From a virus (taxonomy: Duplodnaviria; Heunggongvirae; Uroviricota; Caudoviricetes): a stretch of 64,000 nucleotides of DNA. The stretch spans positions 329,787 through 393,786 of the IMG/VR virus record IMGVR_UViG_3300015214_000024; one strand, 5' to 3'. Both the position numbers and the translations under genes were made by a program. Within the stretch, counting starts at the first letter, position 1. Every line of letters begins with the position of its first letter. Below are positions 1-64,000 of the stretch, in pieces. The notes beneath the pieces were generated by a model. The model had not been told where the DNA came from. It ran no database searches and saw only the letters and a list, made by a program, of their open reading frames with translations.

Positions 1-331
1 CAACAAGAGTTTTTTCGATCTTCCAAGTTCCTACTTGAATTGCATTATCACTTACCTTTTCAGTAATAATAGCTTCACGCAATTCTACATTGGACCTAGA
101 TTCTTCAATCATATCAGGCATTAAATTATTAATAGCCATAATATGTCGACGGATCTGATCAGCATCATCACCAGCCATTGCTGGGGGTGGTGCTACTGGC
201 GCAGAAACATTGTAATTTTCATTGATTGGGGTTGAGGGAGTATTTGAATAAAAATCTTCTTCATCTAAATTGTTAAGAAGACTCTGTATGCGGCGCATTT
301 CCGCCATATCTTCTGGTGTTGGACCGTTCAT
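1..331 (-). CDS. Hypothetical protein, 3'-truncated at window edge (MNGPTPEDMAEMRRIQSLL...)
   Basis: ATG at 331 abuts the TAA of the upstream ORF; frame reads open towards position 1; absent from the ORF track because it has no stop in the window. Confidence 0.7.
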   Translation of the reverse strand, partial: MNGPTPEDMAEMRRIQSLLNNLDEEDFYSNTPSTPINENYNVSAPVAPPPAMAGDDADQIRRHIMAINNLMPDMIEESRSNVELREAIITEKVSDNAIQVGTWKIEKTLV

Positions 332-532
332 TTAATCTCTCCAAACGTCTGGTTTTTGTACTACCCTATACTTATCACCATCACGTTCTAAAATACCACG
401 GCCCATAAGAAAAAACGCAAGATGGTCTTCTCGTTCATCGAGCGACTCACCTGTTTTAATCTTTTCGACAATTTGATGCTCTTCTTCACTTAGAGCAATT
501 TTGGCACCTGAAATTAATTCGTACAATTTCAT
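332..532 (-). CDS. Small hypothetical protein (MKLYELISG...)
   Basis: ORF track 332..565; ATG at 532 just after the upstream stop is the likelier start. Confidence 0.65.
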   Translation of the reverse strand: MKLYELISGAKIALSEEEHQIVEKIKTGESLDEREDHLAFFLMGRGILERDGDKYRVVQKPDVWRD

Positions 533-533
533 A

Positions 534-1592
534 TTAGATCTCGTTATATTTAACCCACAAAGCATCCACTAACGGGCATAGAAAATCTAGTCCACCGTTT
601 GCACCTTCAATCCAGCTTTGCAAAGCACTACCAAAATCACACAATGCGGTCTTAACCATAGCAAGCTGCTCAGCATCAATTTGTGGTTCAGTTGTTTGTT
701 CAGGATTAGTTAACATACTAATCAAACAGGCTTTAGAAGTCTCGTCCATATAATCAATAATCGACAAGATTTGATTTAGATCTGGAGATTCTAGTTCAGT
801 AATTTCATCCTGTTGAGCTTCTGATTCGATTGGCGATAGGCCTGACATTTTTCTTAAGCCATTCATACCAACACCTGGTATTGCAGTTAAACCGCCAACC
901 GGTGATATAACTATAGAAGACTCAAACAGTGCTTCAACGTTTTTCATTTCTGCAATTAAAGATGATTCTACGATTTTAAATTTATAACCATCTTCATCAT
1001 TAATTAAAACAGGGACCACTGTATTCTCAAACATACCACGCTTTAGTTGTGCTTTAGAGTCTTTTCGATCATTTTTTTTCTTTTTGTCTTGGACGATGCG
1101 ATGTTGGAACTGCCCTTTTGATAGTTCACGTGCTGGATCATACCCACCAGCTTTTGCTTTACCAGCCAATTGGCTTAGATTTGGTTTAGAATCTTTAGCT
1201 TCATCAACTTCTTTTTTAGCTTCTTGCTTGTGCCAATAAAGTAAATTATGAGCTTCGTGACCAGAGTGAGCAGTATCAACTATTTTATTTTGTTTATTAT
1301 CCCAAATTTCATATTGGCCATTAGACCCAGTTTCAATAGTAAATCTTGGCTTTTTTTCTTCAACAGATTCGTCAACACTTTGATATTCTTGGAACAGATT
1401 TTTAACAAAATTAACATCCTCGGCATCGGCACCATCTTTCAAAGCAGCTACAACTTTACCCTCATCAAAGGATGATATTGATTTATAAAAATCAGTAGCT
1501 TCTTCAGGACTGATTGATAACATCTCAGCCAAAGATTTCACAATACTATAATTATTGCGTTCTAAATATTCTCTAAGCGTTCTCATCATCAA
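534..1592 (-). CDS. Putative head-internal/virion protein with multiple hydrophobic-x-E motifs
   Basis: 352 aa; N-terminus MRTLREYLE resembles T4 capsid-targeting leaders; internal VDES, VDEA, MFEN, IVES, LFES motifs. Confidence 0.5.
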   Translation of the reverse strand: MMMRTLREYLERNNYSIVKSLAEMLSISPEEATDFYKSISSFDEGKVVAALKDGADAEDVNFVKNLFQEYQSVDESVEEKKPRFTIETGSNGQYEIWDNKQNKIVDTAHSGHEAHNLLYWHKQEAKKEVDEAKDSKPNLSQLAGKAKAGGYDPARELSKGQFQHRIVQDKKKKNDRKDSKAQLKRGMFENTVVPVLINDEDGYKFKIVESSLIAEMKNVEALFESSIVISPVGGLTAIPGVGMNGLRKMSGLSPIESEAQQDEITELESPDLNQILSIIDYMDETSKACLISMLTNPEQTTEPQIDAEQLAMVKTALCDFGSALQSWIEGANGGLDFLCPLVDALWVKYNEI

Positions 1593-1755
1593 TCTCCATA
1601 GTGTCTGTTTTAAAATAATCTTGTGGATTATTTATAATGCTTCCTTTGTTAGGACCTGACATACATTTATACAACTTAATTTGCTCACCGTCGATCACTT
1701 TCCATATAGGACGAAGTTTTGCAGGCTTTAAGTTTTTTAAATTTGAAACTTTCAT
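1573..1755 (-). CDS. Small basic hypothetical protein
   Basis: 60 aa; start overlaps upstream stop; YKCMSGPNKG motif. Confidence 0.55.
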   Translation of the reverse strand: MKVSNLKNLKPAKLRPIWKVIDGEQIKLYKCMSGPNKGSIINNPQDYFKTDTMEIDDENA

Positions 1756-2183
1756 TTTTGAATCCTATAATGTTGCGGATCATTCCAGAATCTAGCTACC
1801 TGTATTAGCTCTTTTGAAACTTCACGCAAATGGTCATCGAGCTTTTCAATTCTTCGCGATTGTTCACTGATTCTTTCAGCAATGCGATCTTCACGATCAT
1901 CAAGTGCTTCCTTGTATTCTTTCTCGAGAGCCTTCAAATTTTCCATCATTTCAGCTCGAAGCTTGGCAATATCATCACATACTTTCTGTATGTCTTTATT
2001 AAATCCTGCTGTCATATTTTCACAGTTAGCTTCAGATGTTTTTTGTTTGGTCTCTAAAACTTGAACTCGGTCTGAAAGCAATGAAAATGGCTTCTTCCAG
2101 TTATTTCGAAACAAACGAATCATAAAACCTGAAAACACAATCGCCACTATTGCTATTGGTATGATAATGTCTAACGATGCCAT
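1752..2183 (-). CDS. Membrane-anchored coiled-coil protein (possibly holin-like)
   Basis: One N-terminal hydrophobic segment (IIIPIAIVAIVFSGFMI) then a long charged heptad-like region. Confidence 0.55.
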   Translation of the reverse strand: MASLDIIIPIAIVAIVFSGFMIRLFRNNWKKPFSLLSDRVQVLETKQKTSEANCENMTAGFNKDIQKVCDDIAKLRAEMMENLKALEKEYKEALDDREDRIAERISEQSRRIEKLDDHLREVSKELIQVARFWNDPQHYRIQK

Positions 2184-2187
2184 ATTT

Positions 2188-3039
2188 TTATCCTGGTAAG
2201 TTGTTTGTTATACCCAGCAATTTTGGCAATAACATTTTTTGGGCGCTTATGTTGGTTGCTGATACCACATAGCCTTTGCCGCCACCATTAATGCGAGTAA
2301 TATCTAAAAGAATATACATCGCATTTCCATCTTCGCAGTCAAATAATACTTCTTCTGAATATCTTCTTTCACCACTGATTAAAAAATTTTGTAAATTTAT
2401 TTTAAACTCTTCACGCTGTGATTGGTCTATAAACTCCAACCATCCTTTTCGATAAAAATCTCTTTCCAACCAACCTAACATTCCTATAAGCATCTCATTC
2501 ACATAAACACAATTACCATTATTATCAATTTTTAAAAGCCCAATCGGAGATGCTTTTGCTAAGCTTTGATACATCTCTTGACTTTCTTCCAATTCTTGTG
2601 TTCGTTCTTTAACTAAATCTTCCAACTTATTCTGTTGAGTGAACACAAGCATTTCTAATCTTATGCGTTCGTGTGCTTCTTGAAGCGCTTTTAATATTTC
2701 ATCAGGAGATAAACTTTTCTCAATGTAATCAAATGCACCCTCTTTCAAAGCCGTTATTGCATTTTCCTTTGTTGCATAAGCAGTCAATATCAATGTCAAT
2801 ATGGGCCGATTAATCAAATTAATACTTTCAAACAAATCCAAGCCATTATCTCGTCCTAATTTCAAATCTAAAATGATAATATCAGGACTAAATTCGTGAA
2901 GCTTGGTTATTGCTGATTTCAGATTGAATGCTGTTTGAATTTCCACTTTCATCATAGATGCGATACCGACCAAGGAATCGGAAAAATCCTTATCGTCTTC
3001 TACAATCAACAATTTAACTGGATTCATTTCAATACCCAT
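2188..3039 (-). CDS. Response-regulator receiver (REC) + coiled coil + PAS domain protein, no output domain
   Basis: REC motifs LLIVEDD, IIILDLKL (phospho-acceptor Asp), LILTAYA, FDYIEK; linker LEDLVKERTQELEES; PAS start YQSLAKASPIGLLKIDNNGNCVYVN. Confidence 0.9.
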   Translation of the reverse strand: MGIEMNPVKLLIVEDDKDFSDSLVGIASMMKVEIQTAFNLKSAITKLHEFSPDIIILDLKLGRDNGLDLFESINLINRPILTLILTAYATKENAITALKEGAFDYIEKSLSPDEILKALQEAHERIRLEMLVFTQQNKLEDLVKERTQELEESQEMYQSLAKASPIGLLKIDNNGNCVYVNEMLIGMLGWLERDFYRKGWLEFIDQSQREEFKINLQNFLISGERRYSEEVLFDCEDGNAMYILLDITRINGGGKGYVVSATNISAQKMLLPKLLGITNNLPG

Positions 3040-3057
3040 TCAAACTTACTTCACGAG

Positions 3058-3064
3058 TATTTAT
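3058..3064 (-). promoter_or_regulatory. T4-late-type promoter (ATAAATA) upstream of the REC-PAS gene
   Basis: tatttat on + strand, about 20 nt upstream of the start; same motif precedes many structural genes. Confidence 0.6.
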
Positions 3065-3087
3065 TATAATGTTGTTCTAAAGGTAAT

Positions 3088-3786
3088 TTACATTTTTTTG
3101 TTGAATTTTAGATCTACTTGAGCATACTTATCAAGTTCACCGCTTAATGTGGCGCAGCCGTTGTGTTTTTTCATTATGTCTTGGACAATTGATAATCCCA
3201 ATCCTATACCAAATGATTTGGTAGAAATTAACGGTTCAAATAGTTGCTCAGATGACGAAGTGTCAATTCCTGGACCATTGTCATAGATAGAAATTATAGT
3301 ATGTTGATCAGTAATTGATGAAGTAATATTAACGTATCCAGCACCTTTGCCGACTTCTGGATCCATTATTGCTTCAATTGAATTTTTAAGAATATTTAAA
3401 AATACTCTATGCATACGATCAGGATCGATATTTAAATGGAGATTGGGGGAGACATCATTGTTAATTTGTATTGATGAGGGCTTAACTAAATCCTCGAGCA
3501 CTTTATCAATTAATTGACTTATATTAATTCGTCGCTTAATCAATTTAGTATGTCGAGTAAAATCAAGCAAATCATTTACTATGTTATTGCATCGATCTAT
3601 ATTTCTAAAAATTCTTGATAAAATCTCATCAATTTTTTCATCAACAACGTATTCTTCATTTAATCGATTTTGCATTAGGAATAGTGAATTGCGAATAGTG
3701 CCCAACGGGTTTTTCAACTCGTGGGCAACTACCGCAGTCAATTCACCTAAAATTTCAAATTTCTGCTTGTTTTGGTCATTAGACAT
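3088..3786 (-). CDS. Sensor-less histidine kinase (HisKA + HATPase_c, NtrB-like)
   Basis: H-box AHELKNPL, N-box VFLNILKNSIEA, G1 DNGPGI, F-box LFEP, G2 GIGLGLSIV; no TM or sensor domain. Confidence 0.92.
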   Translation of the reverse strand: MSNDQNKQKFEILGELTAVVAHELKNPLGTIRNSLFLMQNRLNEEYVVDEKIDEILSRIFRNIDRCNNIVNDLLDFTRHTKLIKRRINISQLIDKVLEDLVKPSSIQINNDVSPNLHLNIDPDRMHRVFLNILKNSIEAIMDPEVGKGAGYVNITSSITDQHTIISIYDNGPGIDTSSSEQLFEPLISTKSFGIGLGLSIVQDIMKKHNGCATLSGELDKYAQVDLKFNKKM

Positions 3787-4322
3787 TAATTTGGAGCCGT
3801 ACCGTCTGTATCGTTTGATGGCAATGAAGACATATAATCATAAGCGTCTACTGAATTTGAATCAGTAAGGGCATCGATAGCAATATATTGGTTTACCTGC
3901 CAAGTGCATACACCGCTGATATAATCAGCCATAACATTATTAAACGCTATAAATTGCGTATAATCCATAGCAATAAAGTTATATTCAGTATCAAAGCATC
4001 CGCTAAAATTACTCAAACTACCATTTGCTAAAAGCGAAGTAGCGACCTGGCTATAAATTGATCTTTTGTATATAGACACATCAAAGTGGTGACTTTGATA
4101 CCACATTCCTTGCGTCTCTAGTATTCCTATAGTAAAATTGTCAAGTTCTCTCTTTTTATAGATTTTTGTCAATGTAACTTGTTCACTCAACAGTTGATTT
4201 TCAGGTATTGCCTGTTGCGGATCATCCCATACAATATCATTATAATCGTACAAATCACCACCATTAGTGGCATTAATTCCAGGATGGTAATAGGTCAAAA
4301 CCGTAATTAAATCTGGTATCAT
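3786..4322 (-). CDS. Tail-fibre assembly chaperone-like protein (DUF4376-like)
   Basis: Paralogous to 5315..5914 (YxxIxW..., IDALTDxxxVxxY); downstream of fibre genes. Confidence 0.6.
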   Translation of the reverse strand: MIPDLITVLTYYHPGINATNGGDLYDYNDIVWDDPQQAIPENQLLSEQVTLTKIYKKRELDNFTIGILETQGMWYQSHHFDVSIYKRSIYSQVATSLLANGSLSNFSGCFDTEYNFIAMDYTQFIAFNNVMADYISGVCTWQVNQYIAIDALTDSNSVDAYDYMSSLPSNDTDGTAPN

Positions 4323-4356
4323 TTTAATATCTCCTTACTAGGTATGTTTTTGTATA

Positions 4357-4851
4357 TCAATTGTATTTACAGATATGGACTTCGCAAGGAAAGGTTATCT
4401 CTAACATTTCTATAACAGATTCAATATCTTCTATCAACTTATTACCTTTGATTAATTTATCTTCTTCTTTGATCCATCCCATATATACCAATGCTTGGAA
4501 ACAGTACTCAAAACAGTAAGAATTTCTTTTATTTTGAAGCCAGGACCAACCAAAAAACCATCCAATGATACTTAAAAAATCATACGGTGAGCCAACTTTA
4601 CTTTCACACCAAGCTTTCAATTTTTCAATGTCAGAATGATGTAAAGTTAGCTGTAAATCAAATGCTCTTCTTGGCGGGACAGCAACTGATTTATCAGATA
4701 GTGGGAGCATAACAGTCCACGGAATTTGGGCTGAATATGCAGCATCATCAATTATTATGCAAACGTGGCTCCAAGGTTCACCCAATCTCCACGATATTAA
4801 ACGGCCAACAAATGAATTCGGTTTTAAAAAACGGAAAATAACGTTTGTCAT
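4357..4851 (-). CDS. Permuted papain-like (NlpC/P60, YaeF/YiiX-type) amidase
   Basis: WSHV His motif near the N-terminus, GSPYD, then YCFEY Cys motif: His-before-Cys order of permuted NlpC/P60. Confidence 0.75.
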   Translation of the reverse strand: MTNVIFRFLKPNSFVGRLISWRLGEPWSHVCIIIDDAAYSAQIPWTVMLPLSDKSVAVPPRRAFDLQLTLHHSDIEKLKAWCESKVGSPYDFLSIIGWFFGWSWLQNKRNSYCFEYCFQALVYMGWIKEEDKLIKGNKLIEDIESVIEMLEITFPCEVHICKYN

Positions 4852-4902
4852 ATCAAGTCCCTTGCTATAAAAAGCAATCAAATATTACTTTTGTAAAAAT
4901 AT

Positions 4903-5313
4903 TTATTGCTTTTTACGTTTGCGAGCTTCTGATCGTTCTGTTGCTTCCAATGCAGTTTTTTGTTTATGACAAGGCTTACATAAAGTCTGTAAATTCTCCA
5001 AATCCCAAGCCCACGTTTGCCCGCTTGCTTGATATAATGGAACAATGTGGTCCAGATCCCATCCATTAGGGCCTTTTTTGTCACAAATAGTATGACATTT
5101 CGCACATTTACCTTTATCTCGTCTCCAAACTATTTTCCTAGTATATGAAGGCCAGAAATAAAATTTATATATTTGAACACATTCTTTATGCCAAGTTGAT
5201 TTAGTCAGTTTACCATTTTTCAATTTTTTAGTTATTGGCTTATTACACCATCTACATATTCCAGGTCGTATGTCATTAAAATGACAAGGTAATGGAAATT
5301 TTCTATGACTCAT
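4903..5313 (-). CDS. HNH endonuclease
   Basis: RDKGKCAKC, DLDHIVP, NLQTLCKPCHKQKT; extra N-terminal CRWC. Confidence 0.85.
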   Translation of the reverse strand: MSHRKFPLPCHFNDIRPGICRWCNKPITKKLKNGKLTKSTWHKECVQIYKFYFWPSYTRKIVWRRDKGKCAKCHTICDKKGPNGWDLDHIVPLYQASGQTWAWDLENLQTLCKPCHKQKTALEATERSEARKRKKQ

Positions 5314-5314
5314 A

Positions 5315-5914
5315 TTATAATGGATAATCAGTATCTAAAGATATTTGAGCCGCCTGAATCGACTGTTCAGTAGAAATACCCCCTGGCCCTGAACCATCGA
5401 AATTATTATTAGGCCAATAATTGGCTGGATTGAAATTATTGATAGCATTAACATCGCTGAGAGAATCGATTCGGGTTTTTAATACCCACGACCAGGCAAA
5501 AACCATAGATACATATGCGCCCATTGATACACCGAATGCCGAAAGAGTTGAACCATCCATTAGTATGTTTTGGTTATCCAAAGTCCTCCAGGAAAAATCA
5601 GCTGGCAACGTTGTTCCAACTAATACAGACGTCACTGCACCGGTGATGTTAGCCTTTGCTAATGTGTCACAGTCATATACGTTTCCTTGAAAATAAAAAC
5701 CACCATCATCTAAAAAAACATCTCGATAGTTGTTTATTTCTTTTTGTTTTTCACGCACAACCAGATCTGCCCAATCCGAATCTAGCTGAGATTGAGAAGG
5801 CAGTGGATCACCACTCTCCCATATAATTGACGAATAATCTGACGGATCAGGACTAATGCAAATTACTCCAGGATATTTTTCAGATAATAAATTCATATAA
5901 TTTTTTTGAATCAT
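5315..5914 (-). CDS. Tail-fibre assembly chaperone (DUF4376-like)
   Basis: GGFYFQGNVYDCD...FSWRTLDNQNILMD pattern typical of DUF4376; directly after fibre genes. Confidence 0.7.
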   Translation of the reverse strand: MIQKNYMNLLSEKYPGVICISPDPSDYSSIIWESGDPLPSQSQLDSDWADLVVREKQKEINNYRDVFLDDGGFYFQGNVYDCDTLAKANITGAVTSVLVGTTLPADFSWRTLDNQNILMDGSTLSAFGVSMGAYVSMVFAWSWVLKTRIDSLSDVNAINNFNPANYWPNNNFDGSGPGGISTEQSIQAAQISLDTDYPL

Positions 5915-5928
5915 TTTATAAATCCTTA

Positions 5929-6612
5929 TTAAATTTCAGTAATACTCCAGGTAGTATTATTATTTCCACCAAAGTCGTGCGCGCCGTCGCTTCCTCGACC
6001 CAAGTACCAAGTACCAGATCCAGCTGTAATGCCAATTCTCATTGAATAAGTAATCGATGAAGTAGTTCCTGGCTGATGAACAAAATGAATAGAAGCCTGT
6101 CTAGCACCATTAACATCAGATGATGATAGAAAACCAGAAACTGATGGAAACCAAGCCTCAGTGGCAGTCAAGAAAGTGTTACCAGCAAAGAGCGCTATAA
6201 CAGTACCACGACCTAACGTTGATACGCCAACTGGTGCAGAATAATTGATAATTATATTCGATGAAGTTGATGTTGGTGTTATTGATTGAGACATTATCTG
6301 ACTGCCTTGAGATATAGTAACCGTGGTAGATGCGTCAATCGTTGATCCACCAGTTAAGATACCGATACTACCTGAATAAAAATTTTTAATCGAAAATGCA
6401 CTTGTTAAAGGTACCCAAGCGGTGCCAGTATCTCGATAAATTATATTTTGATCGGTTGCAATATAAAGGTGGCCGGTATTACCAAACGACGGAATGGATG
6501 AATATAGGCCAGATGTCATTTTATCGTTACCTCCACCATTCAACATCACTAAAGTTCCGTTGACATCTGGCGTATTAGTAAACGAATGTGATCCGTAAAT
6601 TGGTGTTGACAT
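5929..6612 (-). CDS. Tail fibre/receptor-binding accessory protein
   Basis: GxLYIATDxNxIYRDTGxAW motif; ITPTSTSSNIII...HQPGTTSSITY beta-sandwich C-terminus. Confidence 0.6.
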   Translation of the reverse strand: MSTPIYGSHSFTNTPDVNGTLVMLNGGGNDKMTSGLYSSIPSFGNTGHLYIATDQNIIYRDTGTAWVPLTSAFSIKNFYSGSIGILTGGSTIDASTTVTISQGSQIMSQSITPTSTSSNIIINYSAPVGVSTLGRGTVIALFAGNTFLTATEAWFPSVSGFLSSSDVNGARQASIHFVHQPGTTSSITYSMRIGITAGSGTWYLGRGSDGAHDFGGNNNTTWSITEI

Positions 6613-6626
6613 TACTTATTGTTCCT

Positions 6627-7364
6627 TTAACTCGTAATTCTTGGTCTACTGTTATTATAACATATGCCAGTAGTGTAAGTTAATGCAGTACCGGATCCAG
6701 AAATCATATTAGCATTTCTAGTATAATCAATGCAATTTGATATTGATCCCGAGCCGGCTTCCAGGAAAGCATAACGCGATACTAAGCCTGCCACGATACC
6801 ATCCCTTAACCCTTTTAAATTGTAAATTGTTAATATTTCGTCAGCTGATAAAATTCGATTATACAATGCCACACCATCAATCATACACGTACTTGACTCA
6901 TTCGTACCGCCAGATGTTTGTGGATATCCATTTAGATAAATTTGCGTAGTATTTGCTGCCGTCTGATTTGAATTAGTAGACGTGCCTGCCAACGATCCAT
7001 TAATATATAAAGAATGAGTCTGCGATCCTCCGGAAATGGCTGTGCAAGTATAAGCTACGTGTATCCAGCTACCATTTGATAACGTTGGCGAACCGGCAGT
7101 GGTATTTACCAATGTTATACCACCCCAAGTCCAAGCATAAAATTGGCCGGCAACATTTCGAGCACCGAGCTGAACGCCACTAGTAGGTGATGTCGATGCT
7201 GTGGCTGACCCATCATATATGCCAATCATTGATGATGTTGTGGTCGAACCCCATCCATTAAAATTAACCCATCCCATAAGAGTCAAGGCACTAGCTGTTG
7301 AAGGCATATTAGACGCCGGATAGGAAGAAAGATATGTGCCGCCTGCTGAGCATTGAACCGCCAT
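6627..7364 (-). CDS. LamG/concanavalin A-like virion protein
   Basis: WIHVAYT, LYING, IDGVALYNRILSADEI motifs; start overlaps upstream stop (TAATG). Confidence 0.75.
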   Translation of the reverse strand: MAVQCSAGGTYLSSYPASNMPSTASALTLMGWVNFNGWGSTTTSSMIGIYDGSATASTSPTSGVQLGARNVAGQFYAWTWGGITLVNTTAGSPTLSNGSWIHVAYTCTAISGGSQTHSLYINGSLAGTSTNSNQTAANTTQIYLNGYPQTSGGTNESSTCMIDGVALYNRILSADEILTIYNLKGLRDGIVAGLVSRYAFLEAGSGSISNCIDYTRNANMISGSGTALTYTTGICYNNSRPRITS

Positions 7365-9145
7365 TAGCTTATCTCCGTTATCAATTCTGCCAAATACCAA
7401 GCACTTGATGAAAGTGTACCACCATTTCGAGTCAACTCAAACTCATAAAAAGTACCAGCAGTCAGTCCCAATGATGCTAATGAAACTGACACTGTGGTAT
7501 ATTGATAAAACGCATTCGTCGGTATGGTCAACGTAGTTAATGTCGTGGCCGCAGACCAAGACCCGACGGCTGCGTTATTAGGTATAGCTCTTGAATATAA
7601 TCGCAAAACAACTGTAGATGGTGATCCAGGGGCAGTTGCAGCGCGACCTTTAATATGAAATGCTATAGTCGTTGAACCAGTTGGTATAGTTGAATAAAAA
7701 CCAACACCATTCTCAGATCCGGTGGCGAACGACCTAACTAATAGAGAATTTCTTGATGGATCATTAATAACTGGAGCAAGCAAATTTACTGGCCAATCTG
7801 AATTATTCGGACTTTCAAACGATGCAGCTGAAAAAGCATTTCTATATGATGTAGTAGTATTGATAGTAACCGTAGCAAGATTGCTACCTGAATTTACTGC
7901 TGAAACATTAGTTCCTGCAAAGTTAATAGAATTGTATGTGCCTCCAATGTCAACGCCATTTGATTGGATTCCTACTACGTTTGCTGAAGGGGCCATCGTT
8001 TGCCCATTTGCCAAAACGGTAACATTAATGGTATGAGTATTTCCAGTAACAGTGATTGTAAGTGAATTTGCTGACGTCAATACAATCTTATCTGGAAATA
8101 TAATCGTATTATTAGCCGTGTCATACAATGTAACTCCAACATTTCTAGTATTCAAATTATGGGCTACCACTGCTGAATATAAATTACCAGAAACCAATGT
8201 CCAAGAACTAATCGTAGTAGAATATGATGTCGCGGCACTTGCCCAAGTTTGATTCACCCAAGCACTACCATTCCAAGTTAATAGCTGGTTTGATGATGGT
8301 GATGAAATATTTGTGTCAGTCAAACTTGAAAGTGTATCAGCTGACCAAGAATAAGCAGAACCACTCCATCTCAATTTAGTATTGGTGCCAGAAGGGGCAA
8401 TCAAGTTTAATGCATTAGTGCCATTGCCAACCAAAAGGTTGTTAGCTGTGACGGATGATCTTCCAGTACCACCATTCGCCACATTTAATGTCCCGCCAAG
8501 AGTTATTATTCCTGATGTTGCTGAGGTAGGAGTTAGCCCAGTAGTTCCGCCACTGAATGTAGTCACGCCAGTGCTTGATGTCAAATATGTATTTGTGTCA
8601 AGGGTCCAAGTATCAGTTCCTGTCCTTCTGGCTAAACCTGTACCACTCAACCCTTCTAAAGCAGCCAAATCATTTGCTAACGCAAATGTTAAAGTACCTG
8701 ATGAAATGATAGGAGAACCGCTAATAGTTAAACCTGCGGCCGGTTGTGAAGCCGCAATAGATGTGACAGCTGATGACCAGCCAAAGGTTCCAGCACTTAA
8801 AAGATATAAAAATTGACCAGTTGATCCAGGGGAAGATGGCCAAGTTAATTGTATATTTGATGTGATAGTATCTGGAGCAGCAAAAGAAATAAAATTAGAT
8901 TCATCAGTATCATAAAAACGCATTCTGGCAGGAGTGGATGATCCGACGCTTTTTAGATTGATTGAACCGTCATATATTCCAGATGATCCTGACCCTACTA
9001 TTAAATTGATTGATCCGCCGCTATCGGTTGTAGACGACCCGGTTGTGATATTAAAAGATTCACCATTTGGACTTTCAGGATTAGATGAATCACTTCCATT
9101 TCTGGTAGAGATATCACCCTGTTGTTTTATATTACCAATCTTCAT
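7364..9145 (-). CDS. Tail fibre protein
   Basis: S/T/G-rich; GTLNVANGGTG and LTDTNISSPSSNQLLTWNGSAWVN fibre motifs. Confidence 0.75.
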   Translation of the reverse strand: MKIGNIKQQGDISTRNGSDSSNPESPNGESFNITTGSSTTDSGGSINLIVGSGSSGIYDGSINLKSVGSSTPARMRFYDTDESNFISFAAPDTITSNIQLTWPSSPGSTGQFLYLLSAGTFGWSSAVTSIAASQPAAGLTISGSPIISSGTLTFALANDLAALEGLSGTGLARRTGTDTWTLDTNTYLTSSTGVTTFSGGTTGLTPTSATSGIITLGGTLNVANGGTGRSSVTANNLLVGNGTNALNLIAPSGTNTKLRWSGSAYSWSADTLSSLTDTNISSPSSNQLLTWNGSAWVNQTWASAATSYSTTISSWTLVSGNLYSAVVAHNLNTRNVGVTLYDTANNTIIFPDKIVLTSANSLTITVTGNTHTINVTVLANGQTMAPSANVVGIQSNGVDIGGTYNSINFAGTNVSAVNSGSNLATVTINTTTSYRNAFSAASFESPNNSDWPVNLLAPVINDPSRNSLLVRSFATGSENGVGFYSTIPTGSTTIAFHIKGRAATAPGSPSTVVLRLYSRAIPNNAAVGSWSAATTLTTLTIPTNAFYQYTTVSVSLASLGLTAGTFYEFELTRNGGTLSSSAWYLAELITEIS

Positions 9146-9166
9146 ATTTGTTTACGCCCGACATAA

Positions 9167-9200
9167 AAATAGTGGCAAGTTCGCACCTGCCACTATTTAT
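9167..9200 (-). terminator. Intrinsic terminator hairpin with an overlapping ATAAATA late promoter
   Basis: Inverted repeat aaatagtggca/tgccactattt with T-run on minus strand; tatttat at 9194-9200. Confidence 0.55.
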
Positions 9201-9220
9201 GGTTATTTGTTAGCTAAAAT

Positions 9221-10339
9221 TTAGCCAAAAATTATGTAAGACCAAGTACCTGCAATTGTACCGTATGAGGACAAATCTACTGTAGTTGTGTTTGCATCGG
9301 TCAATGTAATAGTATCTGGAAGAATTTGCTGATTTGCTTCGTCATAAATTTGAATGAGTACTGAAGCAACATTCAAACTATGCGCAATTGCAAGTGTACC
9401 AGTTGTCAAATCACCATCAACAAACGTGCCACGAACCATACGTGAAGCAACAATTTGTGCTGGTGTAACTGTAACGTTATTAGTACCGTCATAGCTTGGG
9501 ATTGTAGTTGATGCACCAACTGATCCAGCAGTCAAACCAGCAATATCAAGAGCGACAGTTGGGTCACCAGCAACACCGTCACCATTAGTAACTGTCAGAC
9601 CTTCTTCACCAGCAGCGGTTGAAGCTGTGATTGTGCGTGAAGCATATGTATCGTCAGCAGTACGAACCACAAAGCCGTCAGCAGTAACACCATAAACAAC
9701 GTTAAGTGTGGTGAATGCATCGGTGAAAGTGGTGTAAGCTGGTGCTGAACTGTCTTCACTATCAAAAATAACAATTTGATCAGCTAAGACTGGAGCAGTC
9801 TTTTCTGTCATACTGTGATTTGAGAAAGAAATTGTCAACAAATCATTGTCAGCAACATCTGAAGCGACCGTAGTAATACCAACACCACCAGCAAAAGTTA
9901 GGGTGTCGTTTGTGATATCAGCCTGTGCCGTGCCAGTATCACCAGCAACGTTTACATAGCCAGTTAAAGGAACAGTTACCCAGGAAAGAGCACCTGAACC
10001 ATCAGTAGTCAAAACTTGGTTGCTTGAACCGTCAGCTGCTGGAAGAGTCCAAGTAACACTGCCAGCCATTGTGGAAGCAGCTTTGAAGCCGGCAAATTCC
10101 GTACCAGCATCATCATAAAATGCAAAAACAGATGCACCATTTGTTGTTGGTAGTATGGAAACCATACCGTCAACGCCAGTGCCGACGCCTGCACCTGGTT
10201 TAAATGTTAAACTACCACCGTCCGCATTGCCGGTATCAGCAGAGCCAAGCTCGAATGCCAAGGTATCTGCATTTACTGCATCAGTTGAACTACTGTGTGT
10301 AGTAACTATACCTTCAATTAATAAATTACCATATCTCAT
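9221..10339 (-). CDS. Tail fibre/virion structural protein
   Basis: TLPAADGSSNQVLTTDGSGALSW fibre motif; ATAAATA at 10380-10386 upstream. Confidence 0.7.
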   Translation of the reverse strand: MRYGNLLIEGIVTTHSSSTDAVNADTLAFELGSADTGNADGGSLTFKPGAGVGTGVDGMVSILPTTNGASVFAFYDDAGTEFAGFKAASTMAGSVTWTLPAADGSSNQVLTTDGSGALSWVTVPLTGYVNVAGDTGTAQADITNDTLTFAGGVGITTVASDVADNDLLTISFSNHSMTEKTAPVLADQIVIFDSEDSSAPAYTTFTDAFTTLNVVYGVTADGFVVRTADDTYASRTITASTAAGEEGLTVTNGDGVAGDPTVALDIAGLTAGSVGASTTIPSYDGTNNVTVTPAQIVASRMVRGTFVDGDLTTGTLAIAHSLNVASVLIQIYDEANQQILPDTITLTDANTTTVDLSSYGTIAGTWSYIIFG

Positions 10340-10395
10340 ATGAAAACCTCGCAAGAAAGAGAAAAACGTTCTTCAAGGATATTTATTTGAGATGC

Positions 10396-11418
10396 TTATT
10401 TCATTAAGTTATGAGGTAACTTCTTGCTTGCCAAATTGTGAATTACTGTTTTATCGTGATCCGGACGAACGTATTTTGCCATACAGGTTTTAAATTCAAA
10501 TAGTGAAAAACTATCAGCTGGTCTAATCACAGCACCTTCGTGTTTTTCAAAATCAATTTCCTGAATTGCTTTTTGTATTTTATCCTGATCCCATAGACCA
10601 TCATAAACAACCTCAACAGGTGTCAGATCAAGCAATTGAAAATATTCAAGTGTTTCATCCCAGGAAAGGCAAATATTTTTATCAGTCCAAATAGAATATC
10701 CATACAAGTAACTATCCAATTTGTCATAATGAATAGAATGTGTGCTATATAGATCTTCACCACAGACCCGCCATCCATCTGGAATATTCGCTTGAAACTG
10801 TGACCACAAGGCCTTCACTCTGCCACTAATTGGATGTGTTCTTTCATTGAAGGACCTACCGTGGATATAATCATTATACATAGTTACATTTGATCCGTCC
10901 ATTTTAATAGTAACTATTACCCGGCGGCCAGTGAACGATGAATAGTCTTTCAATACTCTATCATCTTTGCCAATACACCCACTCCACGGTAAATGGTAGG
11001 TCCTAGGATATTTTACATAATTGGTGAATTGTTCAAGCATTCCACCTTTGGCTAATATTTTTTGAACACTTGGGTCGTGGAAAAGCTCGCCCATAGTTCG
11101 GCGACCGTCTTCCATAATCAAATTTCCCCATTTATCATATTCATAATCTGGATAAAGATGATCAGGAATTATTTTATTTTTAATCCCACAAGCAGCCCGA
11201 ACTTCTTCTAAAGTGAATTCTGTCGTTTCACACATAATATGATGTTCTTCACAGACACTTGCGCCATTATCGAGAAAATAGCCGCCATTATCAAAAAGTC
11301 GACGTTCTATAATGTGATGAGCATCCTTCGCATCTTTACCACAAAAGACACATTTATAATTATCACGTGCGAATGTTCCTTCTCGGAATTCATCCCGAGT
11401 GAGCAATTTAGATTTCAT
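10396..11418 (-). CDS. HNH-domain / ATP-dependent RNA ligase fusion
   Basis: N-terminal RDNYKCVFC...AHHII...VCEEHH; ligase domain KYPRTYHLPWS, TIKMDGSN (motif I), EGAVIR, AKYVR. Confidence 0.8.
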   Translation of the reverse strand: MKSKLLTRDEFREGTFARDNYKCVFCGKDAKDAHHIIERRLFDNGGYFLDNGASVCEEHHIMCETTEFTLEEVRAACGIKNKIIPDHLYPDYEYDKWGNLIMEDGRRTMGELFHDPSVQKILAKGGMLEQFTNYVKYPRTYHLPWSGCIGKDDRVLKDYSSFTGRRVIVTIKMDGSNVTMYNDYIHGRSFNERTHPISGRVKALWSQFQANIPDGWRVCGEDLYSTHSIHYDKLDSYLYGYSIWTDKNICLSWDETLEYFQLLDLTPVEVVYDGLWDQDKIQKAIQEIDFEKHEGAVIRPADSFSLFEFKTCMAKYVRPDHDKTVIHNLASKKLPHNLMK

Positions 11419-11449
11419 TTTTATGTTATCCGTTAAGGATACCTTTCTT

Positions 11450-11764
11450 TTAACTTACCACCAAATGCCAATTTATAACAGAATCACCAAAAGATCGCAA
11501 GCTCAAAGTTAAGGTATTAGAATTTACTAAAAAAACTTCATCAGGCATAACCATCCGATCGTTCTCGTCGTATAAAGAAAATTGGACGTATTTTTGTCCT
11601 AAATCGTGCTCAATTATGACATTGCCATTAATATCAAGATCTGACAAATTGATAGTTTGACTATGGCGGATCTTTTGCCAAACGTTTTTAACGCCGTCAT
11701 AGGCGATCATTGACCCTGGGGCTGCTGATTGATTACTAATCTGTTTAATTCTAACTAAACTCAC
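11450..11764 (-). CDS. Small virion/fibre-associated protein
   Basis: IEHDLG...LYDE...PDEV domain shared with the fibre proteins at 7364 and 9221. Confidence 0.6.
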   Translation of the reverse strand: MSLVRIKQISNQSAAPGSMIAYDGVKNVWQKIRHSQTINLSDLDINGNVIIEHDLGQKYVQFSLYDENDRMVMPDEVFLVNSNTLTLSLRSFGDSVINWHLVVS

Positions 11765-11832
11765 GCACCCGCACGCCTTTCATTAAATGTTCATCTATTA
11801 CTTATTTTATCTGGGTAATTAATTTCTCAGTA

Positions 11833-13149
11833 TTAATAGAAATATGTCACTACTAGCTCATCATATTGATCAAGCTGATAGCCTGCCAGAACAGGATTAA
11901 AGGTCAACGTATGGGAAGTCATATCGAAAGTAAAGGCAGTTGAAGCAACACCATTTACATCAATTTCAACAAGTTCTTTCATATCATTAGGTACAGAAAA
12001 AACCGTTTGATTATCGGATGAAACTGATAATACAATATTAGTAAGTGTCAGGTTATTATTCGTTGGTGGTATATGAGTAATTTCAGCTACATTTGGCAAT
12101 GTAACACTTTCTGCTACATCGACGTTCTTAAAATCTAATCCAACATATTCTCCAACGAAAACCCCGTCGTGATAAACTTTAAGCATCGATGTATCCTCAT
12201 CAAACAAATGTGAAACTATACCGCCCAATAACGCTATACAATCATCTTCAATAATAAAATTTTCAACTGAATTACTTCTAAACGTCGAATTTAAATTTTT
12301 ATCTCTATTAATATACTGACTTAAATAATTCTTTTTATATTTACCACCTACGTAATTGTATAAAATAAAACACGAATCATTATATCTAAAAATCTTATCA
12401 TTATCGGCAGATCCGCCAGTCAAAGCGGTCTGAAATGATGCAGTTTCACCCATCGCCCAATGATTATCAGTATATTCATAAACTGTCACATCATCTACTT
12501 TAAACCAAAATTTGTTTAAGGACTTGCTTGGTTCATTTTTTGACACCACTATGGATGAATTCTGCAATGAAACATATTCTTCCAAAGCAGTCCACGAAAA
12601 GGCATTTTTAACGTAAATTTCCATTTGGTTATTTTGAAGTACGCCCCATACGGATTTACTAAAGCCGTCGTTTATTCCTGGCATCTTTTCAGTAATTTTG
12701 AAATCGTTCATAGGCAACCATCCCAATACGGATGGTGCTATTTCAACGCATTGATATAGGGCAAATCCCTTGTCGTAAAATTCATAAGGATTTAATGAAT
12801 ATTGACCCTCATCGGGCATCAATTTTGGGAATAATGTGGAATTTTCTATGGCCTGCGTTAAGCTAGTTCTGTTCCAAGGATTGCTATAACGAGCGACGCC
12901 AAATAAAGCTTGGTATAATGTTCTGGGAGAATCATCATAAGCATCAAGATACCTTGAAAAGCTAACATTTGGTATTTGTCGTAAGGCTGGTGCCTCATAT
13001 AATATTTCAGCACTTTCGGATATAATTGTTTTCAAGTATTCATAATTCTCTGATCCAATTGTGCCATTTGATGGTAAAACATCAAGTCCAGTTGTAACCA
13101 GAAAGAAAACAATGTTCTGACCAGGACCCAAATCACCATCACATATCAT
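11833..13149 (-). CDS. Putative virion structural protein
   Basis: 438 aa, coupled to upstream gene; C-terminal QTVFSV...VNGV...DELVVTY Ig-like beta-sandwich. Confidence 0.5.
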   Translation of the reverse strand: MICDGDLGPGQNIVFFLVTTGLDVLPSNGTIGSENYEYLKTIISESAEILYEAPALRQIPNVSFSRYLDAYDDSPRTLYQALFGVARYSNPWNRTSLTQAIENSTLFPKLMPDEGQYSLNPYEFYDKGFALYQCVEIAPSVLGWLPMNDFKITEKMPGINDGFSKSVWGVLQNNQMEIYVKNAFSWTALEEYVSLQNSSIVVSKNEPSKSLNKFWFKVDDVTVYEYTDNHWAMGETASFQTALTGGSADNDKIFRYNDSCFILYNYVGGKYKKNYLSQYINRDKNLNSTFRSNSVENFIIEDDCIALLGGIVSHLFDEDTSMLKVYHDGVFVGEYVGLDFKNVDVAESVTLPNVAEITHIPPTNNNLTLTNIVLSVSSDNQTVFSVPNDMKELVEIDVNGVASTAFTFDMTSHTLTFNPVLAGYQLDQYDELVVTYFY

Positions 13150-16097
13150 AAACCAAATCCTAAATTCAAAACTGTCCCACTTACTGTCTTATTTTCAGCC
13201 ACAATATTATTTGTGCCAAGATATAAACTTCCGCCTACATCTTGATTAATAACCGTATTGTAAGTAGACGAATTAGTGATTAATGTAGTAACTATTGTTT
13301 TGCCACCAGTAATTCTAAAAATAGAATTTTGCGTGTTTGCAGCATCAATATTGTGAATTATTACATTACCACCACTTATATTAAATGATGCTGACGAATT
13401 GTCAATATATTGTTTTACACCATTAATATAAAGTGATCCAGAACCAATGACGACGTTCTCAAGTAGCTCACAGGACCATAATTCTAATGATCCGCCAGCT
13501 ATAGTTATCACACCATTGATTTTCGAATTTCTTATAATCATTTTACCACTATTAACTGTAATATCACCGTTAATAGTCATATTCTCGAAATGAACTTCAT
13601 CATCAGCCAAAGTTAAATTAACAATAGTTGGAGAATTTAGTTTAATATCTCTCCAAAGTGTTTCGTGAACCATTCCAGATGATGCACTTTCCATAATCAA
13701 ATTTGGTATGGTAGTAGGCATTTGAACTATAACATTTTCCGAAGCCCCAGTACCAATTAAATTAATTCCTGGCTTGAATTCGAAATTATCGTGAAGTATG
13801 AATTGTGCAATCGCTCCCGGAGTAATGTAAATTGACGAATCATATCCAAAAGTGCTTTCAGTAATGCCCATATAGATGTCATTTAATTCATCAACATTGT
13901 CAACATAGTATAAACGCGAAGGTCGAATTATCGCTTGACCTAATAGCTCATCAATTTTTTCAATATGATCAGTCAACACTGATGTGGATGAATATGAAGA
14001 AGCAATATATTCTACGTGAACTTGATCACTTGAAATTGAATCTAAATCACCAGTTCCATTTAAGGTATTGTTTGATCCTATATCATTTATACCAAGTTGA
14101 TAAGGACTGTCACCAGTTTTTTCAATCTTACCATAAGTACCATCATCTTGCTTTGTAGAAACAAGGTTCAAGTATAGGAAATTGTTTCCACTATTATCAG
14201 CGGTATCAGTGATGGATTCTCCTGAACCATCCGCATCAATTTGCCCAACATTGACTACTGACAAATAGCCTGCACTATGCTCAATATGTCCAACAACCGC
14301 ACTATCACGTATATAGGTTTTTGATCCAACCCCATCAATTATGAAATTAGCTTGTGGTGAATTGATTCCACGTATTACTAACTTGTGCCCTGATGTGTCT
14401 GAATTGTAAAGATTTGCTGCCCAGTTACTGTCAATAATTTCACTATCAGCAGATAATTCAAGAATATTAATTGCTGAATCGGGAGATATGAAGTTTGAAT
14501 TGTATAATTTAAACGAGCCATTGTTGACCATAAAAGCTGAAGTTGATGAATATACATTGATATGGTCAGTAATTAACATCGCCCCGTTGGTTATTTGAAT
14601 TTCCGAATCAGTAAAGGTTGCATCAGCAAAGCCTATGATCTTCAAATCTTTATCAACAATAACGTTTTCACCGTCATATGATCCAGATGCTACTATAATT
14701 GTTTGATCAGCTTGTGCCTGCGTGACTGCATATTCCAAAGTTTGATATGGTCTATTGTAGGATCCAGTGTTCGAGTTACTACCATTTTCGGCAACCCATA
14801 TTACATTATCCAATGATGAGACCGCCTGCCCCAATACTGCATCAATTCCAACTAAATGTGATGTTATGGATGCTTCACGAACATCACGCTTTTCAAGTGG
14901 ATTATTAGGTATATTATAATTCGTTGGATTGTAGAATGATGAAAGATCAGATGCTTCAGTGACAAAATATGCTCGTGATCCCATTAGTACGTCAGCTTGA
15001 GCATCTCTGCCCACATTATTAATGACCCAATCACAATCTCCAGTTTTGTTAATATAACTCCATCCAGTCACTTGCTTGAATGAAACATTGTCAATTAACA
15101 ACAAACCAGTATCAGAAGTTGATCTAATACTATTGTTGGTGCCAATTGTGGAATTGTCATCATCATAATCAAAAGTTGGCGCATTGCGTATTTCAACATC
15201 ACCACCAACGTGATCAATCATTGGGGCCTTAATTGCTGAATGTATAATTAACGAAGTGTAAGTTGAAACCAATCCACCATCCGAATCAGTATTGTATAGT
15301 TCCGCAGGACCATTTGCAGAAATATGAGTTTTAATCAAAGTATTCTTTAAAATCAACAAGCCAATACCAGTCACACCATTTTGATCTTCACGAGTTAATG
15401 ATCCAGAATCAATGGTTACTGTTCCGTTATTGATTAAAATTTCATCAACGTTGTTTTCAAACTTGATACCAGTTGCTTTAACCGAAGTATTTAAAGCAGT
15501 AGTCATTTTACCAAAAATAGTAACGTCAGCATCGTCAATAGCTAGAAAAGTTATCGACTTGGATACTGTCAAGTCCTCAGAATACGTGCCTGCGTAAATG
15601 ACAATAGTATCGCCATCATCAACTACGATGTTTGCTTCATTAATTGTTTTAAATGGCGCCTCTTTTGATCCATCACCAGTTGTGGCAACTGATTGATCAA
15701 CATAATAGGTAAGACCGGCTTGAGAATTAGATATTCCTGGGACTTTATACCAAACTAAATGACCATTACCATCAGTACCTAATAAATCACCAGCATCGCC
15801 ATCATTATCTGGAAATTGTAGCCCATTTAAAATTAAATGACCACCAATACCGGGTTGTATTATTATATCCTGCCCAGCATTGGATATGATGCTATATCCA
15901 TTTAAATTTAAATCGCCACCAAGCGTAGGGTCAGGATCAAGTCCAATATCGATAGTGCCACCAGGGCCTGTTCCAGTTAAGCCGATAATGACAGAATGTC
16001 GATCCTCACTGTATTCCAGACTTACACCAGTATCGGCTTCGAGCCATTTTGTTGTTGAGGAACCGGTGAAAATATCAAATAGACTTATCTTGGCCAT
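13146..16097 (-). CDS. Large beta-helix (pectin-lyase-like) virion/tailspike protein
   Basis: 983 aa; DPDPTLGGDLNLNG fibre motif; two GS...P(F/Y)xT...A...GxY beta-helix starts. Confidence 0.65.
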   Translation of the reverse strand: MAKISLFDIFTGSSTTKWLEADTGVSLEYSEDRHSVIIGLTGTGPGGTIDIGLDPDPTLGGDLNLNGYSIISNAGQDIIIQPGIGGHLILNGLQFPDNDGDAGDLLGTDGNGHLVWYKVPGISNSQAGLTYYVDQSVATTGDGSKEAPFKTINEANIVVDDGDTIVIYAGTYSEDLTVSKSITFLAIDDADVTIFGKMTTALNTSVKATGIKFENNVDEILINNGTVTIDSGSLTREDQNGVTGIGLLILKNTLIKTHISANGPAELYNTDSDGGLVSTYTSLIIHSAIKAPMIDHVGGDVEIRNAPTFDYDDDNSTIGTNNSIRSTSDTGLLLIDNVSFKQVTGWSYINKTGDCDWVINNVGRDAQADVLMGSRAYFVTEASDLSSFYNPTNYNIPNNPLEKRDVREASITSHLVGIDAVLGQAVSSLDNVIWVAENGSNSNTGSYNRPYQTLEYAVTQAQADQTIIVASGSYDGENVIVDKDLKIIGFADATFTDSEIQITNGAMLITDHINVYSSTSAFMVNNGSFKLYNSNFISPDSAINILELSADSEIIDSNWAANLYNSDTSGHKLVIRGINSPQANFIIDGVGSKTYIRDSAVVGHIEHSAGYLSVVNVGQIDADGSGESITDTADNSGNNFLYLNLVSTKQDDGTYGKIEKTGDSPYQLGINDIGSNNTLNGTGDLDSISSDQVHVEYIASSYSSTSVLTDHIEKIDELLGQAIIRPSRLYYVDNVDELNDIYMGITESTFGYDSSIYITPGAIAQFILHDNFEFKPGINLIGTGASENVIVQMPTTIPNLIMESASSGMVHETLWRDIKLNSPTIVNLTLADDEVHFENMTINGDITVNSGKMIIRNSKINGVITIAGGSLELWSCELLENVVIGSGSLYINGVKQYIDNSSASFNISGGNVIIHNIDAANTQNSIFRITGGKTIVTTLITNSSTYNTVINQDVGGSLYLGTNNIVAENKTVSGTVLNLGFGL

Positions 16098-16153
16098 GAA
16101 TTTATCCTACGTGTAAATTTACCAACTATTTAGTCAGATCTTATAGGTGATAG

Positions 16154-16183
16154 AAAAACCCCGGAGGATTTTGTCCTCCGGGG
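16154..16183 (-). terminator. Rho-independent terminator
   Basis: ccccggagga-ttttg-tcctccgggg perfect 10-bp stem followed by T5 on minus strand. Confidence 0.85.
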
Positions 16184-16215
16184 CCGTATTCTTTTTCTAA
16201 AACTCTAATTAAAAA

Positions 16216-16644
16216 TTAGATAGTTTCTGCGGCAGTTACAGCAACTGAAATAGTACCAGCATCAATACTTGCTGCCTTTACAATAGCTGCTTCCAAAGCA
16301 TCAGACAAAACTGCTTGCTTTGTATCACCAGTATCTTTTGCTTCCTTGAAGCCAGCTACACGATTGGTAGCAAAGCGGAAACTTAGGTCACCTGGTGCCA
16401 ATGCGCCCAAGATGATTGGGGTTTCAAACATTTCGATAGTTTCAACAAGAACGTCGAAAAGAGTCTTGTTAACATCGACGTCAAAAGTTCCGCCAACGCT
16501 ACCATCAAAACCAGTTGTTGGTACGCCTTCTTTTAGAGTTAAAGCTGAGTTAGCGCCGCTGAAAGTTGCGGTTACTGTGAAAAACTGATTGTCACCGCCA
16601 ACAAATTCAGCGCCAGCTACTTGACCGTTTACTTTAGTTGTCAT
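16216..16644 (-). CDS. Probably abundant virion structural protein
   Basis: Own late promoter (16720-16726), AGGAG RBS and strong terminator; Ala/Thr/Val-rich. Confidence 0.55.
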   Translation of the reverse strand: MTTKVNGQVAGAEFVGGDNQFFTVTATFSGANSALTLKEGVPTTGFDGSVGGTFDVDVNKTLFDVLVETIEMFETPIILGALAPGDLSFRFATNRVAGFKEAKDTGDTKQAVLSDALEAAIVKAASIDAGTISVAVTAAETI

Positions 16645-16743
16645 TTTGGAGTATCTCCTGTTTATATTAACTATTAGAAATCCAATCCTGCAGGATATGT
16701 TTTAGTGATTTCTTCTTATTATTTATGATTTTAGTGATAAGAA

Positions 16744-16905
16744 TTACTTTTTACCCTTTTTCTTTTTAGGTTTTGGCGGATTTTCACCATAAACTGAGCG
16801 TCTTATCACTTCGCCCGAGCCAAGCGGCATTGCCACCGAGGCAATAGCACCAGATGCCGTCGCGCCGGCAGACGCATTTTCCTGTATAATTTCATTTATT
16901 TTCAT
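16744..16905 (-). CDS. Small hypothetical protein (MKINEIIQENASAGATASG...)
   Basis: Capsid-targeting-like leader, Ala/Ser/Gly core, basic tail. Confidence 0.6.
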   Translation of the reverse strand: MKINEIIQENASAGATASGAIASVAMPLGSGEVIRRSVYGENPPKPKKKKGKK

Positions 16906-17563
16906 TTTTCTTTGGTCTCCCTGGGCCTCTTGATGTCTTATAAGCATCTTTATTATTGTCCAAATCAGGATCTTCCAATTTTGCCTTTTTAGCCACCGTT
17001 TCTAATATTGGCAATATATCTGCCTTACCAACATAAGAACGAAAGCTTTGTATTAATCGTGTAAAAACTAAAACCTTATCAGTTTCTGATTCAAATTCCC
17101 ACTCACCACACAGACGGCGGATAGATTTTAAAGTAGTATCACTGACCTTCAATTGATTTTCTGCGTATAATAAAAATCTGCGATCAAATTCAACATTTTG
17201 CTGGCCCTTGATAGCCTGGTTAACGAATGTACGAAGAGTTGGCATATTGAAGGTCAAAGACTGAATAAAATGTTTACTCTCTTCAGGGTCTTTAAATTTT
17301 ACTTGTTCAGCCGCTCTATCACTAAAAAGTAAATTGATTAAAACGTCCAAGTCATTACCCTTTAAAGATCCATCGGCCTGCAATCTACTGCCACCCAAAT
17401 AGTCAGCGATGGCTGATGCGCCATAAAATTCCGATTTCAATATCCTAATAGCACACAAGTAGGCAAAGAAGATATTTGCAAAATCCCTCGCAGTATATTT
17501 GCTTGTGCCAAAAATATTCTTATTCAAAATATTCGCTTCAGTGATTGAATTCAAGAATTCCAT
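16892..17563 (-). CDS. Hypothetical (probable virion) protein
   Basis: 223 aa; AGAGG RBS; leader MEFLNSITE. Confidence 0.55.
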   Translation of the reverse strand: MEFLNSITEANILNKNIFGTSKYTARDFANIFFAYLCAIRILKSEFYGASAIADYLGGSRLQADGSLKGNDLDVLINLLFSDRAAEQVKFKDPEESKHFIQSLTFNMPTLRTFVNQAIKGQQNVEFDRRFLLYAENQLKVSDTTLKSIRRLCGEWEFESETDKVLVFTRLIQSFRSYVGKADILPILETVAKKAKLEDPDLDNNKDAYKTSRGPGRPKKNENK

Positions 17564-17580
17564 AATATTTCCTCTTTATT

Positions 17581-18435
17581 TTATTTACTGGTTTCGAGGA
17601 TTTCTTTAAAACGCTTTTCAATATTTTGCTGCATTTCTGCTGAATAGTTTTCTGAAATGGCCAATCTAAATGCCTCAACGGTATCATATTCATCAACATT
17701 GAAAGTTGATTTAGGGAAGAAATAGTCAATTATCTCATATGGGTTCACTAATGCTCTAACTGGCAATCGAATATCTCTACCATAAAGCTTTTTAAATTCT
17801 TCTTTGGTGATTTTTTTAATCTGTTTTACCCTACCACTACCATTTTTCTTTTTAGGATGGTGTCGGTATTCAAATGTTATACCCTTATGGCGGTCAAGTT
17901 TCGGTCCTGCAAAAGCTACAGGAATTCCATCTTCGTTTATGACTTCTCTCAATGATTGAGTCAAAGCTGATATATAGAAATTCCTATAAAATCCCTTGTT
18001 GTATTCTGTCCGATGTGACGGATCTGGTGAAGCAAACATAAATTTCAAAACTTCATAATCGCCCAAGATGAAATCAACCTGAACGTTGTGATTACTGCGA
18101 AGCTGATATAAAAGAGAGACAATCTTTAAGGACGCTCTTGCTCGAACCTCCATTGTGGGGAAACTTTTCTTTAAAAGCTCTTCAATAGTGGCCAAATCAA
18201 TAGCTTCATCGCCGGATGATTTTGATACGGCAATGTCAATATCACCCATAATATCTTTCTTACCCAACTGTCCATCTAAGCACATTGATGAACTCCCAAG
18301 AGTCCGTTCACGTATAGATGGATTGGCAAACATACCGTGGTGGCCAAGCCTTGACTCCAAATCATTGATAATTATCTCAAGCTCATTTCGGGTTACTGGA
18401 CCTATGTTGTCCACGTGAAACATATTACCACTCAT
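17581..18435 (-). CDS. DNA polymerase beta-superfamily nucleotidyltransferase
   Basis: LGS...GDIDIAV...VQVDFI motif triad. Confidence 0.75.
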   Translation of the reverse strand: MSGNMFHVDNIGPVTRNELEIIINDLESRLGHHGMFANPSIRERTLGSSSMCLDGQLGKKDIMGDIDIAVSKSSGDEAIDLATIEELLKKSFPTMEVRARASLKIVSLLYQLRSNHNVQVDFILGDYEVLKFMFASPDPSHRTEYNKGFYRNFYISALTQSLREVINEDGIPVAFAGPKLDRHKGITFEYRHHPKKKNGSGRVKQIKKITKEEFKKLYGRDIRLPVRALVNPYEIIDYFFPKSTFNVDEYDTVEAFRLAISENYSAEMQQNIEKRFKEILETSK

Positions 18436-19565
18436 ATATAACCTCCCTGAAGGGCATTAAGACCAATTGACGAATGATTTGGCTTTTCAGCCGCAGACTC
18501 AACACACAAATCAATAAAATGTATTTTATCCTTGGCTGTTGAAAAAGCATCTAAATTGCGCTGATGAGTATATTCATCAATATAGCATTTACCATATGGA
18601 GTTTCAATAAACATAGACTTATATGATGAAAGATAATCATCTTCCATATCATTAACCATTTTGAGATACTTCCCAACAATAGCCTTAATAATGATATAGT
18701 TTCGGTTAAAAAACATACTGTCATTGAGAGAGATTAGTTGACTCCAAGTTGGATTACTTAAAACCCATCGTTTTTTCTGACTAGTTGCGAGCGGACCGCA
18801 CGAATAGTGAGTTGCAATTTCAGATATCAATTCCTGATAAATTCCGCCCGTTGAGGCAACTCCAGGCTTGGGCGCACTAAGCTTCTTGCGTATTTCGTGC
18901 AAGAACTTATTCATAATCGTAAATCGGTCTTTGTTGACCAATTTATAAATCATATCACCGTTTTTAAAGACTAAACCTTCAATCCAACTATCAGGATTGT
19001 TGGTGCCATATTGGCTTGGAATATCAAGCAATGTCTTTTTCATTTGAACCAGGGCTTCGGATCGACTCAAACCCTGCTTAAACAGCGCCTGAACAGCGTC
19101 ATAATCAATTTTGTATGGACGATTCATTTTAAAAGACCAAGTTCCGTGATTTGAAACGTCAATAGTCTCAGTATTAATGCTTAAGGATCCAGATTCAACA
19201 CACAAAACAATCATCTGATGTTCATCATATGGAACAACATTTGTCACTGGAGTATCGATAATTTCAATCTCAACTTCAGTGCCGGCTTTCATAGAAATGG
19301 CGCCAGTTTGAACAAAACTGTGAATCACTTCCATATATTTGGCAAAATGCTTACCTAAAATATGTCTAGCCTCATATATAGTCCGGCCAGGTTTTCTCCC
19401 ATCCTTCTTATCCCTGGACATATAAAGGACGCCATTTTCGTCTAATCCGAACGAAAGATTGGACCCATCAACCTTTTCGGTTACTTCAAATTTACCAATA
19501 TTATCAATGAAATATTGAAACTCGTCGTCCTTTATTTTTTCATCACATAGGTGCCTAATGCCCAT
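18432..19565 (-). CDS. RNA-ligase-like (ATP-dependent covalent nucleotidyltransferase) protein
   Basis: TEKVDGSN motif I, EGLVFK, YKLVNK; start placed at MGIRHL downstream of a hairpin. Confidence 0.7.
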   Translation of the reverse strand: MGIRHLCDEKIKDDEFQYFIDNIGKFEVTEKVDGSNLSFGLDENGVLYMSRDKKDGRKPGRTIYEARHILGKHFAKYMEVIHSFVQTGAISMKAGTEVEIEIIDTPVTNVVPYDEHQMIVLCVESGSLSINTETIDVSNHGTWSFKMNRPYKIDYDAVQALFKQGLSRSEALVQMKKTLLDIPSQYGTNNPDSWIEGLVFKNGDMIYKLVNKDRFTIMNKFLHEIRKKLSAPKPGVASTGGIYQELISEIATHYSCGPLATSQKKRWVLSNPTWSQLISLNDSMFFNRNYIIIKAIVGKYLKMVNDMEDDYLSSYKSMFIETPYGKCYIDEYTHQRNLDAFSTAKDKIHFIDLCVESAAEKPNHSSIGLNALQGGYI

Positions 19566-19566
19566 A

Positions 19567-19613
19567 AAAAATCCCGTATTGAGTGAAATAGTAACTCTCA
19601 ATACAGGATTTTT
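19567..19613 (-). promoter_or_regulatory. Hairpin/terminator overlapping the RBS of the ligase-like gene
   Basis: aaaaatcccgtattgag ... ctcaatacaggattttt near-perfect inverted repeat ending at the ATG; TTGACA on minus strand at 19621-19626. Confidence 0.55.
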
Positions 19614-19631
19614 AGTTTTATGTCAAGGACT

Positions 19632-20501
19632 TTAAACGGCGTTGATTGCTTTCAAATAACTATATCCTAAAGCAGCAAGTGTTCTACTATTCTTTGAAAA
19701 ACTTTGGGTAAATCCACGCTTAGCATCATTAATTGCCTGCTGGCGGTCTGCTGCTGAAATATGCAAACTATTTAAGGTCTTGCCCATTTTGGTAGAAATC
19801 TGTGATGCTGATAGGCTGCCTGCATCTGCTGGTTCACTACCAGTTGCTTGAGACTTGTCTTCTTCACCATCTGCGGCTTCTTCACCGGATTTATTAGCAT
19901 TAGTTTCAGGTTCAGCCTTGAATTTTGTTTGATTTTGAGGAAGATTTTCATATCCAAGATCATCAATATCAATGTGCTTTTCTTCAGCGCGAGTTTCAAT
20001 TGCATCACCAACACCATAAAAATAAGCAAATGACAATGCTGGAATAAAATCTTCTATGTTTACAATCTTACCAGTTGCTCGATCAGTTTCTGGCTTAACC
20101 TGCTTAACTGCGTCATTAAAGGTGGCATCACCCATTTTATATTGGGTCTTTAAGAATTGCTTTAAATTATCAACAGTAAGCTCTTGATTAAATCTCTTAC
20201 TATATTTGCCCCAATCTGCCATAAATTTAGCCTGATCGTCCATAGCCTGCATTGCGCCTTGGCGCTCAGCCGCCCATTGTTGGCCGAAAATTTTAGCACC
20301 AATCTTAGTCATCAAGCTAACATCTTGATCTGAAGGGTGATTAAATTCCATCAATTTTCTGTTAAGAGCAAACAAATCTTCTTTATCCATAGATTCTAAA
20401 ATTAAATCAAGTTCATATTCACTAGCATTTCCAAGTGATTCTGTCAAGGTAGACATTTCGTCTTGATAAAGTTTGGTTACTGCATCAATATATTCTCTCA
20501 T
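19632..20501 (-). CDS. Hypothetical protein (possibly head-internal)
   Basis: 289 aa; LTES, ILES, LME motifs near N-terminus. Confidence 0.5.
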   Translation of the reverse strand: MREYIDAVTKLYQDEMSTLTESLGNASEYELDLILESMDKEDLFALNRKLMEFNHPSDQDVSLMTKIGAKIFGQQWAAERQGAMQAMDDQAKFMADWGKYSKRFNQELTVDNLKQFLKTQYKMGDATFNDAVKQVKPETDRATGKIVNIEDFIPALSFAYFYGVGDAIETRAEEKHIDIDDLGYENLPQNQTKFKAEPETNANKSGEEAADGEEDKSQATGSEPADAGSLSASQISTKMGKTLNSLHISAADRQQAINDAKRGFTQSFSKNSRTLAALGYSYLKAINAV

Positions 20502-20746
20502 TTGGATTGCCCCTCTTTGAGTTGTCGAATTCTTTTACGAGTCTTTCCAAAATCTCTCGACTTGAGCGAATTAACTAATCTTCGTGAAATTTCTTCAGCT
20601 TCCTCAACAGAAAAATTCTCTTCAATATATTTCAAAAGATTTATTCCGCTTGATATGAATTGTTCCGATCTAGATTCCAATACAAGATACTTGTCGCGAT
20701 TTCTCGCCATTGAATGTAGTTCAGATAAGATACTTTTATTGCTCAT
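20498..20746 (-). CDS. Hypothetical protein
   Basis: 82 aa helical ORF; ATAAATA at 20772-20778 upstream. Confidence 0.6.
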   Translation of the reverse strand: MSNKSILSELHSMARNRDKYLVLESRSEQFISSGINLLKYIEENFSVEEAEEISRRLVNSLKSRDFGKTRKRIRQLKEGQSK

Positions 20747-20795
20747 AGAAAAACTCTCTGGTATTTTACATTATTTATTTGATTCTGCTTTTTAA

Positions 20796-22307
20796 TCAAT
20801 TTGAGTTCTTCATCTTGAGAATTTTAGCCAATCTCTGTTCTGGTGATATAACCTCCTGCTTCAGTGAATCTGGGGTCATTTTTTCTATCTTTTCCATTAT
20901 AGGATTTGAAGATGGCTTAGGTAGCGGGTCAGGTGCTGGTGCAGTTGATCCTATGTTTATGCCCAAATCTGCCCTTGCTTGTTTACCAAATAATACTGCC
21001 TTAACATCGTTTACTGATTCAATTGGAGTATCATCATCTTCATCACTATTAGACAAGCGCAATGCATCTTTATCAAGCAACAATGTAATTTTTCTATGAG
21101 TACCATTGCTTGAACGAGTCTTTAGAAATTGGAATTGATATTCACCACGATCACGCATAGCAGCCGAGCAGAAGATTGATACCAAGTTATCACAAGTTTG
21201 AATTTTTGATAGGCCGCCTTGGATCATAGCGTGATTGTGGTCTGCTTCATCCACCGCACCTCTGCCTAACTGGCTTGCGCTGGCGCCTAAAATATCATAT
21301 TCTGCTAACAAACCACGAAGCTCTTCAGAAACATACTTATCTTTCTGATAAACATTGTTAACGTCAACCTTATTACTATTTGGATGCATCAAATCCATAT
21401 AGTCAACTAGCAACGCATCTGGCTTTCTACCGTGTTGAACTTCATATTCTTTCAAATAGGCCTTGATTTGATTAGTTGTGGTTCCGGCCGGCATATATTT
21501 AACAATGAACGATCCACCCTTTTTAGAACTCAATGCCACCTTTGTTTCAAGATCATCCATCTTTTTATACATTTCATAAGATGGAATGCCTGCAATCATA
21601 GTGTACATTCTTCGAGCGATGAGTTCTTCACTCAATTCGAATGACAAATAAACCACGTGCATTGGCTCAAATGATCTAGTATCACCATTTTTAAGCTCAT
21701 AGCTGGTACCATAGTACCAATTCAATCCCAAATTTTGCAGAACAAGACTTTTACCGACGCCCGAGCCAGCAGCAAAAATTGTCAATTCGCCTCTGTTTAA
21801 TCCACCATATAATACTTCATCGAATTGTTTCCACCCGGTGGCAACAGTTTTGTTTTGCCTAATACGTTCCATCAATTCTCTAGGATTGCTGAAAATATTT
21901 GTACCAAGATCCTTTTGAAGTGAAACTTGAACCGCTTGTTTGACCATTGATTCGACTTCACCATAATTGCCCTTATCAATAAAGTCTAATGATTCGTTAA
22001 CCGCGTGAACAATTGCTGATCGTTGACAAAACTTTTCAACATTATCTAATACCCACGAACTATCGTGAGTAGTCATATCGTATTGGGTTAATCTTTTGCC
22101 TGTCTCAGCATAAATTTGATCATTATTAGGCAAAGAATTAAATTTCTCAGTATGATACTGAACATATTTGACTATTGGTTGCAATTCTGTATCAAAATAT
22201 TTGGTTTTTATAATACTATTTGCTCGCTGGAATACACTTTCATCAGCCAGCATATATGAAAGCATCAGTTCTTGTTTATCATACCCGAATTCTAAATCAT
22301 ATTTCAT
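20796..22307 (-). CDS. gp41: Replicative DNA helicase (T4 gp41/DnaB-like)
   Basis: Walker A AGSGVGKS, YLSFELSE, LLVDYMDLM, ASQLGR, LKTR arginine finger. Confidence 0.93.
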   Translation of the reverse strand: MKYDLEFGYDKQELMLSYMLADESVFQRANSIIKTKYFDTELQPIVKYVQYHTEKFNSLPNNDQIYAETGKRLTQYDMTTHDSSWVLDNVEKFCQRSAIVHAVNESLDFIDKGNYGEVESMVKQAVQVSLQKDLGTNIFSNPRELMERIRQNKTVATGWKQFDEVLYGGLNRGELTIFAAGSGVGKSLVLQNLGLNWYYGTSYELKNGDTRSFEPMHVVYLSFELSEELIARRMYTMIAGIPSYEMYKKMDDLETKVALSSKKGGSFIVKYMPAGTTTNQIKAYLKEYEVQHGRKPDALLVDYMDLMHPNSNKVDVNNVYQKDKYVSEELRGLLAEYDILGASASQLGRGAVDEADHNHAMIQGGLSKIQTCDNLVSIFCSAAMRDRGEYQFQFLKTRSSNGTHRKITLLLDKDALRLSNSDEDDDTPIESVNDVKAVLFGKQARADLGINIGSTAPAPDPLPKPSSNPIMEKIEKMTPDSLKQEVISPEQRLAKILKMKNSN

Positions 22308-22312
22308 ATTTG

Positions 22313-23326
22313 TTATGTTCTCATTATATTTGCTGTTTTAAATCGAGTTTCCAATTCAATGGAAGTGCCTGTATAGATTGAATTGTAAATCGTATATAAT
22401 GTATAAAGCCTGCCGCACTCTTTAACCGATTGGGCACAATCCTTGATATCTTTTGGCCATTTGGGCAGTGATACTGAAAAGCCGTACTTGCCAGCATCCT
22501 GAACTAGTCTCAAGCCAGTATTTTCCATATCCGGAATAATTATAACTTTTTTGCGTGATTTAATCAATATTTCTGCTTCAACTTCATTCATTGTATTTGT
22601 CATTAAGGCCACTCCACCAATTGCCTTCGCATCAGTCGGGCCTTCGACGGCCACCACAGTATCTGCTTTATCATTCAGCATATCCATATTATAGATATAA
22701 TTTTCTGGACGTTCCATCATATATTTTGCTATTCCAACAGGCGGTTTTTTCTCATAATACCTTGACGTCCATCCTACCACCTTACCATTCCAATAAAAAG
22801 GCAATATAAACCGTTTATTCATTTGTAGTCGCGTATCAGGGCTCCACATAACCTGTTTGTCCAATAACAGAAACGGAACCTCAGATGAGATATATTCTAC
22901 GACTTTGTTGAATTCTGGGTCGCAAAATCCAGATTGGATTAGATCAATTATCGGCTTAGAATCTTGCGGCAACTTTACAATTGGGTAGGCACTTGGGACT
23001 TCTGGTATTATACGTTTACGGACTGTATTATTACCAAATCGTATTTCGATTGGTATTTCACTTATATCAGCACCTAAAGTCTTCAAAAAATCAAGGCACT
23101 TTTTGTTTGGTCGATTGCCTTCAGTATAGCCAGTAGAAAATTTACAATTGAAGCAGTTATAGACGAAGCCAAGTGGTTCAATTTTTAAGCCGCCGCGCAT
23201 CTTAGTATCATTTCGGGCTTCACCCTGTTTGATACACATTGGGCAGTTAAATTTGAAGCCATTTCTATTCTTTTTAGAAGAGGTTGGCAAATGTTTAAGT
23301 AAAAGTTGTGTTACTACGTCAGTCAT
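22313..23326 (-). CDS. gp61: DNA primase (T4 gp61-like)
   Basis: Zn ribbon CPMC...YNCFNC; TOPRIM VEGPTDA and IPDME; adjacent to helicase. Confidence 0.9.
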   Translation of the reverse strand: MTDVVTQLLLKHLPTSSKKNRNGFKFNCPMCIKQGEARNDTKMRGGLKIEPLGFVYNCFNCKFSTGYTEGNRPNKKCLDFLKTLGADISEIPIEIRFGNNTVRKRIIPEVPSAYPIVKLPQDSKPIIDLIQSGFCDPEFNKVVEYISSEVPFLLLDKQVMWSPDTRLQMNKRFILPFYWNGKVVGWTSRYYEKKPPVGIAKYMMERPENYIYNMDMLNDKADTVVAVEGPTDAKAIGGVALMTNTMNEVEAEILIKSRKKVIIIPDMENTGLRLVQDAGKYGFSVSLPKWPKDIKDCAQSVKECGRLYTLYTIYNSIYTGTSIELETRFKTANIMRT

Positions 23327-23357
23327 ACCAATTTCATTATTTTATACACCAAAAGTC

Positions 23358-23387
23358 AGTATAAAATAATAGTAAATGGTTAGTCAA
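23358..23387 (-). promoter_or_regulatory. Sigma70-type promoter for primase-helicase
   Basis: TTGACT-18 nt-TATACT on minus strand. Confidence 0.55.
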
Positions 23388-23389
23388 GA

Positions 23390-24187
23390 TTAATTTCGAT
23401 ACAGGACTTTTGTAATTTGGCCATCTTGATTTTGTTGCGGGACGTATTTAAATCGAACCCATTTCGCATTTGCTTGAAATGTGAACGGCTCAATGCCAGT
23501 GAATTGGTCATAATTTTTCCAAGGCATTAACTCGTCTAACCAAATTGGAGACCAATCGCTTTGAATTGGCACATCGTTTAGGGATATTTCCACATAAAAC
23601 TTACCAGTGTAATTTTCACAATAAACAGCAATAGTATGAAGACCATCATCGCGATATTGATTTGAATCTGCCTTAAATGGGCCAGCAACCCAAAAAGTTT
23701 CACTTTCTTCAGTAGTATCAGTCGATGGCGTGTAGTCATCTGGCAAAACACTCACAGATTTTACTGGAGTTGGCATCACTCCTTCTATCAATTCAAAATA
23801 ACTGAGAGTATTTACTGTTTGGTCAATAAAATATGGTTCCGGAGTTCCATCTGCCACAACTGTGAGCGAATAGTAAAAATAAGCTGGTGATAAATCAACG
23901 GTGTCAACTACTTCAAATACAGCTTGTGCTCGACCTCTAATGGCATCAGTAATATCAAGCTGTTTATAAAATTGGAATTCATTAGTATCATAACTGAAGA
24001 CATTTAATATTACCATCTTATCAGTTAGATCAATCACTTGCGAGTCTAAATCTCTTATTTTGAAATCGACTACAGTCTTTGTTCCTTTGAATACTTTGAA
24101 GTTAGTATCAGTTAGGGGTAGATTGGCGGATTGCGGACTTGATAGAGTAGTATCAATCAATTGATTATACGAATAGAAAGTGACCAT
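23390..24187 (-). CDS. Virion/baseplate structural protein (BppU-like N-terminal domain)
   Basis: FKGTKTVVDFKIRD...IDLTDK pattern; ATAAATA at 24240-24246. Confidence 0.5.
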   Translation of the reverse strand: MVTFYSYNQLIDTTLSSPQSANLPLTDTNFKVFKGTKTVVDFKIRDLDSQVIDLTDKMVILNVFSYDTNEFQFYKQLDITDAIRGRAQAVFEVVDTVDLSPAYFYYSLTVVADGTPEPYFIDQTVNTLSYFELIEGVMPTPVKSVSVLPDDYTPSTDTTEESETFWVAGPFKADSNQYRDDGLHTIAVYCENYTGKFYVEISLNDVPIQSDWSPIWLDELMPWKNYDQFTGIEPFTFQANAKWVRFKYVPQQNQDGQITKVLYRN

Positions 24188-24252
24188 TTGGCAATCCTTT
24201 TATTTTTTACGCAGATAAATAATTATACATTCAACAACGTATTTATTATAAG

Positions 24253-24639
24253 ATGACTATGATCACAACCACAGATTTTTTCCAGTTGCAGACCAAATTT
24301 CCGTTTCTATCTTGCATTAGATTTAGGAATGAAGATTTAGTCGGTATAGTACAAAATATTGACAATCAAGTTATCAGCTTTTATGTATATAATCGCTTAT
24401 CTACAAAACACGAAAAAACATCATTTCTAAACTTAGGCCAAGAATGGTGGGATAACAGTAACCGCCTCATCCCAATTGATATTTTCTTAAAAGACGATTT
24501 TGAATATTATAAAAAAATCCACCATTGCTTTCCTAAAAAAGAAGTCACTAACATTATGGGGCATACTGTATGTTTAGATGACCAATTCAATAAAAGAATC
24601 AAGAAACGCAGAAGTCAATTGGTCCGTAATCCAAAATAA
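24253..24639 (+). CDS. Hypothetical protein, divergently transcribed
   Basis: 128 aa; ATAAATA on + strand at 24215-24221; WWDNSNRLIPIDIFLK motif. Confidence 0.7.
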   Translation: MTMITTTDFFQLQTKFPFLSCIRFRNEDLVGIVQNIDNQVISFYVYNRLSTKHEKTSFLNLGQEWWDNSNRLIPIDIFLKDDFEYYKKIHHCFPKKEVTNIMGHTVCLDDQFNKRIKKRRSQLVRNPK

Positions 24640-24882
24640 TCATCCCATTATATTGCAAAAAGACACATAAGCATTAAATGCGTCCAAGTCTGGGAAATCC
24701 AAATAATAATTAGTTAAATTATCAAGGGTTGGATGGGTGTATGGTGTTAAAGTTACGTCTATTGATTTCAAAAAGTCAACAACATTATCCAGCCAGATCG
24801 AAGTTCCCGTTTCCATACAAATAAAATTGCCACTTTGTCGGCCCCGAGTATTAACCGTTGCTATTAGTTTTGATCGTATCAT
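24640..24882 (-). CDS. Hypothetical protein
   Basis: 80 aa, coupled to upstream gene. Confidence 0.55.
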   Translation of the reverse strand: MIRSKLIATVNTRGRQSGNFICMETGTSIWLDNVVDFLKSIDVTLTPYTHPTLDNLTNYYLDFPDLDAFNAYVSFCNIMG

Positions 24883-25463
24883 ACCACCGCACGTTCTGAT
24901 TCAATTTTGACCATCAAACACCCAATAGCTACCGCATATGCAAAACTGTGAGCTCGTTTGAAGTAATAACCTTCATCATCGGCTATTTTATCCCATATTG
25001 TGTTCTTAATCTGAGACCAAGTTTTATCTTTATACCATTTGTGTTTTCTTCTAATTAAAGCCAAAAATGTAGCTAAATCCTCAATACTTTGGATTGGATA
25101 TTTGTTAATCAGATCATAATAATCAGCAATATGTGGAAGTTGTTCAACTACAGTTTTATCGTTCAACAAACTCCAATTTGGTTCTATGGATAGCAATAGA
25201 TTTAAATGATTTTCGTTCTCGATCCCTTCATACATTGATGCATTTAGAAAATCTATCTTGAACAACCCTAACTCAGACGCCAACTCATCATCAACTCCTG
25301 CCAATCCTGTTATAGGATCTGCTGGAACATTTTGAAAATAAAACCCCGACGGGTGGGGTGATAATTCACCATTCTTATGCAAAGAAGCTCTGATACACTT
25401 CAATCCTTCAAGAGCTTTGTCTCTATCATAAAAATCTATATCAATATCGGTCGAAACGGTCAC
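24879..25463 (-). CDS. Miniature DNA polymerase III alpha (DnaE)-like protein
   Basis: DIDIDF, HPSG, FKIDFL and YYFKRAHSFAYA match DnaE motifs PDIDxDF, HAAG, KxDFL and YxFNKSHxxAY in only 194 aa. Confidence 0.8.
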   Translation of the reverse strand: MTVSTDIDIDFYDRDKALEGLKCIRASLHKNGELSPHPSGFYFQNVPADPITGLAGVDDELASELGLFKIDFLNASMYEGIENENHLNLLLSIEPNWSLLNDKTVVEQLPHIADYYDLINKYPIQSIEDLATFLALIRRKHKWYKDKTWSQIKNTIWDKIADDEGYYFKRAHSFAYAVAIGCLMVKIESERAVV

Positions 25464-25731
25464 GGAAACCCTCCACCATCGATTTGGATAAGCTATTGAT
25501 TACTCTTTTCATCTGCTGGACTTCAGTAGTCAAAATTCGCAATTGCTTTTGAGTTTTAGCCAATTCTGCAACCACCCTATCGTGCTGTTCTTTAGTGACA
25601 ACTGATGCTTTTTTACCCTTAGTTTCAACCACTACAGTATCTTGCAATATTTCTATTTTCTTATCATCCTGGCCAGATACTTTTGTGGTTTCGGCATCAT
25701 TCCCATTGTACATAGACGCTCTATCAATCAT
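25441..25731 (-). CDS. Coiled-coil hypothetical protein
   Basis: 96 aa; heptad pattern. Confidence 0.55.
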   Translation of the reverse strand: MIDRASMYNGNDAETTKVSGQDDKKIEILQDTVVVETKGKKASVVTKEQHDRVVAELAKTQKQLRILTTEVQQMKRVINSLSKSMVEGFRDRFDRY

Positions 25732-26417
25732 AATCCATAATCCTTGACAATTTGCTCTACAAATTGCTGGTCCTTCGCTTTACGGCGCATAGCCTGTTGC
25801 CACCAGTTTATATCCAAATACTTATTAAGTAAAATTAACTGTTCATCGCTCATTCTATTCATCAAGCCCTGAGCTTTTTCTGAAGTAAAAAATACCCAAG
25901 GACTAATCCTTCCCGATCGAAGCCAATCCAATGCCTGCTGATTGGATATTTCATTAAAGAAATTAGTCCAATCTTGATCATTTTCTGAAGCCCATTTATC
26001 GATAAACTTAACAGTTTTACCAACCGCATCGTCAATTGATTCTTGACGCATATTCATCTTTACAAAATATTCATATGTGGAATCCTTATTCCAAGAAGAC
26101 ATTTTGTAATTATTTTTGATCATAAAATCAATGTAAGCCAAATAATTAGTAATATTATAATCATCTACAAAGAAACCAAATTTTACAAATGAAATATATG
26201 CAGTCGAATTCATAAAATCTTCGTAAGTCAGGCCGCCTTTCTTATTCAAATACAGCCCAGACTTTTTGCACCAATGTAGCCAGGAAGCAAAAGCAATCCT
26301 AACGTGCTTATCATCCTTGTTCATCCACCTTCGCTTCTTTTCGCAAAGATGGACCTCAAGTGTTTTTTCTCTCGAAAATTCTTTTTTACAAAAATGGCAC
26401 TGAAATTTATCAGTCAT
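25728..26417 (-). CDS. Zinc-finger protein in the replication module
   Basis: CHFC...HLC N-terminal Zn finger; GRISPW motif. Confidence 0.6.
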   Translation of the reverse strand: MTDKFQCHFCKKEFSREKTLEVHLCEKKRRWMNKDDKHVRIAFASWLHWCKKSGLYLNKKGGLTYEDFMNSTAYISFVKFGFFVDDYNITNYLAYIDFMIKNNYKMSSWNKDSTYEYFVKMNMRQESIDDAVGKTVKFIDKWASENDQDWTNFFNEISNQQALDWLRSGRISPWVFFTSEKAQGLMNRMSDEQLILLNKYLDINWWQQAMRRKAKDQQFVEQIVKDYGL

Positions 26418-26920
26418 TATTTCTTCAATTCTTTTATTTCTTTAATCAAAACTTTCACTTCATCGTCTTGTAAACCAGATTCTTCAACCATACTTATCAG
26501 TTGCTCTTTACTGTTAATTGAAACAAGAAAATCCAATTCATTATTAGATGCTGTTGGATAATATTGCTTTAAAAAATTATTCAATTTAGATTTTTTCTCC
26601 CTCGAGAAGCCCTTAATCCATTCGTGATTAACTTTCTGACCAATGCCACATTGCGCTAATAACATATAAAGCAATTCTGGATGTTTTGACAAGCACGGAT
26701 CCCATAAATTTCGATTAATCATTTCGTTAACCATTTGGATATAGTATTCGTTTATTTCTCGCGAGCCCTTCACTGCACTAATCCAACGCATTATGACCAA
26801 TGGTGAAAATGCCTTCTTTTCTTCATCAGTTAACGTCTTATAGAAACCAAAGTTGCGCTTATCAATTTGTTCCATCACTCTAAATATGTCTAGAGGAGGT
26901 TTCTTTTTGCCATCAGTCAT
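26417..26920 (-). CDS. Clamp loader small subunit (T4 gp62-like)
   Basis: EEKKAFSPLVIMRWIS and QYYPTASNNE patterns; helical; replication context. Confidence 0.6.
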   Translation of the reverse strand: MTDGKKKPPLDIFRVMEQIDKRNFGFYKTLTDEEKKAFSPLVIMRWISAVKGSREINEYYIQMVNEMINRNLWDPCLSKHPELLYMLLAQCGIGQKVNHEWIKGFSREKKSKLNNFLKQYYPTASNNELDFLVSINSKEQLISMVEESGLQDDEVKVLIKEIKELKK

Positions 26921-26973
26921 TCTTGTATATCCTTTCTACCACACTAATACATCGTTGGGCCAAAATCAATATA

Positions 26974-27459
26974 TCATTGATATCTTCTTGTTTTTTTGGA
27001 TTGAATATTCCTTATAGTCTCTGTTGTCACATTATAATATTTTGCTAAATTAGATATTGTTTCATCTGACGATCTGATATCGCATATATCTTCCCAAGTT
27101 AAACCGTAAATACGAATTTCACCAGCAACCCCAAGAGTCGCAGTAATGGCTTGATAGGTATTACCGAATTTAATATTTCTGGCTACTTTAATTGAGCATC
27201 CAAATTTATTTTTTATTTCTTGAGCAGTTCCAGAAAAATAATATATTTGTTCGATTATTTCTGGTGTTAGTATTCGCTTTTTAGTATGTGCTGGCTGGCC
27301 AGGAATTCCAATGCCATTAGTGAAATTTTTATAATTTTTTCTACTTTTGATGTCATTGACAGTCGTTATAGATACGTCAAATTTTTTGGCTATATCTTTC
27401 GATGTCGAACTAGACTTAAAAATATCAATCACATCTTTTTTTGTTAATTTTTGGTTCAT
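26974..27459 (-). CDS. Protein of three tandem helix-turn-helix repeats (homing-endonuclease-type DNA-binding modules, no nuclease)
   Basis: Three LTxxxxxxI...(I/L)xxx(F/Y)xxxxxxxxxI repeats. Confidence 0.65.
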   Translation of the reverse strand: MNQKLTKKDVIDIFKSSSTSKDIAKKFDVSITTVNDIKSRKNYKNFTNGIGIPGQPAHTKKRILTPEIIEQIYYFSGTAQEIKNKFGCSIKVARNIKFGNTYQAITATLGVAGEIRIYGLTWEDICDIRSSDETISNLAKYYNVTTETIRNIQSKKTRRYQ

Positions 27460-27490
27460 TTCAATTCGTTTATTAAACATTGTTTTGGTT

Positions 27491-27502
27491 TATTTATAAA
27501 TA
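27491..27502. promoter_or_regulatory. Overlapping divergent late promoters
   Basis: Palindrome tatttataaata gives TATAAATA on both strands between divergent genes. Confidence 0.65.
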
Positions 27503-27546
27503 TTAGCAGAGTTAGACATTTAAGTCAAAAATTAGGAGATTTTAAG

Positions 27547-28296
27547 ATGGGTAGACCACTTAATAAGCGAAACTTTAAATCAGGTGCTGGAAACCAGCTT
27601 GCAGTTCGTGCAAAAATTGGCTCCAATGCAGAAGGTGACGGTTTCATCGTAAAGCAAACCGGTTCAGATCGTTACATCGTAACCGTTGGTGCAAATACTG
27701 GTACAGTATATTTGGTTGATAAATCAAATGGCTCACTTGCTGCAAACGAAGCAACTATCACATTCCAAGATGCCGAGCTTAATACTAAGAGAGTAAAGAA
27801 GCTGTTATCACACCGTGCTATTTTCTTTGACGATACTTCAGCTGGTTGGTCATTTGACCCAGCAACTGGTGCGTTGTGGGAAGCTGCTGATGTCGAGGAT
27901 GGCTTCGCCCCAACAGTTGTTATCACAATCGACACTCAACCAAGCGATTCGTCCGTCAATGAAGGCGAAGGTGCTTCTTTCTCAGTTTCTGCATCATCAG
28001 AACCTTCAACCACACTTTCATACGAATGGAACACTGTTGATGGTGAAGATTTAACACCAATCAGCAATACTGGTGTTTATACTGGTGCAGATACTGATAC
28101 ATTAACGATTTCAGATGCTACTGGCTTGGATTCAACTGACTTCATCGTCGTAATTTCGGCAACAGGTGCTGAAACTGTATATTCTGATGTCGTGACATTG
28201 ACCGTTGTCCCAACACAATTTTTAAAATTTCAGAAAAAAAATAAAGAGGGGTTAGAAATAGCCCCTCTTTTATATCATACAGCTTACGTCAATTGA
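27547..28296 (+). CDS. Virion protein with C-terminal Ig-like domain
   Basis: AGGAGA RBS; MGRPLNKR N-terminus; ITIDTQPSD...LSYEW...TLTI Ig-like motif; ORF runs through a terminator. Confidence 0.75.
   Translation: MGRPLNKRNFKSGAGNQLAVRAKIGSNAEGDGFIVKQTGSDRYIVTVGANTGTVYLVDKSNGSLAANEATITFQDAELNTKRVKKLLSHRAIFFDDTSAGWSFDPATGALWEAADVEDGFAPTVVITIDTQPSDSSVNEGEGASFSVSASSEPSTTLSYEWNTVDGEDLTPISNTGVYTGADTDTLTISDATGLDSTDFIVVISATGAETVYSDVVTLTVVPTQFLKFQKKNKEGLEIAPLLYHTAYVN
28243..28270. terminator. Bidirectional intrinsic terminator
   Basis: aaagaggggtta-gaaa-tagcccctcttt between convergent genes. Confidence 0.8.
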
Positions 28297-28779
28297 ATCA
28301 GGAAGTTTTACTTTAGGTTCGGAAAAATATACACAAAGTGGCTGCGGTCCAGTAGTTAATGGTATGCTTATTAAATTATCATTGAATAATGCAGGACTTG
28401 TCCATTTTAGATCTGGATAAAAATTGATAATTTTGACAGGAAGGAATTCAGGCATTGAACTTGATAATGGATTAAATGCGAATGCTTGAAAATCTCGACC
28501 ATTAAATTTCTTAATTTCAATCAATTCAAGTTCGCTAAATTCCATTTCACCAGTAACGATTGCCCAGTCCCAAGGAACGTGTACAATGTATGGTCCGATT
28601 TGCAATTCAACACCAGCTTTGGTATATTCCTCAATAAACACTAAAGGTAAAAATCGGTAATCGACATCTTTTAAATTGCTATAATCAAAAACACAAAAGT
28701 TGATATCAACATTTGGATCATTGAATGATATATTGTTCATATCAAAAGGCATATTCTCTGCGGTCAGTAATTTGATCAT
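28270..28779 (-). CDS. Hypothetical protein downstream of uvsW
   Basis: 169 aa; FLPLVFIEE, PWDW motifs. Confidence 0.65.
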   Translation of the reverse strand: MIKLLTAENMPFDMNNISFNDPNVDINFCVFDYSNLKDVDYRFLPLVFIEEYTKAGVELQIGPYIVHVPWDWAIVTGEMEFSELELIEIKKFNGRDFQAFAFNPLSSSMPEFLPVKIINFYPDLKWTSPALFNDNLISIPLTTGPQPLCVYFSEPKVKLPDSIDVSCMI

Positions 28780-28841
28780 TATTTTATTTTTCCATTTAGC
28801 TAAATATATTAAAGTTATTCATATCAAAAGATGAGTTTAAA

Positions 28842-29696
28842 ATGTTGCCAGCACAATTCATTAAAAACAAATACTATCTCATTTACTATAAGATAATAGA
28901 TCGGGCTAAGTCAAGAAATATTTCTGGATATATTGAGCGACACCACGTTATACCTAAATCACTTGGCGGATCTAACGACAAATCCAATATGGTTTGCTTG
29001 ACTGCGAAAGAGCATTTTATATGTCATAGACTATTGACAAAATTTACTACAGGTAAATTTAAACTATCGATGGATCGGGCGGCCTGGAGAGTCAGCCACA
29101 TACAAATCAAAAATAAAGAGGTATTAATAACATCATCACAATATGAAAAATTGAAGACAAACGCAGCAAAAGCACAAAGCATTTTAATGACAGGAACCCC
29201 AAAATCTCCAGAACATATTGAAAATATGAAAAAAGCATTTAAAGGCCGTCCTTCATCTTTTAAAGGAAAGCATCATACTGAAGAAAATAAATTGCGCCAT
29301 TCTAAAATTTTAAAAGAAAAATATGCCTCTGGCGAACTTTTTAAATCACAAGAGACTATTGAAAAACACAGAGCAAGTCGACAAGGATATAAACATTCAG
29401 AAGAAACTAAAAGAAAAATTTCCGAATCTCAAATAGGTAAAACAGTAATCGTCAAAGAAGAAACTAAGGAAAAAATTTCCAAGACTCTGAAAGCTCGATA
29501 TAAAGATCAGGTCCACCATTTGAAAGGTAGACCTGCTCACAATAGAGGTAAAAGTAGGACCGATGCCGAAAAAGCAAAAATGTCAGCTGGTCACCAAAAT
29601 CGTGAGCATATTGTCTGCGAACACTGTAATAAATCAGTCCCGAAGCCAAATTATTCAAGATGGCACGGAAGTAATTGTCGAGCCATCTTGAATTAA
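28842..29696 (+). mobile_element. Free-standing HNH homing endonuclease with NUMOD3-like repeats
   Basis: ERHHVIPKSLGGSN...LTAKEHFICHRLL; HTEE/HSEETKRKIS repeats; CEHC...RWHGSNC tail; opposite strand next to uvsW. Confidence 0.88.
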
Positions 29697-29703
29697 AATT
29701 ACC

Positions 29704-31197
29704 TTATAAATTTATTTTAGTTACTTTATGTGGGAATTCTTTTAGTTTATAGAAAGCTTTGCGCTTTGTCAAATGTCTTTTACTGTATTTTAAAGAACTT
29801 GTAATGTCCCACACTTCAACGTGGTCTTTATCAGCAGCTTTTCTAACACCACGACCTAATGTTTGAATTACTTTAATAAAGCTTTTACCAACCTCAATAA
29901 CAACCAAGTTGAAAATACGTGGTATATTGATACCGGTGGACACGATGCCAGATGTTGCACCAACAATTACGTTATCACTATCATTAATTCGGTCATACTC
30001 TGCAACTCGAGCTTTTGATTTGTCCTTTCCTGAAATAAAAGTCATTTCAGGAATCAATTCTGCCAAAAGCTTACCACAGTCAATTCTATCAAAAACTACT
30101 AAGGTGTTTCCAGTCTTGGCGATATCCTGTATCATAGTAGCAATTTTTTCCATACGCTTTCTATTCTTAAGCAAATAGTCAAGCTCTTCGTGATATGTCT
30201 TGTATTCGCCAGTATCTTGTACTTGCATTATATTAATATTACAACTACTTAAGAATCCAGCGTCTTGAAGTTCCTTTGTTGTAACTTCATTAACTGTTTC
30301 TCCCAACAATGCCTTGACAGAAACTTTCTGAAATTCATATTCTGGCAAGGTACCAGTCATTCCCCACCTCAAAGGAGTATTTCGAAATGGTCCAGTTAGA
30401 AGATCATTCATAGCATCTTGTTTTGCGCCGTGACACTCATCAACAATCACAGCCACCACTCCATCAAGGAAAGTTTCAATGACATTTAAACCGTCAATAA
30501 TTCCCATTTTCATCAAATTATTAAGACTCTGCCAAGTCACAATTGTGTGCTGACAACCAAGTTCTTTACGATCACCGTAAAAGACTCCAGCATCTAAACC
30601 AACATTTATGTAATCTTTATAAGTTTGATTGACCAAGTCCTTGGTAGGAACAATGATAATTGTCCGTGGTTTCTCAATTAGTTCGTCGTTTTTATAAACT
30701 GTCGCTTTTTCAACGACATAACTCATTGCAGCACTGAAAATTGTCTTACCAAAACTGACTGTAAGCTCTTGTACTGATTGTCGATTTTCAACAAAGTGCT
30801 TTACTGCTTCTATTTGATAATCACGCAACGTAATTGGCTGACCTTCAGCCGGGTGGCCTTTTGGCCAAACTTTACCATCGAAAATGTTTTCATCAAAATC
30901 GGCAAAAGTTATATCATATTTTTGTCGCTGGTCATCAAGAAGAATCTCATAACCATCGTTTTGCACAATTGGAAGCAAGATGTCTAATAAATTTAGATAA
31001 GTGTCACCACCAATTGTGCAAAAGGACTTCTTGCCATCCCATCTACCCATCCTAACACTTGGCTGGAATCGAGCACCAGGAACTTCATATTTTACTGCAT
31101 TTACCAATTTACGCCTTGTACCAGGATTTAAATTGGAGAACTTAATGTTCACCTCATCAAATACAGTTAATAGTGTTTGATTTTCGTTCAATTCCAT
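29704..31197 (-). CDS. uvsW: UvsW-like SF2 DNA helicase
   Basis: LRDYQ Q-motif, GKT, VDECH, GMTGT, STGINIP, QTLGRGVR; GRWDG N-domain. Confidence 0.92.
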   Translation of the reverse strand: MELNENQTLLTVFDEVNIKFSNLNPGTRRKLVNAVKYEVPGARFQPSVRMGRWDGKKSFCTIGGDTYLNLLDILLPIVQNDGYEILLDDQRQKYDITFADFDENIFDGKVWPKGHPAEGQPITLRDYQIEAVKHFVENRQSVQELTVSFGKTIFSAAMSYVVEKATVYKNDELIEKPRTIIIVPTKDLVNQTYKDYINVGLDAGVFYGDRKELGCQHTIVTWQSLNNLMKMGIIDGLNVIETFLDGVVAVIVDECHGAKQDAMNDLLTGPFRNTPLRWGMTGTLPEYEFQKVSVKALLGETVNEVTTKELQDAGFLSSCNINIMQVQDTGEYKTYHEELDYLLKNRKRMEKIATMIQDIAKTGNTLVVFDRIDCGKLLAELIPEMTFISGKDKSKARVAEYDRINDSDNVIVGATSGIVSTGINIPRIFNLVVIEVGKSFIKVIQTLGRGVRKAADKDHVEVWDITSSLKYSKRHLTKRKAFYKLKEFPHKVTKINL

Positions 31198-31206
31198 TTA
31201 CTATCC

Positions 31207-31701
31207 TCAAATGCTCGCATCTTCAATTCCCGCAGCTCTTAATTTTGTTATATTGGATATTTGCCAATTTTTGATATCAAGTGATTTAATCAATCCAGTA
31301 AATTGATTCCTAACTAATGCGAAATAATTCAACAAATAGGAAAAATCTACGTATTCATCGTCACCTTCAACATATTTTTCAGCTTCTCGGACTGTCAGTT
31401 GTTTGTTGTATTTGGTTGTATAATATTCCAACCGCTCTTTTCTTATTTTTCGAAGCCGAATATTCAAATACTCAACAATACTTTCAATCTCTTGAAGTTG
31501 ACTATACCTATACTCAAACAGCCCAGGTAGGCGGGCCGAAGCTTGTTCTAAATTACCTTTAACTGAAATTTCTGCTTTGGCAGCTTTCAATTGTTCTTCA
31601 AAATATTGAACTGCATCAGGTATCAAGTCTAATTTCGCTTCTAAACAAATTTGATTGTACCAATAATTAAGTCCACATTGCTGTGCCGCCACCTGGGTCA
31701 T
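31207..31701 (-). CDS. uvsY: Recombination mediator UvsY-like
   Basis: AEKYVEGD...KNWQISNITKLRAAG; lies between uvsX and uvsW. Confidence 0.75.
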   Translation of the reverse strand: MTQVAAQQCGLNYWYNQICLEAKLDLIPDAVQYFEEQLKAAKAEISVKGNLEQASARLPGLFEYRYSQLQEIESIVEYLNIRLRKIRKERLEYYTTKYNKQLTVREAEKYVEGDDEYVDFSYLLNYFALVRNQFTGLIKSLDIKNWQISNITKLRAAGIEDASI

Positions 31702-31726
31702 TATTACCTCATTTTATGATGACCAT

Positions 31727-31942
31727 TCAGTAAGGAAGGTCATCATCCTCTTCGTCGTCTTCAGAATCATCAATTTTCAAGTATTCATCAAGTTGATCAT
31801 TAATACCATATAAATCTTCTCTATCCATACCATCCATAACTGCGGCATCGACCATTTCTTCAAAAAAACCTTCGTGATCCGACTCAACAATATACTCAAG
31901 AGCCTTTGTTATCGCCAAATCAACCAGTTCACGTAAATTCAT
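31727..31942 (-). CDS. Small acidic hypothetical protein
   Basis: 71 aa; Asp/Glu-rich tail. Confidence 0.6.
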   Translation of the reverse strand: MNLRELVDLAITKALEYIVESDHEGFFEEMVDAAVMDGMDREDLYGINDQLDEYLKIDDSEDDEEDDDLPY

Positions 31943-32016
31943 ACCAATTCCTTTTCTTTTTTTCTTTTTACTTTAAAGATTATGATTCTAAACGTCGATT
32001 TTTATTTCAAATAGAA

Positions 32017-32048
32017 TGTGGTCAGGTCTCCCCCAAGACCTGACCACA
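32017..32048 (-). terminator. Stem-loop after uvsX
   Basis: tgtggtcaggtct-ccccca-agacctgaccaca perfect 13-bp stem. Confidence 0.7.
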
Positions 32049-32054
32049 ATGTCT

Positions 32055-33146
32055 TCACTCTTCAGTGTCTTCTTCAGCAGTTTGATTCATAGAAGTTTCA
32101 AGCTTTTCAGCAAATGCCTTATCTTCGCGGCTAATTGAGTATGGATTTTCATCCATAATCTGCTGTAGATGGTCATCTTTCCACTGCTTCTTAAACAGCT
32201 TAATCTCTGTACCATCTTTGGCAGTATATTTCAATTTATTACCGTCTTTAACAAGCAAGCCATCCATTTCAAAAAGTTCCAAAAGCCCGCTATATGGATC
32301 AAGACCAGTTGACCACGGAATTTCAATTGTTGTTTTTTCAAATGGTTTGTTGTATCGAGTCTTGTAACTCATACAAGTGGTTTTGATACCGTGAACACCA
32401 GTTGCTGTTGCTACCTGATCCTCATCGGATACTTCTTTCAATTTAAACTTACGCATAGCAATAACAATTGAGCTTGCATAAACGATACCATCACCACCAG
32501 TAATTTTAGCATCTGGATTAAACATATCCTGTGATGCATACGTGTGGTTAGTCATCAAGAAACCAATATCTTTCTGTTCGCACAGATAGATGCAGTTCTT
32601 AATAAAACGCTTCAATTGCTTTGCTAACTGACCTTGGTCACCTTTGGAATCACCCTTAAGGAAGTTTTCCTGGCCACTTTCAGTTTCTAACATACCAACA
32701 GAGTCAAGTACAATTAGAACTGGTTGATCTGCGCCAGATTCTTTGAGTGCGCTGATAAATTCAGCAACCATTTCAGTACAAGTAGACACAGTAAACACTG
32801 GAATACGCATAAAATTGTTTTCAGTATCCACTCCTGCATTTTTCAACCAAGCTTCGTCACCTGCACCTTCTGAGTCAAGCAATACTACGAAAGCATTGTG
32901 ATCATTTTGTGCATTTCTCATAACTTGAGCTGCAATGAGTGATTTACCAGATCCAGATTCACCGGCCAACATATTAACCTTTGAAAGAGGGAAGCCTCTG
33001 TTGTAATCGCCTGATATTAAACGGTTAAGGGCATAGTTACCTGTGCTGATCCAAATTCGAGGATCACTAAATCCAACAGGAATGTCTAATTTTTCAGTAA
33101 GCTTCCTGCGGAATTTTGTTGGGTCAAAAGTTTTTGTTACAGTCAT
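32055..33146 (-). CDS. uvsX: RecA-like recombinase UvsX
   Basis: ISTGNYALN, Walker A GESGSGKS, LDSE, IVLDSVG, TNHTY, YASS. Confidence 0.93.
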   Translation of the reverse strand: MTVTKTFDPTKFRRKLTEKLDIPVGFSDPRIWISTGNYALNRLISGDYNRGFPLSKVNMLAGESGSGKSLIAAQVMRNAQNDHNAFVVLLDSEGAGDEAWLKNAGVDTENNFMRIPVFTVSTCTEMVAEFISALKESGADQPVLIVLDSVGMLETESGQENFLKGDSKGDQGQLAKQLKRFIKNCIYLCEQKDIGFLMTNHTYASQDMFNPDAKITGGDGIVYASSIVIAMRKFKLKEVSDEDQVATATGVHGIKTTCMSYKTRYNKPFEKTTIEIPWSTGLDPYSGLLELFEMDGLLVKDGNKLKYTAKDGTEIKLFKKQWKDDHLQQIMDENPYSISREDKAFAEKLETSMNQTAEEDTEE

Positions 33147-33180
33147 TATAATACACTCTCCAATAGAAATATTTGTCTAG

Positions 33181-33206
33181 TTTGGTGGCAGGCAACTGCC
33201 ACCAAA
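33181..33206 (-). terminator. Stem-loop between gp32 and uvsX
   Basis: tttggtggcag-gcaa-ctgccaccaaa perfect stem. Confidence 0.65.
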
Positions 33207-33215
33207 TCGTTTTGC

Positions 33216-34214
33216 TTAGTTACCAGCTCTACGAGCAGCAATTTCAGCCAACATTTCTTGTGGAGTTTTCTTTTTACCTGACTCAACAGTGGAAGCAGTC
33301 GTTGAAGCTGGTGCTGATACCGTTTCCTCAACAGCAGGTGTACCAGTATCAAACGGTGGTGTATCATCATCTGTTCCAGCAGTATCAGCTGGCTTTGTGA
33401 AACCAGATGATTGTGTAGCTGAATCGTCAGTCTTTAAACCAAACGGCTTATAGAACTTTGCCCAGCGGTCTGGATCATACTGCTCACCATCAACTGATGC
33501 TTGGAACATTTCTGCAATAGCATTGAGAGTGTCAGCATCTGGCTTCTTTGGCAAGAAATCATTAAGATTGAACAAACCGTGTGTTTCAATTGCTTTGAGC
33601 TCTTCTTCAGTCAACGGGCTTGTTTTACGTGAATATGATGACGCACTGTAATCAGCATATTGGCCCTTCTTACCCTTTACAATTCGGAAATCAGTACCGT
33701 GGCTGTAGTCTGTTGGAATTTCTTCCATATCCGGATCCAAAATACCATTATGAATTGTAGTATAAAGTGTCTTGTTGATCACAAAACGACGGATTGGATT
33801 TTCTGGTGAATTCTGTTCCTGGATTGGGTTGACACGAACGAACCCTTGGAACAGGAATGAACGCTTCTTCCAGTAAGAACGAGCAACGTCTTCCAACTGA
33901 TTGTCCTTGAACCAAGGACGAATTTCAGTTAAAATTGGGCAGGTTTCTCCCCACATTTCCATACAAGGTACCTGGATCTCAACCGGCTTATTGCTTTGGC
34001 CTTTGATGCCAGAAAATTTGAGCTTAATCTTCTGCATTTCTCTCCAGAAATATTCATTGGAGTTATCACCATCCGGTAGGAAGCGAAGGTGTGCAGTCTC
34101 GCCTTCTGGAATGTCCCAGAATGGATAAGAGGCGCCATCATTTGAGGAAGTACGTTCTTTATTCTGATTGCTAAGAAGTTTAGCGCGAATTTCTTTTAAA
34201 CTTAATTGTGCCAT
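33216..34214 (-). CDS. gp32: Single-stranded DNA-binding protein (T4 gp32-like)
   Basis: LRFLPDG, CMEMWGETCP, YWKKRS, GTDFRIVK...YADYSAS; low-complexity tail. Confidence 0.88.
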   Translation of the reverse strand: MAQLSLKEIRAKLLSNQNKERTSSNDGASYPFWDIPEGETAHLRFLPDGDNSNEYFWREMQKIKLKFSGIKGQSNKPVEIQVPCMEMWGETCPILTEIRPWFKDNQLEDVARSYWKKRSFLFQGFVRVNPIQEQNSPENPIRRFVINKTLYTTIHNGILDPDMEEIPTDYSHGTDFRIVKGKKGQYADYSASSYSRKTSPLTEEELKAIETHGLFNLNDFLPKKPDADTLNAIAEMFQASVDGEQYDPDRWAKFYKPFGLKTDDSATQSSGFTKPADTAGTDDDTPPFDTGTPAVEETVSAPASTTASTVESGKKKTPQEMLAEIAARRAGN

Positions 34215-34322
34215 TTTATTAGTTCCTTATTAGTATTATTATTAGTATAATGTTAGTTTTTGGTGAATCTCTCTTTCACTTATTGAAGTAATTCTTCAAT
34301 ACCGCGACTACTATCGCTACTT

Positions 34323-34330
34323 TATTTATA
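34323..34330 (-). promoter_or_regulatory. T4 late promoter consensus TATAAATA upstream of gp32
   Basis: tatttata on + strand. Confidence 0.6.
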
Positions 34331-34405
34331 CATCGTGTGCGAAAAATATTTCAGTAACTAAACATTACTTTGTCAATATATGGCACCGACGTACTTTCAG
34401 TCAAT

Positions 34406-34435
34406 AAATTAATGGGCCCGAAGGCCCATTAATTT
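34406..34435. terminator. Intrinsic terminator with cUUCGg tetraloop
   Basis: aaattaatgggcc-cgaa-ggcccattaattt; UUCG loop on minus strand as in T4 terminators. Confidence 0.85.
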
Positions 34436-36807
34436 TATGCTACGTGGTCTGATCCGATCTTTCCTTCATCCCACAAAATGTTAAATGCATCGTTGATCGC
34501 ATCACGAGCCATTGGGTCACTCATCATAAAGCTATATTTGTGACCATTTGGGTAGCTGTCAATGCCAGTTTCGATTATTTGGTCTACGTCATCAATTGAA
34601 GGGTTGAATTCTTCAATTTTCTCACCCATCTTTTCAACAATTGTCAAATATGCGTCATTCATTACTTGAATAAACATTGGATCTTCAGCCAATTCGTTTG
34701 CATACAAATTTTCACTCGATACTACGAAATCTGGTGCTTCAAAAAAATCTTCATCTTCAGTCAATTCACCAGTCAAATCCATCGAACTACCAGCCTTACC
34801 ACCAGTTAACAAGCCAATAAAGCTTCTGTCATCGATTTCAAATTCATATAGTACACGATGTACCACATCCAATTCCAATATAGCGTCTATTGCATCTCTG
34901 GCTGTAGAAGCTAGGACAATAACGGTCAAAGCATTGTCACGCTCCAATTCTGCCACCATTGGTAAGCCGCCCATATTCAGCTCGTTTCTAAATTTATCAA
35001 CTGGACGACCATCCGCCATTAAAAATAATGCTGATTCCACATCAGTCATACCTTTATGCTCGATTTCAATGCGTTCTGGTGTGAAATCTACTGAAAGTAT
35101 GAATGCTCGTTCAATGTCAGTCTCAGTAAGTGTCGATTCGTCCATTTGACCTGACTTACGATGTTCTTTTTTTGCTTCCATCCAGCCATCTTTTCCTGAT
35201 GGATCTGTTGGGCAAGGTTGGCCATTCTCGAAAGCTTCATATCCAGATTCCCAAGCATCACGAGCATATGCTTCATCAAGCTCATCGTCAAATTCTTTTA
35301 AACCATATTTTTTAAAATAATCTATTAATTCTGGCTTTAGTTTTCTAAATTCACTATATGGTTTATTATAAAAATGCTTACTAAAAACATGATCAGCTGC
35401 GTCATGAGCATAATCGAAATGTCTTATAGCGTTGTATATGCTTGATCGCATAGTTTCACCCGTTGCATCTTTATCATCCAACATTCTTTCAAATTGCGAT
35501 GTTCCTTCATCAATTTCTTTTTTTCGGGCGTTTTTGTTATGCTTACGCTGTTTAAAACGTTCCTGGCGATCCCAATCATCATCGTCAGCATCTGGATCAT
35601 ATCGGTAATCTTTACCTTCATCAAAATCTCGCATCATTCGATCATCACGCATTTGGTCATATTTGTAATCTGCATAATCAGCTTCTTGATCGGAAGCGTC
35701 TTGTGTTGCTTCATCAAACAATCGATTTGCGTCCTTAGGATTTACTACGTCCATTAAACTGTGATCTGTTCCTTTTTCGCATACATCAGTAATTACTACA
35801 CCGCCTTGGTAGCCTACTGACGGATCAGACTCTTCAATTTCATAATGAACAGTCACTTCAACATCGTCGCGATCTGGTAAGTCGATATAACTATCAAAGC
35901 TACTCCCTGATGGCTTAAATTTGGCCTCTTCTAGATCTTCTCCAATTTTAAATTTGCCGTCCTGGTCAAATTCAATGTCATTTTGATCGTCAGTTGGTGC
36001 TGGACCATAATTATCACCGTCATCATTTCCTACACCATTATCTGAAGTAGTAATTTCGCCAGTTGTGCTGCTACCGTTGCCACCTTCAGCTATTTTTCGA
36101 TATTCTTCAACAACATCTTCCTTAATATTATCAACAATCCAACTATTCATATCTTCTACAGAATCAAACGTACCAATGTGAATTGGTGCCTCGCTCTCAT
36201 CTTCAGATGGAAATTCAATCAATTCAACTTTCCCGCTACTAATATCATAACACAATGGCAAATATGAATGGTGATAGATACCTTCACTTTCATAGGTCCA
36301 ATCTGAATCATTATCTGATTCTGCTACTTGGTCTGAAACGGTAACTTCATATTCATCGTTCTTTTCGAAATTACTTGGTTCAATTACTGGAGTCTCTTCA
36401 TTCACTGGTGTATTGTATGCTTTTTGCATCCATTCATCTTGATCTTGAGCTTCAACATTGGTATTGATAATGACTGGCTTATTGATCATATCATCATAAT
36501 CAGCATAGTGGTATTTGCCAGTATCTTTAGTCAATTCAGCTGCTTCCTTTTCAGGATCGCCGGTCTTCGGAAGGATAACGTCTTCTGACACTACCTTAAG
36601 CATCATTTCTGACAAATTAACAATACGATGTTCATTCATTTTATTAGTTCCTTCACGTTTAACCTTTTCAATTGTTACGGTTTTTCTTCCTCTACGATAG
36701 GCAAATGGTAAAACTTTATTCTGATCGTGAAATAATGCCAATCTTTGACCAGTTTCTTTATCTTTTACTATCCAATCGTGCCCATCATCAAATGGTTCTT
36801 TTTCCAT
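34435..36807 (-). CDS. Large acidic mosaic protein, putative head-internal polyprotein
   Basis: 790 aa; small modules separated by VSED, VNEE, VAES, IAEG, LEEA, FDEG, IDEG, LDEA, MDES, LTED motifs. Confidence 0.55.
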   Translation of the reverse strand: MEKEPFDDGHDWIVKDKETGQRLALFHDQNKVLPFAYRRGRKTVTIEKVKREGTNKMNEHRIVNLSEMMLKVVSEDVILPKTGDPEKEAAELTKDTGKYHYADYDDMINKPVIINTNVEAQDQDEWMQKAYNTPVNEETPVIEPSNFEKNDEYEVTVSDQVAESDNDSDWTYESEGIYHHSYLPLCYDISSGKVELIEFPSEDESEAPIHIGTFDSVEDMNSWIVDNIKEDVVEEYRKIAEGGNGSSTTGEITTSDNGVGNDDGDNYGPAPTDDQNDIEFDQDGKFKIGEDLEEAKFKPSGSSFDSYIDLPDRDDVEVTVHYEIEESDPSVGYQGGVVITDVCEKGTDHSLMDVVNPKDANRLFDEATQDASDQEADYADYKYDQMRDDRMMRDFDEGKDYRYDPDADDDDWDRQERFKQRKHNKNARKKEIDEGTSQFERMLDDKDATGETMRSSIYNAIRHFDYAHDAADHVFSKHFYNKPYSEFRKLKPELIDYFKKYGLKEFDDELDEAYARDAWESGYEAFENGQPCPTDPSGKDGWMEAKKEHRKSGQMDESTLTETDIERAFILSVDFTPERIEIEHKGMTDVESALFLMADGRPVDKFRNELNMGGLPMVAELERDNALTVIVLASTARDAIDAILELDVVHRVLYEFEIDDRSFIGLLTGGKAGSSMDLTGELTEDEDFFEAPDFVVSSENLYANELAEDPMFIQVMNDAYLTIVEKMGEKIEEFNPSIDDVDQIIETGIDSYPNGHKYSFMMSDPMARDAINDAFNILWDEGKIGSDHVA

Positions 36808-36809
36808 AA

Positions 36810-38279
36810 TTATCCCTTTGACGAAAATTTATCTAAAGCTGCATCCATTTCTGCCAAAGCATCATCATATGATATTTTATATTTAGCTGAAATTTGATGC
36901 ACTGCTTGGTCTGTCGCAACTCGATGGCCCATCCCCTGGCCAATTGTTTTCATACAATCGACCCATATATTATACATATCTTTGGCGCGCGAATCACCTT
37001 CGCTCTCATTAACAAACTGTGCTTGGCCGTAAAACTCTTGAGCTTTTATTGTTTGCATATCATCCACTAACTTCTTATTTCTTGCCAACATTCGATCTAT
37101 TGTAATTTCATTTGGATTTTTAGGAATAAGCTTATCCTTTTCTGCCAAATCAGTTACCAGTTCTTTAATCTCTTTATATGATTCAGAATTGGCAAATTCA
37201 GAACAAATGTCCTCAATTGCATCGTGAACGCTGAGCTTATGACGTTTCACGTCGAGGGATTTCATTCTCCAAGCGCGCGCAATATCGTTTCGTTCTTGAT
37301 CTTCAATAAATTCCAATACCATTGACTTAATGGGCCAGGACAAATGCTTTGACACATCATAGGCTATGCCAAGTTGTAGCATCTCATTAACTATTTGTGG
37401 TAAATTTTCTTTCGAAGCGTTATTGGCCTTTTGCAAATATTTTGAAACAATATTCTCACCATATTCTTCATCCAGTCTGTCTGATGGTACTAATGTCATC
37501 GCCCAATGCTCAAAATCAAGTGATTCCTTCAATGGCTTTGGTGCAAATCGATTAACAAAATCATTATATCGACGTTTTGATGAATAATTTTTCTTCAATT
37601 CTTCTCTTAAAGATATGTAGTGAGCTCGGATCCAAAATTTCTTTTCTGGGTCTTCTTCAGTAAGATGTTGTGATCTTAAACCTTCCATTGTTTCAACCAT
37701 CTCTAAAATTTTATTTGAGATTGAATCGCCATAAAGGCCTTCATTATTTAAATGATAAGCAATTGCTCTCGCAGCATGTAAATTTTCATGAGGGATTTTA
37801 AATCGTTCACCGTCCGAAGTTTCGACAAAAATTTGCTTGATGTTTTTAGTTCTGGCGCCGCGCTTTTCTTCATTAACAGCGGTTGAGTGGCGTATAATCA
37901 CTTTTGCGCCGCCAATTTTCTGATAGCTTGATTTAGAACTACCATAAAGATTCTCCAAAACTGGAGTGTTCGAGAAATCTTTTGGAGTCAACTTTTTACC
38001 GTATGTTCTCAATTTATATTTGTATCTATTGTTGAGTGCTATTTTACGTAATCTAGACCCATAACGGTCTTCAAAACTTTTTGCATCAACACCATCACTT
38101 AACGATACTTCAAGTGTTTGTTCAGTATCATTAATTTCAATCATGATATTGTCGTTCTTCAAAAAGAAACTTTCAGCCTCTTCTGGCTCATAAACAATAT
38201 TGCCTTCATGGTTATATATGGCCATTGGTTCACTACCAATAACCTGATATATCTCCTTGGCAAAACCTTCTTTAGACAT
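36810..38279 (-). CDS. Putative virion/head protein downstream of terminase
   Basis: 489 aa; GSSKSSYQ...IIRHS...IFVETSDGERFK...ARAIAYH core; ATAAATA at 38306-38312. Confidence 0.6.
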   Translation of the reverse strand: MSKEGFAKEIYQVIGSEPMAIYNHEGNIVYEPEEAESFFLKNDNIMIEINDTEQTLEVSLSDGVDAKSFEDRYGSRLRKIALNNRYKYKLRTYGKKLTPKDFSNTPVLENLYGSSKSSYQKIGGAKVIIRHSTAVNEEKRGARTKNIKQIFVETSDGERFKIPHENLHAARAIAYHLNNEGLYGDSISNKILEMVETMEGLRSQHLTEEDPEKKFWIRAHYISLREELKKNYSSKRRYNDFVNRFAPKPLKESLDFEHWAMTLVPSDRLDEEYGENIVSKYLQKANNASKENLPQIVNEMLQLGIAYDVSKHLSWPIKSMVLEFIEDQERNDIARAWRMKSLDVKRHKLSVHDAIEDICSEFANSESYKEIKELVTDLAEKDKLIPKNPNEITIDRMLARNKKLVDDMQTIKAQEFYGQAQFVNESEGDSRAKDMYNIWVDCMKTIGQGMGHRVATDQAVHQISAKYKISYDDALAEMDAALDKFSSKG

Positions 38280-38335
38280 AGAGCTATCCCTTATAATTCT
38301 ATGTGTATTTATTTGGTTTTAAAAGAATATGAAAA

Positions 38336-39100
38336 TTAGATTTGGTCAATGAATTGACATTCATATTCTTGGGCAAACCGATCAGGTCCTAATGATTTCA
38401 AGGCATTTTGCTTAAAACTTTCATCACGGTCTGGGTGATCATTCCATCTAATAATAAATGGATGAAATCCATTGTTACCAGATACTGCACCTTGCCAGAG
38501 TTTATAAAATAAAGTATTTTTATTGCTAGGAGTAGATGTAACAATTATCTGTGATCCAATAGATGCACACGGAATAATACTTTGCCACAGCTCTGTGGCA
38601 TTATTTTGGTCAGCAAATGCAAAATCATCAAAATATATTAAATTCAGTGACCGGCCACGAGCACTATGTGGCGAATTAGTAGTCAATACGATTAACCCGG
38701 ATCCATTTTCAAAACGAAGTTCACGCTTGTTTCTAAGATCAATTTTTGGTTTTAAAAATGTAGGGAGTTGATCAAATGCAAATAGTAGACGGTTCAAAAT
38801 TTCTTGACCGTAAGCGATATTGTTACCTATTATAGCTATTTGAAAATCCAATTTAAAGATCAAATTCCATAACATATATGCAGTTGCTATTGAGGTATTT
38901 CCCATCTGTCGGGCTGTCATCCCAATGCACATTTTGCTATTTTCATATATGTTGATTATATTTTTTTGATAATCATAAAGATTGAAATACATTGATCCTT
39001 TAACTGGATGTTGAATCTTAAAATAATTTTCAATAAAATATGTGATACTGTCGTAACATTGTATCGTTTCAATTGCTTCGTATCTAGTAATAATATTCAT
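38336..39100 (-). CDS. Stand-alone terminase-ATPase paralogue with degenerate Walker A/B
   Basis: Aligns with the adjacent TerL N-domain (YFIENYxKIQHPVKG, TSTP, RFxxExxCxF) but RQMGNT replaces RQVGKT and FDDFAF replaces LDEFAF; no nuclease domain. Confidence 0.85.
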   Translation of the reverse strand: MNIITRYEAIETIQCYDSITYFIENYFKIQHPVKGSMYFNLYDYQKNIINIYENSKMCIGMTARQMGNTSIATAYMLWNLIFKLDFQIAIIGNNIAYGQEILNRLLFAFDQLPTFLKPKIDLRNKRELRFENGSGLIVLTTNSPHSARGRSLNLIYFDDFAFADQNNATELWQSIIPCASIGSQIIVTSTPSNKNTLFYKLWQGAVSGNNGFHPFIIRWNDHPDRDESFKQNALKSLGPDRFAQEYECQFIDQI

Positions 39101-39109
39101 AAGTAATCC

Positions 39110-40672
39110 TCAAAGGATGAACGGCATTGGCTGATCGTCATTGTCGTAGTCTTCATCATCGTATCCATCGATTGAGTCACTAAGACGATCATACACTTCG
39201 TCATCATAATATTTGACTTCGTCTAACATTCTGATAGCATTGAATAGGCTCATAACCAAGTCGTCTTTACACCCAACTTCAGCTTCAAAACTTGATCCTT
39301 TTGCGACGAAGTTTTTTAATTCATAGATTAATTTTTTACTATGAATTTTTATTTTACCAGCTTCGATCATTCTTTTCATTTTTGAACAACCGTTTCTCTT
39401 AGTTTTGCCAGTAGTTTTAAATCCTCGATATTTTCGTTTTGGTTCAGATATGAATGTGCCCTTGAAATTTTCTTCACCAGTATCCTCAATAATTCTACTA
39501 ATTGCTTCACCATTGTTATTGGCTTCTACTGTATAGAAAATTTCCGGATCACTGTTCTGACCAGCATCTTTCAAAATATAATAAATTTCATCCAATATTT
39601 GTTGTAACACTCTGACCTGAACTCTGTCAACTGATTTGTCATCTGACCATTCAGCAACTTGTTCAAATTCTGGCAATTGCCAAACAGTAATTGCGGCATT
39701 GTCGCCGCCACCAATGCCAATTGATGGATCGAGCGATACCAGGAATGACTTTCCTATTTCTGGCTCTTTAAACCATCGTATAGATCCAGTAGTCAAAACT
39801 GGATCCATCCCTTTCATATTTTCCAAAACAATTTGGTCAATTAACGTATCAGATTCTGAAATAAATTCACACTTAAATTCGCGTCTAAATCTAGCGTCAC
39901 CAAGCTGTGCTCTCATTTTCGCTTCAAATTCGTCATCTCGATCTGGCGCTTCATCCCATTCCACAGTAAAGGAAGCAAACCCATTAGACCCGCGAGATCC
40001 GATTCCATTATCACACGCTCCGCGCCAAGTATTGGCGAACAAATCGTCAGCGTTGTTTGGAGTTGAAGTAATGATACAGCTACCACCAGTTGACAACGTC
40101 GGAGCGAGAGCAGTCCAAAATTCTTCAGCAATTCGACGCTCAACGAATGCAAATTCGTCCAAATAAACTAATGAAATAGCAAGACCACGGCCAGTCTTTT
40201 CAGTAGTGGCAGTAGCAATAATACGTGACCCGTTGTCAAAGGTTAAACTTTGCTTATTTTCTGTAATTGCTCCGCAACGAATAAAATCTGGCATCGCCTG
40301 ATATGCGTGATATATTCTATGCATAATTTCACTTGCACCAGAAAATTGGTGGGCAGCAATTAATATTGTTTTATCCATATTAAACATCGCATACCAAAGC
40401 AGATATGCACCAGCAATGGTAGTCTTACCGACCTGTCGAGGCAAAAGATGTATGGAAAATTGATTTTCGTGGAAAACTTTGACCATTCTTCGTTGATATG
40501 GTCTAAGTTGGAATAAAATATCACCCTTAACTGGATGCTGAATCTTTACATAATTCTCAATAAAATATGCCGGATCAGAATGGCAGCGTCTGATCTCGTT
40601 GATTTGATACTGTGTAAAAACTTCTTCTTTATGGGCTTTCTTACTTGAAACGCCTGATGCCGCATTGGACAT
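39110..40672 (-). CDS. terL: Terminase large subunit (T4 gp17-like)
   Basis: PRQVGKT Walker A, YLDEFAF Walker B, TSTP, nuclease LDPSIG...DDLVM; ATAAATA at 40703-40709. Confidence 0.95.
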   Translation of the reverse strand: MSNAASGVSSKKAHKEEVFTQYQINEIRRCHSDPAYFIENYVKIQHPVKGDILFQLRPYQRRMVKVFHENQFSIHLLPRQVGKTTIAGAYLLWYAMFNMDKTILIAAHQFSGASEIMHRIYHAYQAMPDFIRCGAITENKQSLTFDNGSRIIATATTEKTGRGLAISLVYLDEFAFVERRIAEEFWTALAPTLSTGGSCIITSTPNNADDLFANTWRGACDNGIGSRGSNGFASFTVEWDEAPDRDDEFEAKMRAQLGDARFRREFKCEFISESDTLIDQIVLENMKGMDPVLTTGSIRWFKEPEIGKSFLVSLDPSIGIGGGDNAAITVWQLPEFEQVAEWSDDKSVDRVQVRVLQQILDEIYYILKDAGQNSDPEIFYTVEANNNGEAISRIIEDTGEENFKGTFISEPKRKYRGFKTTGKTKRNGCSKMKRMIEAGKIKIHSKKLIYELKNFVAKGSSFEAEVGCKDDLVMSLFNAIRMLDEVKYYDDEVYDRLSDSIDGYDDEDYDNDDQPMPFIL

Positions 40673-40735
40673 ATTATAATACCTCTCAGCATTCTTCGTC
40701 TATATTTATGTGGTTGTTTTCAACAAAAGATCCAT

Positions 40736-40764
40736 TTGACATTAAATAGCTATTGCAGTAATCT
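40736..40764 (+). promoter_or_regulatory. Sigma70-type promoter, probably giving a leaderless mRNA
   Basis: TTGACA-17 nt-TAATCT; ATG at 40772 follows the -10 box after 7 nt, with no SD. Confidence 0.6.
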
Positions 40765-40771
40765 TGATTTT

Positions 40772-41278
40772 ATGAATTATACTGAACGATATTCTTACGG
40801 ATCTGACCGATATGGCGAAAGCCGAATTTTGACGTCATATGATCGATTTGATTTAGTCGACGAGTATCTATCATCGTTATCTAAAACCATATCACACACC
40901 CAAGCAGAATATTTTAATATGGTAATTTCTATATATGGTGAAATTTGGACCAAAAAGCGCGATCCAATCGACATCGATTCAATGAATTTAGAGCGAAATC
41001 GAACTATAGAAGACATACACAATGTATCTGATTTAACTAGGATAACCCCCATTCGCGACTTTATCTATAACGAACAAGCAAAAAATGAAGGATTTGGACT
41101 TTTACTAATGAAGGAAATTAGCCTCTACGGGCTAGTAGATTTATATCCTGAATTCTTTGGAGTTGAAGTAGGTGCGGTCGTTTCTGCAGGGACGTTGTTT
41201 TGTCAATGCAATAGTTTAATTAAAGTCAAAGGACCTGATGCTGAAACGTTTAGAAACGTTCGGAAACTTATATTATGA
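40772..41278 (+). CDS. Hypothetical protein with C-terminal GPDAET motif
   Basis: Start moved from TTG 40736 (inside the -35 box) to ATG 40772. Confidence 0.65.
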   Translation: MNYTERYSYGSDRYGESRILTSYDRFDLVDEYLSSLSKTISHTQAEYFNMVISIYGEIWTKKRDPIDIDSMNLERNRTIEDIHNVSDLTRITPIRDFIYNEQAKNEGFGLLLMKEISLYGLVDLYPEFFGVEVGAVVSAGTLFCQCNSLIKVKGPDAETFRNVRKLIL

Positions 41279-41682
41279 CAAACGATAAATTTGAACATTT
41301 TATATCTATTATGACTGTCTATGATGGGTTCTCAGATACTAATTATCCATCAATTAAATTATGGTCATTAGAATTGGATGAAATGCGTCAGGAAGACTTT
41401 TCCTTTAACTGTATATTCAATTCAACATCCAAGGCAATATTTTCAATTATTGAAACCGAAGATGATTTAAAACTTCACATTGAACTAATGGTAGCAAAAT
41501 ATTCAGATTTAAATGCTGAAGACTATCCTGAATACACGAAAGGCGACTTTGAGTTCCAAAGTCGCCTTGTCGGTTTTGCAATTTGTCATCAATTCAATAA
41601 TAGATTTTCATCTCTTCCAATTGTTGAATTGTCAGGTCCAGATGCGGAAACTATTGTAACTTCATTAGTATTACTTTCCTAA
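41275..41682 (+). CDS. Hypothetical protein with C-terminal GPDAET motif (probable paralogue)
   Basis: ATGA-coupled; shares YPE and GPDAET...L(I/L) features. Confidence 0.65.
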   Translation: MTNDKFEHFISIMTVYDGFSDTNYPSIKLWSLELDEMRQEDFSFNCIFNSTSKAIFSIIETEDDLKLHIELMVAKYSDLNAEDYPEYTKGDFEFQSRLVGFAICHQFNNRFSSLPIVELSGPDAETIVTSLVLLS

Positions 41683-42297
41683 ACGTCTTTTTGCGGCCTT
41701 TAGCGCACCTTTACTAATTCGCTGTTGACCAGTCAAGCTTTGAAACAAACCAGTTCCTTTGTTGCGGAATGAGTATTGATGACTATAACGAGCTTCATCA
41801 GTATCAACATCTTCGCCAGCTTCTGGTTCCATAGAATCTGGATCAATCACTACATCGTCGTCAGCTAATTGGTCGTCTTCCATTCCAGGCTCCATATCGG
41901 TTGGTTCCATTTCGTCACCCACACCTTCTTCACCGTCACCAATTGAGAAACTATATTCGTCATCGCCCATTGGTTCCATTTCTGTTGGAGCCATTGCCAT
42001 ATCGTCCATTTCTGGTTCAGCATCGCCAGTTGATGCCATAACATTAACTTGCTCTATTGCCTGCTCGACAATTTGACCCTGTACTGAGAATAAAGTTTCC
42101 AACGAGTCCAGCAAAGTTTCAAAACACGGTGCTTGAATGGTCATTGACGCTGTTGATCCAGAACTAAGTGTTAACCCGACCATAACTGACTTCAATTGTT
42201 GATCGTCATTTGAGGCGACACTTACGTCAAGTGAAACGATAGAGGCACCTTCATTAATTTGTGCTAATTTTTTAATTAAATCTTGATAATCATTCAT
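41671..42297 (-). CDS. Acidic, Met/Pro-rich hypothetical protein (possibly prohead-associated)
   Basis: 208 aa; MEP repeats; basic C-terminus. Confidence 0.5.
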   Translation of the reverse strand: MNDYQDLIKKLAQINEGASIVSLDVSVASNDDQQLKSVMVGLTLSSGSTASMTIQAPCFETLLDSLETLFSVQGQIVEQAIEQVNVMASTGDAEPEMDDMAMAPTEMEPMGDDEYSFSIGDGEEGVGDEMEPTDMEPGMEDDQLADDDVVIDPDSMEPEAGEDVDTDEARYSHQYSFRNKGTGLFQSLTGQQRISKGALKAAKRRLGK

Positions 42298-42309
42298 TGA
42301 TGGAGTTCC

Positions 42310-43026
42310 TTATCCTTTTGGAGTTTCTGACTTGCTATACTTGCTATTGAGCTTGGCTTTCTTCAAGTCAGCTTCCTTAACTTTAAATGGAACCATATGC
42401 AATTTAGCCTTAAGTTTTTTAACTTTTGGTCCATCGTTGATTTTAGCATTAAAGTCGTTAGAATTTTTAAAATCCCGTGTTTCTTTGTAACTTAAAGGAT
42501 TTTCTACGATTTCAATATGTTCTTCTTTTTGCTTTGAGCGCATTTTGTTAATGGTTTCCAAATATGTTTCATTATATTTGTCACCATACAAAGTCATCGG
42601 TTCTGGAGAATCTGGATAAGATGATTCAGTAGTCAACAAAGGATCGTGCTCAACACCATTTTCCTCATCCTCAAATGCCTTTTCTTGGGCCTCAATATAA
42701 CCTTCAACAGGTTCATTTGGGTTGCGAACTACTATTCTTTTACCATCGATATAAAATTTTTCACTGAGCTGTTTAGCTAGGACATTTGGAGCAACTGGCA
42801 ACGAAGTAACAATATCCACAAAAAATATTTCAACATTTTCGTGTTGTGGAAAATCAAGAGATCGCTTATGGAAAATTGTTTTTTTAATTTTACCAATATC
42901 TTTCAATTTGTAACGATTTAGAAACTGCTCTAATTCATCTTGAATTCCAGTAATATCGTCCAAGCATTTAATCCTGAAACAATATTCTGGTTGATTACGT
43001 TCCAAATAGTCATAAAACTTGTTCAT
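42310..43026 (-). CDS. Hypothetical (probable virion) protein
   Basis: 238 aa; YCFRIK, LDFP, YGDKYN motifs; tatttat at 43051-43057 upstream. Confidence 0.55.
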   Translation of the reverse strand: MNKFYDYLERNQPEYCFRIKCLDDITGIQDELEQFLNRYKLKDIGKIKKTIFHKRSLDFPQHENVEIFFVDIVTSLPVAPNVLAKQLSEKFYIDGKRIVVRNPNEPVEGYIEAQEKAFEDEENGVEHDPLLTTESSYPDSPEPMTLYGDKYNETYLETINKMRSKQKEEHIEIVENPLSYKETRDFKNSNDFNAKINDGPKVKKLKAKLHMVPFKVKEADLKKAKLNSKYSKSETPKG

Positions 43027-43049
43027 TGTAATTCCCCGGGTTCTTTTGA

Positions 43050-43607
43050 TTATTTATCATCTTCTGGGTCAGTTTTTTCCTCAAAGTCAGCATCCTGAGT
43101 GTCACCGCCCATAATAGCTTTAAGTATATCGTTACGATGAGCTTTAATTCCTTCATTAACTGCATTTTCAACCAGGCCGGCTTGTATTTGGGCACGAGTC
43201 AATGCAACACTTAATTTAGCTCTATCATATTTGGCACTAACCTTTGAATCTGATGATTTATTAATTATATCCAAATATTGGGCAGCAACTTCAAATAAAC
43301 GAGCAGACTTTTCAGGAGGTACTGATTGCGCTACTGCAAAAATTTTATCAAATGCATCTTTAGCCTGGTCAGCGACACTGTCCGAAGTTTTAGTATGCTC
43401 AAAAACGACTTGGTCAAGCTCAGTCAAATCTTTATAAGCTTTATCCATAGGCGATGATTGAGTGTTTTCACTATAGTCAGTTAAATCAATTTCACTATTT
43501 TCAGAAACTTCAATATCAGATTGAGTTAAATTTTCGTGAGTTTCTTGATCAGCCATAGCTTCTTTTAAGGTTCTCATATTAAGACTTGTGCTAATACTAT
43601 TACTCAT
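43050..43607 (-). CDS. Terminase small subunit (gp16-like), putative
   Basis: Helical core ARLFEVAAQYL; size and position near terL and gp4. Confidence 0.6.
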   Translation of the reverse strand: MSNSISTSLNMRTLKEAMADQETHENLTQSDIEVSENSEIDLTDYSENTQSSPMDKAYKDLTELDQVVFEHTKTSDSVADQAKDAFDKIFAVAQSVPPEKSARLFEVAAQYLDIINKSSDSKVSAKYDRAKLSVALTRAQIQAGLVENAVNEGIKAHRNDILKAIMGGDTQDADFEEKTDPEDDK

Positions 43608-44059
43608 TATCGCTTCCTTGGCTTATATGTACCAGTTGCCTTATATAATTGATCTTCAGTTAAGATGACAAATTTACAACCGTGCTTTTGACACCACTGT
43701 TGGGCAGCGGCCCATTTCATTCTATTTAATGCAACTTGTAATTTATTTTGAATTCCTTTAGCCTTTTCTTGCAATGTTTGACTCATAGGCTTGATTTCTA
43801 TCAATTCAGTTTTTAATCCGCCGTTTTTATCCTGATATCTAACTAAAAAATCCGGAACGTAAACTGTTGTTTTTCTTTTGAAATGATTATAATATGGAAT
43901 TCTAATCGGCTCAGACGCCCAAGCAATTACGTCTGGATGAAAATCTAAATAGTGCATAAAGTTATATTCCCAGGAACTGCGCGCTATTGGATTTTTGTTT
44001 CCAATATATTTTTGCGGATTCTGAACTTCGTAAACACCTTTATAATAGTTACGAGCCAT
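43607..44059 (-). CDS. gp4: Head completion nuclease (T4 gp4 / TnsA-like)
   Basis: NPQKYIG, RSSWE, WASE, YVPDF, LIEIKP, KWAAA, FVILTE. Confidence 0.9.
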   Translation of the reverse strand: MARNYYKGVYEVQNPQKYIGNKNPIARSSWEYNFMHYLDFHPDVIAWASEPIRIPYYNHFKRKTTVYVPDFLVRYQDKNGGLKTELIEIKPMSQTLQEKAKGIQNKLQVALNRMKWAAAQQWCQKHGCKFVILTEDQLYKATGTYKPRKR

Positions 44060-44921
44060 AAAATTGCTCCTTCAACGTTTCAATTTCAATATCACAGCGG
44101 CAATGTTTGGATAAATTATCAGATTTGGCCAACATTCTAAGATTATATTTTGACCCAATTATTTCAGGTTCAATTTGCATCGCATATCCGGCGCGCACGC
44201 TGAAAATGTGATCTAAATGAAATTCCTGACCTCGAAGACCGGTTGGATCAATTTCATCTTTGTTGTTAAAATAGCTCATCGCAGTGATGTAATCAACGGC
44301 GGCGCGATATTCTTCATATGTCTGATATTCTTGCCACTCAAATTGTATTTGTTCAATTTTCCCCAATTTTGTAGCAATACGCTTCAAATATACTATCTGT
44401 TTTTCTTCTTCACTAGCAGTCTTCCACCACTTATGGGCGCCAGTTTTAAACATTACATCAGCTTTCCATTGATCTTTTTCTTCATCAGAAAGTTTATTAA
44501 GCCATCCATATCTCGCTGCCATTTCTTCCTTAGTCAATAACGAATTATTAGCTTTGATAGTTTCACCAATCTGTGATCTTATAGACGCATCATCGCCGGC
44601 TTCTTTTCGATCGGCCCAAATGCGTGTTTGGTTCGCTCGAACTTTCTTAACAAATGAATTATGCTTTTCCTCATCTTGTGCATTTTCGGCTCGCCATTCT
44701 TTAGTTTTTAAAGATCGACATTTAATGCAGGATGAAGCATATCCTTTGTTGACGTTTATAAATTTATTAGGATCGCCACAAAATTTGCATTTTTCTTCAC
44801 CATCAGCTTTGACATATTTGTTATAATAATCTTGCGAGCTAATATTATGTTGATCGCGAAAGTGCTTAGATAATTTACGCGCGGAATCAAATTGGTTATC
44901 GCAAATGTGACATTTCATCAA
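44049..44921 (-). mobile_element. Putative homing endonuclease (Zn fingers plus C-terminal HNH-like domain)
   Basis: CHIC...HFRDQH, CKFC...CIKC, C-terminal FHLDHIFSV...NLRML...NLSK; overlaps gp4 start; tatttat at 44923-44929. Confidence 0.7.
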
Positions 44922-44952
44922 TTATTTATTACTGGGAATAAAATTTAATGAA

Positions 44953-46410
44953 TTATCCAAAAAGTCCCTTTAATACTTTAGCTGCTTTAACAGCCGTACC
45001 AACAGTTGGTGACAAGTTTGAAACAGTCTTCTCAGCTACGCCGAATACGGTCGATTGACTGACTAGTGCGTTGACCCCAGCCAGACCCTTTTGAGTGAAT
45101 TGGATTTCGCCATTAGGTTTAGTAATAATCATACTGTTGGATCTAAAACTATTTGCATCTATATCTGATGATTTTGTCGACAACTGCGAATATAATCCGG
45201 TGCCCATAACTTTAGAGGCCACATTTCCCATCTGTCCTGAATACAAACTACGACCATTATCAGAATATTGAGAATCTAATGGAAAAGCACCAGTTGTGGA
45301 TTGATTTTTATTCGTGCTGAAAACAACATTATTGTTAATAAGATCACTGAATGCATTAATACCGACGTTTAAGATTCCGCTTTTGGTACTTTTACTAGTG
45401 TTATTAGTCGTGACACTTGTTATAACTGAACGAAGAACTGAGTCTGCAATTTTACCAGTAGTAGTATTACCAAGCCCCAATGTATCACTTATTACGCTTG
45501 AGATTGAATCAGAAATTCCATTTTTCTGCAAAAAGGCATCCAAATATCCAGCAACCCGTTGGGTAGAAATACCAAGTGGTGGATTATTATAATCAAATTG
45601 AAACCCGAAATCAGTTGCTTCACTGGTGCTAATCTTAACAGGATCCATATTATAAGCGACATTTTCATATTCAAATGTTATAGTAACTTCAGTCAATTGG
45701 TCACTTGATCCAGCATAAGTTAATGGATTAGAATATTGGAAGGTACTAATCACTGGATTGAATAAGGTGATAGTAGTATAATAACCTCCAAAAAACTGGT
45801 AAATTATTATTTTTTCAAAATAATATTTTTCATCAGTACCAGGTATTGTCCTCATACCAAAACCACCAGTACCTGGATCATTAATCGCACTAGCCATTAA
45901 ATCCCAAAATACGTAGCTATCATTTGATATAACACCATCTTGAAAATAGTGAGCAAAGTAGCTTTGCCAAAATTTCAATAGCTTGCCAGCAATATCGTCA
46001 TAAAATGTTATACTAATAGGATTATGTGTCCTACCAGTGTAAATGACACGCTTTTTATTATATTGATTAACGACTTCAGTTTGGATTGAAGTATTTGGTC
46101 TTTCAACACTTTTCGCTTGGAAGTTAAATCCAGTTTTCGAACTTAGTTGAGATGCTGCATCAAATCCAGTACGTGTTGATGAGGCATTTAATGGGGTCAC
46201 AAATTTGACCATATACAGGAACCCTGGGCGCGGTGCTGATGCGGTGTGAAATGCATAATTTTCACTTCCTACACCTAGTAACCTGCTCGCAGTCGGGGCT
46301 GATCTATAAATCAACCCACTTGAACGGCCAGCGACCTCAGAAAGCAACGTATCAGCTACGTCACCTAGAAGATTCCCAGCAATATTTTTGAAAACGCCTA
46401 TACCAGCCAT
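44953..46410 (-). CDS. Tail-tube-fold baseplate/tube initiator protein (gp54/gp48-like)
   Basis: KSVERP...NQYNKKR...PISITFYDD...VTITFEYE tube fold; follows the tube gene. Confidence 0.7.
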   Translation of the reverse strand: MAGIGVFKNIAGNLLGDVADTLLSEVAGRSSGLIYRSAPTASRLLGVGSENYAFHTASAPRPGFLYMVKFVTPLNASSTRTGFDAASQLSSKTGFNFQAKSVERPNTSIQTEVVNQYNKKRVIYTGRTHNPISITFYDDIAGKLLKFWQSYFAHYFQDGVISNDSYVFWDLMASAINDPGTGGFGMRTIPGTDEKYYFEKIIIYQFFGGYYTTITLFNPVISTFQYSNPLTYAGSSDQLTEVTITFEYENVAYNMDPVKISTSEATDFGFQFDYNNPPLGISTQRVAGYLDAFLQKNGISDSISSVISDTLGLGNTTTGKIADSVLRSVITSVTTNNTSKSTKSGILNVGINAFSDLINNNVVFSTNKNQSTTGAFPLDSQYSDNGRSLYSGQMGNVASKVMGTGLYSQLSTKSSDIDANSFRSNSMIITKPNGEIQFTQKGLAGVNALVSQSTVFGVAEKTVSNLSPTVGTAVKAAKVLKGLFG

Positions 46411-46474
46411 AAAAAATCCAATATCATTTATATTAGCTATTTATCTGATTATTTTTAAGTTTTATATAAGAAAA

Positions 46475-46504
46475 TGGGTGGTAATCGTTTCCAATTACCA
46501 CCCA
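46475..46504 (-). terminator. Terminator after tail tube gene
   Basis: tgggtggtaat...attaccaccca stem with T-run on minus strand. Confidence 0.75.
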
Positions 46505-46536
46505 GATAAAATTACCACTTAATTTTCTAAAACCTA

Positions 46537-47136
46537 TTAGGCTCCAGAGAGGACGCCGCCAATACTTGTTAGAATTGGATTTGCAGTCATCAATTCTGTT
46601 GATGTTGCGTTATCGTAACGGATAGTTAAATCGATTGTTTGAACGCCGTTATTTTCAGCATAGTCTAAACCTTCGTTTTCATAGCTTTGGATCCAGCATC
46701 CTTCAAGAATCCACTGTTCCAAAACATTCACGTTACCGCCGTCCATAACTTCAACATACATATCAAACTTATAATTGACACCAGCAGCCGGACTTGTTTG
46801 TTCATAGTGGTTGTGTTGCTTTTGAAGCTGATATCCTACTAACTTTGAAACAGAGTTAGTGATATCGTCACGAAGCTTAACTGCAACAGTCTGCCAAGAA
46901 TGCTTACCAGCAACGTAAACTTTTGAAGTGTAAACGTCGAGAGTAACTTCTTCGTGCTGAAGCTTAGGCTTATCAGCAGTCATAACCTGTTGGGTGAAAT
47001 AAGATTGATCGCCAATCGGTCCGAAATTAATTGTGCGAATACGGAAGCGATATTTTAGCTTTGGCTGAAGGACACCCTTACGACCTTCTTGACCATCTGG
47101 TCCCATTGGAACGCCAAACTTTGTAAGTGTGGACAT
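46537..47136 (-). CDS. gp19: Tail tube protein (T4 gp19-like)
   Basis: PKLKYRFR, AGKHSW, LRDD, W.LEGCW, LTIRYD; AGGAG RBS; ATAAATA at 47177-47183. Confidence 0.85.
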   Translation of the reverse strand: MSTLTKFGVPMGPDGQEGRKGVLQPKLKYRFRIRTINFGPIGDQSYFTQQVMTADKPKLQHEEVTLDVYTSKVYVAGKHSWQTVAVKLRDDITNSVSKLVGYQLQKQHNHYEQTSPAAGVNYKFDMYVEVMDGGNVNVLEQWILEGCWIQSYENEGLDYAENNGVQTIDLTIRYDNATSTELMTANPILTSIGGVLSGA

Positions 47137-47226
47137 ATTATAAAATACTCCTTTAGTGGTAATTCGTTATTCGTATTATTTATTGTTTAGGCTCAGAACC
47201 AAATTTAACATACAGATAATTCAATT

Positions 47227-47892
47227 TTATGGTTGAGTTTCTTCCTCTTCAGGCGGAGGTGGCGGATCTTCAACAGTGATGTAAATACATTTGGTTTCAG
47301 CAGTTTGACCACGCAACGTAATAATTGTATAACTAAAAGCATCAGCGCCAGTGTAGCCCGGATTGGGTACGTAAATTATACTCTTGCGATCGTCAGACAT
47401 CCTAGCAAAACCATTATATGGTTGAGTGCATATTACCGGTTCACACCAAGTAGCCGCATACGTTTCCTCATCTGTCGGTGCCAAGGTTTCGCCACCAAAT
47501 ATATTATCGATGGTGATAATATACTCATCAGGAACAAACGGCTGTATAGTTTGATCACATATCACTTTGATTTCGGCAGCAACTGGTTGATTGAAAGTGA
47601 TTAGCTGATCTTCAATCTCATAAGTTAACTGTGGCGGGTTCAAGTGTGTCTCGCCAAAGTCTGTACTTCTGTTAATTATCCTTATACCATCTTTATAAAT
47701 CTCTACCATTTCAGCACTTGGTATTTTCCAAGGCACTTGTAATTGAGATGTCAATGCCATTTGATAGGTAAAAGATAGTTCACCGCGACTTAAAATCTGT
47801 TTAAATGTATCACTAGTTTGATTGACCGGTACTGTAATTTCCATATCATCAATAGGTGGAATTATTGTACGGCAATTATTAATATTAATCAT
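47227..47892 (-). CDS. Virion protein with Ig-like/cadherin-like domain
   Basis: TQPYNG...YVPNPGYTGADAFSYTI motif. Confidence 0.65.
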   Translation of the reverse strand: MININNCRTIIPPIDDMEITVPVNQTSDTFKQILSRGELSFTYQMALTSQLQVPWKIPSAEMVEIYKDGIRIINRSTDFGETHLNPPQLTYEIEDQLITFNQPVAAEIKVICDQTIQPFVPDEYIITIDNIFGGETLAPTDEETYAATWCEPVICTQPYNGFARMSDDRKSIIYVPNPGYTGADAFSYTIITLRGQTAETKCIYITVEDPPPPPEEEETQP

Positions 47893-49973
47893 TAGCCTCC
47901 TCCCAAATACCAAGCAATAGCTTTCAGCACTGGTTTAATTGGTACGTCGCCACACCAGACACTATTAGTATATAGTACGTTATAACTATAAGTTCCTTCA
48001 GGTTGTTGGTAAATTATAGTAATATCAGATGGATAAGCACTAGCTGCATCTTCTGCCAATTCGATGGTCGGATATCCGCCCTGACGAACATAATTTGTTG
48101 AATCGTAAATTACATTATTTTCAAATATAGCATTCAAATTAATAGTTTTTAAACTATCAATTGCATATTCATATGAATACAAAATATTAACCATTTGTGG
48201 TGCTGAATAACTTTGCATTATAGGTTGCGAATCATAAGCGATATTATTAGCTAGACCATAGAAACCAAAAGCAGTATTGACTACAAGATAGTTGCTTTGG
48301 ATCCACGGGGCATATGAAGAAAATAATTCAAATTCGTGATTATGCACTAATACTTCATACATCCATTCAGAACCATATGAATGAAAGTTTTTATTTGTGA
48401 AATCAGCCCAATATGTATCATTGTATAGGTAACGATTATAATTATCCATTACCCAATTGGTCATTATTTCTCGGTTTTCCCAATTAATCCAATATTGAGG
48501 GATCAAGCTAATAAATTTATCAGCTTCAACTTGATTATTTTGGAAATAAACATCAATCAGACGAGTATCTTCATATTGTGAAATTGAATAATAGGTACTA
48601 ACTACACGCCAATTCAATGGCGTGGCAATTTTACCTTCAATAGCATCAATTGGTTGAGATTCCACATAATTGTAACCGTGCTTACCAACTAATGAATCAA
48701 ACACATATCCATAAATGTAAGCTTCTATCTTCTGTTGGGCTGAGTTAGCATTTACTAAGCTATTATGTATATTGTTAAAGAATAGCGCCTTCAAACTTTC
48801 CACAGTCTCATAATAAGTCAATTTACTAATAAACAACGAAGTAGGAGCAGTCCCATATTTGAGTTCATTAGTTTGGTCTTTAAATATGCCAATTGGTGCA
48901 AATGCATATTTAATTTGAGCTGTTTGATCTCGGAAATCACTATCAGGTGCTTTAGAATTTTTCAAACTGGAAGACTGATCCGCAAAATCACCATTCGGAG
49001 CATCAGAATTATATATAGTTTCATTTGTGAACAGTCCAACTGGACTACCAGTATTGCCTACTTTAGATTGATCAACAAATACTGATTCGATATCGTTATC
49101 GCCGTCAGCAACCGCCTTATATTCAATCCATTGCCCTTCTTGGGTATTTCTGTAAATATACTCATCATATTTGATTGCATCTGACGGTCCCACCAATTGC
49201 CAGGTGCCGACTTCAGTTTCGCCAGTAAAAGTTGAATCTGTATAAATTAAATATGTATCGGAAAAAATATTATCAAGATATTTCTTTAAATATACTTGAT
49301 CGTCGTTTTGAACATTGATCGTCGACGAGAATGAATTACCATCAGATGAGAATTGCAATCCATCATATGAGTATAATGTAATTATTGTACTTTCTGACAA
49401 ACCAGAGATAGTAACTGGATATGAATATAGGTCTTGATTAGGCACTCCGTCATATGCATCACCAAAATCTAAATAATCAGGCAAATCGTCAAGTAATTTG
49501 ACGTCAACTAACATCTCCATACCGAGCCAATTTAAACTGATTTTCGGATCAGACGGGACAAGGAATTCAAGCCCCATCCAGCTAAAATTGGATTGAACTG
49601 CTGGCGCGATCGACATCAATAATTCGGTACCCATCCAAGATACATTAGCTATTGGATCACCGGTTACTGCGACATCAATATTTTGATTTGTCACATAAGC
49701 AATTGGTGTTGGCGCTTTTAGTACGACTTCTGTATTAACATTTGAAATTCTGGACGTTGAAGTGGTTGGTGATATTATTACTTCAGCAATTTCACTATGA
49801 ACTCGTCGATCTGTTGGCGGATTAAGTTTCGTGATAACTTGAACCGCGGCGAAACCGACCGTCGTGCCAGGGACAGGCTTCAACAAAACTTCAGCACCAA
49901 CAAAGCCAACTTTTGGTCTTTGTGGTTCTGTTATTGCTACTTCAATTGACGTAAAGCCGACATTAGAGGTCAT
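47892..49973 (-). CDS. Repeat-rich virion scaffold/fibre protein
   Basis: 693 aa; nine N-terminal ~17-aa strand-like repeats; internal APxxxFxDQ repeats. Confidence 0.6.
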   Translation of the reverse strand: MTSNVGFTSIEVAITEPQRPKVGFVGAEVLLKPVPGTTVGFAAVQVITKLNPPTDRRVHSEIAEVIISPTTSTSRISNVNTEVVLKAPTPIAYVTNQNIDVAVTGDPIANVSWMGTELLMSIAPAVQSNFSWMGLEFLVPSDPKISLNWLGMEMLVDVKLLDDLPDYLDFGDAYDGVPNQDLYSYPVTISGLSESTIITLYSYDGLQFSSDGNSFSSTINVQNDDQVYLKKYLDNIFSDTYLIYTDSTFTGETEVGTWQLVGPSDAIKYDEYIYRNTQEGQWIEYKAVADGDNDIESVFVDQSKVGNTGSPVGLFTNETIYNSDAPNGDFADQSSSLKNSKAPDSDFRDQTAQIKYAFAPIGIFKDQTNELKYGTAPTSLFISKLTYYETVESLKALFFNNIHNSLVNANSAQQKIEAYIYGYVFDSLVGKHGYNYVESQPIDAIEGKIATPLNWRVVSTYYSISQYEDTRLIDVYFQNNQVEADKFISLIPQYWINWENREIMTNWVMDNYNRYLYNDTYWADFTNKNFHSYGSEWMYEVLVHNHEFELFSSYAPWIQSNYLVVNTAFGFYGLANNIAYDSQPIMQSYSAPQMVNILYSYEYAIDSLKTINLNAIFENNVIYDSTNYVRQGGYPTIELAEDAASAYPSDITIIYQQPEGTYSYNVLYTNSVWCGDVPIKPVLKAIAWYLGGG

Positions 49974-51061
49974 TAGCTACTCCTCTTAATGCCAAGTTGC
50001 ATATTTTGAACATCAGCTAAATTCCAAGCAGTGCTAGTTGATGGATTTGTTGTCATTATGGATGATGGTCTAGTTACTGATGATACTCTGCTGGCTGATA
50101 GAGAAGCTGTTGCCACCACTGTTTCAGTAGTATTGTTTTTCATTTTTAGTTCAACGCTGGTTGTTCCCAATGGAGATCCGGCGGCTTGCATATAAGGCAA
50201 AACCCCTAATACTTGAGTGTTGCCATCAATTCTATTAATTTGTGTTATATCGTAGTAATCAGCATCATTTACATTATTAGCCGTCACGTAAGTTTGACTA
50301 GTTCCAATAATTTGATCATTCACTACTGCAAAATTGTCAGCGCCATCAGACGGCAACCAATTCTTTTGAGCCGTATCAGACACGGGAACGACTGGCACCA
50401 TATAAGTTAAGCCCAAACGCTCGCCGGTGGTTACATAAAAATTGTCATAATTTTGAATCGCACCAGATCCAGAAACCCAGCTAGTGTTGCCGCGGCCAAT
50501 AGATAAGCTATCAATATTTTGGTATGAAACTGTTGAACTCAATGCCTGAACGTTTGATCTATTCAAAACTAATTGCCCATTTAAGTATAAATTAAATGTC
50601 ATCGTTTGTCCATTAGTAGTTACCTGAAATTCAATATAATTCCACGTACCCGTAGTCAAAGTAGCTGTTCCTGAATATGCTACTTGTCCTTTAACAAATA
50701 AAACGTTACTTGAAGTATATAGTTGTATCACATCATTACTGGCAGATGATGCAGACGAATTAAAAAATGTTATAAGATTTGCTGACCCAGCATTGGTCAT
50801 AACGTGGAAACCTGCACAAATACTTGTAGTAGGTGCAAAATTAATCATAAGACGATTATTCGAACTGGTACTATTAGAAAAACTTAAAAACTGGCCAGGA
50901 GGTGTGCCAGGCATCATTATACCTGGTGATCCTAAACTAAGAAAGCTAAAAGTCGATCCGCCGCCGCCAATATAACGGTCATCCAAGCACATAGATGTCT
51001 TTAGTGCATCAGAAGCTGAATCAGCGTATGCTTCAAATCCATCAGTAAAAATAATTGCCAT
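49973..51061 (-). CDS. Lectin-like (ConA/LamG-fold) virion protein, array member 6
   Basis: MAIIFTDGFE; WNYIE, YLNG, DNFYV...GERLG, PVSD..KNW, NP.T..AW. Confidence 0.7.
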   Translation of the reverse strand: MAIIFTDGFEAYADSASDALKTSMCLDDRYIGGGGSTFSFLSLGSPGIMMPGTPPGQFLSFSNSTSSNNRLMINFAPTTSICAGFHVMTNAGSANLITFFNSSASSASNDVIQLYTSSNVLFVKGQVAYSGTATLTTGTWNYIEFQVTTNGQTMTFNLYLNGQLVLNRSNVQALSSTVSYQNIDSLSIGRGNTSWVSGSGAIQNYDNFYVTTGERLGLTYMVPVVPVSDTAQKNWLPSDGADNFAVVNDQIIGTSQTYVTANNVNDADYYDITQINRIDGNTQVLGVLPYMQAAGSPLGTTSVELKMKNNTTETVVATASLSASRVSSVTRPSSIMTTNPSTSTAWNLADVQNMQLGIKRSS

Positions 51062-51179
51062 TAGTTTTTCCTTAACGTTCTGAATATTTATTTTAATTGC
51101 AAGGACAAAGAAAATAGCAATTTTCCTAAGCTATCAAATATATACCCACATTAATTGAATTTATCACTTTAAACTATGA

Positions 51180-52958
51180 TTAGGAATATGGCGCGGAAGG
51201 TACTGTGAAACTTGAACCAGTGTATCGAGCAACACTCTTAGTAACTCGAATTTCATCTATAGCGCCATACCAGCCAGTTGTACCTCTACCTGATGCATAA
51301 ATCCACATTGGCTGGGTTGTTTGGTAGAGGGCGCCTGGTAATGTAGCACTATTAACTAATGATCCATTCAGATAAGATCGAACCACATTACTATCGTCTC
51401 TCGTAAGTGCGACGTGTGCCCAAGTACCAGTTAAGCTTGATTTATCAATACCGGTATAAAGTGAACTGAGGCTTGATCCGAATCCCAAATTAAAAATAAG
51501 TACGCCTACTGAATTAACTTGGATTTCGTAACCAAAATTAGAAGTATTGTCAGATCTATTACTGATAATATATCCGTTATTACTTATAGACACTGCATTA
51601 ATCCAAAATTCAAACGTAAACGCACCAGGAAAAGCCCATACTGATTGATTTAGCGGTGTTATCGTATAATAATAAATTCCTGACGTTTTATTTAGATAAT
51701 ACGAATATGATGAATTAACGGGTGACGAATTTTGAACCGTAATGGCGGCGTTAGAACGCGCGACAGAGCCAGTATTGCCACTAATGTCAATATTGGTTGA
51801 TAACACATTATTATTATCCCAATTTGCCATCAAAATAACATTTGACCAGTTAGGGTCATCAGTTCTAGCCAGCCCTAATTGGGTCGATGCTATGTCTGAA
51901 TACGTCCAAGGTGATAAGGTATTGGGATTTGAAGTGATTACTGATCGTCGATAAAGAACAGTATTTGATCCAAAAGGTGCCATTGATAGTGTTGACCCAG
52001 ATTCTGTCGAGCCAACTTTAATATTAGACTGTATTTTTTCAGTATTACCAGCCGTAGATCTTGCAAACATATATGGCTGGATTCCTGAGATCGTACATCC
52101 TTGATCTTTTAAACTTAAACCAGCAACATTATAATAATCCTTAACTCCAGCGTTCGGGGCAGAAACTAAAGTTGTCATACCAGGATTAGTTGTTTCATTG
52201 ACCATTGCATAATTATCAGCGCCTGCAGAAGGTGTCCATTCTTTCTGCACATCCGACGATGGCAATAAAGGACGAATTTCTGTAGGACCAAGGCGCTCGC
52301 CAGTTGTCATATAAATGTGGTCAAACTGTTGCTGTCGATTGTTATATCGAGCATACGTTGATTTGCCATAGAATATCTGTTCAATACCAAAAACACCATT
52401 TCCACTACCATACCAGCTTAGAGTTGGCAAGTCGATAACTAATACATTATCCTGATAAACTTGAACAGCAGCAGATGAACCACTTATATTGATCATAACT
52501 TCAACGTGGATCCAAGTATTAATTGGAAATGTAACTGCGGAAGGGTTGCCAACCATTGATGCGCTAAGTGTATCAGACGTTGATATGATTGATAAATTGG
52601 AAGATCCATTAACAATTAATTCAATGTATGATTGAGTTGATCCAGTATTTTGAAATCTTATCACACTAGCAGTAGTATTACTGCATTGATAATACATACC
52701 AAAACAAAGTTGAGTCATAGGTGATGTATGGTATGTTGCTATATCATATGTCATAGCATTAAGTGAGGTATTAGTCGTTGACGAGCGCAAGCATCCGCCA
52801 CGATTCTCAAAGCCTGGTTGAATTGTCAAATAACTCGATGTTACTTGGGACGCTGTAGAAAACAGACTGTATCTTTTACCTAAGTGTAGACCAGTAGCAT
52901 TGTCAGTAGGTGCAGTGCCATAATAATAATCAAAACCTTCTGTATAAATTAATGCCAT
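51180..52958 (-). CDS. Lectin-like virion protein, array member 5, extra C-terminal LamG domain
   Basis: MALIYTEGFD; C-terminal DPNWSNV...FTFEFW...WAHVA...IDEIRVTKSVARY. Confidence 0.72.
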   Translation of the reverse strand: MALIYTEGFDYYYGTAPTDNATGLHLGKRYSLFSTASQVTSSYLTIQPGFENRGGCLRSSTTNTSLNAMTYDIATYHTSPMTQLCFGMYYQCSNTTASVIRFQNTGSTQSYIELIVNGSSNLSIISTSDTLSASMVGNPSAVTFPINTWIHVEVMINISGSSAAVQVYQDNVLVIDLPTLSWYGSGNGVFGIEQIFYGKSTYARYNNRQQQFDHIYMTTGERLGPTEIRPLLPSSDVQKEWTPSAGADNYAMVNETTNPGMTTLVSAPNAGVKDYYNVAGLSLKDQGCTISGIQPYMFARSTAGNTEKIQSNIKVGSTESGSTLSMAPFGSNTVLYRRSVITSNPNTLSPWTYSDIASTQLGLARTDDPNWSNVILMANWDNNNVLSTNIDISGNTGSVARSNAAITVQNSSPVNSSYSYYLNKTSGIYYYTITPLNQSVWAFPGAFTFEFWINAVSISNNGYIISNRSDNTSNFGYEIQVNSVGVLIFNLGFGSSLSSLYTGIDKSSLTGTWAHVALTRDDSNVVRSYLNGSLVNSATLPGALYQTTQPMWIYASGRGTTGWYGAIDEIRVTKSVARYTGSSFTVPSAPYS

Positions 52959-52970
52959 ATCTACAGCCCT

Positions 52971-54653
52971 TTAAATTGCCCAAAACAATTGGTTTGCCAT
53001 TGTAAATTTTCTAATGCCACCATAAAATTGCCTGGCTGGGTCTTTAGAATTATCACCCCCGATGGCGAAGCCGTTGGTGGAATCACGAATTTGTCCACCG
53101 TTTAATGCAATATCCAAAACTTGACTATCGTTTAAATATCCACGCAATCGACCAGAATAGAACATAAAACCAACCCGGTACCAAGTATTTGTTTGGATGT
53201 TCGCAATAGCTAACAAAGTGCCGCCGACTTGATTTCCTCCAAGGTTATCAGAGGCTGAATAAACTCCCAAACCAGCAAAAGATCCTTGACTACTATTTCC
53301 TAAGAATATTGACCATTCAGGCCACTGCGGCGCACCAGAATTTCCGCCAACTGTCGCAATTAGCTGATTATTGGCTACAGTAGTGGTATAAAATTCAAAT
53401 TGAACTGAATATGGCATCGTTACGTGCCAAAACGGAACATCAGTATATCTGATGTTTTGTGATCCATTAAATATTAATGCATTACCAGATACTGTCGGGG
53501 CCGTATCGCCCGCGATAATCGTTGATCCACTCACAATGGATGGATAGTTTCCATTATCATCAATATAAAAACCGCTATTAGTCAATAGGAAATTTTCGTG
53601 TCTCCTAATACCAAGCTCACTTGAATTAAAACCACTAGCAGTCCACGGTGAAGATGTGGCTGGATCATTTCTAAGGTGTTCAGTAGTCGCTATTAGGGGG
53701 ATACTCACTCCAGGCAGCATTGGTATTGATGAAGTCGTTTCTGTTGAGGATGATTTCAACTGAATTGAAGTTCTAGCAGTTGAACTAGCATCACTAGATG
53801 TTGAATAGGACAATCCTTGAACTGAAATTATACTGTCATTAGCATTCACTAATGATAAATCACTGATGGTATAATAATCAGTATCTAAGTCATTTTTTAA
53901 TAAAACATTTGTATCCATTGATGGTGCGGAAATATCATTTACCATATTATAATTGGTTGTTCCGTTGAGAGGCACACCATCTTTTTGTGAGGTATCACTA
54001 TCAGGGACCAATGTACTAATATTAATTGGTCCCAAAACTTCACCATCACTTAAATAAAAATTATCCATACGATAGCTACCACTATAGCCCAATTGGTATT
54101 TGCCAATAATGAAAGAAGACCAATAGTATGGAGTAGCTGTAAAACCAGTTCCTGAAAAGGTATATGCTAGTGTACCATTCAAATATACACTGACTAGAAT
54201 TTGAGATCCACTGGTTATTTCAGCGTGTAGTTCAAGATACCACCAATTTCCAGTAGTAATTGAAAATGAGCTTTGCTGGGCAGCACTACCGTAAGTTGCC
54301 GAAATCCTCGTATTCAGCCTTCCTGACGAATTGACCGACAATAATATATATGCGCCATTTGGTGCTCGAATATTAAAGACATCTATGTCAGTACCAAATG
54401 ATGGAAAATAGACGTGAGCGCCCATTGTCACTGATGTTAAAGTATTACCAATAGGTACTGGAATACTATTAACAGATGATGACGATACGGAATATACTAG
54501 TGATTTACCACCAGCATATCCAGTTGTATAACTAAAGTAGTTCGCCCAATTTACTGTAACCCCAGGATAGCGAGTTGAAATGTTAATTAACTCATTATTA
54601 TTGCCTGAAGTTTCATTATAGTAATCAAACCCATCTGAAAAAAGTATAGTCAT
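52971..54653 (-). CDS. Lectin-like virion protein, array member 4, extra C-terminal domain
   Basis: MTILFSDGFD; C-domain closely resembles member 3 (NTWYRxGFM, xLFWxI). Confidence 0.72.
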   Translation of the reverse strand: MTILFSDGFDYYNETSGNNNELINISTRYPGVTVNWANYFSYTTGYAGGKSLVYSVSSSSVNSIPVPIGNTLTSVTMGAHVYFPSFGTDIDVFNIRAPNGAYILLSVNSSGRLNTRISATYGSAAQQSSFSITTGNWWYLELHAEITSGSQILVSVYLNGTLAYTFSGTGFTATPYYWSSFIIGKYQLGYSGSYRMDNFYLSDGEVLGPINISTLVPDSDTSQKDGVPLNGTTNYNMVNDISAPSMDTNVLLKNDLDTDYYTISDLSLVNANDSIISVQGLSYSTSSDASSTARTSIQLKSSSTETTSSIPMLPGVSIPLIATTEHLRNDPATSSPWTASGFNSSELGIRRHENFLLTNSGFYIDDNGNYPSIVSGSTIIAGDTAPTVSGNALIFNGSQNIRYTDVPFWHVTMPYSVQFEFYTTTVANNQLIATVGGNSGAPQWPEWSIFLGNSSQGSFAGLGVYSASDNLGGNQVGGTLLAIANIQTNTWYRVGFMFYSGRLRGYLNDSQVLDIALNGGQIRDSTNGFAIGGDNSKDPARQFYGGIRKFTMANQLFWAI

Positions 54654-54690
54654 ATTAGATCCGTTTTTATTTTATTTAATGCCAAAATTA

Positions 54691-56376
54691 TCAAATTGGC
54701 CAAAAAAGTGATTTTGCAACACTTAAATTTCTTATACCGCCTTGAAGGAATACTGTTGGATAGCCAGCATTATCTCCGACTATTGCTAACCCATTTGGTG
54801 AATTCCAAGGTTGGACCAAGCTATCATCAAATCGTTGTGCCCCATTGAAATAACCACGCACCCTAAGTGATCCGTTGTTATATACCATAAAGCCAATCCT
54901 ATACCAAGTATTCAACTGAACTGTACCGGCTGGCACTAATGTTCGAGTTACTTGGGCGGCGGCGCTGTTAGCTGATGCCGTAGCAAGTATGATCTGTCCG
55001 TTATTATACACTTGAACTACAAATTCAGGAAAACCGATACTAAATCCTTGACCGATATTAAACAACATTGGACTATTAGCTAATGAAGAGACGTAAAATT
55101 CCATCTCCATAGAATAAGGAGCAGTGACGTGAAAATCGCTCGAATCTGTATATCGTATCTGCTCAGTACCAGTAAAAATTAAAGTATCGCCCGATACTGC
55201 CGGTGCAGCTATGCCGCTTGTAATCCGAGTAGAAGTTGAGCTATTTGTAATTGATCCATTTGTGATTGAAAATTTTACATTTTCAAGCAAATTCATAACT
55301 ACGCCGGACTGAATTCCATTAATATCTGAAGATGACCACGCACTGCTCGTAAAAGGATTGGCTTCGTAAATATTGCTTGGAAAGAATGATGAATTTGCCT
55401 GGCCTTCGTATGGTGTGAAAGATGGTTGATTTACTGTATTGGCGCCAACTTTTAATGTTTGGAATATGTTTGTTTGCCCGAAAGAGCTTTTATATCCAAC
55501 TGTATTTGACTTAACTGCCTTAATTGGCCCAAGCACAGACGTGCCGCTTGACGGCAAGTCAGAAACATTAAACATATCAGTATTATTTGATGATGTGCCA
55601 ATATTCGCCGTCTGAGTGGTTGAATATGCATTGCTATTAATTTGTGTATAATGAGCTGTTCCACTTGATGGAGTCCAGCCTAACGGTGTAGCATCAGAAG
55701 TTGGTCTAAGGGTTACGATATTCATTTCGTCACTTCGGGTTAAAGTGTTGTTTACGTAAAAATCATCAATCAAAACAGTGCGCAATGTGGTATCCCAGGA
55801 ACCGTTTGTTATTATCGCTGAATTATAAAATGTATTTGAAGAATATGTAGTATCAGCATTAGATACTGATGCAACCATTACACCATCAATATAAAATCTC
55901 GCGATGCCGTTCGTTGTTCCTGCCCTTGCCTCAAGCTCATAATAATGCCAAGCTGTTGGGTCATAATTTGCTATCGGCTTACCAGTAAAAAGCGTAGTAC
56001 CACTTCCATTTTTAACTACTGGATAGTAAAATAATCCATATGAATTATAATAAACATAAACCGACAAGGCTACATTTGAGTTAAAGGCTAAACTAATTAA
56101 TGAATTAACATTTGACGTGGTTAATGACGGATTCGTATGTCTAATGGCTACCCCAACGGAAGTGGTAGCTATATTATTTGGGTAGGTATATTTAAAAGTA
56201 GTATTTTGAATAACAGATGATGATGTTATATACCCAGAAGAAGTTATGCATTGGCCACCATATCGGCCAGTTGTAAATCCATAAGAATTAGTACCATTAC
56301 CACCCAATGTCCAATTTTGCGTGAACAGCGAGTTGGTAGCATAAGAGTTGAATCCATCAAAATAAATTAAAGCCAT
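54691..56376 (-). CDS. Lectin-like virion protein, array member 3, extra C-terminal domain
   Basis: MALIYFDGFN; start placed after GAGG RBS. Confidence 0.72.
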   Translation of the reverse strand: MALIYFDGFNSYATNSLFTQNWTLGGNGTNSYGFTTGRYGGQCITSSGYITSSSVIQNTTFKYTYPNNIATTSVGVAIRHTNPSLTTSNVNSLISLAFNSNVALSVYVYYNSYGLFYYPVVKNGSGTTLFTGKPIANYDPTAWHYYELEARAGTTNGIARFYIDGVMVASVSNADTTYSSNTFYNSAIITNGSWDTTLRTVLIDDFYVNNTLTRSDEMNIVTLRPTSDATPLGWTPSSGTAHYTQINSNAYSTTQTANIGTSSNNTDMFNVSDLPSSGTSVLGPIKAVKSNTVGYKSSFGQTNIFQTLKVGANTVNQPSFTPYEGQANSSFFPSNIYEANPFTSSAWSSSDINGIQSGVVMNLLENVKFSITNGSITNSSTSTRITSGIAAPAVSGDTLIFTGTEQIRYTDSSDFHVTAPYSMEMEFYVSSLANSPMLFNIGQGFSIGFPEFVVQVYNNGQIILATASANSAAAQVTRTLVPAGTVQLNTWYRIGFMVYNNGSLRVRGYFNGAQRFDDSLVQPWNSPNGLAIVGDNAGYPTVFLQGGIRNLSVAKSLFWPI

Positions 56377-56386
56377 ATCATCCTCA

Positions 56387-57436
56387 TCAGCTTGACCTAA
56401 TACCAATTTGCATATTATTCACACCACTTGTAGTCCAAGCTGTCGAAGTTGCCGGGTCTGTTTCTGATATAATGCTTGGTAGCACTATTAATGTATTTTC
56501 ATACAATGACTGACTTGTTCCGTTCACTTCAGTGGTATTCGATTTTAAAGTCAAATTCGCCCCAGCTGGACCAAAAGTTGACTTGCTTCCTGCGCCATAA
56601 ATCCCAACAGCTAAAATATTGCCAGTGATAGCAGTCACTGAAGAAATATCTTGAATATCATAATAATCTTTATCACCAGTATTAGCTGTTTGAACATACG
56701 TATTGTCTGCCGAGCTCATCAAGTCATTAACAACCGCATAATTGTCTGATCCGGATGATGCCGTCCACTGTTTTTGAGCGGTATCAGCATTTGGTTTTAA
56801 TCCGGCAATGTGTAATTCCCCCAACCTAGCTGCCGTGTTGGTAATATAAAAATCATCATAATATAAATCGGGATTAAAACCAGATCCAAATGGGGGACTT
56901 AGACGAACAGAATCAATAGCAATAATGTTAGTGGTCGATTTCACTGGAACACTGCTTGTAGAATACAAAACCTGACCATTAAAATAAAAATTAATACTAC
57001 CAGAAGTTAAGCTTGTTACGACTTCCAATTCAAAATAATTCCAAGCAGTTAAATCAAAGATTTTAGGCATTGTAACTGTAGCTACTGCACCATTGTTACT
57101 GACAACTATTTGACTTTCACTCATACCAACATAAGCAATAACTGTTGAGCCATTCATTAAGGTTATGACTGGATTCACTGTTCCAGATGTTGAGTTAGTT
57201 AGTCTTATAGCTGCACCAACAGAAATGTTATTCAATGTTGATGTTAGTGTTCTAATTAATCCAGTTGACCCTGGTTGAGTGATATAGCCACTACCAAGTG
57301 ACAAACAGCGGCCGTCATAGCGACCAGATGCTAAAACTGAAACTCCTCCAGTAGCAGTAGCCTGTGAGTAATATTGTGGCAATATAGTATTGTCAAAATA
57401 TCTTTCAAAACCGTCAAACCAAACAATCGCCATCAT
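56387..57436 (-). CDS. Lectin-like virion protein, array member 2
   Basis: MAIVWFDGFE; shared array motifs. Confidence 0.7.
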   Translation of the reverse strand: MMAIVWFDGFERYFDNTILPQYYSQATATGGVSVLASGRYDGRCLSLGSGYITQPGSTGLIRTLTSTLNNISVGAAIRLTNSTSGTVNPVITLMNGSTVIAYVGMSESQIVVSNNGAVATVTMPKIFDLTAWNYFELEVVTSLTSGSINFYFNGQVLYSTSSVPVKSTTNIIAIDSVRLSPPFGSGFNPDLYYDDFYITNTAARLGELHIAGLKPNADTAQKQWTASSGSDNYAVVNDLMSSADNTYVQTANTGDKDYYDIQDISSVTAITGNILAVGIYGAGSKSTFGPAGANLTLKSNTTEVNGTSQSLYENTLIVLPSIISETDPATSTAWTTSGVNNMQIGIRSS

Positions 57437-57445
57437 TTTTCTCCC

Positions 57446-58486
57446 TTAGAGTATTTCTGGGCCCATTTTTAAATTATTAATGTCTGTTGATTTCCAAGCC
57501 AGGCCAGTATCTGGATTTACCGTTAAGATAGGATCAGAATAACGATAAAAATCTGTCTGTGACATTAATAAGTTGTTAGTAGTTCCATTAACTGTCGTGC
57601 TACCGACAGTTAAATTTACTCTAACATCAATTGTGGCAGCGTCGTCCTTTCTGGCAGTATATACTGGTTGAATACCGTGTATTTTCAGAGGATTAAACGA
57701 CATATCATCAATATCATATATATCCTTCCATCCCTGCGTACCGCCATAAATGAAGGACGAATTGTCCACAGTCAGACCATTTACCGCATCATAATTGCCA
57801 GCCAACCCAGTCGGATTGGTTTGGAAATTCTTCTGAGCAGTATCTGCATTTGGAGACAATACTATTACTCTACTTTCACCCAACTTGGTTGCCGTATTAT
57901 TAATATATACATCATCAATATACCAAGTAGCTAATGAATTGGTATAGAACTTAATAAAATCACCACCTGTCAACGTGGTAGTATCTAGTGAATTAGAAAC
58001 CGCTTGCGTGTCATTCACATATACAGATAATCTACCACTTGCAGAATTTAGCACGGCCTCGAATTCAATATAAACCCAGGTATTGAGCGGTATGACACCA
58101 TTTGATGATGTTGCGACAACTGTTGACGGTCCTGATTTGATCTGCAATGCTCCATCAGTAGTTACATCTAACCTAAATTGAACCAAGCCGCCCGTTGAGT
58201 TAAAAATTTCAAGAATTGTATTTTGTTGTGTATAAGCTACTATTTTAGCAGCAAATCCGACACTCAAAGAAGTGAGTGTCGAGCCAATCTGTGTTTGTGC
58301 AAATGAACTGGACGCTGAAATATTGCTATTCATATACATTGCTTGGCTATTTGGATACCGGCCAACACCGGTTGTTATCAAGGTAGATCCGGCATTAGAT
58401 ATCGTCCATCGACTTGTTAATGGAAGTGCTGATCCAGAGCCAGAGGCTGTATAATAATCAAACCCCTCAATAAAAACAGCAGTCAT
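57446..58486 (-). CDS. Lectin-like virion protein, array member 1
   Basis: MTAVFIEGFD; shared array motifs. Confidence 0.7.
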   Translation of the reverse strand: MTAVFIEGFDYYTASGSGSALPLTSRWTISNAGSTLITTGVGRYPNSQAMYMNSNISASSSFAQTQIGSTLTSLSVGFAAKIVAYTQQNTILEIFNSTGGLVQFRLDVTTDGALQIKSGPSTVVATSSNGVIPLNTWVYIEFEAVLNSASGRLSVYVNDTQAVSNSLDTTTLTGGDFIKFYTNSLATWYIDDVYINNTATKLGESRVIVLSPNADTAQKNFQTNPTGLAGNYDAVNGLTVDNSSFIYGGTQGWKDIYDIDDMSFNPLKIHGIQPVYTARKDDAATIDVRVNLTVGSTTVNGTTNNLLMSQTDFYRYSDPILTVNPDTGLAWKSTDINNLKMGPEIL

Positions 58487-58490
58487 AGAA

Positions 58491-58549
58491 TTGCCCTCTT
58501 AATTAATCTACCAGTGTCTTCTACTGATATTTATTAATTAAGAGGGCAA
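58491..58549 (-). promoter_or_regulatory. 17-bp perfect inverted repeat covering the RBS, with an embedded late promoter
   Basis: ttgccctcttaattaat / attaattaagagggcaa; tatttat at 58528-58534. Confidence 0.7.
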
Positions 58550-58563
58550 CAAAAAATTAATTA

Positions 58564-59856
58564 TTATGGGGTAATACCACCACCCAAATTCAATACAACA
58601 ATTCTAACTCCAGTATTATTTGAACCGCTTGATTTCAAAGCTAAATATTCTCTATTTTGCGATTCACCATAAACCGTCAATGGAACGATAGTTCCGTTTG
58701 AAACAACGTCAGCTGAAGTAAAACCGATCATATCAAGCTCATATGAATAGCAGAATCGACTTGTATTCAGACGAGCTGGGAACGTGACAATATATTTTTG
58801 ATCTTCCGACAAAGAAACTTGGTTCTGTGCGTTGATAATCGAGTCGGAATCTTCCTGATTAATCTCGGCTCTGCGTCGGGCATAGTTTGGTCTTAGCAAC
58901 CCAGTAACTGGGTCAGTTCCTTGCTCCACATTAGCAGTAGTATCTTCTGGATCATTAATATCGTCAGTGATATTATATAATGAATGGGCAATTCCTGCCG
59001 GCTTCAAAACATCAGCTTCACGAACAACCGTTTGGAAAAAATATGTTTGTTGTGGGAAATCCTGATTTGCACCATTGTATGCTACACACCAAACTGGTGC
59101 TTTACCATCAACAACTGTAGCACCAGTTTCACGATCTACCGGACGTTGAATTAGTACCCAATTAAAGTTGTAAGAAAATACGTCACTATCAGCATCTTCC
59201 CAAATACCGAACCATACACCGCGATCAGTAATTACCAATCTATATCGCAATGGAAAAGCTGTTCCAGAACCTGCGCCAATTCGAGTGGTTCGGTTAATAA
59301 TACCAAATTTAGGGTCATCTTTAACTACTCGCTGTTCGTAAGTTGAGCTTGCAGTCATAATCGCCTCAGTAAATGGAGTCCAAACACCACTAGCGGTAAT
59401 GTACTGCTGAACATTGTCTGTATTTGTTCCTGAACTAGGGGCAGTAACTGGATTATATACATTGGTACCCATCTTAAAATTAACATTACCAATAACATCG
59501 GTTGGCATCATCTTTTGCTGTTCTTGGGAGGAAGATGAAGCTTTTTTAACTAAGCCGACTTCATAAAGAAGTGGTAATGACCCATCATCAGCCAATGTTG
59601 CAGATGTACCAACGTAGCAAAAAGCATTTTGTATTTTCTGAACGTCAAACATAACTCTCCAAGGCTGTGTGGCTGCCAGTGGATCAACGTCAGATGATGC
59701 TTCTAACAAAACTTTATATGGAGCCGTAGCGGTTCCAGAATCAAACGTTAACGGATAAACTAAATCGAATCCATTCGCAACCATATCATCAACAAGTGAT
59801 GCAATTAATGCAGTTGCTGATGGAAATCCGCCACGTTCTACAATAAATCCAGCCAT
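58564..59856 (-). CDS. Virion structural protein (paralogue of next gene)
   Basis: Shares VDPLAATQPWR, FNWxLxQRPVDRxTG, GKAPVWCV, ELDMI with 59892..60950. Confidence 0.65.
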   Translation of the reverse strand: MAGFIVERGGFPSATALIASLVDDMVANGFDLVYPLTFDSGTATAPYKVLLEASSDVDPLAATQPWRVMFDVQKIQNAFCYVGTSATLADDGSLPLLYEVGLVKKASSSSQEQQKMMPTDVIGNVNFKMGTNVYNPVTAPSSGTNTDNVQQYITASGVWTPFTEAIMTASSTYEQRVVKDDPKFGIINRTTRIGAGSGTAFPLRYRLVITDRGVWFGIWEDADSDVFSYNFNWVLIQRPVDRETGATVVDGKAPVWCVAYNGANQDFPQQTYFFQTVVREADVLKPAGIAHSLYNITDDINDPEDTTANVEQGTDPVTGLLRPNYARRRAEINQEDSDSIINAQNQVSLSEDQKYIVTFPARLNTSRFCYSYELDMIGFTSADVVSNGTIVPLTVYGESQNREYLALKSSGSNNTGVRIVVLNLGGGITP

Positions 59857-59891
59857 TTTATACTCCTAATTATGTTCTTTTAATCTTTTGA

Positions 59892-60950
59892 TTATATTGC
59901 ATCAATACCGCCACCTTCGTGCAATACCAATACGCGCATACCAGTATTTCCAGTATAGTTTGCCTGAAGTGCTTTATATTTTCTTGGTGTTGGATTTGGT
60001 GTCGGGGTGGCACCATCATTTTCACCATAAACTTCAATGTCAATTATTGATTCTTGTGACACCACGTCTGCTGATGTTGTAGCAATCATATCAAGCTCGT
60101 GTGAGTAACGATAGCGTGACGAATTAAGTCTTGAAGGGAAATTAATTACATATTTGCCATCTTCAGTTAATCTAACTTGTTGATATGGATTGATAATCGC
60201 TTCTGAATCATCTTGATTTTGTGTTGCAGATCGGCGAGTCAATGTTGTATCAACCATCTTTGGTGCTTCTGGACGAAGAATATCTGATTCCCTAACCACA
60301 AATTGATAAATGTTATTTGTGATACCAGTAGTATCAGCAGTGCTATTCACACACCAAACTGGTGCTTTACCTGTTATAACTACTTCACCAGTATCTCTAT
60401 CAACTGGTCTTTGAACTAATATCCAATTAAAGTGTGCTGAAGTTTCCGCAGTAACAGCGTCTTCCCAAGTTCCGAGGAAAAATCCACGTGGCGAAATAGA
60501 CAATCTATAAGACATTGGGTAGGAATTGCCATCATCACCAACACGAGTACTGCGGTTAATGAAACCTTGCGAAAGTGATGAAGAAACAATATTTCCACCA
60601 GTAGCAATAGCGCCAACTGCACCAATAATATCAACTGGAGCGTTTGATGCATTCACTTCCTTAGCAAATGAACCATCATCTGGCAACTGGGTCGGAGTGG
60701 CGACAATAACACTAATTAAATCTTTTTCTAAAGCCTCAAAACGAATTCTCCAAGGCTGTGTAGCTGCTAGTGGATCAACATCAACACTAGCTTCTAATGT
60801 AACACTAAAAGCTTCGCCAGCAGTTTGAGGGTCAAACGCTGATACTGGATATTTCTGTGTAAATCCATTATCAATCATTTGGCCGACGGCATCAGCAATC
60901 AATTCCGCGGCTGTCAAAAAATTGTTTTTTTCAAATATATAGCCAGTCAT
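59892..60950 (-). CDS. Virion structural protein (paralogue of previous gene)
   Basis: Same motifs; ATAAATA at 60990-60996. Confidence 0.65.
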   Translation of the reverse strand: MTGYIFEKNNFLTAAELIADAVGQMIDNGFTQKYPVSAFDPQTAGEAFSVTLEASVDVDPLAATQPWRIRFEALEKDLISVIVATPTQLPDDGSFAKEVNASNAPVDIIGAVGAIATGGNIVSSSLSQGFINRSTRVGDDGNSYPMSYRLSISPRGFFLGTWEDAVTAETSAHFNWILVQRPVDRDTGEVVITGKAPVWCVNSTADTTGITNNIYQFVVRESDILRPEAPKMVDTTLTRRSATQNQDDSEAIINPYQQVRLTEDGKYVINFPSRLNSSRYRYSHELDMIATTSADVVSQESIIDIEVYGENDGATPTPNPTPRKYKALQANYTGNTGMRVLVLHEGGGIDAI

Positions 60951-61025
60951 TAATATTCTCCCGAACTTCAGGCGTTTAGTTCTTTATGTTATTTATTATT
61001 TAAATCCGATTTTTAAGATCGCAAT

Positions 61026-61673
61026 TTAAAAGACTTGATCATATTCAACCGGCAAATAAGTTATAGTTATAGTAACGTCACCAGGTTGAAAATCAATATT
61101 TTCCATATCAAAATAAATTTTATTTGTTGGAGGATCTTCCAAATTAACAAATATTGAATATCGTCTATTTCTCAAAATTGACCCATCACTTAAAACCGTC
61201 GATCCATCATCTGTCAAATGATCCTCAGTTGCGGAGAATATATAAGGATTGGTCTCATCTTTATCAGGAGTAGACCAAGCCGTGACCTTAGCAACCTTAC
61301 TTAATGTTAAATCGTAAATGATAGACGATTTGGCCATAGCTAATTCAAATGACTGAGTTTCACCAGCAACTAAATTAGTAACGGTATATTCAACAGTAAC
61401 TCTTTTAGATGTTATGTCACCGCCTTTGGTAAAATAATCCCAAGTGCCGGCAGTTTCATTCCAAGTGTAAACGACACTCGTTTCAACCACAAAAACTGCC
61501 ATACCATCATCCAATCGGTCAACAGGTATGAGTGCCAAATCGTCATAAGTAGGCACGCCGCGCCAGCCGCCTTTGCCATATTTGGCGTGATGAGTAGGAA
61601 ATATGTCCGCATCTGTAAATGGTACGATAGCGGATGCAACGTTAGTACCTAAAATTGGTGTAGGATCTGCCAT
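61026..61673 (-). CDS. Virion structural protein
   Basis: GKGGWRGV...IPVDRL..GMAVFV motif; NPYIF.AT..HL.DDG C-domain; structural context. Confidence 0.55.
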   Translation of the reverse strand: MADPTPILGTNVASAIVPFTDADIFPTHHAKYGKGGWRGVPTYDDLALIPVDRLDDGMAVFVVETSVVYTWNETAGTWDYFTKGGDITSKRVTVEYTVTNLVAGETQSFELAMAKSSIIYDLTLSKVAKVTAWSTPDKDETNPYIFSATEDHLTDDGSTVLSDGSILRNRRYSIFVNLEDPPTNKIYFDMENIDFQPGDVTITITYLPVEYDQVF

Positions 61674-61676
61674 ATG

Positions 61677-62741
61677 TTATGCCCAATGTACCTGTATGTT
61701 TGCGCCAGTTTGAATATTGTTAATTCTAATCAAGTTATACTGTGAAGCATAACCAGAAGCATTTGTAAAATTAATCACGGTGGTGGTAAAGTCACTGAAT
61801 GCAAGGCCGCCAACAGTAACAGCATTCAATGTGCCGAAAGAAGCCGGATAGGCATAATAAACATATCTACCACCAGTAGCATTATAAGTAACATCTTTGA
61901 CTTTTGATGTTGAAAATTCAGAACTTAAAGCGATGATTTCCGAATCAGTCAAAGTAGTATTCGGAGAGACACCCCAATATCTTTTATTTCTAAATTGCAA
62001 AGATGCCGTTGATGTTGCTGTATTTCCAGCATTTGCTGTACCATCAGAAACTGTTAATGTCCAAGAACGGTCCGAGCTAAATGGACCGTTGACTGTCGCA
62101 GTAGTATCAGACGGGGTGAGCGGGGTTCCGGTATAGTTTGTCATAGCCAATGTTGCGGCTGTCTTGTTCAACGACCAATTCAATGTGACAGACCCAACAC
62201 TTGAACCAATTTCCACCAAATTTGGCGAGGCTGAGAATGAAGTGATCGCCATCGGCTTGTAAAGCAATGCTGCCATTTGAGCCTCCAAAATATCTAAACG
62301 TGCTTTATAATTTGCCAGGCCAGCAGGAGTAACTGCTACGTCATCTCTGACAGCAGCATCACATTCTTCCAAGGTGGCCTTAGGCACATCAATAGTCTTG
62401 TCAGCAGGTCCGTTATCAGTGACATATGCAAGACCAGTGCCAGTAATGGTAATAGATGGTGTGATCGCTGATGATAAATCATTAATGGAGGTCAAATATG
62501 TTTGACCTTGATCAGCCAACATTAACGTGGTATTACCATTTAAATTAGCTGTCGGGAATGTTGTTAAATTAAAAACATACTTACCCAATACATAATCACC
62601 AACAGATTCCGAAGTTATACTAACAGGTAGTTTTTCAGTAGCATTGTTAGCAGCTGGTAATAATTCATCACCAAGCAGTTCGTCCAAACGAGGCATTTGG
62701 ACAATGTTAGTCAATTCTAATGTTTGATCAGGTAATGCCAT
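61677..62741 (-). CDS. Virion/fibre structural protein
   Basis: AVTPAGL fibre-repeat motif; ITSFSASP Ig-like region; YYAYPASFG C-domain. Confidence 0.55.
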   Translation of the reverse strand: MALPDQTLELTNIVQMPRLDELLGDELLPAANNATEKLPVSITSESVGDYVLGKYVFNLTTFPTANLNGNTTLMLADQGQTYLTSINDLSSAITPSITITGTGLAYVTDNGPADKTIDVPKATLEECDAAVRDDVAVTPAGLANYKARLDILEAQMAALLYKPMAITSFSASPNLVEIGSSVGSVTLNWSLNKTAATLAMTNYTGTPLTPSDTTATVNGPFSSDRSWTLTVSDGTANAGNTATSTASLQFRNKRYWGVSPNTTLTDSEIIALSSEFSTSKVKDVTYNATGGRYVYYAYPASFGTLNAVTVGGLAFSDFTTTVINFTNASGYASQYNLIRINNIQTGANIQVHWA

Positions 62742-64000
62742 TAAATTTTAATCCCGTTTCCGTCAATAAGAACAATGAACTGTTTGATTCGTAACAAATT
62801 AGCACCAACAGATAATGTGAAGCCACGGTCTTTGTAGTTTCCCCATTTATCATATGCTCTAACTGTAAAGAATGTTGTTGATCCTTCCGGTCCAGCAACA
62901 CCAGTAATAATTCCTGTACTACTATTTAGCGTAAAGCCTGGTGGCAAACTACCAAAAACTAATTCATATGAAACAATTTGATCAACTAAATGATGCTTTG
63001 TTCTCAATTGGATTGTTACTGGTTTTTCTGTAGTAATATATCCCAATTCTCCAGGAGGAGTAATCCAAATTGGAGGATTAGCTGACCAGAATTCTTTAGT
63101 AAGCCCATTATAGAAAACTTCCTGATAATCTGGAGCCCATTTGAGTTGAAAAACTTGACCATTAGTTAATTTGCCAATATAGCGATCAAATAATAATTCT
63201 TTACCAACAAAAGTTAAACCGTCAGCTTGAATATTTTGTTTCTCATCTAAAATTAGGCTATAATCAAAGTGAACCAATTGTCCGTCAAAAGTAGTTTCTA
63301 TATTCGATTGTGGCAAAAATCCAAGTTCTTCACAAGGGGCGCCAGTAATGTTCGATAAAGTGATGAAATTGCTTGCATAATTAAAACGCAAGGCATAGCC
63401 ATAAGTTGGCGTGAATTCTGTACCAATATAGCTATATTGAACTGACTGTTCTAAATACACTCGTATTTCATTATTACCAGCAGCAGATAATGCCTGTTCA
63501 ATATCGTTTTTAGCAGTGAAAACGTCACTACCAGTAAATGTTACTAAAACACCGCCAACAGACATTTGCGATCCGACAGTAACTATTGGATCTACTTTAT
63601 CAGCCAATAGCACGTGGCGATCAAAAGTAGTTTCCTGAATATTGAAACTAGTTTGGTTGATGATTTGAGTAAAGTTTTGTACAATAGTTTGTGCTTTTCC
63701 TGGCTGGACATATGCAAGAACTATTGCTGGAACATAACCTAAAGTTTTTCCTGTGTCATCCTGTGGCAATCTCATCCAAGCTGGTAGGAATTCATCATTT
63801 TCAAGCTGCTTGACCTCTTGGCGGATATTATCAAATGAATGACTGTAATATTGAATACCATCCTGTGTTGGAATATTATAATCGGTACCATCCTGTGGAT
63901 CAAGCAATGGAATATAAATTACTTCATACTCTACGTTGCCATAATTGTCTCTACCAACAGCATATGTTGGTATTCCCATCAAACTGCTAAATTTCTTATG
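62741..64000 (-). CDS. Baseplate wedge-like protein, 5'-truncated at window edge
   Basis: YEVIY...LPAWM...GYVPAIVLAY..PG motif; putative Ig GSLPPGFTLNSSTGIITG; frame open to 64000. Confidence 0.6.
   Translation of the reverse strand, partial: HKKFSSLMGIPTYAVGRDNYGNVEYEVIYIPLLDPQDGTDYNIPTQDGIQYYSHSFDNIRQEVKQLENDEFLPAWMRLPQDDTGKTLGYVPAIVLAYVQPGKAQTIVQNFTQIINQTSFNIQETTFDRHVLLADKVDPIVTVGSQMSVGGVLVTFTGSDVFTAKNDIEQALSAAGNNEIRVYLEQSVQYSYIGTEFTPTYGYALRFNYASNFITLSNITGAPCEELGFLPQSNIETTFDGQLVHFDYSLILDEKQNIQADGLTFVGKELLFDRYIGKLTNGQVFQLKWAPDYQEVFYNGLTKEFWSANPPIWITPPGELGYITTEKPVTIQLRTKHHLVDQIVSYELVFGSLPPGFTLNSSTGIITGVAGPEGSTTFFTVRAYDKWGNYKDRGFTLSVGANLLRIKQFIVLIDGNGIKI

Follow-up and report, generated by a model that had tools for sequence, protein, structure and literature searches.

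Adjacent genes for a HisKA-type histidine kinase and a response regulator are well known from the NtrB/AtoS/ZraS-like systems, and the jumbo-phage locus analysed here shares with them a boxed DHp plus CA kinase, a complete receiver (REC) and the adjacency of the pair. The best NCBIfam match of the phage kinase is AtoS (E 1e-43, far below the cut-off of that model). Unlike these systems, the phage kinase has no sensor or transmembrane (TM) segment, the receiver protein has no DNA-binding or enzymatic output, and a late-type promoter motif is present. The top Foldseek matches of the receiver protein are DgcR (PDB 6zxm) and Pseudomonas RssB (PDB 3eq2), in which receiver helix 5 continues into a long signalling helix, as it does here, whereas the phage C-terminal domain is a PAS without catalytic activity; this likeness is by domain, because the whole-protein TM-scores are below 0.5.

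Complete kinase–receiver pairs under selection have barely been described in lytic phages, and in the incomplete part of the literature that we covered we found neither this module nor such pairs in jumbo phages. A survey of jumbo phages mentions only the kinase-independent cREC, a divergent REC linked to NAD+/ADPr enzymes and never found with a histidine kinase (PMC7824862); the receiver described here is canonical and always adjoins a kinase, which places it outside that class. Annotated kinases occur also in phages MaAM05 and PT11-V22. The closest parallel in origin is phiCDHM1, whose agrD/agrB/agrC genes likewise include a phage-borne histidine kinase from a bacterial operon (PMC3901668), but that phage is temperate, its cassette is a quorum-sensing one and no phage receiver accompanies it, whereas here the cognate receiver is present.

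In the same genomic slot, two cultured phages, Atu_ph07 (gp48/gp49) and Phosso (gp453/gp452), carry a small TM-coil gene and an output-less PAS gene with a late-type motif upstream, annotated as “multi-sensor signal transduction histidine” and “PAS domain S-box protein”. A pair of this type occupies the same slot in locus L123 and another context in L125. No kinase domain or REC was detected in the Atu_ph07, Phosso or L123 pairs; the annotation of the Atu_ph07 protein as a histidine kinase is therefore wrong, and the Atu_ph07 paper does not discuss gp48/gp49. These pairs differ from our module in strand and gene order (both opposite), in having several PAS domains and no REC, and in showing no detectable homology to it; for the TM-coil proteins, homology of the Phosso type with ours was rejected (hhalign 2–5%). 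Phages CBB and 121Q have neither gene at this slot. From the non-homology of the pairs and their absence in CBB and 121Q, the combination of an output-less PAS protein with a small membrane coil protein appears to have evolved on at least two occasions in this phage group and to be accessory; the same absence indicates that the TM-coil protein is not the core holin of the wider group at this slot.

The window, by which we mean the whole stretch of 64,000 nucleotides analysed, is part of contig C39 (145 kb, 37% GC), which encodes a terminase, a tail tube and a helicase. The terminase is 46–49% identical to its homologues in PA5oct/Paride, Atu_ph07 and Phosso, and one gene downstream of the module has matches, among isolates, in Phosso and Atu_ph07 only. 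The source is an uncultured jumbo myophage related to Atu_ph07 and Phosso, with a genome of probably about 460 kb. Both two-component genes proposed in an earlier sequence-only reading proved to be intact and phage-borne (Table 1). Two features which that reading had missed, a TM-coil gene and a late-type motif inside the module, point to the likely output.

Table 1. Module, upstream neighbour and comparable pairs (window positions unless another locus is named)
Feature	Position	Strand	Basis
Single-TM coiled-coil protein, 143 aa, proposed output partner	1752..2183	-	Linkage, homology, hydropathy
REC-helix-PAS protein, 283 aa, no enzymatic or DNA-binding output domain	2188..3039	-	Pfam, AF2 model, trees, pN/pS
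TAATAAATA, T4-late-type promoter motif in the kinase/REC-PAS gap	3058..3066	-	Conservation, strand bias, likeness to T4 late consensus
Sensor-less soluble histidine kinase (DHp + CA), 232 aa	3088..3786	-	Pfam, invariant catalytic boxes, pN/pS, tree
DUF4376-like tail-fibre chaperone paralogue, variable neighbour outside the module	3786..4322	-	Similarity to the 5315-5914 gene
Atu_ph07 gp48/49, TM-coil + output-less multi-PAS gene behind a late-type motif	L119:10358-12210		
Phosso gp453/452, TM-coil + output-less multi-PAS gene behind a late-type motif	L118:14587-16136		

The kinase retains complete H, N, G1, F and G2 boxes, as had been noticed before, and its sequence assigns it to the HisKA architecture, with Pfam matches over the cut-off to HisKA (13–79, E 6e-15) and HATPase_c (121–228, E 1.5e-17). 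Among 17 aligned kinases, the phosphorylatable H22 (codon 3721–3723), E23, N26, N131, N135, D169-x-G-x-G and the G2 glycines are invariant, and the H-E-x-x-N motif keeps the residues used for both kinase and phosphatase activity. No sensor or TM input was detected: the protein starts 21 residues before His22, and the maximal 19-residue hydropathy is 1.1–1.2, as in the REC-PAS protein, which likewise shows no TM segment. One relative, P0009 (L001:10001-11104), has an extra N-terminal PAS_3 domain and keeps its REC-PAS partner. It is the only PAS-bearing member of the kinase family, it forms a nested lineage and its PAS is a different one; the domain is most simply regarded as a later gain.

The partner protein comprises REC (7–124), a signalling helix (about 112–163), PAS (161–263) and a conserved C-terminal helix (265–274), with Pfam matches to Response_reg (11–119, E 4e-21) and PAS (155–259, E 3e-7). 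The AF2 model (pLDDT 76) predicts REC, one unbroken helix at 112–163 and a PAS fold, which is followed by a short helix at the C-terminus. The residues conserved in the receiver family are D15, D16, D58 (codon 2866–2868), T86, Y105 and K108; the description of this protein as having a complete set of receiver catalytic residues and no output domain thus stands, and the receiver fold and acidic pocket are present. The true start may be Met5 (3027).

The TM-coil gene lies 4 bp past the REC-PAS stop and encodes an N-terminal TM segment (about 4–22, hydropathy 2.55), basic residues and a long coiled coil, which the positive-inside rule would place in the cytoplasm. Its product is homologous to the TM-coil family of loci L005, L007, L121 and L122 (hhalign 95.6%, E 1e-8). 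The gene directly follows the PAS gene in all nine kinase-bearing loci and also in L007 and L122. In L121 it is found without an upstream PAS neighbour, which counts against the module proposed below.

The gap between the kinase and REC-PAS genes contains TAATAAATA in 8/8 close loci and TATAAATA in L005. On C39, eight copies of the motif are on the coding strand and none on the opposite one, and seven are intergenic against 12% intergenic DNA. Within the window alone the count is not above that in shuffles (5 vs 2.9), so the candidate promoter rests on strand bias, intergenic position and conservation. The motif resembles the T4 gp55 late-promoter consensus, and we presume its promoter function from this likeness. 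Further intergenic TAATAAATA copies, also candidate late promoters, occur on the minus strand at 24240, 44923, 58528 and 60990. In an RNA-labelled run, contigs of a relative cover REC-PAS and TM-coil and none covers most of the kinase, although contigs cannot show transcription.

The surroundings upstream are less stable. The TAATG fusion of the kinase start to the preceding chaperone gene is real as an overlap at 3786, but it is not conserved: the upstream gene is an HNH gene in L001 and L115–117, and in relatives HNH or another gene takes the place of the chaperone gene. The chaperone product is 25% identical to the DUF4376 gene product encoded at 5315–5914 (E 2e-17). The location inside a late tail-fibre region is likewise true but incidental, since the cassette is a variable insertion, absent from L005 and mostly absent from L001; the kinase/REC-PAS pair therefore belongs to the conserved downstream block. 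The HNH gene at 4903–5313, whose place in every close relative is immediately upstream of the kinase, has a pN/pS of 0.33, which suggests that it has a conserved function and is not a mobile homing endonuclease.

In base composition, the two genes follow their genome. Their GC3 agrees with that of the core genes, and CATG, with an observed/expected ratio of 0.02 on C39, is absent from their 1599 bp (4.7 expected). The absence is thus real. The bias tracks each phage lineage: relatives without locus-wide avoidance have CATG in these genes. Avoidance is unequal among relatives (one CATG in 21 kb in L031, 33 in 9 kb in L117), which suggests host-specific restriction pressure.

The phage loci compared are the window and eight others that were fetched; proteins from Logan, ENA and JGI supplied all close family members. 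The two genes adjoin each other in 9/9 loci, always in the order kinase, REC-PAS, TM-coil, at identities down to 46% (kinase) and 37% (REC-PAS). Twelve further kinases are 68–83% identical and one 46%; for REC-PAS, there are eleven relatives at 71–92% and one at 37%. No member of either family was found in isolated phages, and pattern scans of IMG/VR and JGI gave no close one. With synonymous sites near saturation, the estimates of pN/pS are about 0.2 for the pair, which indicates purifying selection. The kinase has 0.23 (DHp 0.14), REC 0.16, the coil 0.11 and the PAS core, the fastest-changing part, 0.41; neighbouring genes have 0.33–0.40, i.e., are less constrained than DHp, REC and coil. 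Together with the late-type motif, these data agree with the view of the sequence-only reading that the genes form a domesticated late phospho-signalling pair of the phage, and they add that the pair is conserved.

The origin of the pair turned out to be different from the one first proposed. The operon of the closest bacterial kinase encodes a kinase, a REC-REC protein and a REC-PAS-kinase-REC hybrid; with the first of these kinases the phage kinase shares 38% identity, with that of the hybrid 21%, and the phage REC aligns to the N-terminus of the hybrid. We examined 79 bacterial genome loci chosen by kinase similarity alone, 69 of which have room downstream. A downstream REC reaching at least 70 bits on the phage REC profile is present in 37 of the 69 (the best of 49 RECs in a control MAG reaches 58 bits), and in 27 of the 37 it heads a hybrid kinase, whose own kinase part scores 18–73 bits vs 152–210 for the upstream kinase; other partners have HD-GYP or GGDEF-EAL outputs. 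Where the REC of a hybrid scores 72–107 bits, its own kinase reaches 18–80 bits vs 150–210 for the separate upstream kinase, and just one upstream kinase in 79 carries a REC of its own. The phage kinase nests among the upstream kinases of these operons (SH-aLRT 99), the kinases inside the hybrids being of another lineage, and the phage REC falls with the RECs of the operons (SH-aLRT 99), away from the NtrC-type proteins that are its best database matches; the trees are quick ML searches on short alignments, with REC groups defined partly by a score threshold. By eye, DHp helix 1 and REC helix 1 also resemble the donor pairs.

These scores and both trees argue that the phage acquired a cognate kinase–receiver pair in the native order of the donor operon, the adjacent genes descending from a linked pair, and not a hybrid that was split and reordered. 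The kinase and receiver share the donor family, as had been suggested as a check, while the PAS is of separate origin. The idea of complementary halves of one hybrid in swapped order is contradicted, since kinase, REC and PAS trace to three separate genes. No protein combining the phage-type REC with the phage-type kinase was present among the proteins examined, nor one combining that REC with the phage-type PAS among the bacterial ones; among longer proteins no fused full-length relative was found (of the 8000 candidates that were scored, generic multi-PAS proteins came out best), and multi-PAS proteins likewise crowded the result of the representative PAS-profile search. Compared with the donor operons, the phage has the same kinase subfamily (31–42% identity), the same N-terminal REC subfamily and the same order, but the sensor, REC-REC gene and enzymatic output have been lost in the phage, and its PAS is unrelated. 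The donor family itself (L034–L113) is a widespread bacterial operon consisting of a variable-sensor kinase, REC-REC and a REC-headed output (kinase, GGDEF-EAL or HD-GYP). It was found in Xanthobacter, Stellaceae, Desulfobacterales and others, and our search returned no characterised member.

The PAS domain has a history within phages. In L007, a contig of only 2 kb, and in L122, which belongs to a related large phage whose tail tube is 56% identical, a homologous helix-PAS gene without REC is preceded by ATAAATA and followed by the TM-coil gene, with no kinase adjacent. A single clade (99) unites the PAS domains of the phages, all of which have the same invariant K-x-x-L-P-x-L helix at the C-terminus; the REC-less L007 and L122 branch first within this clade (84, 93). 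The PAS domains of the donor operons lie far from it and score at most 35 bits, against 99–119 for an unrelated bacterial PAS group. These sequences are most simply explained if a phage PAS/TM-coil unit was already in place when kinase and REC joined it, and if the PAS core then diverged fast. With respect to ligand sensing (heme or flavin), the PAS fold is present, and the core is now variable (58% identity) and without residues present in the L007 and L122 domains. This order of gain is based on two REC-less sequences with moderate support, and kinase and REC may instead have been lost in the L007 and L122 lineages. Directly upstream of the PAS/TM-coil pair of L122 lies an SbmA/BacA-like transporter gene (2427–3392; over the NCBIfam cut-off, NF009036).

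We propose a three-gene late module built in two steps, in which phosphorylation controls a membrane module, and give this reading a probability of roughly 45%. Its older part would be a phage-resident, output-less helix-PAS protein coupled to the single-pass membrane coiled-coil protein. In one subclade, the cognate pair would have been added in native order, the kinase losing its sensor and the receiver becoming fused to helix-PAS. Since a matched kinase and receiver are joined to the phage’s own late sensor-fold protein and a membrane partner, the phage probably runs a private late phosphorylation circuit. REC-PAS and TM-coil would be transcribed late from their own putative promoter; the kinase, whose catalytic residues are intact, would autophosphorylate at His22 and transfer phosphate to or from Asp58 of its partner. 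By analogy with DgcR, phosphorylation may shift the signalling-helix dimer and reposition the PAS with its C-terminal helix, and this shift, to judge from gene linkage, may gate binding to the membrane protein's coil. Lacking a sensor, the kinase would serve as a timer or else signal the ATP/ADP state or the presence of a bound protein. Complex prediction lends weak support to docking of the kinase dimer with REC, at 0.56 vs 0.01 for the best control, and this textbook kind of pair may pass by likeness to solved pairs; the predictive runs agree in 79% of contacts with a partner pLDDT of 81, and the mark used was reached by 58/80 solved and 2/110 mismatched pairs, among which 7 solved ones and both mismatches fall at or below 0.60.

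The last step of the proposed circuit is the least secure: the membrane protein may be an accessory late-infection regulator, most likely of lysis timing. A late promoter and a small single-TM coil protein are the usual anatomy of lysis regulators; here, a small TM protein and a late-type motif are present. One can compare the TM-coil protein with T4 holin T, a single-TM protein that times lysis together with the soluble partners RI and RIII, its antiholins (PMC8385771); this is an analogy only, as there is no sequence relation, and T has a periplasmic regulatory domain instead of a predicted cytoplasmic coil under His-Asp control. In addition, the description of Atu_ph07 identifies no lysis genes and gives the mechanism of lysis as unknown (PMC6102473). 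Support of this kind is speculative, and we regard lysis timing as the likeliest output of the module in a tentative way. Counting against it are the accessory nature of the module, the lack of an adjacent endolysin and the lack of a convincing holin match. No endolysin was recognised next to the module in any locus read (a non-exhaustive search), and PF00959 and PF01471 had no match on the CATG-poor contigs of this phage. Profile searches revealed no homology of the TM-coil protein to a named holin family; its holin/spanin matches are weak and unspecific (PHROG hol-like, E 1.5e-4), and those of its relatives are of the kind typical of any TM plus coil. Assignment to a BhlA-type holin received no support from Pfam.

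If lysis is indeed the output, a lytic jumbo phage would decide its lysis time via a self-contained His-Asp phosphorelay of its own, and the PAS/membrane-coil pairs of Atu_ph07 and Phosso would be an independently evolved, culturable version, a possible but doubtful extension. With these undiscussed pairs in two cultured phages, signal-controlled lysis in jumbo phages becomes directly testable. The present case shows a circuit assembled from three sources, with a candidate target named.

The module might instead be directed at the host: the kinase would constitutively phosphorylate or dephosphorylate host receivers, and/or a phosphate sink or decoy would be provided by REC-PAS, so that host signalling is rewired late in infection, with TM-coil anchoring the complex. 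The donor family is widespread and includes Alphaproteobacteria, the class infected by both isolates that share the gene block; the kinase lacks any input domain and retains H-E-x-x-N, and the phiCDHM1 kinase was proposed to signal via a host regulator (PMC3901668). However, both cognate halves are always retained under strong constraint, which a pure drain would not need, and the PAS/TM-coil unit also occurs where neither kinase nor REC is present. In the MAG with which the phage was binned, the best kinase reaches 95 bits and the best REC 58, so the donor family is absent from it, although this MAG need not be the host. We consider such interference rather unlikely but still a live rival.

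An output other than lysis for the same private phosphorelay and membrane partner, for example superinfection exclusion, remodelling of the envelope or the anchoring of virion assembly to the membrane, is unlikely too. It agrees with the position of the slot among virion structural genes, with no lysis genes adjacent, with the accessory status of the module across the wider phage group and with the weakness of the holin matches, while the lysis-regulator anatomy with its T4 precedent (PMC8385771) and the role left vacant in Atu_ph07 (PMC6102473) stand against it.

The mechanism of the sequence-only reading, in which the two halves of a REC-coil-PAS-HisKA-HATPase hybrid reassemble and the PAS controls the kinase in trans, we find improbable as a whole. 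Its domain sum does equal a common hybrid layout, hybrids of this layout exist at 25–27% identity, and the PAS fused to the kinase in the P0009 lineage indicates that this kinase can take PAS input. PAS regulation of the kinase in trans is a possible mechanism. Nevertheless, the claim on origin is already contradicted by the separate genes, the gene order is that of the donor operon, the lineage with the fused PAS retains a full REC-PAS, and the PAS core is the fastest-changing part of the pair.

The reading as a chimeric assembly or as a piece of host DNA without function and in decay, to which the binning of C39 in a 65% GC bacterial MAG with 7.5% contamination might lend weight, is scarcely credible and already refuted by conservation and selection, given nine independent syntenic phage loci, low pN at saturated synonymous sites, phage-like GC3 and CATG bias, and 99%-identical contigs from a run of an independent study that span the gene junctions (1940–2986 and 3000–4239).

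The same MAG (G000) contains a set of CATG-poor contigs (C10, C15, C36, C38, C39, C47, C57, C66, C67, C75, C85, C91–93 and C100) totalling 462 kb, close to the longest contig recorded with this kinase (466 kb), which suggests one mis-binned jumbo phage genome. Host prediction gave only short DNA matches to the MAG and no telling protein identity. The low-GC contigs C87 (87 kb) and C90 (244 kb) of G000 show no CATG avoidance and are probably other phages or contaminants; a phage lysozyme gene lies on C87 at 3122–3493. An unrelated viral contig of 263 kb carries a multi-PAS histidine kinase of 500 aa (L003:7140-8642), which was ruled out as a family member and represents an unrelated viral PAS kinase.

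Follow-up and report, generated by a model that had tools for sequence, protein, structure and literature searches.

Stand-alone phage proteins resembling the ATPase domain of the large terminase (TerL) have been noticed before. In the Rak2-like jumbo phages, a 'truncated large terminase' (CBB_274, GAP32_268 and BF_0272) was noted with no function given, and was described only as an 'incomplete' domain, the loss of catalytic residues not being mentioned (Buttimer et al. 2017, PMC5259590). In bacteriophage T4, vs.8, a stand-alone protein resembling the terminase ATPase, has intact Walker A and B motifs and is toxic together with EcAvs2 (PMC13601566, 2026). The ATPase domain of TerL alone activates EcAvs2 through a recognition that involves the ATP-bound active site, and this site is what both Avs2 and Avs3 read (PMC13601566). 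Literature searches on TerL paralogs and on pseudo-ATPases turned up the CBB and Avs2 papers and no others.

Here we analyze an intact 254-aa open reading frame (ORF) located at 38336..39100 on the minus strand of a 64,000-nucleotide stretch of Caudoviricetes DNA, hereafter the window. The encoded protein shares its fold and conserved structural motifs with the ATPase domain of T4 gp17 (2o0h, 2o0j, 3cpe; Terminase_6N), from which it differs by the absence of the Walker A lysine, the catalytic glutamate, the C-terminal part of subdomain II and the nuclease domain. Like the Rak2-like 'truncated large terminase' (235-254 aa), it comprises a gp17-type ATPase domain only and is encoded beside terL; the Rak2-like proteins likewise end just past an E-x-x-C boundary and lack the Walker A lysine and the catalytic glutamate. 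The gene order differs, since the Rak2-like gene (CBB_274 of vB_PcaM_CBB and its counterparts in GAP32 and Serratia phage BF) lies upstream of terL and overlaps it whereas the window paralog lies downstream, and the CBB_274-type protein is only ~28% identical to the window protein. Two other proteins, Xoosp13_242 and XYS97501 of phage Phosso, are similarly dead, restricted to the TerL ATPase domain and terminated at the same point; Xoosp13_242 is very divergent (~29% identity to the window protein) and its gene is found upstream of terL, unlike that of the window. T4 vs.8, too, is a phage protein in its own right with homology to the TerL ATPase domain, but its Walker motifs are intact where the window paralog lacks the Walker A lysine. 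When the T4 genome was searched with the profile of the family (A4) at E <= 1, gp17 alone matched and vs.8 went undetected, which makes the latter at best a remote relative. The family is barely described but was already noticed, and the window paralog is an added member.

Genomic context of the short paralog

The large terminase gene of the window (39110..40672, minus strand) encodes a 520-aa protein carrying both Terminase_6N and Terminase_6C (Pfam; phrog_36964, E 1.7e-110), whose intact GKT and DE motifs and nuclease domain give it the appearance of a functional enzyme; GKT is present in all its orthologues of 80-93% identity. The paralog lies downstream of terL in the same orientation, with 9 nt between the terL stop and the paralog ATG at 39100. 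At this junction (39101..39111, minus strand), a Shine-Dalgarno sequence GAGGA (39111-39107) overlaps the terL TGA and is followed by a 6-nt spacer. In a pattern scan, neither the 9-nt gap nor the ends of the two genes showed a terminator-like site; both ORFs contain some internally, one of them being a palindrome at 38583-38600 in the paralog. Because of the short gap, the Shine-Dalgarno sequence overlapping the terL stop and the lack of a terminator-like site between them, both genes are expected to be co-transcribed, and translation of the paralog is probably coupled to that of terL. A promoter-like site directly upstream of the terL start (40673..40702, minus strand; TAGACG-18-TATAAT, 10/12) is a consensus match only.

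The next gene, in the same direction and 56 nt past the paralog stop, encodes a 489-aa virion structural protein (36810..38279, minus strand; phrog_13484, E 1.7e-28), which places the paralog in a late/structural module. The neighbourhood corresponds to a late and replication region of the T4 superfamily, with a gp4-like head-closure protein, virion proteins, TerL and the paralog, followed by the 489-aa structural protein, a 790-aa ORF, a gp32-like SSB and UvsX. The 790-aa ORF (34435-36807, minus strand), situated between the structural gene and that of the gp32-like SSB, is very acidic and has no Pfam or PHROG match. Directly upstream of terL, the minus-strand late module is interrupted by two plus-strand ORFs of 180 and 135 aa (40736-41682), neither of which matches a PHROG, at the position that gp16 occupies in T4-like phages.

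The window (C39:1661-65660) belongs to a 145-kb contig of ~37% GC in a 4.13-Mb assembly otherwise of ~65% GC. Further contigs of 33-41% GC are present in this assembly (C90, 244 kb; C87, 87 kb; C67, 62 kb; C38, 41 kb; and others), and together the low-GC contigs look like one giant phage mis-binned into a bacterial MAG. No TerL-like sequence other than TerL and the paralog was found in the 4.13 Mb. A protein identical to the paralog is recorded on another contig, of 465,559 bp.

Domain content, motifs and predicted structure

BLASTP aligns residues 2-253 of the paralog with residues 17-273 of the adjacent TerL at 37% identity and 59% positives, with an E value (5e-69) that excludes a chance similarity. 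Terminase_6N is its sole Pfam domain (E 7.5e-20); Terminase_6C gave no match in Pfam and the nuclease domain is missing. Its PHROGs matches are to large-terminase families only, and none of the small terminase (TerS) profiles in Pfam and PHROGs matches it. The C-terminus, CQFIDQI, lies at the end of the Rossmann-type subdomain and stops six residues past a conserved E-Y-E-C; the counterpart of that motif in TerL, at residue 273, immediately precedes the linker to the nuclease half. The sequence-only reading of this DNA had described an intact ORF downstream of terL that matches the ATPase domain and ends at the domain boundary, a description borne out by these comparisons.

The same reading had proposed that two catalytic residues were replaced while structural motifs persisted despite the divergence, and the alignment with TerL agrees on each point. 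The Walker A motif reads RQMGNTS instead of RQVGKTT, with lysine changed to asparagine, and the catalytic site FDDFAF instead of LDEFAF, with glutamate changed to aspartate. The YQ adenine motif, the Walker A Arg, Gln, Gly and Thr, the Walker B Asp and the STP C-motif (coupling motif) are all retained. Where a functional TerL would present a Walker A GK[TS], a catalytic glutamate and an RNaseH-like nuclease domain, the paralog has GNTS, DD and no Terminase_6C. A deviant Walker A motif with an upstream lysine, as in lambda gpA, was considered and rejected, the alignment displaying no lysine upstream of the paralog P-loop. We infer from these motifs that the paralog would be unable to hydrolyse ATP and would work by binding.

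An AlphaFold2 model of the paralog, built on a 53-sequence alignment, reached a mean pLDDT of 95 and a pTM of 0.91. Its best Foldseek match was the T4 gp17 ATPase domain 2o0j (TM 0.90), and the top PDB matches (2o0j, 3cpe and 2o0h) had TM values of 0.88-0.90 on the query at ~30% identity. As modelled, the paralog is the N-subdomain I of gp17 with the N-terminal helices, devoid of the rest of subdomain II and of the nuclease half.

A family of short proteins limited to the TerL ATPase domain

A search of 5.8 billion clustered proteins yielded the same-length relatives P0002 and P0018 (60-61% identity, 255 aa, Walker A RQMGITS, catalytic site DD), P0003 (54%, 254 aa, RQMGMTS, DE) and P0004 (40%, 260 aa, RQVGITS, DN). 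All share an identical C-terminal motif and all lack the Walker A lysine. The question raised by the sequence-only reading, whether the substitutions are conserved in homologues, receives a divided answer: the loss of the lysine recurs in P0002, P0018, P0003 and P0004, but the replacing residue differs, being N in the window paralog, I in P0002 and P0018, M in P0003 and I in P0004.

A profile search was also made of 1.84 billion cluster representatives, and its best 150 matches included 32 short clusters (at 50% identity), 26 of which (221-308 aa) are without the Walker A lysine; the six that retain it group with the lysine-less ones. Residues were counted in 35 short sequences, namely the cluster representatives, the window paralog and four further short proteins taken from phage records and loci. 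The Walker A Arg64 is kept in all 35, Gln65 in 32/35, Gly67 and Thr/Ser69 in 34/35 each, the adenine Gln45 in 34/35, and the Walker B Asp158 and C-motif Ser189 in 30/35 each. The Walker A Lys68 is kept in 6/35, otherwise T, I, L, M, N, S, Q or D, and the catalytic Glu159 also in 6/35, otherwise D, N, S and others; both are invariant in full-length TerLs (202/202). The loss of lysine and glutamate together with the retention of the other pocket residues indicates that the short family gave up catalysis and kept the fold.

One could argue that the paralog still binds and hydrolyses nucleotide by means of non-canonical residues or of a residue supplied in trans, given that the remainder of the pocket (Walker A Arg, Gln, Gly and Thr, adenine Gln, Walker B Asp) is retained and that six short members keep both lysine and glutamate. 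We consider this highly improbable: the lysine position varies freely with no conserved substitute, the alignment of the short proteins contains no new family-specific conserved Lys or Arg column, and the catalytic glutamate that is invariant in TerLs is lost as well.

Family members measure about 230-300 aa and end just past E-Y-E-C, as does the window paralog, and the short proteins of CBB, Phosso, Xoo-sp13 and an IMG/VR contig (L004) all stop where it stops. Identity across the family falls to 21-30%, and intact proteins of the same length persist at that divergence. When metagenome, genome and viral contigs were scanned with the family alignment, the only matches were genuine TerLs (<=41% identity) and one new paralog, that of L004; no close orthologue of the window TerL was found in the viral contigs, the best being 46% identical. 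In many TerL homologues (P0005, P0006, P0007, P0009, P0151, P0156, P0176 and others) intein-like insertions were observed, one site being right after E-Y-E-C, the exact end point of the short paralogs, and another inside the P-loop. The domain boundary is thus a preferred target of mobile elements, and this may be relevant to the origin of the short genes.

The end point, the loss of the catalytic residues and an evolution faster than that of TerL could all be taken as signs of a functionless relic, left by a partial terL duplication or by a mobile-element break at the domain boundary and still undecayed. This explanation is largely refuted and appears very improbable to us. Intact proteins of the same length and with the same end persist down to 40% identity in the clade of the window and 21-30% in the family, the structural model is confident, and the pocket residues are selectively retained; in the CBB subfamily, the ratio of non-synonymous to synonymous substitution (omega) is 0.24 and the gene is syntenic across Mimasvirus, Eneladusvirus and related jumbo phages. 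The maintained pseudo-ATPase postulated by the sequence-only reading finds support in the same intact relatives, all without the lysine, and in the omega of ~0.24 of a related syntenic subfamily. Neutral decay in relatives, which that reading had named as evidence against it, is not what is observed, the relatives being intact with their pocket retained, in protein databases that hold called ORFs only and under-count broken copies. In all, the window paralog is very probably a version of the TerL ATPase domain that folds stably and has no catalytic activity, belonging to the 'truncated large terminase' family of T4-superfamily jumbo phages.

Distribution in sequenced phages

CBB_274 matches the family profile, reads GAGLST and YDS at the two catalytic sites and ends at the same boundary. 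Its orthologues occupy the same location in GAP32, BF, the pEa_SNUABM phages, Kaldavass, XbC2 and fHe-Yen9, so that the synteny of the short paralog is held across Mimasvirus, Eneladusvirus and related jumbo phages. As a rule the short gene neighbours terL. In CBB, GAP32 and BF it is placed upstream of terL with a 14-nt overlap, and in L004 directly upstream of it. In the Xanthomonas phage Xoo-sp13, Xoosp13_242 (MN047793 153244-153939; L198:3232-3927) is also directly upstream of terL (profile E 5.8e-27; Lys to Thr). In the Sinorhizobium phage Phosso, XYS97501 (PV764938 249808-250653; L212:5809-6654) is encoded 52 kb from terL, near a capsid gene (profile E 2.0e-24; Lys to Ile), and a complete 480-kb IMG/VR phage carries its short paralog 55 kb from terL. 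Other relatives encode TerL without a short paralog: XacN1, complete phages of 350 kb and 517 kb, and an incomplete (68%) relative of 237 kb. This patchy distribution and the 52-55 kb that separate the two genes in Phosso and the 480-kb phage indicate that the paralog is not a core part of packaging.

Xoosp13_242 and XYS97501 are both annotated as 'terminase small subunit'. Neither matches a TerS family, and the label, apparently given for reasons of size, position or a hit to a terminase, is probably a misannotation. Public records name the family variously as 'large terminase', 'small terminase' or 'hypothetical'. The annotation nevertheless raises the idea that the paralog is a TerL-derived subunit fulfilling the roles of TerS in DNA recognition and TerL regulation. 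In Xoo-sp13 and L004 it does stand at the position of gp16, directly upstream of terL; XacN1, which lacks it, carries at that position an unrelated ORF without homologue in Xoo-sp13; and the gp16-type TerS profile (PF11053), positive in phiM12, gave no significant match in the assembly of the window, Phosso, Xoo-sp13 or CBB, an 'absence' that is weak evidence since TerS proteins often escape detection by sequence. The XacN1 gene (ORF256) had itself been considered as a family member and was rejected, not being TerL-like. Several observations make a TerS equivalent improbable: in phiM12 the genes of a gp16-like TerS, of a short paralog and of TerL follow one another; in CBB, GAP32 and BF a conserved gene of 166 aa precedes the paralog, at a TerS-like position; related complete giant phages do without the paralog; and neither its sequence nor its model gives any sign of a DNA-binding or ring-forming domain. 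The 166-aa gene (CBB_273), directly upstream of the short paralog in these three phages, is a candidate TerS.

In phiM12 (NC_027204 46609-47483; L217/L219) the gene following the gp16-like TerS and preceding TerL encodes a 207-aa TerL N-terminal fragment, shorter than the family of the window, that keeps GKT and DE. It groups with full-length TerLs and a lysine-retaining fragment, P0192, apart from the dead short paralogs, and may represent a separate event.

Phylogeny and origin

A recent tandem duplication of the adjacent terL was rejected as the origin of the window paralog, whose identity is 37-40% whichever TerL is compared, its own TerL being no nearer a relative than the rest. The orthologues of the paralog are just as far from the window TerL. 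The copy of the neighbouring gene envisaged by the sequence-only reading does not hold in that local sense; on sequence comparison the paralog belongs to an older family.

How many times this family arose depends on the tree, and the deep nodes are weakly supported. A 252-taxon FastTree unites all 32 short proteins in one clade with no full-length TerL inside. After the addition of divergent isolate sequences, a 123-taxon FastTree loses its backbone (support 0.15) and still contains a clade of 12 with the window paralog, CBB_274 and the Phosso gene (support 0.989). In a 60-taxon IQ-TREE, the window paralog and P0002, P0018, P0003, P0004, P0141 and P0179 form a group with UFBoot 100; a 15-taxon clade joining the window paralog, CBB_274 and Phosso has UFBoot 62 and is nested in a larger group of 21 taxa, all of them short (UFBoot 81). 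A further set of short proteins, among them L004 and Xoo-sp13, falls with the TerLs encoded by the respective phages (UFBoot 81). The single clade of the FastTree and the two short groups of the IQ-TREE leave a choice between one origin and several. The placement of the window paralog with CBB_274 is likely.

Rate and mode of evolution

The short paralog diverges much faster than the genes around it. In the clade of the window, TerL orthologues are 80-93% identical (75-97% in the N-domain) and paralog orthologues 40-61%. P0004 (40%) and the TerL P0020 (86%) are both recorded on one Logan contig and, to judge from its 7,582 bp alone, their genes are probably neighbours. Between CBB and GAP32, amino-acid identity is 95% for RNaseH, 93% for gene 273 and 97% for TerL, as against 57% for the short paralog; the CBB-BF comparison gives 86-89% for the flanking genes and 40% for the short paralog. 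At these loci (L235, L233 and L234, about 2598-3305, in CBB, GAP32 and BF), the short paralog is the sole hypervariable gene of an operon conserved at 86-97%. Its amino-acid evolution is at least 10 times faster than that of TerL.

This evolution is fast but constrained, as seen in the related CBB subfamily. For the syntenic CBB-GAP32 pair, the Nei-Gojobori method (NG86) gives the short paralog an omega of 0.24 (dN 0.325, dS 1.34), a rough estimate at dS >1 that comes from Rak2-like relatives and not from the clade of the window, whereas its neighbours have omega values of 0.04-0.07 (TerL 0.04) and dS of 0.55-0.84. Since the dS of the paralog exceeds that of its neighbours, the locus may exchange alleles, and the comparison suggests allele replacement by recombination in CBB, GAP32 and BF. 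In the clade of the window, the N-terminal helices (residues 1-27) are conserved as in TerL (ratio 0.92); the C-terminal and P-loop segments come next in constraint and the Rossmann middle is far freer (ratio 0.33-0.49).

Possible roles: packaging partner or conflict gene

Late co-expression, a preserved fold, a TerL-like N-terminal helical surface and lost catalysis favour a non-catalytic partner of packaging. Transcribed with terL and probably coupled to it in translation, the paralog would be made late and at a similar level, and would act as an accessory, non-enzymatic partner of the packaging machinery; its conserved N-terminal helices and retained pocket surface would engage TerL or a TerL partner, and such engagement would modulate the assembly or activity of the terminase. 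We put forward this accessory role as the likeliest of the readings considered, yet as a tentative proposal that may well prove wrong. That the paralog would itself be a motor subunit is unlikely.

Accessory distribution and very fast evolution are typical of conflict genes. Found beside a near-invariant TerL, these two features fit a conflict gene better than a machine subunit. The paralog could be an immune-conflict gene, a mimic of the TerL ATPase domain interfering with host terminase sensors (Avs1-3, Upx) by unproductive binding or by shielding the ATP site of TerL, the loss of lysine and glutamate hiding the mimic itself. In its favour are the very fast evolution within a conserved operon (57% versus 93-97% between CBB and GAP32, 40-61% versus 75-97% in the clade of the window), a dS of 1.34 versus 0.55 in flanking genes that suggests allele exchange, the patchy, accessory distribution, the co-expression with TerL, and the fact that the ATP-bound active site of TerL is what Avs2 and Avs3 read (PMC13601566). 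Against it, the ATPase domain alone activates EcAvs2 and vs.8 is toxic in its presence, so that binding is expected to trigger the sensor and not to block it; the average omega is below 1; and a literature search found no anti-Avs activity of any TerL-like protein. Weighing both sides, we hold such a gene to be rather unlikely, though a contender.

The immune decoy suggested by the sequence-only reading is disfavoured in its simple form. By analogy with the ATPase domain and vs.8, both of which trigger EcAvs2, a faithful look-alike would be expected either to set off the sensor or to escape its notice, and in neither case to protect. The loss of the ATP-site residues may make the paralogs invisible to terminase sensors. 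An inhibitory or shielding role towards these sensors is conceivable, and the papers searched on TerL-like proteins and Avs yielded no precedent for it.

Fast evolution and patchy distribution would equally suit a weapon directed at other phages, in the form of a TerL fragment with a dominant-negative effect on the packaging motor of related phages in the same host cell but none on its own. Inactive subunits can impair ring ATPases of this kind. We judge this interference quite improbable, because there is no evidence of specificity, the tight coupling with its own terL exposes the own motor first, and the paralog lacks the C-terminal half of TerL.

Significance

The large terminase ranks with the most conserved proteins of phages, and bacterial pattern-recognition immunity has it as a main target. 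A large, widespread and persistent family of TerL look-alikes, in which only the two residues of hydrolysis are lost, co-expression with TerL is seen and amino-acid change is an order of magnitude faster than in TerL, would be either an unrecognised component of giant-phage packaging or a player in the arms race over terminase sensing. It is unlikely, but worth stating, that the dead paralogs constitute a widespread counter-defence class, neutralising terminase sensors (Avs1-3, Upx) or shielding TerL, in which the catalytic residues were lost to escape ATP-dependent recognition; if true, this would explain the hypervariability of the paralog inside an otherwise conserved packaging operon. As the family has received passing mention only, it would be worth defining properly and testing for function in culturable hosts, which CBB, GAP32, BF and Xoo-sp13 make feasible.

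Follow-up and report, generated by a model that had tools for sequence, protein, structure and literature searches.

A family of ConA-like phage proteins is recurrently adjoined by the same type of short tandem repeat, carried on unrelated protein bodies, and hundreds of phages have this gene pairing, the model phage Chi among them. This comparative result is what is new here. In the window, the 64,000-nucleotide stretch of phage DNA analysed, six tandem members of the family lie directly upstream of a gene for a 693-aa protein that opens with nine repeats, and the two are coupled. We lean towards reading this region as coding for a host-recognition fibre that has several subunits and is of the rope-and-bead type: the repeats would form the rope and the ConA-like proteins the beads.

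A six-gene array coupled to a repeat-bearing gene

The array consists of six diverged tandem paralogues on the minus strand, with two domains and a ConA-like fold, three of them with an extra LamG domain (Table 1). The initial annotation, made from the letters of the DNA, had described six divergent paralogues with common motifs at the start and at the end of domain 2, and alignment bears this out. Pairwise identity is 20-43%, all six start with M-x-x-(I/V)-x-x-(D/E)-G-F, and the core ends in (N/D)P-x-T-x-x-x-W...G. In HMM searches, five of the six matched phrog_2448 over about 330 of its 335 profile positions (E 1e-18 to 8e-32). Paralogue 3 gave no match of its own in either profile set searched, PHROG or Pfam; its membership follows from its alignment throughout with the other five, since an HMM built from the alignment of all six, which matches six out of six, is circular as evidence for it. 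The TTG start listed for this gene at 56406 is probably spurious. The additional C-terminal lectin-like domain claimed for three paralogues was also recovered: two of the extensions passed the gathering cut-off of Pfam Laminin_G_3 (PF13385; 74.3 and 42.2 bits, cut-off 27.6 bits), and that of paralogue 3 is 43% identical to the extension of paralogue 4.

We modelled one paralogue, paralogue 2, with AF2 (pLDDT 88, pTM 0.89). In the model, residues 1-210 form a complete two-sheet ConA-like jelly roll, the first strand of which is the N-terminus of the protein itself; domain 2 takes up residues about 215-349. VIA-align superposed the model on 2zzj (Z 18.7, rmsd 2.7 A over 193 residues) and 3zyp (Z 18.4), in agreement with the ConA-like domain proposed initially, and phage proteins matched the model over its whole length at TM 0.8-0.9. 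Its nearest structural neighbours are enzymes that have long clefts, namely PL20 glucuronan lyase, Cip1 and the PL14/PL36 alginate lyases. We take the enzyme likeness (PL20, PL14, PL36, GH16) as a similarity of fold only; judging from the fold, the paralogues may bind glycans.

The model bears on a mechanism that the initial annotation had put forward, donor-strand complementation. In its strict sense, as in chaperone-usher pili, each repeat would complete the incomplete fold of one paralogue, and the repeat subtypes described below do hint at specificity. However, the model is confident, residues 1-210 align end to end with whole ConA-like domains, and repeats and paralogues are not present in one-to-one numbers. 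Because the jelly roll is already complete, we consider strict complementation highly improbable, while the addition of a rope strand to an edge strand of the bead is unaffected by this argument.

The gene for the 693-aa protein, the putative scaffold, overlaps the stop codon of paralogue 6 as TAATG, with the Shine-Dalgarno sequence AAGAGGAG just upstream, confirming the coupling of the array to the downstream repeat gene that had been noticed initially. Nine repeat units are indeed present. Their suggested division into three subtypes of three is clear for units 1-3 (BLOSUM62 scores of 23-27) and units 7-9 (33-39), whereas units 4-6 form a looser group (8-17). No tandem repeat was found at the DNA level, indicating that the units are old. 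The layout of the repeats is kept position by position in seven homologues, one of which is short by exactly one unit, and the copy number of the second repeat set differs between homologues. The C-terminal domain and its GGG end are shared by at least 17 further proteins, 650-2370 aa long. The scaffold family is small, with 27 matches among 1.84 billion representatives; four close homologues come from Logan assemblies, and no relatives were found in IMG/VR, JGI metagenomes, GTDB genomes, 51 genomes of the family of the binned host, or GenBank phages. An AF2 model of the 693-aa scaffold, based on eight sequences, had a pLDDT of 29 and says nothing for or against self-folding of the repeats, and the ESM Atlas was no more informative.

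Table 1. Features of the array, the repeat-bearing gene and their surroundings, in window coordinates, from the highest to the lowest position.
Feature	Position	Strand	Basis
Two phrog_12249 genes (labelled tail sheath), directly upstream of the array	58564..60950	-	PHROG label, synteny
AATAAATA motif, T4-type late-promoter-like, just upstream of paralogue 1	58528..58535	-	Motif match; promoter function inferred
Paralogue 1, 346 aa, ConA-like N-domain and beta-rich domain 2	57446..58486	-	phrog_2448, E 2.5e-30
Paralogue 2, 349 aa, sole modelled paralogue	56387..57436	-	phrog_2448, E 8e-32
Paralogue 3, 561 aa, core and C-terminal LamG-like domain	54691..56376	-	Alignment; identity of extension to paralogue 4
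Paralogue 4, 560 aa, core and Laminin_G_3	52971..54653	-	PF13385, 42 bits; phrog_2448, E 1.3e-18
Paralogue 5, 592 aa, core and Laminin_G_3	51180..52958	-	PF13385, 74 bits; phrog_2448, E 6e-25
AATAAATA motif in the 118-nt gap before paralogue 6	51085..51092	-	Motif match; promoter function inferred
Paralogue 6, 362 aa, translationally coupled to the scaffold gene	49973..51061	-	phrog_2448, E 4e-22; TAATG overlap
693-aa repeat-bearing protein, putative rope or scaffold	47892..49973	-	Small family
Nine 17-19-aa repeats, residues about 5-156, three subtypes	49506..49961	-	Period and BLOSUM62 comparison
Second repeat set at residues about 318-400, with about 4 units, each about 17 aa long, of the form AP-x-(S/G)-x-F-x-(D/N)Q-x-x-x-(I/L)-K	48774..49022	-	Homologue alignment
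Conserved C-terminal domain, about 100 aa, invariable W-Y-L-G-G-G end	47895..48191	-	Homologue comparison
228-aa protein with bacterial Ig domain (Big_9), directly downstream of the scaffold gene	47227..47913	-	PF17963, 24.6 bits (cut-off 23.6)
Tail-tube-type genes, 199 aa and 485 aa, directly downstream	44953..47136	-	phrog_4542, E 4e-53; weak T4 gp19 match

Comparison with the ORF list showed that all 11 copies of AATAAATA within the window are on the minus strand, each in an intergenic gap shortly 5' of a gene. The copy at 51085..51092 hints at a separate late transcription unit made up of paralogue 6, the scaffold and the 228-aa gene, and the 228-aa Big_9 protein possibly belongs to the same unit as the scaffold. 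Sigma-70 promoter-like matches were no commoner than in shuffles, and terminator-like matches were just about 1.8 sd above shuffles. The succession of the two phrog_12249 genes and the array is matched in phage Lu11, with gp246 and gp247 followed by gp248 and gp249, two members of the bead family.

Recurrence of the gene pair across tailed phages

Relatives of the bead family number 378 in IMG/VR, and the gene adjoining a family member often carries tandem repeats with the core R-V-T-Q-x-x-V-E-V-L on an unrelated body. At 79 IMG/VR loci of the family, 27 of the 75 directly downstream genes open with at least two units, compared with 4 of 2210 control ORFs; at further loci, the units lie in the middle or at the C-terminus of the neighbouring protein. 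The repeat-bearing bodies comprise a hub (PF09931), LamG plus hub, a phrog_1082 tail protein and unknown bodies, and stand-alone repeat-only proteins of 80-142 aa also adjoin paralogue genes. Judging from these sequences, the repeats behave as a portable module. The repeat partners match phrog_13560 in seven of ten other loci, and this family, like phrog_2448, is annotated as 'unknown function'. No recognisable repeat partner was found for Lu11 gp248/249, L016 and L035, which are members of the bead family. Apparent natural fusions of paralogue and repeats were discarded, as the long ORFs concerned, from contigs of high GC, are extended spuriously at their upstream end; the true starts always read M-x-x-hydrophobic-x-x-(D/E)-G-F.

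The same architecture is found in the cultured phages Chi (gp32-35 and gp36), SAP012 (ORF42-39 and ORF38), JC01 (gp30-33 and gp35) and TvV-S20 (TV32 and TV31). The identification of the Chi repeat protein as YSD1_29, the long fibre, was rejected: position and the BH2P description point instead to a gpJ-like protein, as we infer. A bead-family homologue is present in the virion of phage AchV4, where it is named 'virion structural protein' and where the tail-cluster proteins were detected by LC-MS/MS, according to the AchV4 paper.

The scaffold of the window has no PHROG match at E<=0.01, and thus none to phrog_13560; its tie to the RVTQ-type repeats is suggested by a PSSM and by intermediate sequences. 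The repeat PSSM recognised at least three units in 35 real ORFs out of about 5200 and in a single shuffled ORF. When seeded from the nine window units, it converges on RVTQQYVEVL, and six of the nine still score at least 8 bits. Intermediate motifs are present in P0031 and in SAP012 ORF38, and P0031 connects the W-M-G subtype with the RVTQ..EVL type.

Genes with and without repeats could be compared among GTA-type baseplate hubs that have 1.2 kb or more of sequence upstream. All 31 hubs with at least two N-terminal repeat units have a paralogue gene, which ends 0-4 nt before the start of the hub in nearly every case. By contrast, 24 hubs have neither detected repeats nor a paralogue, including 20 bare hubs that are 265-300 aa long and extended by no more than 20 residues; in the solved R4C hub, the attachment domain is right at the start. 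The association has Fisher p = 5e-11, uncorrected for phylogeny, and the pattern in these sequences points to repeats and paralogue gene having been gained together in hubs. The numbers of the two are less tightly linked. The initial annotation had expected repeat number to correlate with paralogue number, and a rank correlation is present (rho 0.58), uncorrected for phylogeny and inflated by loci with undetected repeats, with numbers that are unequal: Chi has four paralogues versus about six repeats and the window six versus nine. A rule of one repeat per paralogue fails, as single-paralogue loci have 2-6 repeats and one locus has five paralogues and three repeats. The broader proposal that array proteins and repeats are functional partners is strengthened by their neighbouring co-occurrence across very different phages.

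A candidate rope-and-bead fibre

In the reading towards which we lean, the C-terminal body of the 693-aa protein would serve as an anchor in the tail, and its nine N-terminal repeats would stretch outwards as a rope. Every repeat, with its strand of about 10 residues and the Pro/Gly-rich linker behind it, would offer a docking site. On these sites the six ConA-like paralogues would sit as beads, most likely through addition of the rope strand to a beta-sheet of the bead, and three of them would expose an additional LamG head. The three repeat subtypes may assign different beads to different stretches of the rope. The genes, the repeats, the fold of one bead and the tight genomic coupling of the bead family with the repeat type are observed; docking, geometry, stoichiometry and position on the virion are what we infer from them. 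Taken as a whole, the initial interpretation is partly supported.

Fibre shafts, such as those of adenovirus and reovirus, typically consist of short beta-strand repeats, 15-20 aa in length, that have Pro/Gly turns. The repeats of the window resemble such units, raising the alternative that they build a homo-oligomeric shaft of their own, for example a trimeric beta-spiral or a beta-helix, and that the ConA-like proteins are receptor-binding or depolymerase subunits which attach elsewhere and are co-encoded as both belong to the distal tail. Repeat number not tracking paralogue number, and the trimeric state of the hubs in solved GTA-type baseplates, would fit such a shaft. However, a shaft alone would not require a paralogue gene, so the restriction of hub repeats to loci with one (31 of 31, versus none among the 24 hubs without both) counts against it, as do the 80-142-aa repeat-only proteins that adjoin paralogue genes and the identical motif across unrelated bodies. 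We regard the shaft as a serious but unlikely alternative.

The ConA-like proteins might also act on the repeat region without staying bound, as assembly chaperones or as modifying or processing enzymes. Both their nearest folds, enzymes with long clefts, and the tight coupling of the genes are compatible with a transient role, but a virion structural role is reported for the AchV4 homologue, and six diverged copies, three of them with lectin-type heads, suit surface display better than chaperoning. A transient action therefore appears improbable.

The docking proposed in the rope-and-bead reading has a solved precedent, by analogy, in GP4 and A1002. In the chain-like fibres of the podophages GP4, VP1 and A1002, many copies of small beta-rich fibre proteins, present as dimers, sit on serial docking sites of a rope protein through beta-sheet augmentation (PMC13730344). 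The A1002 rope carries 11 fibre dimers of two protein species, each in an augmented beta-sheet with the fibre-dock region of the rope; its opposite end is built into the nozzle, and the two bead species occupy separate stretches (PMC13730344). The rope of GP4 (PDB 8JOU) is separately encoded (PMC13730344). Rope and bead genes of A1002 are neighbours (gp39, gp40, gp41), like the array of the window and the nine repeats directly downstream and coupled to it, and the separate stretches for two bead species parallel the repeat subtypes. The differences are also plain. Docking in the podophages is known from solved structures, whereas docking in the window is putative. Their beads have 140-171 aa, compared with 350-590 aa, a ConA-like domain and six species in the window, whose phage is a jumbo myophage, with siphophages among the relatives. 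The rope of the window is a recognisable 17-19-aa sequence repeat, whereas the word 'repeat' is absent from the A1002 paper (PMC13730344). Searches of PDB sequences with profiles of the paralogues, domain 2, scaffold and repeats, and with SAP012 proteins, gave no true match, including to the solved rope and bead proteins; TPR matches were dismissed as a chance DP-x-x-x-x-W motif.

Branched receptor-binding complexes (CBA120 TSP1-4, G7C gp63.1/gp66, RaK2, phiKp24) likewise place several host-binding proteins on one virion structure and widen recognition. Their trimeric tailspikes attach via folded N-terminal adaptor domains. The socket proposed for the window would instead be a short linear repeat, and its heads ConA-like rather than beta-helix spikes; no Pfam or PHROG match to a T4 gp10-like adaptor domain was found at the N-terminus of the paralogues. 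Siphophage baseplates also carry ConA/CBM-type jelly rolls at the distal tail, as in the evolved Dit of Lactobacillus phage J-1 (5ly8) and in mycobacteriophage Douge (8zdo), which the paralogue 2 model matches with Z 15.3 and 14.9, respectively. Those modules are inserted domains or subunits with folded interfaces, whereas the window encodes separate proteins paired with tandem peptide repeats. The cellulosome scaffoldin follows the same logic, as repeated scaffold sites carry varied carbohydrate-active subunits through cohesin-dockerin pairs. Cohesins, however, are folded domains of about 150 aa in a cellular system, and we know of no homology between the two.

Implications for host recognition

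To our knowledge, the rope-and-bead fibre has so far been known structurally from only three podophages. The gene pair occurs in siphophages, GTA-like elements and jumbo myophages, and if the repeats are docking tags, it would give tailed phages a widespread means of equipping the tail with varied binding heads. More tentatively, as a possibility we rate below the fibre itself, the system may be a general and portable plug and socket, in which a tag of about 17 aa with the core R-V-T-Q-x-x-V-E-V-L on any tail protein would recruit ConA-like heads of a single family, and repeat subtypes would specify where each head is placed. The nine-site, six-head fibre of the window would then be a programmed heteropolymer, and Chi gp32-gp36 an overlooked part of the adsorption apparatus. 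The docking-tag reading, if true, would provide a function for two PHROG families that so far lack one (phrog_2448 and phrog_13560) and for five uncharacterised genes of phage Chi, and would aid in reading host-range determinants from the genomes of metagenomic phages.

Gene order and composition of the array

The window comes from an uncultured jumbo phage; the contig that holds it is 465 kb long and is binned within a 4.1-Mb assembly. Every gene of the array region lies on the minus strand, in the downstream order two phrog_12249 genes, six paralogues, a 693-aa repeat protein (the putative scaffold), a 228-aa Ig-domain protein and two tail-tube-type genes. The description of six divergent tandem paralogues with a conserved start and core end, followed by a repeat protein, was confirmed: all six start, strictly at the N-terminus, with M-x-x-(I/V)-x-x-(D/E)-G-F, all close their core with (N/D)P-x-T-x-x-x-W...G, and pairwise identity among them is only 20-43%. 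Five of the six match phrog_2448. A LamG-type domain sits at the C-terminus of three, recognised by Pfam in two of them and in the other through its 43% identity to one of the Pfam-positive pair. No seventh copy was found elsewhere in the 4.1-Mb assembly.

The scaffold likewise has the nine N-terminal repeats, in three subtypes, first proposed for a coupled downstream gene: its ATG overlaps the TAA of paralogue 6, and the units measure 17-19 aa each. No DNA-level repeat is left under these units, and seven full-length relatives keep them position by position (nine units in six, eight in one). The scaffold family is small, with 27 matches among 1.84 billion representatives. Further along the protein lie a second repeat set, present in about four copies in the window and variable in copy number between homologues, and a C-terminal domain in which the protein always terminates W-(L/Y)-x-G-G-G, with an invariant GGG. 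This domain occurs in P0001-P0013, P0015-P0019, P0022, P0025 and P0030, proteins of 650 to 2370 aa. A structure model of the scaffold monomer reached a pLDDT of only 29, too low to be informative.

Features of the window and of the corresponding phage Chi module
Feature	Position	Strand	Remarks
Second scaffold repeat set, unrelated to the first	48774-49022 (scaffold residues ~318-400)	-	~17-aa units AP-x-(S/G)-x-F-x-(D/N)Q-x-x-x-(I/L)-K
Scaffold C-terminal domain, ~100 aa (..YQQPEGT.SY..)	47895-48191	-	conserved
phrog_12249 genes, labelled tail sheath	58564-60950	-	PHROG label; no Pfam match in the window
150-aa protein	43607-44059	-	PHROG 'head closure', E 5e-43; Pfam TnsA-like endonuclease N-terminal domain, 79 bits
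AATAAATA, 11 sites	3058, 4900, 10380, 20772, 24240, 38306, 44923, 47177, 51085, 58528, 60990	-	motif match
Chi module gp32-36	L174, KM458633, 4671-11067		all five genes annotated hypothetical

All 11 window copies of AATAAATA, a total not above chance (shuffle mean 11.9), lie on the coding strand, and comparison with ORF lists places each in an intergenic region a short distance upstream of a gene start. This bias in strand and position suggests a candidate T4-like late promoter, which would place paralogues 1-5 of the array in one unit and paralogue 6, the scaffold and the Ig protein in a second. The 'tail sheath' label of phrog_12249 may be unreliable. Phage NCTB has five places matching phrog_12249 by tblastn, plus a separate gene annotated as FI-type sheath. 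For the 150-aa protein, the PHROG and Pfam annotations conflict.

Association of paralogues and repeats across phages

The paralogue family has 378 relatives in IMG/VR, and 79 of its loci, with 1-5 paralogues each, were fetched for comparison. The gene adjoining the paralogue(s) frequently encodes tandem units of 17-20 aa. A repeat-motif matrix (PSSM) seeded from the nine scaffold units converged on the core R-V-T-Q-x-x-V-E-V-L and detected at least three units in 35 of ~5200 ORFs, against one in shuffled ORFs. At least two N-terminal units were present in 27 of 75 directly downstream genes versus 4 of 2210 control ORFs. In a large set of high-GC loci that resemble one another, the units are all degenerate and escape the PSSM. 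The bodies behind the repeats vary by locus (GTA-type baseplate hub PF09931, LamG plus hub, phrog_1082 tail protein or an unknown body), and repeat-only proteins of 80-142 aa also exist. Seven of ten repeat partners tested match phrog_13560, of unknown function. In the 595-kb uncultured phage LR756511 (L003, 14712-17392), two tandem paralogues lie amid apparently non-structural genes and adjoin a divergently encoded 80-aa protein made of four repeats.

The hubs served as an internal control, with 80 loci fetched by the hub body alone and counts restricted to those whose upstream sequence spans 1.2 kb or more. A paralogue gene accompanied 31/31 hubs whose N-terminal extension has at least two repeat units, and in almost every case it stops 0-4 nt short of the hub start; it was absent from 24/31 hubs without detected repeats (Fisher p = 5e-11, relatedness of loci ignored). 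Bare hubs of 265-300 aa, whose extension is 20 residues or shorter, make up 20 of the 24. In the seven loci where a paralogue is present with fewer than two units detected, some hubs show visible degenerate units under-detected by the PSSM (e.g. L134), and in others the start of the hub HMM shortened the scanned stretch. From these counts, and from the solved hub of roseophage R4C, whose attachment domain begins at residue 1 (PMC10276861), we infer that gain of the repeats goes along with gain of the ConA-like gene. In one class of 560-590-aa hubs (L107-L127 and others, IMG/VR), a LamG-like domain at the N-terminus precedes 2-5 repeats, and the hub body follows; even these hubs have a separate paralogue gene immediately upstream.

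The layout of paralogues followed by a repeat protein also closes the tail module of several Casjensviridae and of one further cultured phage. In Chi, a model flagellotropic phage, gp32-35 are members of the paralogue family (family HMM, E 7e-14 to 5e-43), and the 709-aa gp36 starts with about six x-x-G-E-(A/V)-L units. No paper on these genes was found in a literature search that left aside the Chi cryo-EM and YSD1 tail-fibre papers. SAP012 has four paralogues and about five units, and JC01 four or five paralogues and about six variant-type units; in Tetraselmis viridis virus S20, a LamG-repeat-hub protein follows a single paralogue. Adjacency across IMG/VR loci, hubs and cultured phages thus strongly supports the initial annotation's view of array proteins and repeats as functional partners.

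Its one-to-one pairing of repeat and paralogue did not hold. Single-paralogue loci have 2-6 units, and paralogues and units number 5 and 3 at L075, 4 and 8 at L052, and 6 and 9 in the window. Repeat and paralogue numbers are not equal; their rank correlation across loci is rho 0.58, phylogeny ignored.

Paralogue fold and proposed docking to the repeats

Paralogue 2 (349 aa) was modelled with AF2 from 51 family sequences, at pLDDT 88 and pTM 0.89. Residues 1-210 form a complete ConA-like jelly roll, closest to PL20 glucuronan lyase 2zzj (Z 18.7) and Cip1 (Z 18.4), followed at lower scores by alginate lyases, GH16 enzymes, calreticulin, the phage J-1 Dit CBM and a Douge baseplate protein. The incomplete paralogue fold that had been proposed is therefore not supported, and since the fold is complete, a missing-strand mechanism is unlikely. 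The whole two-domain model aligns at TM 0.8-0.9 with many phage proteins, among them an AchV4 'virion structural protein'; according to the AchV4 paper, LC-MS/MS picked up the proteins of the tail cluster (PMC7996906).

A precedent is found in podophage A1002, where the nozzle-rope protein gp39 bears 11 fibre dimers, seven of gp40 and four of gp41, on separate rope stretches, with an augmented beta-sheet between each dimer and the rope (PMC13730344). In GP4 (PDB 8JOU), a separately encoded rope carries five dimers, and the VP1 fibre is similar to these chain-like fibres (PMC13730344). Such rope docking is the mechanism initially put forward for the array and repeats. PDB profile searches with the paralogues, paralogue domain 2, the scaffold and the repeats matched no chain, and the beads of the window module are far larger than those of the A1002, GP4 and VP1 fibres. 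For these two reasons, we file the module as an analogue of chain-like fibres, which would work like them, and not as a demonstrated member of that fibre family; docking of the paralogues on the repeats by beta-augmentation is plausible.
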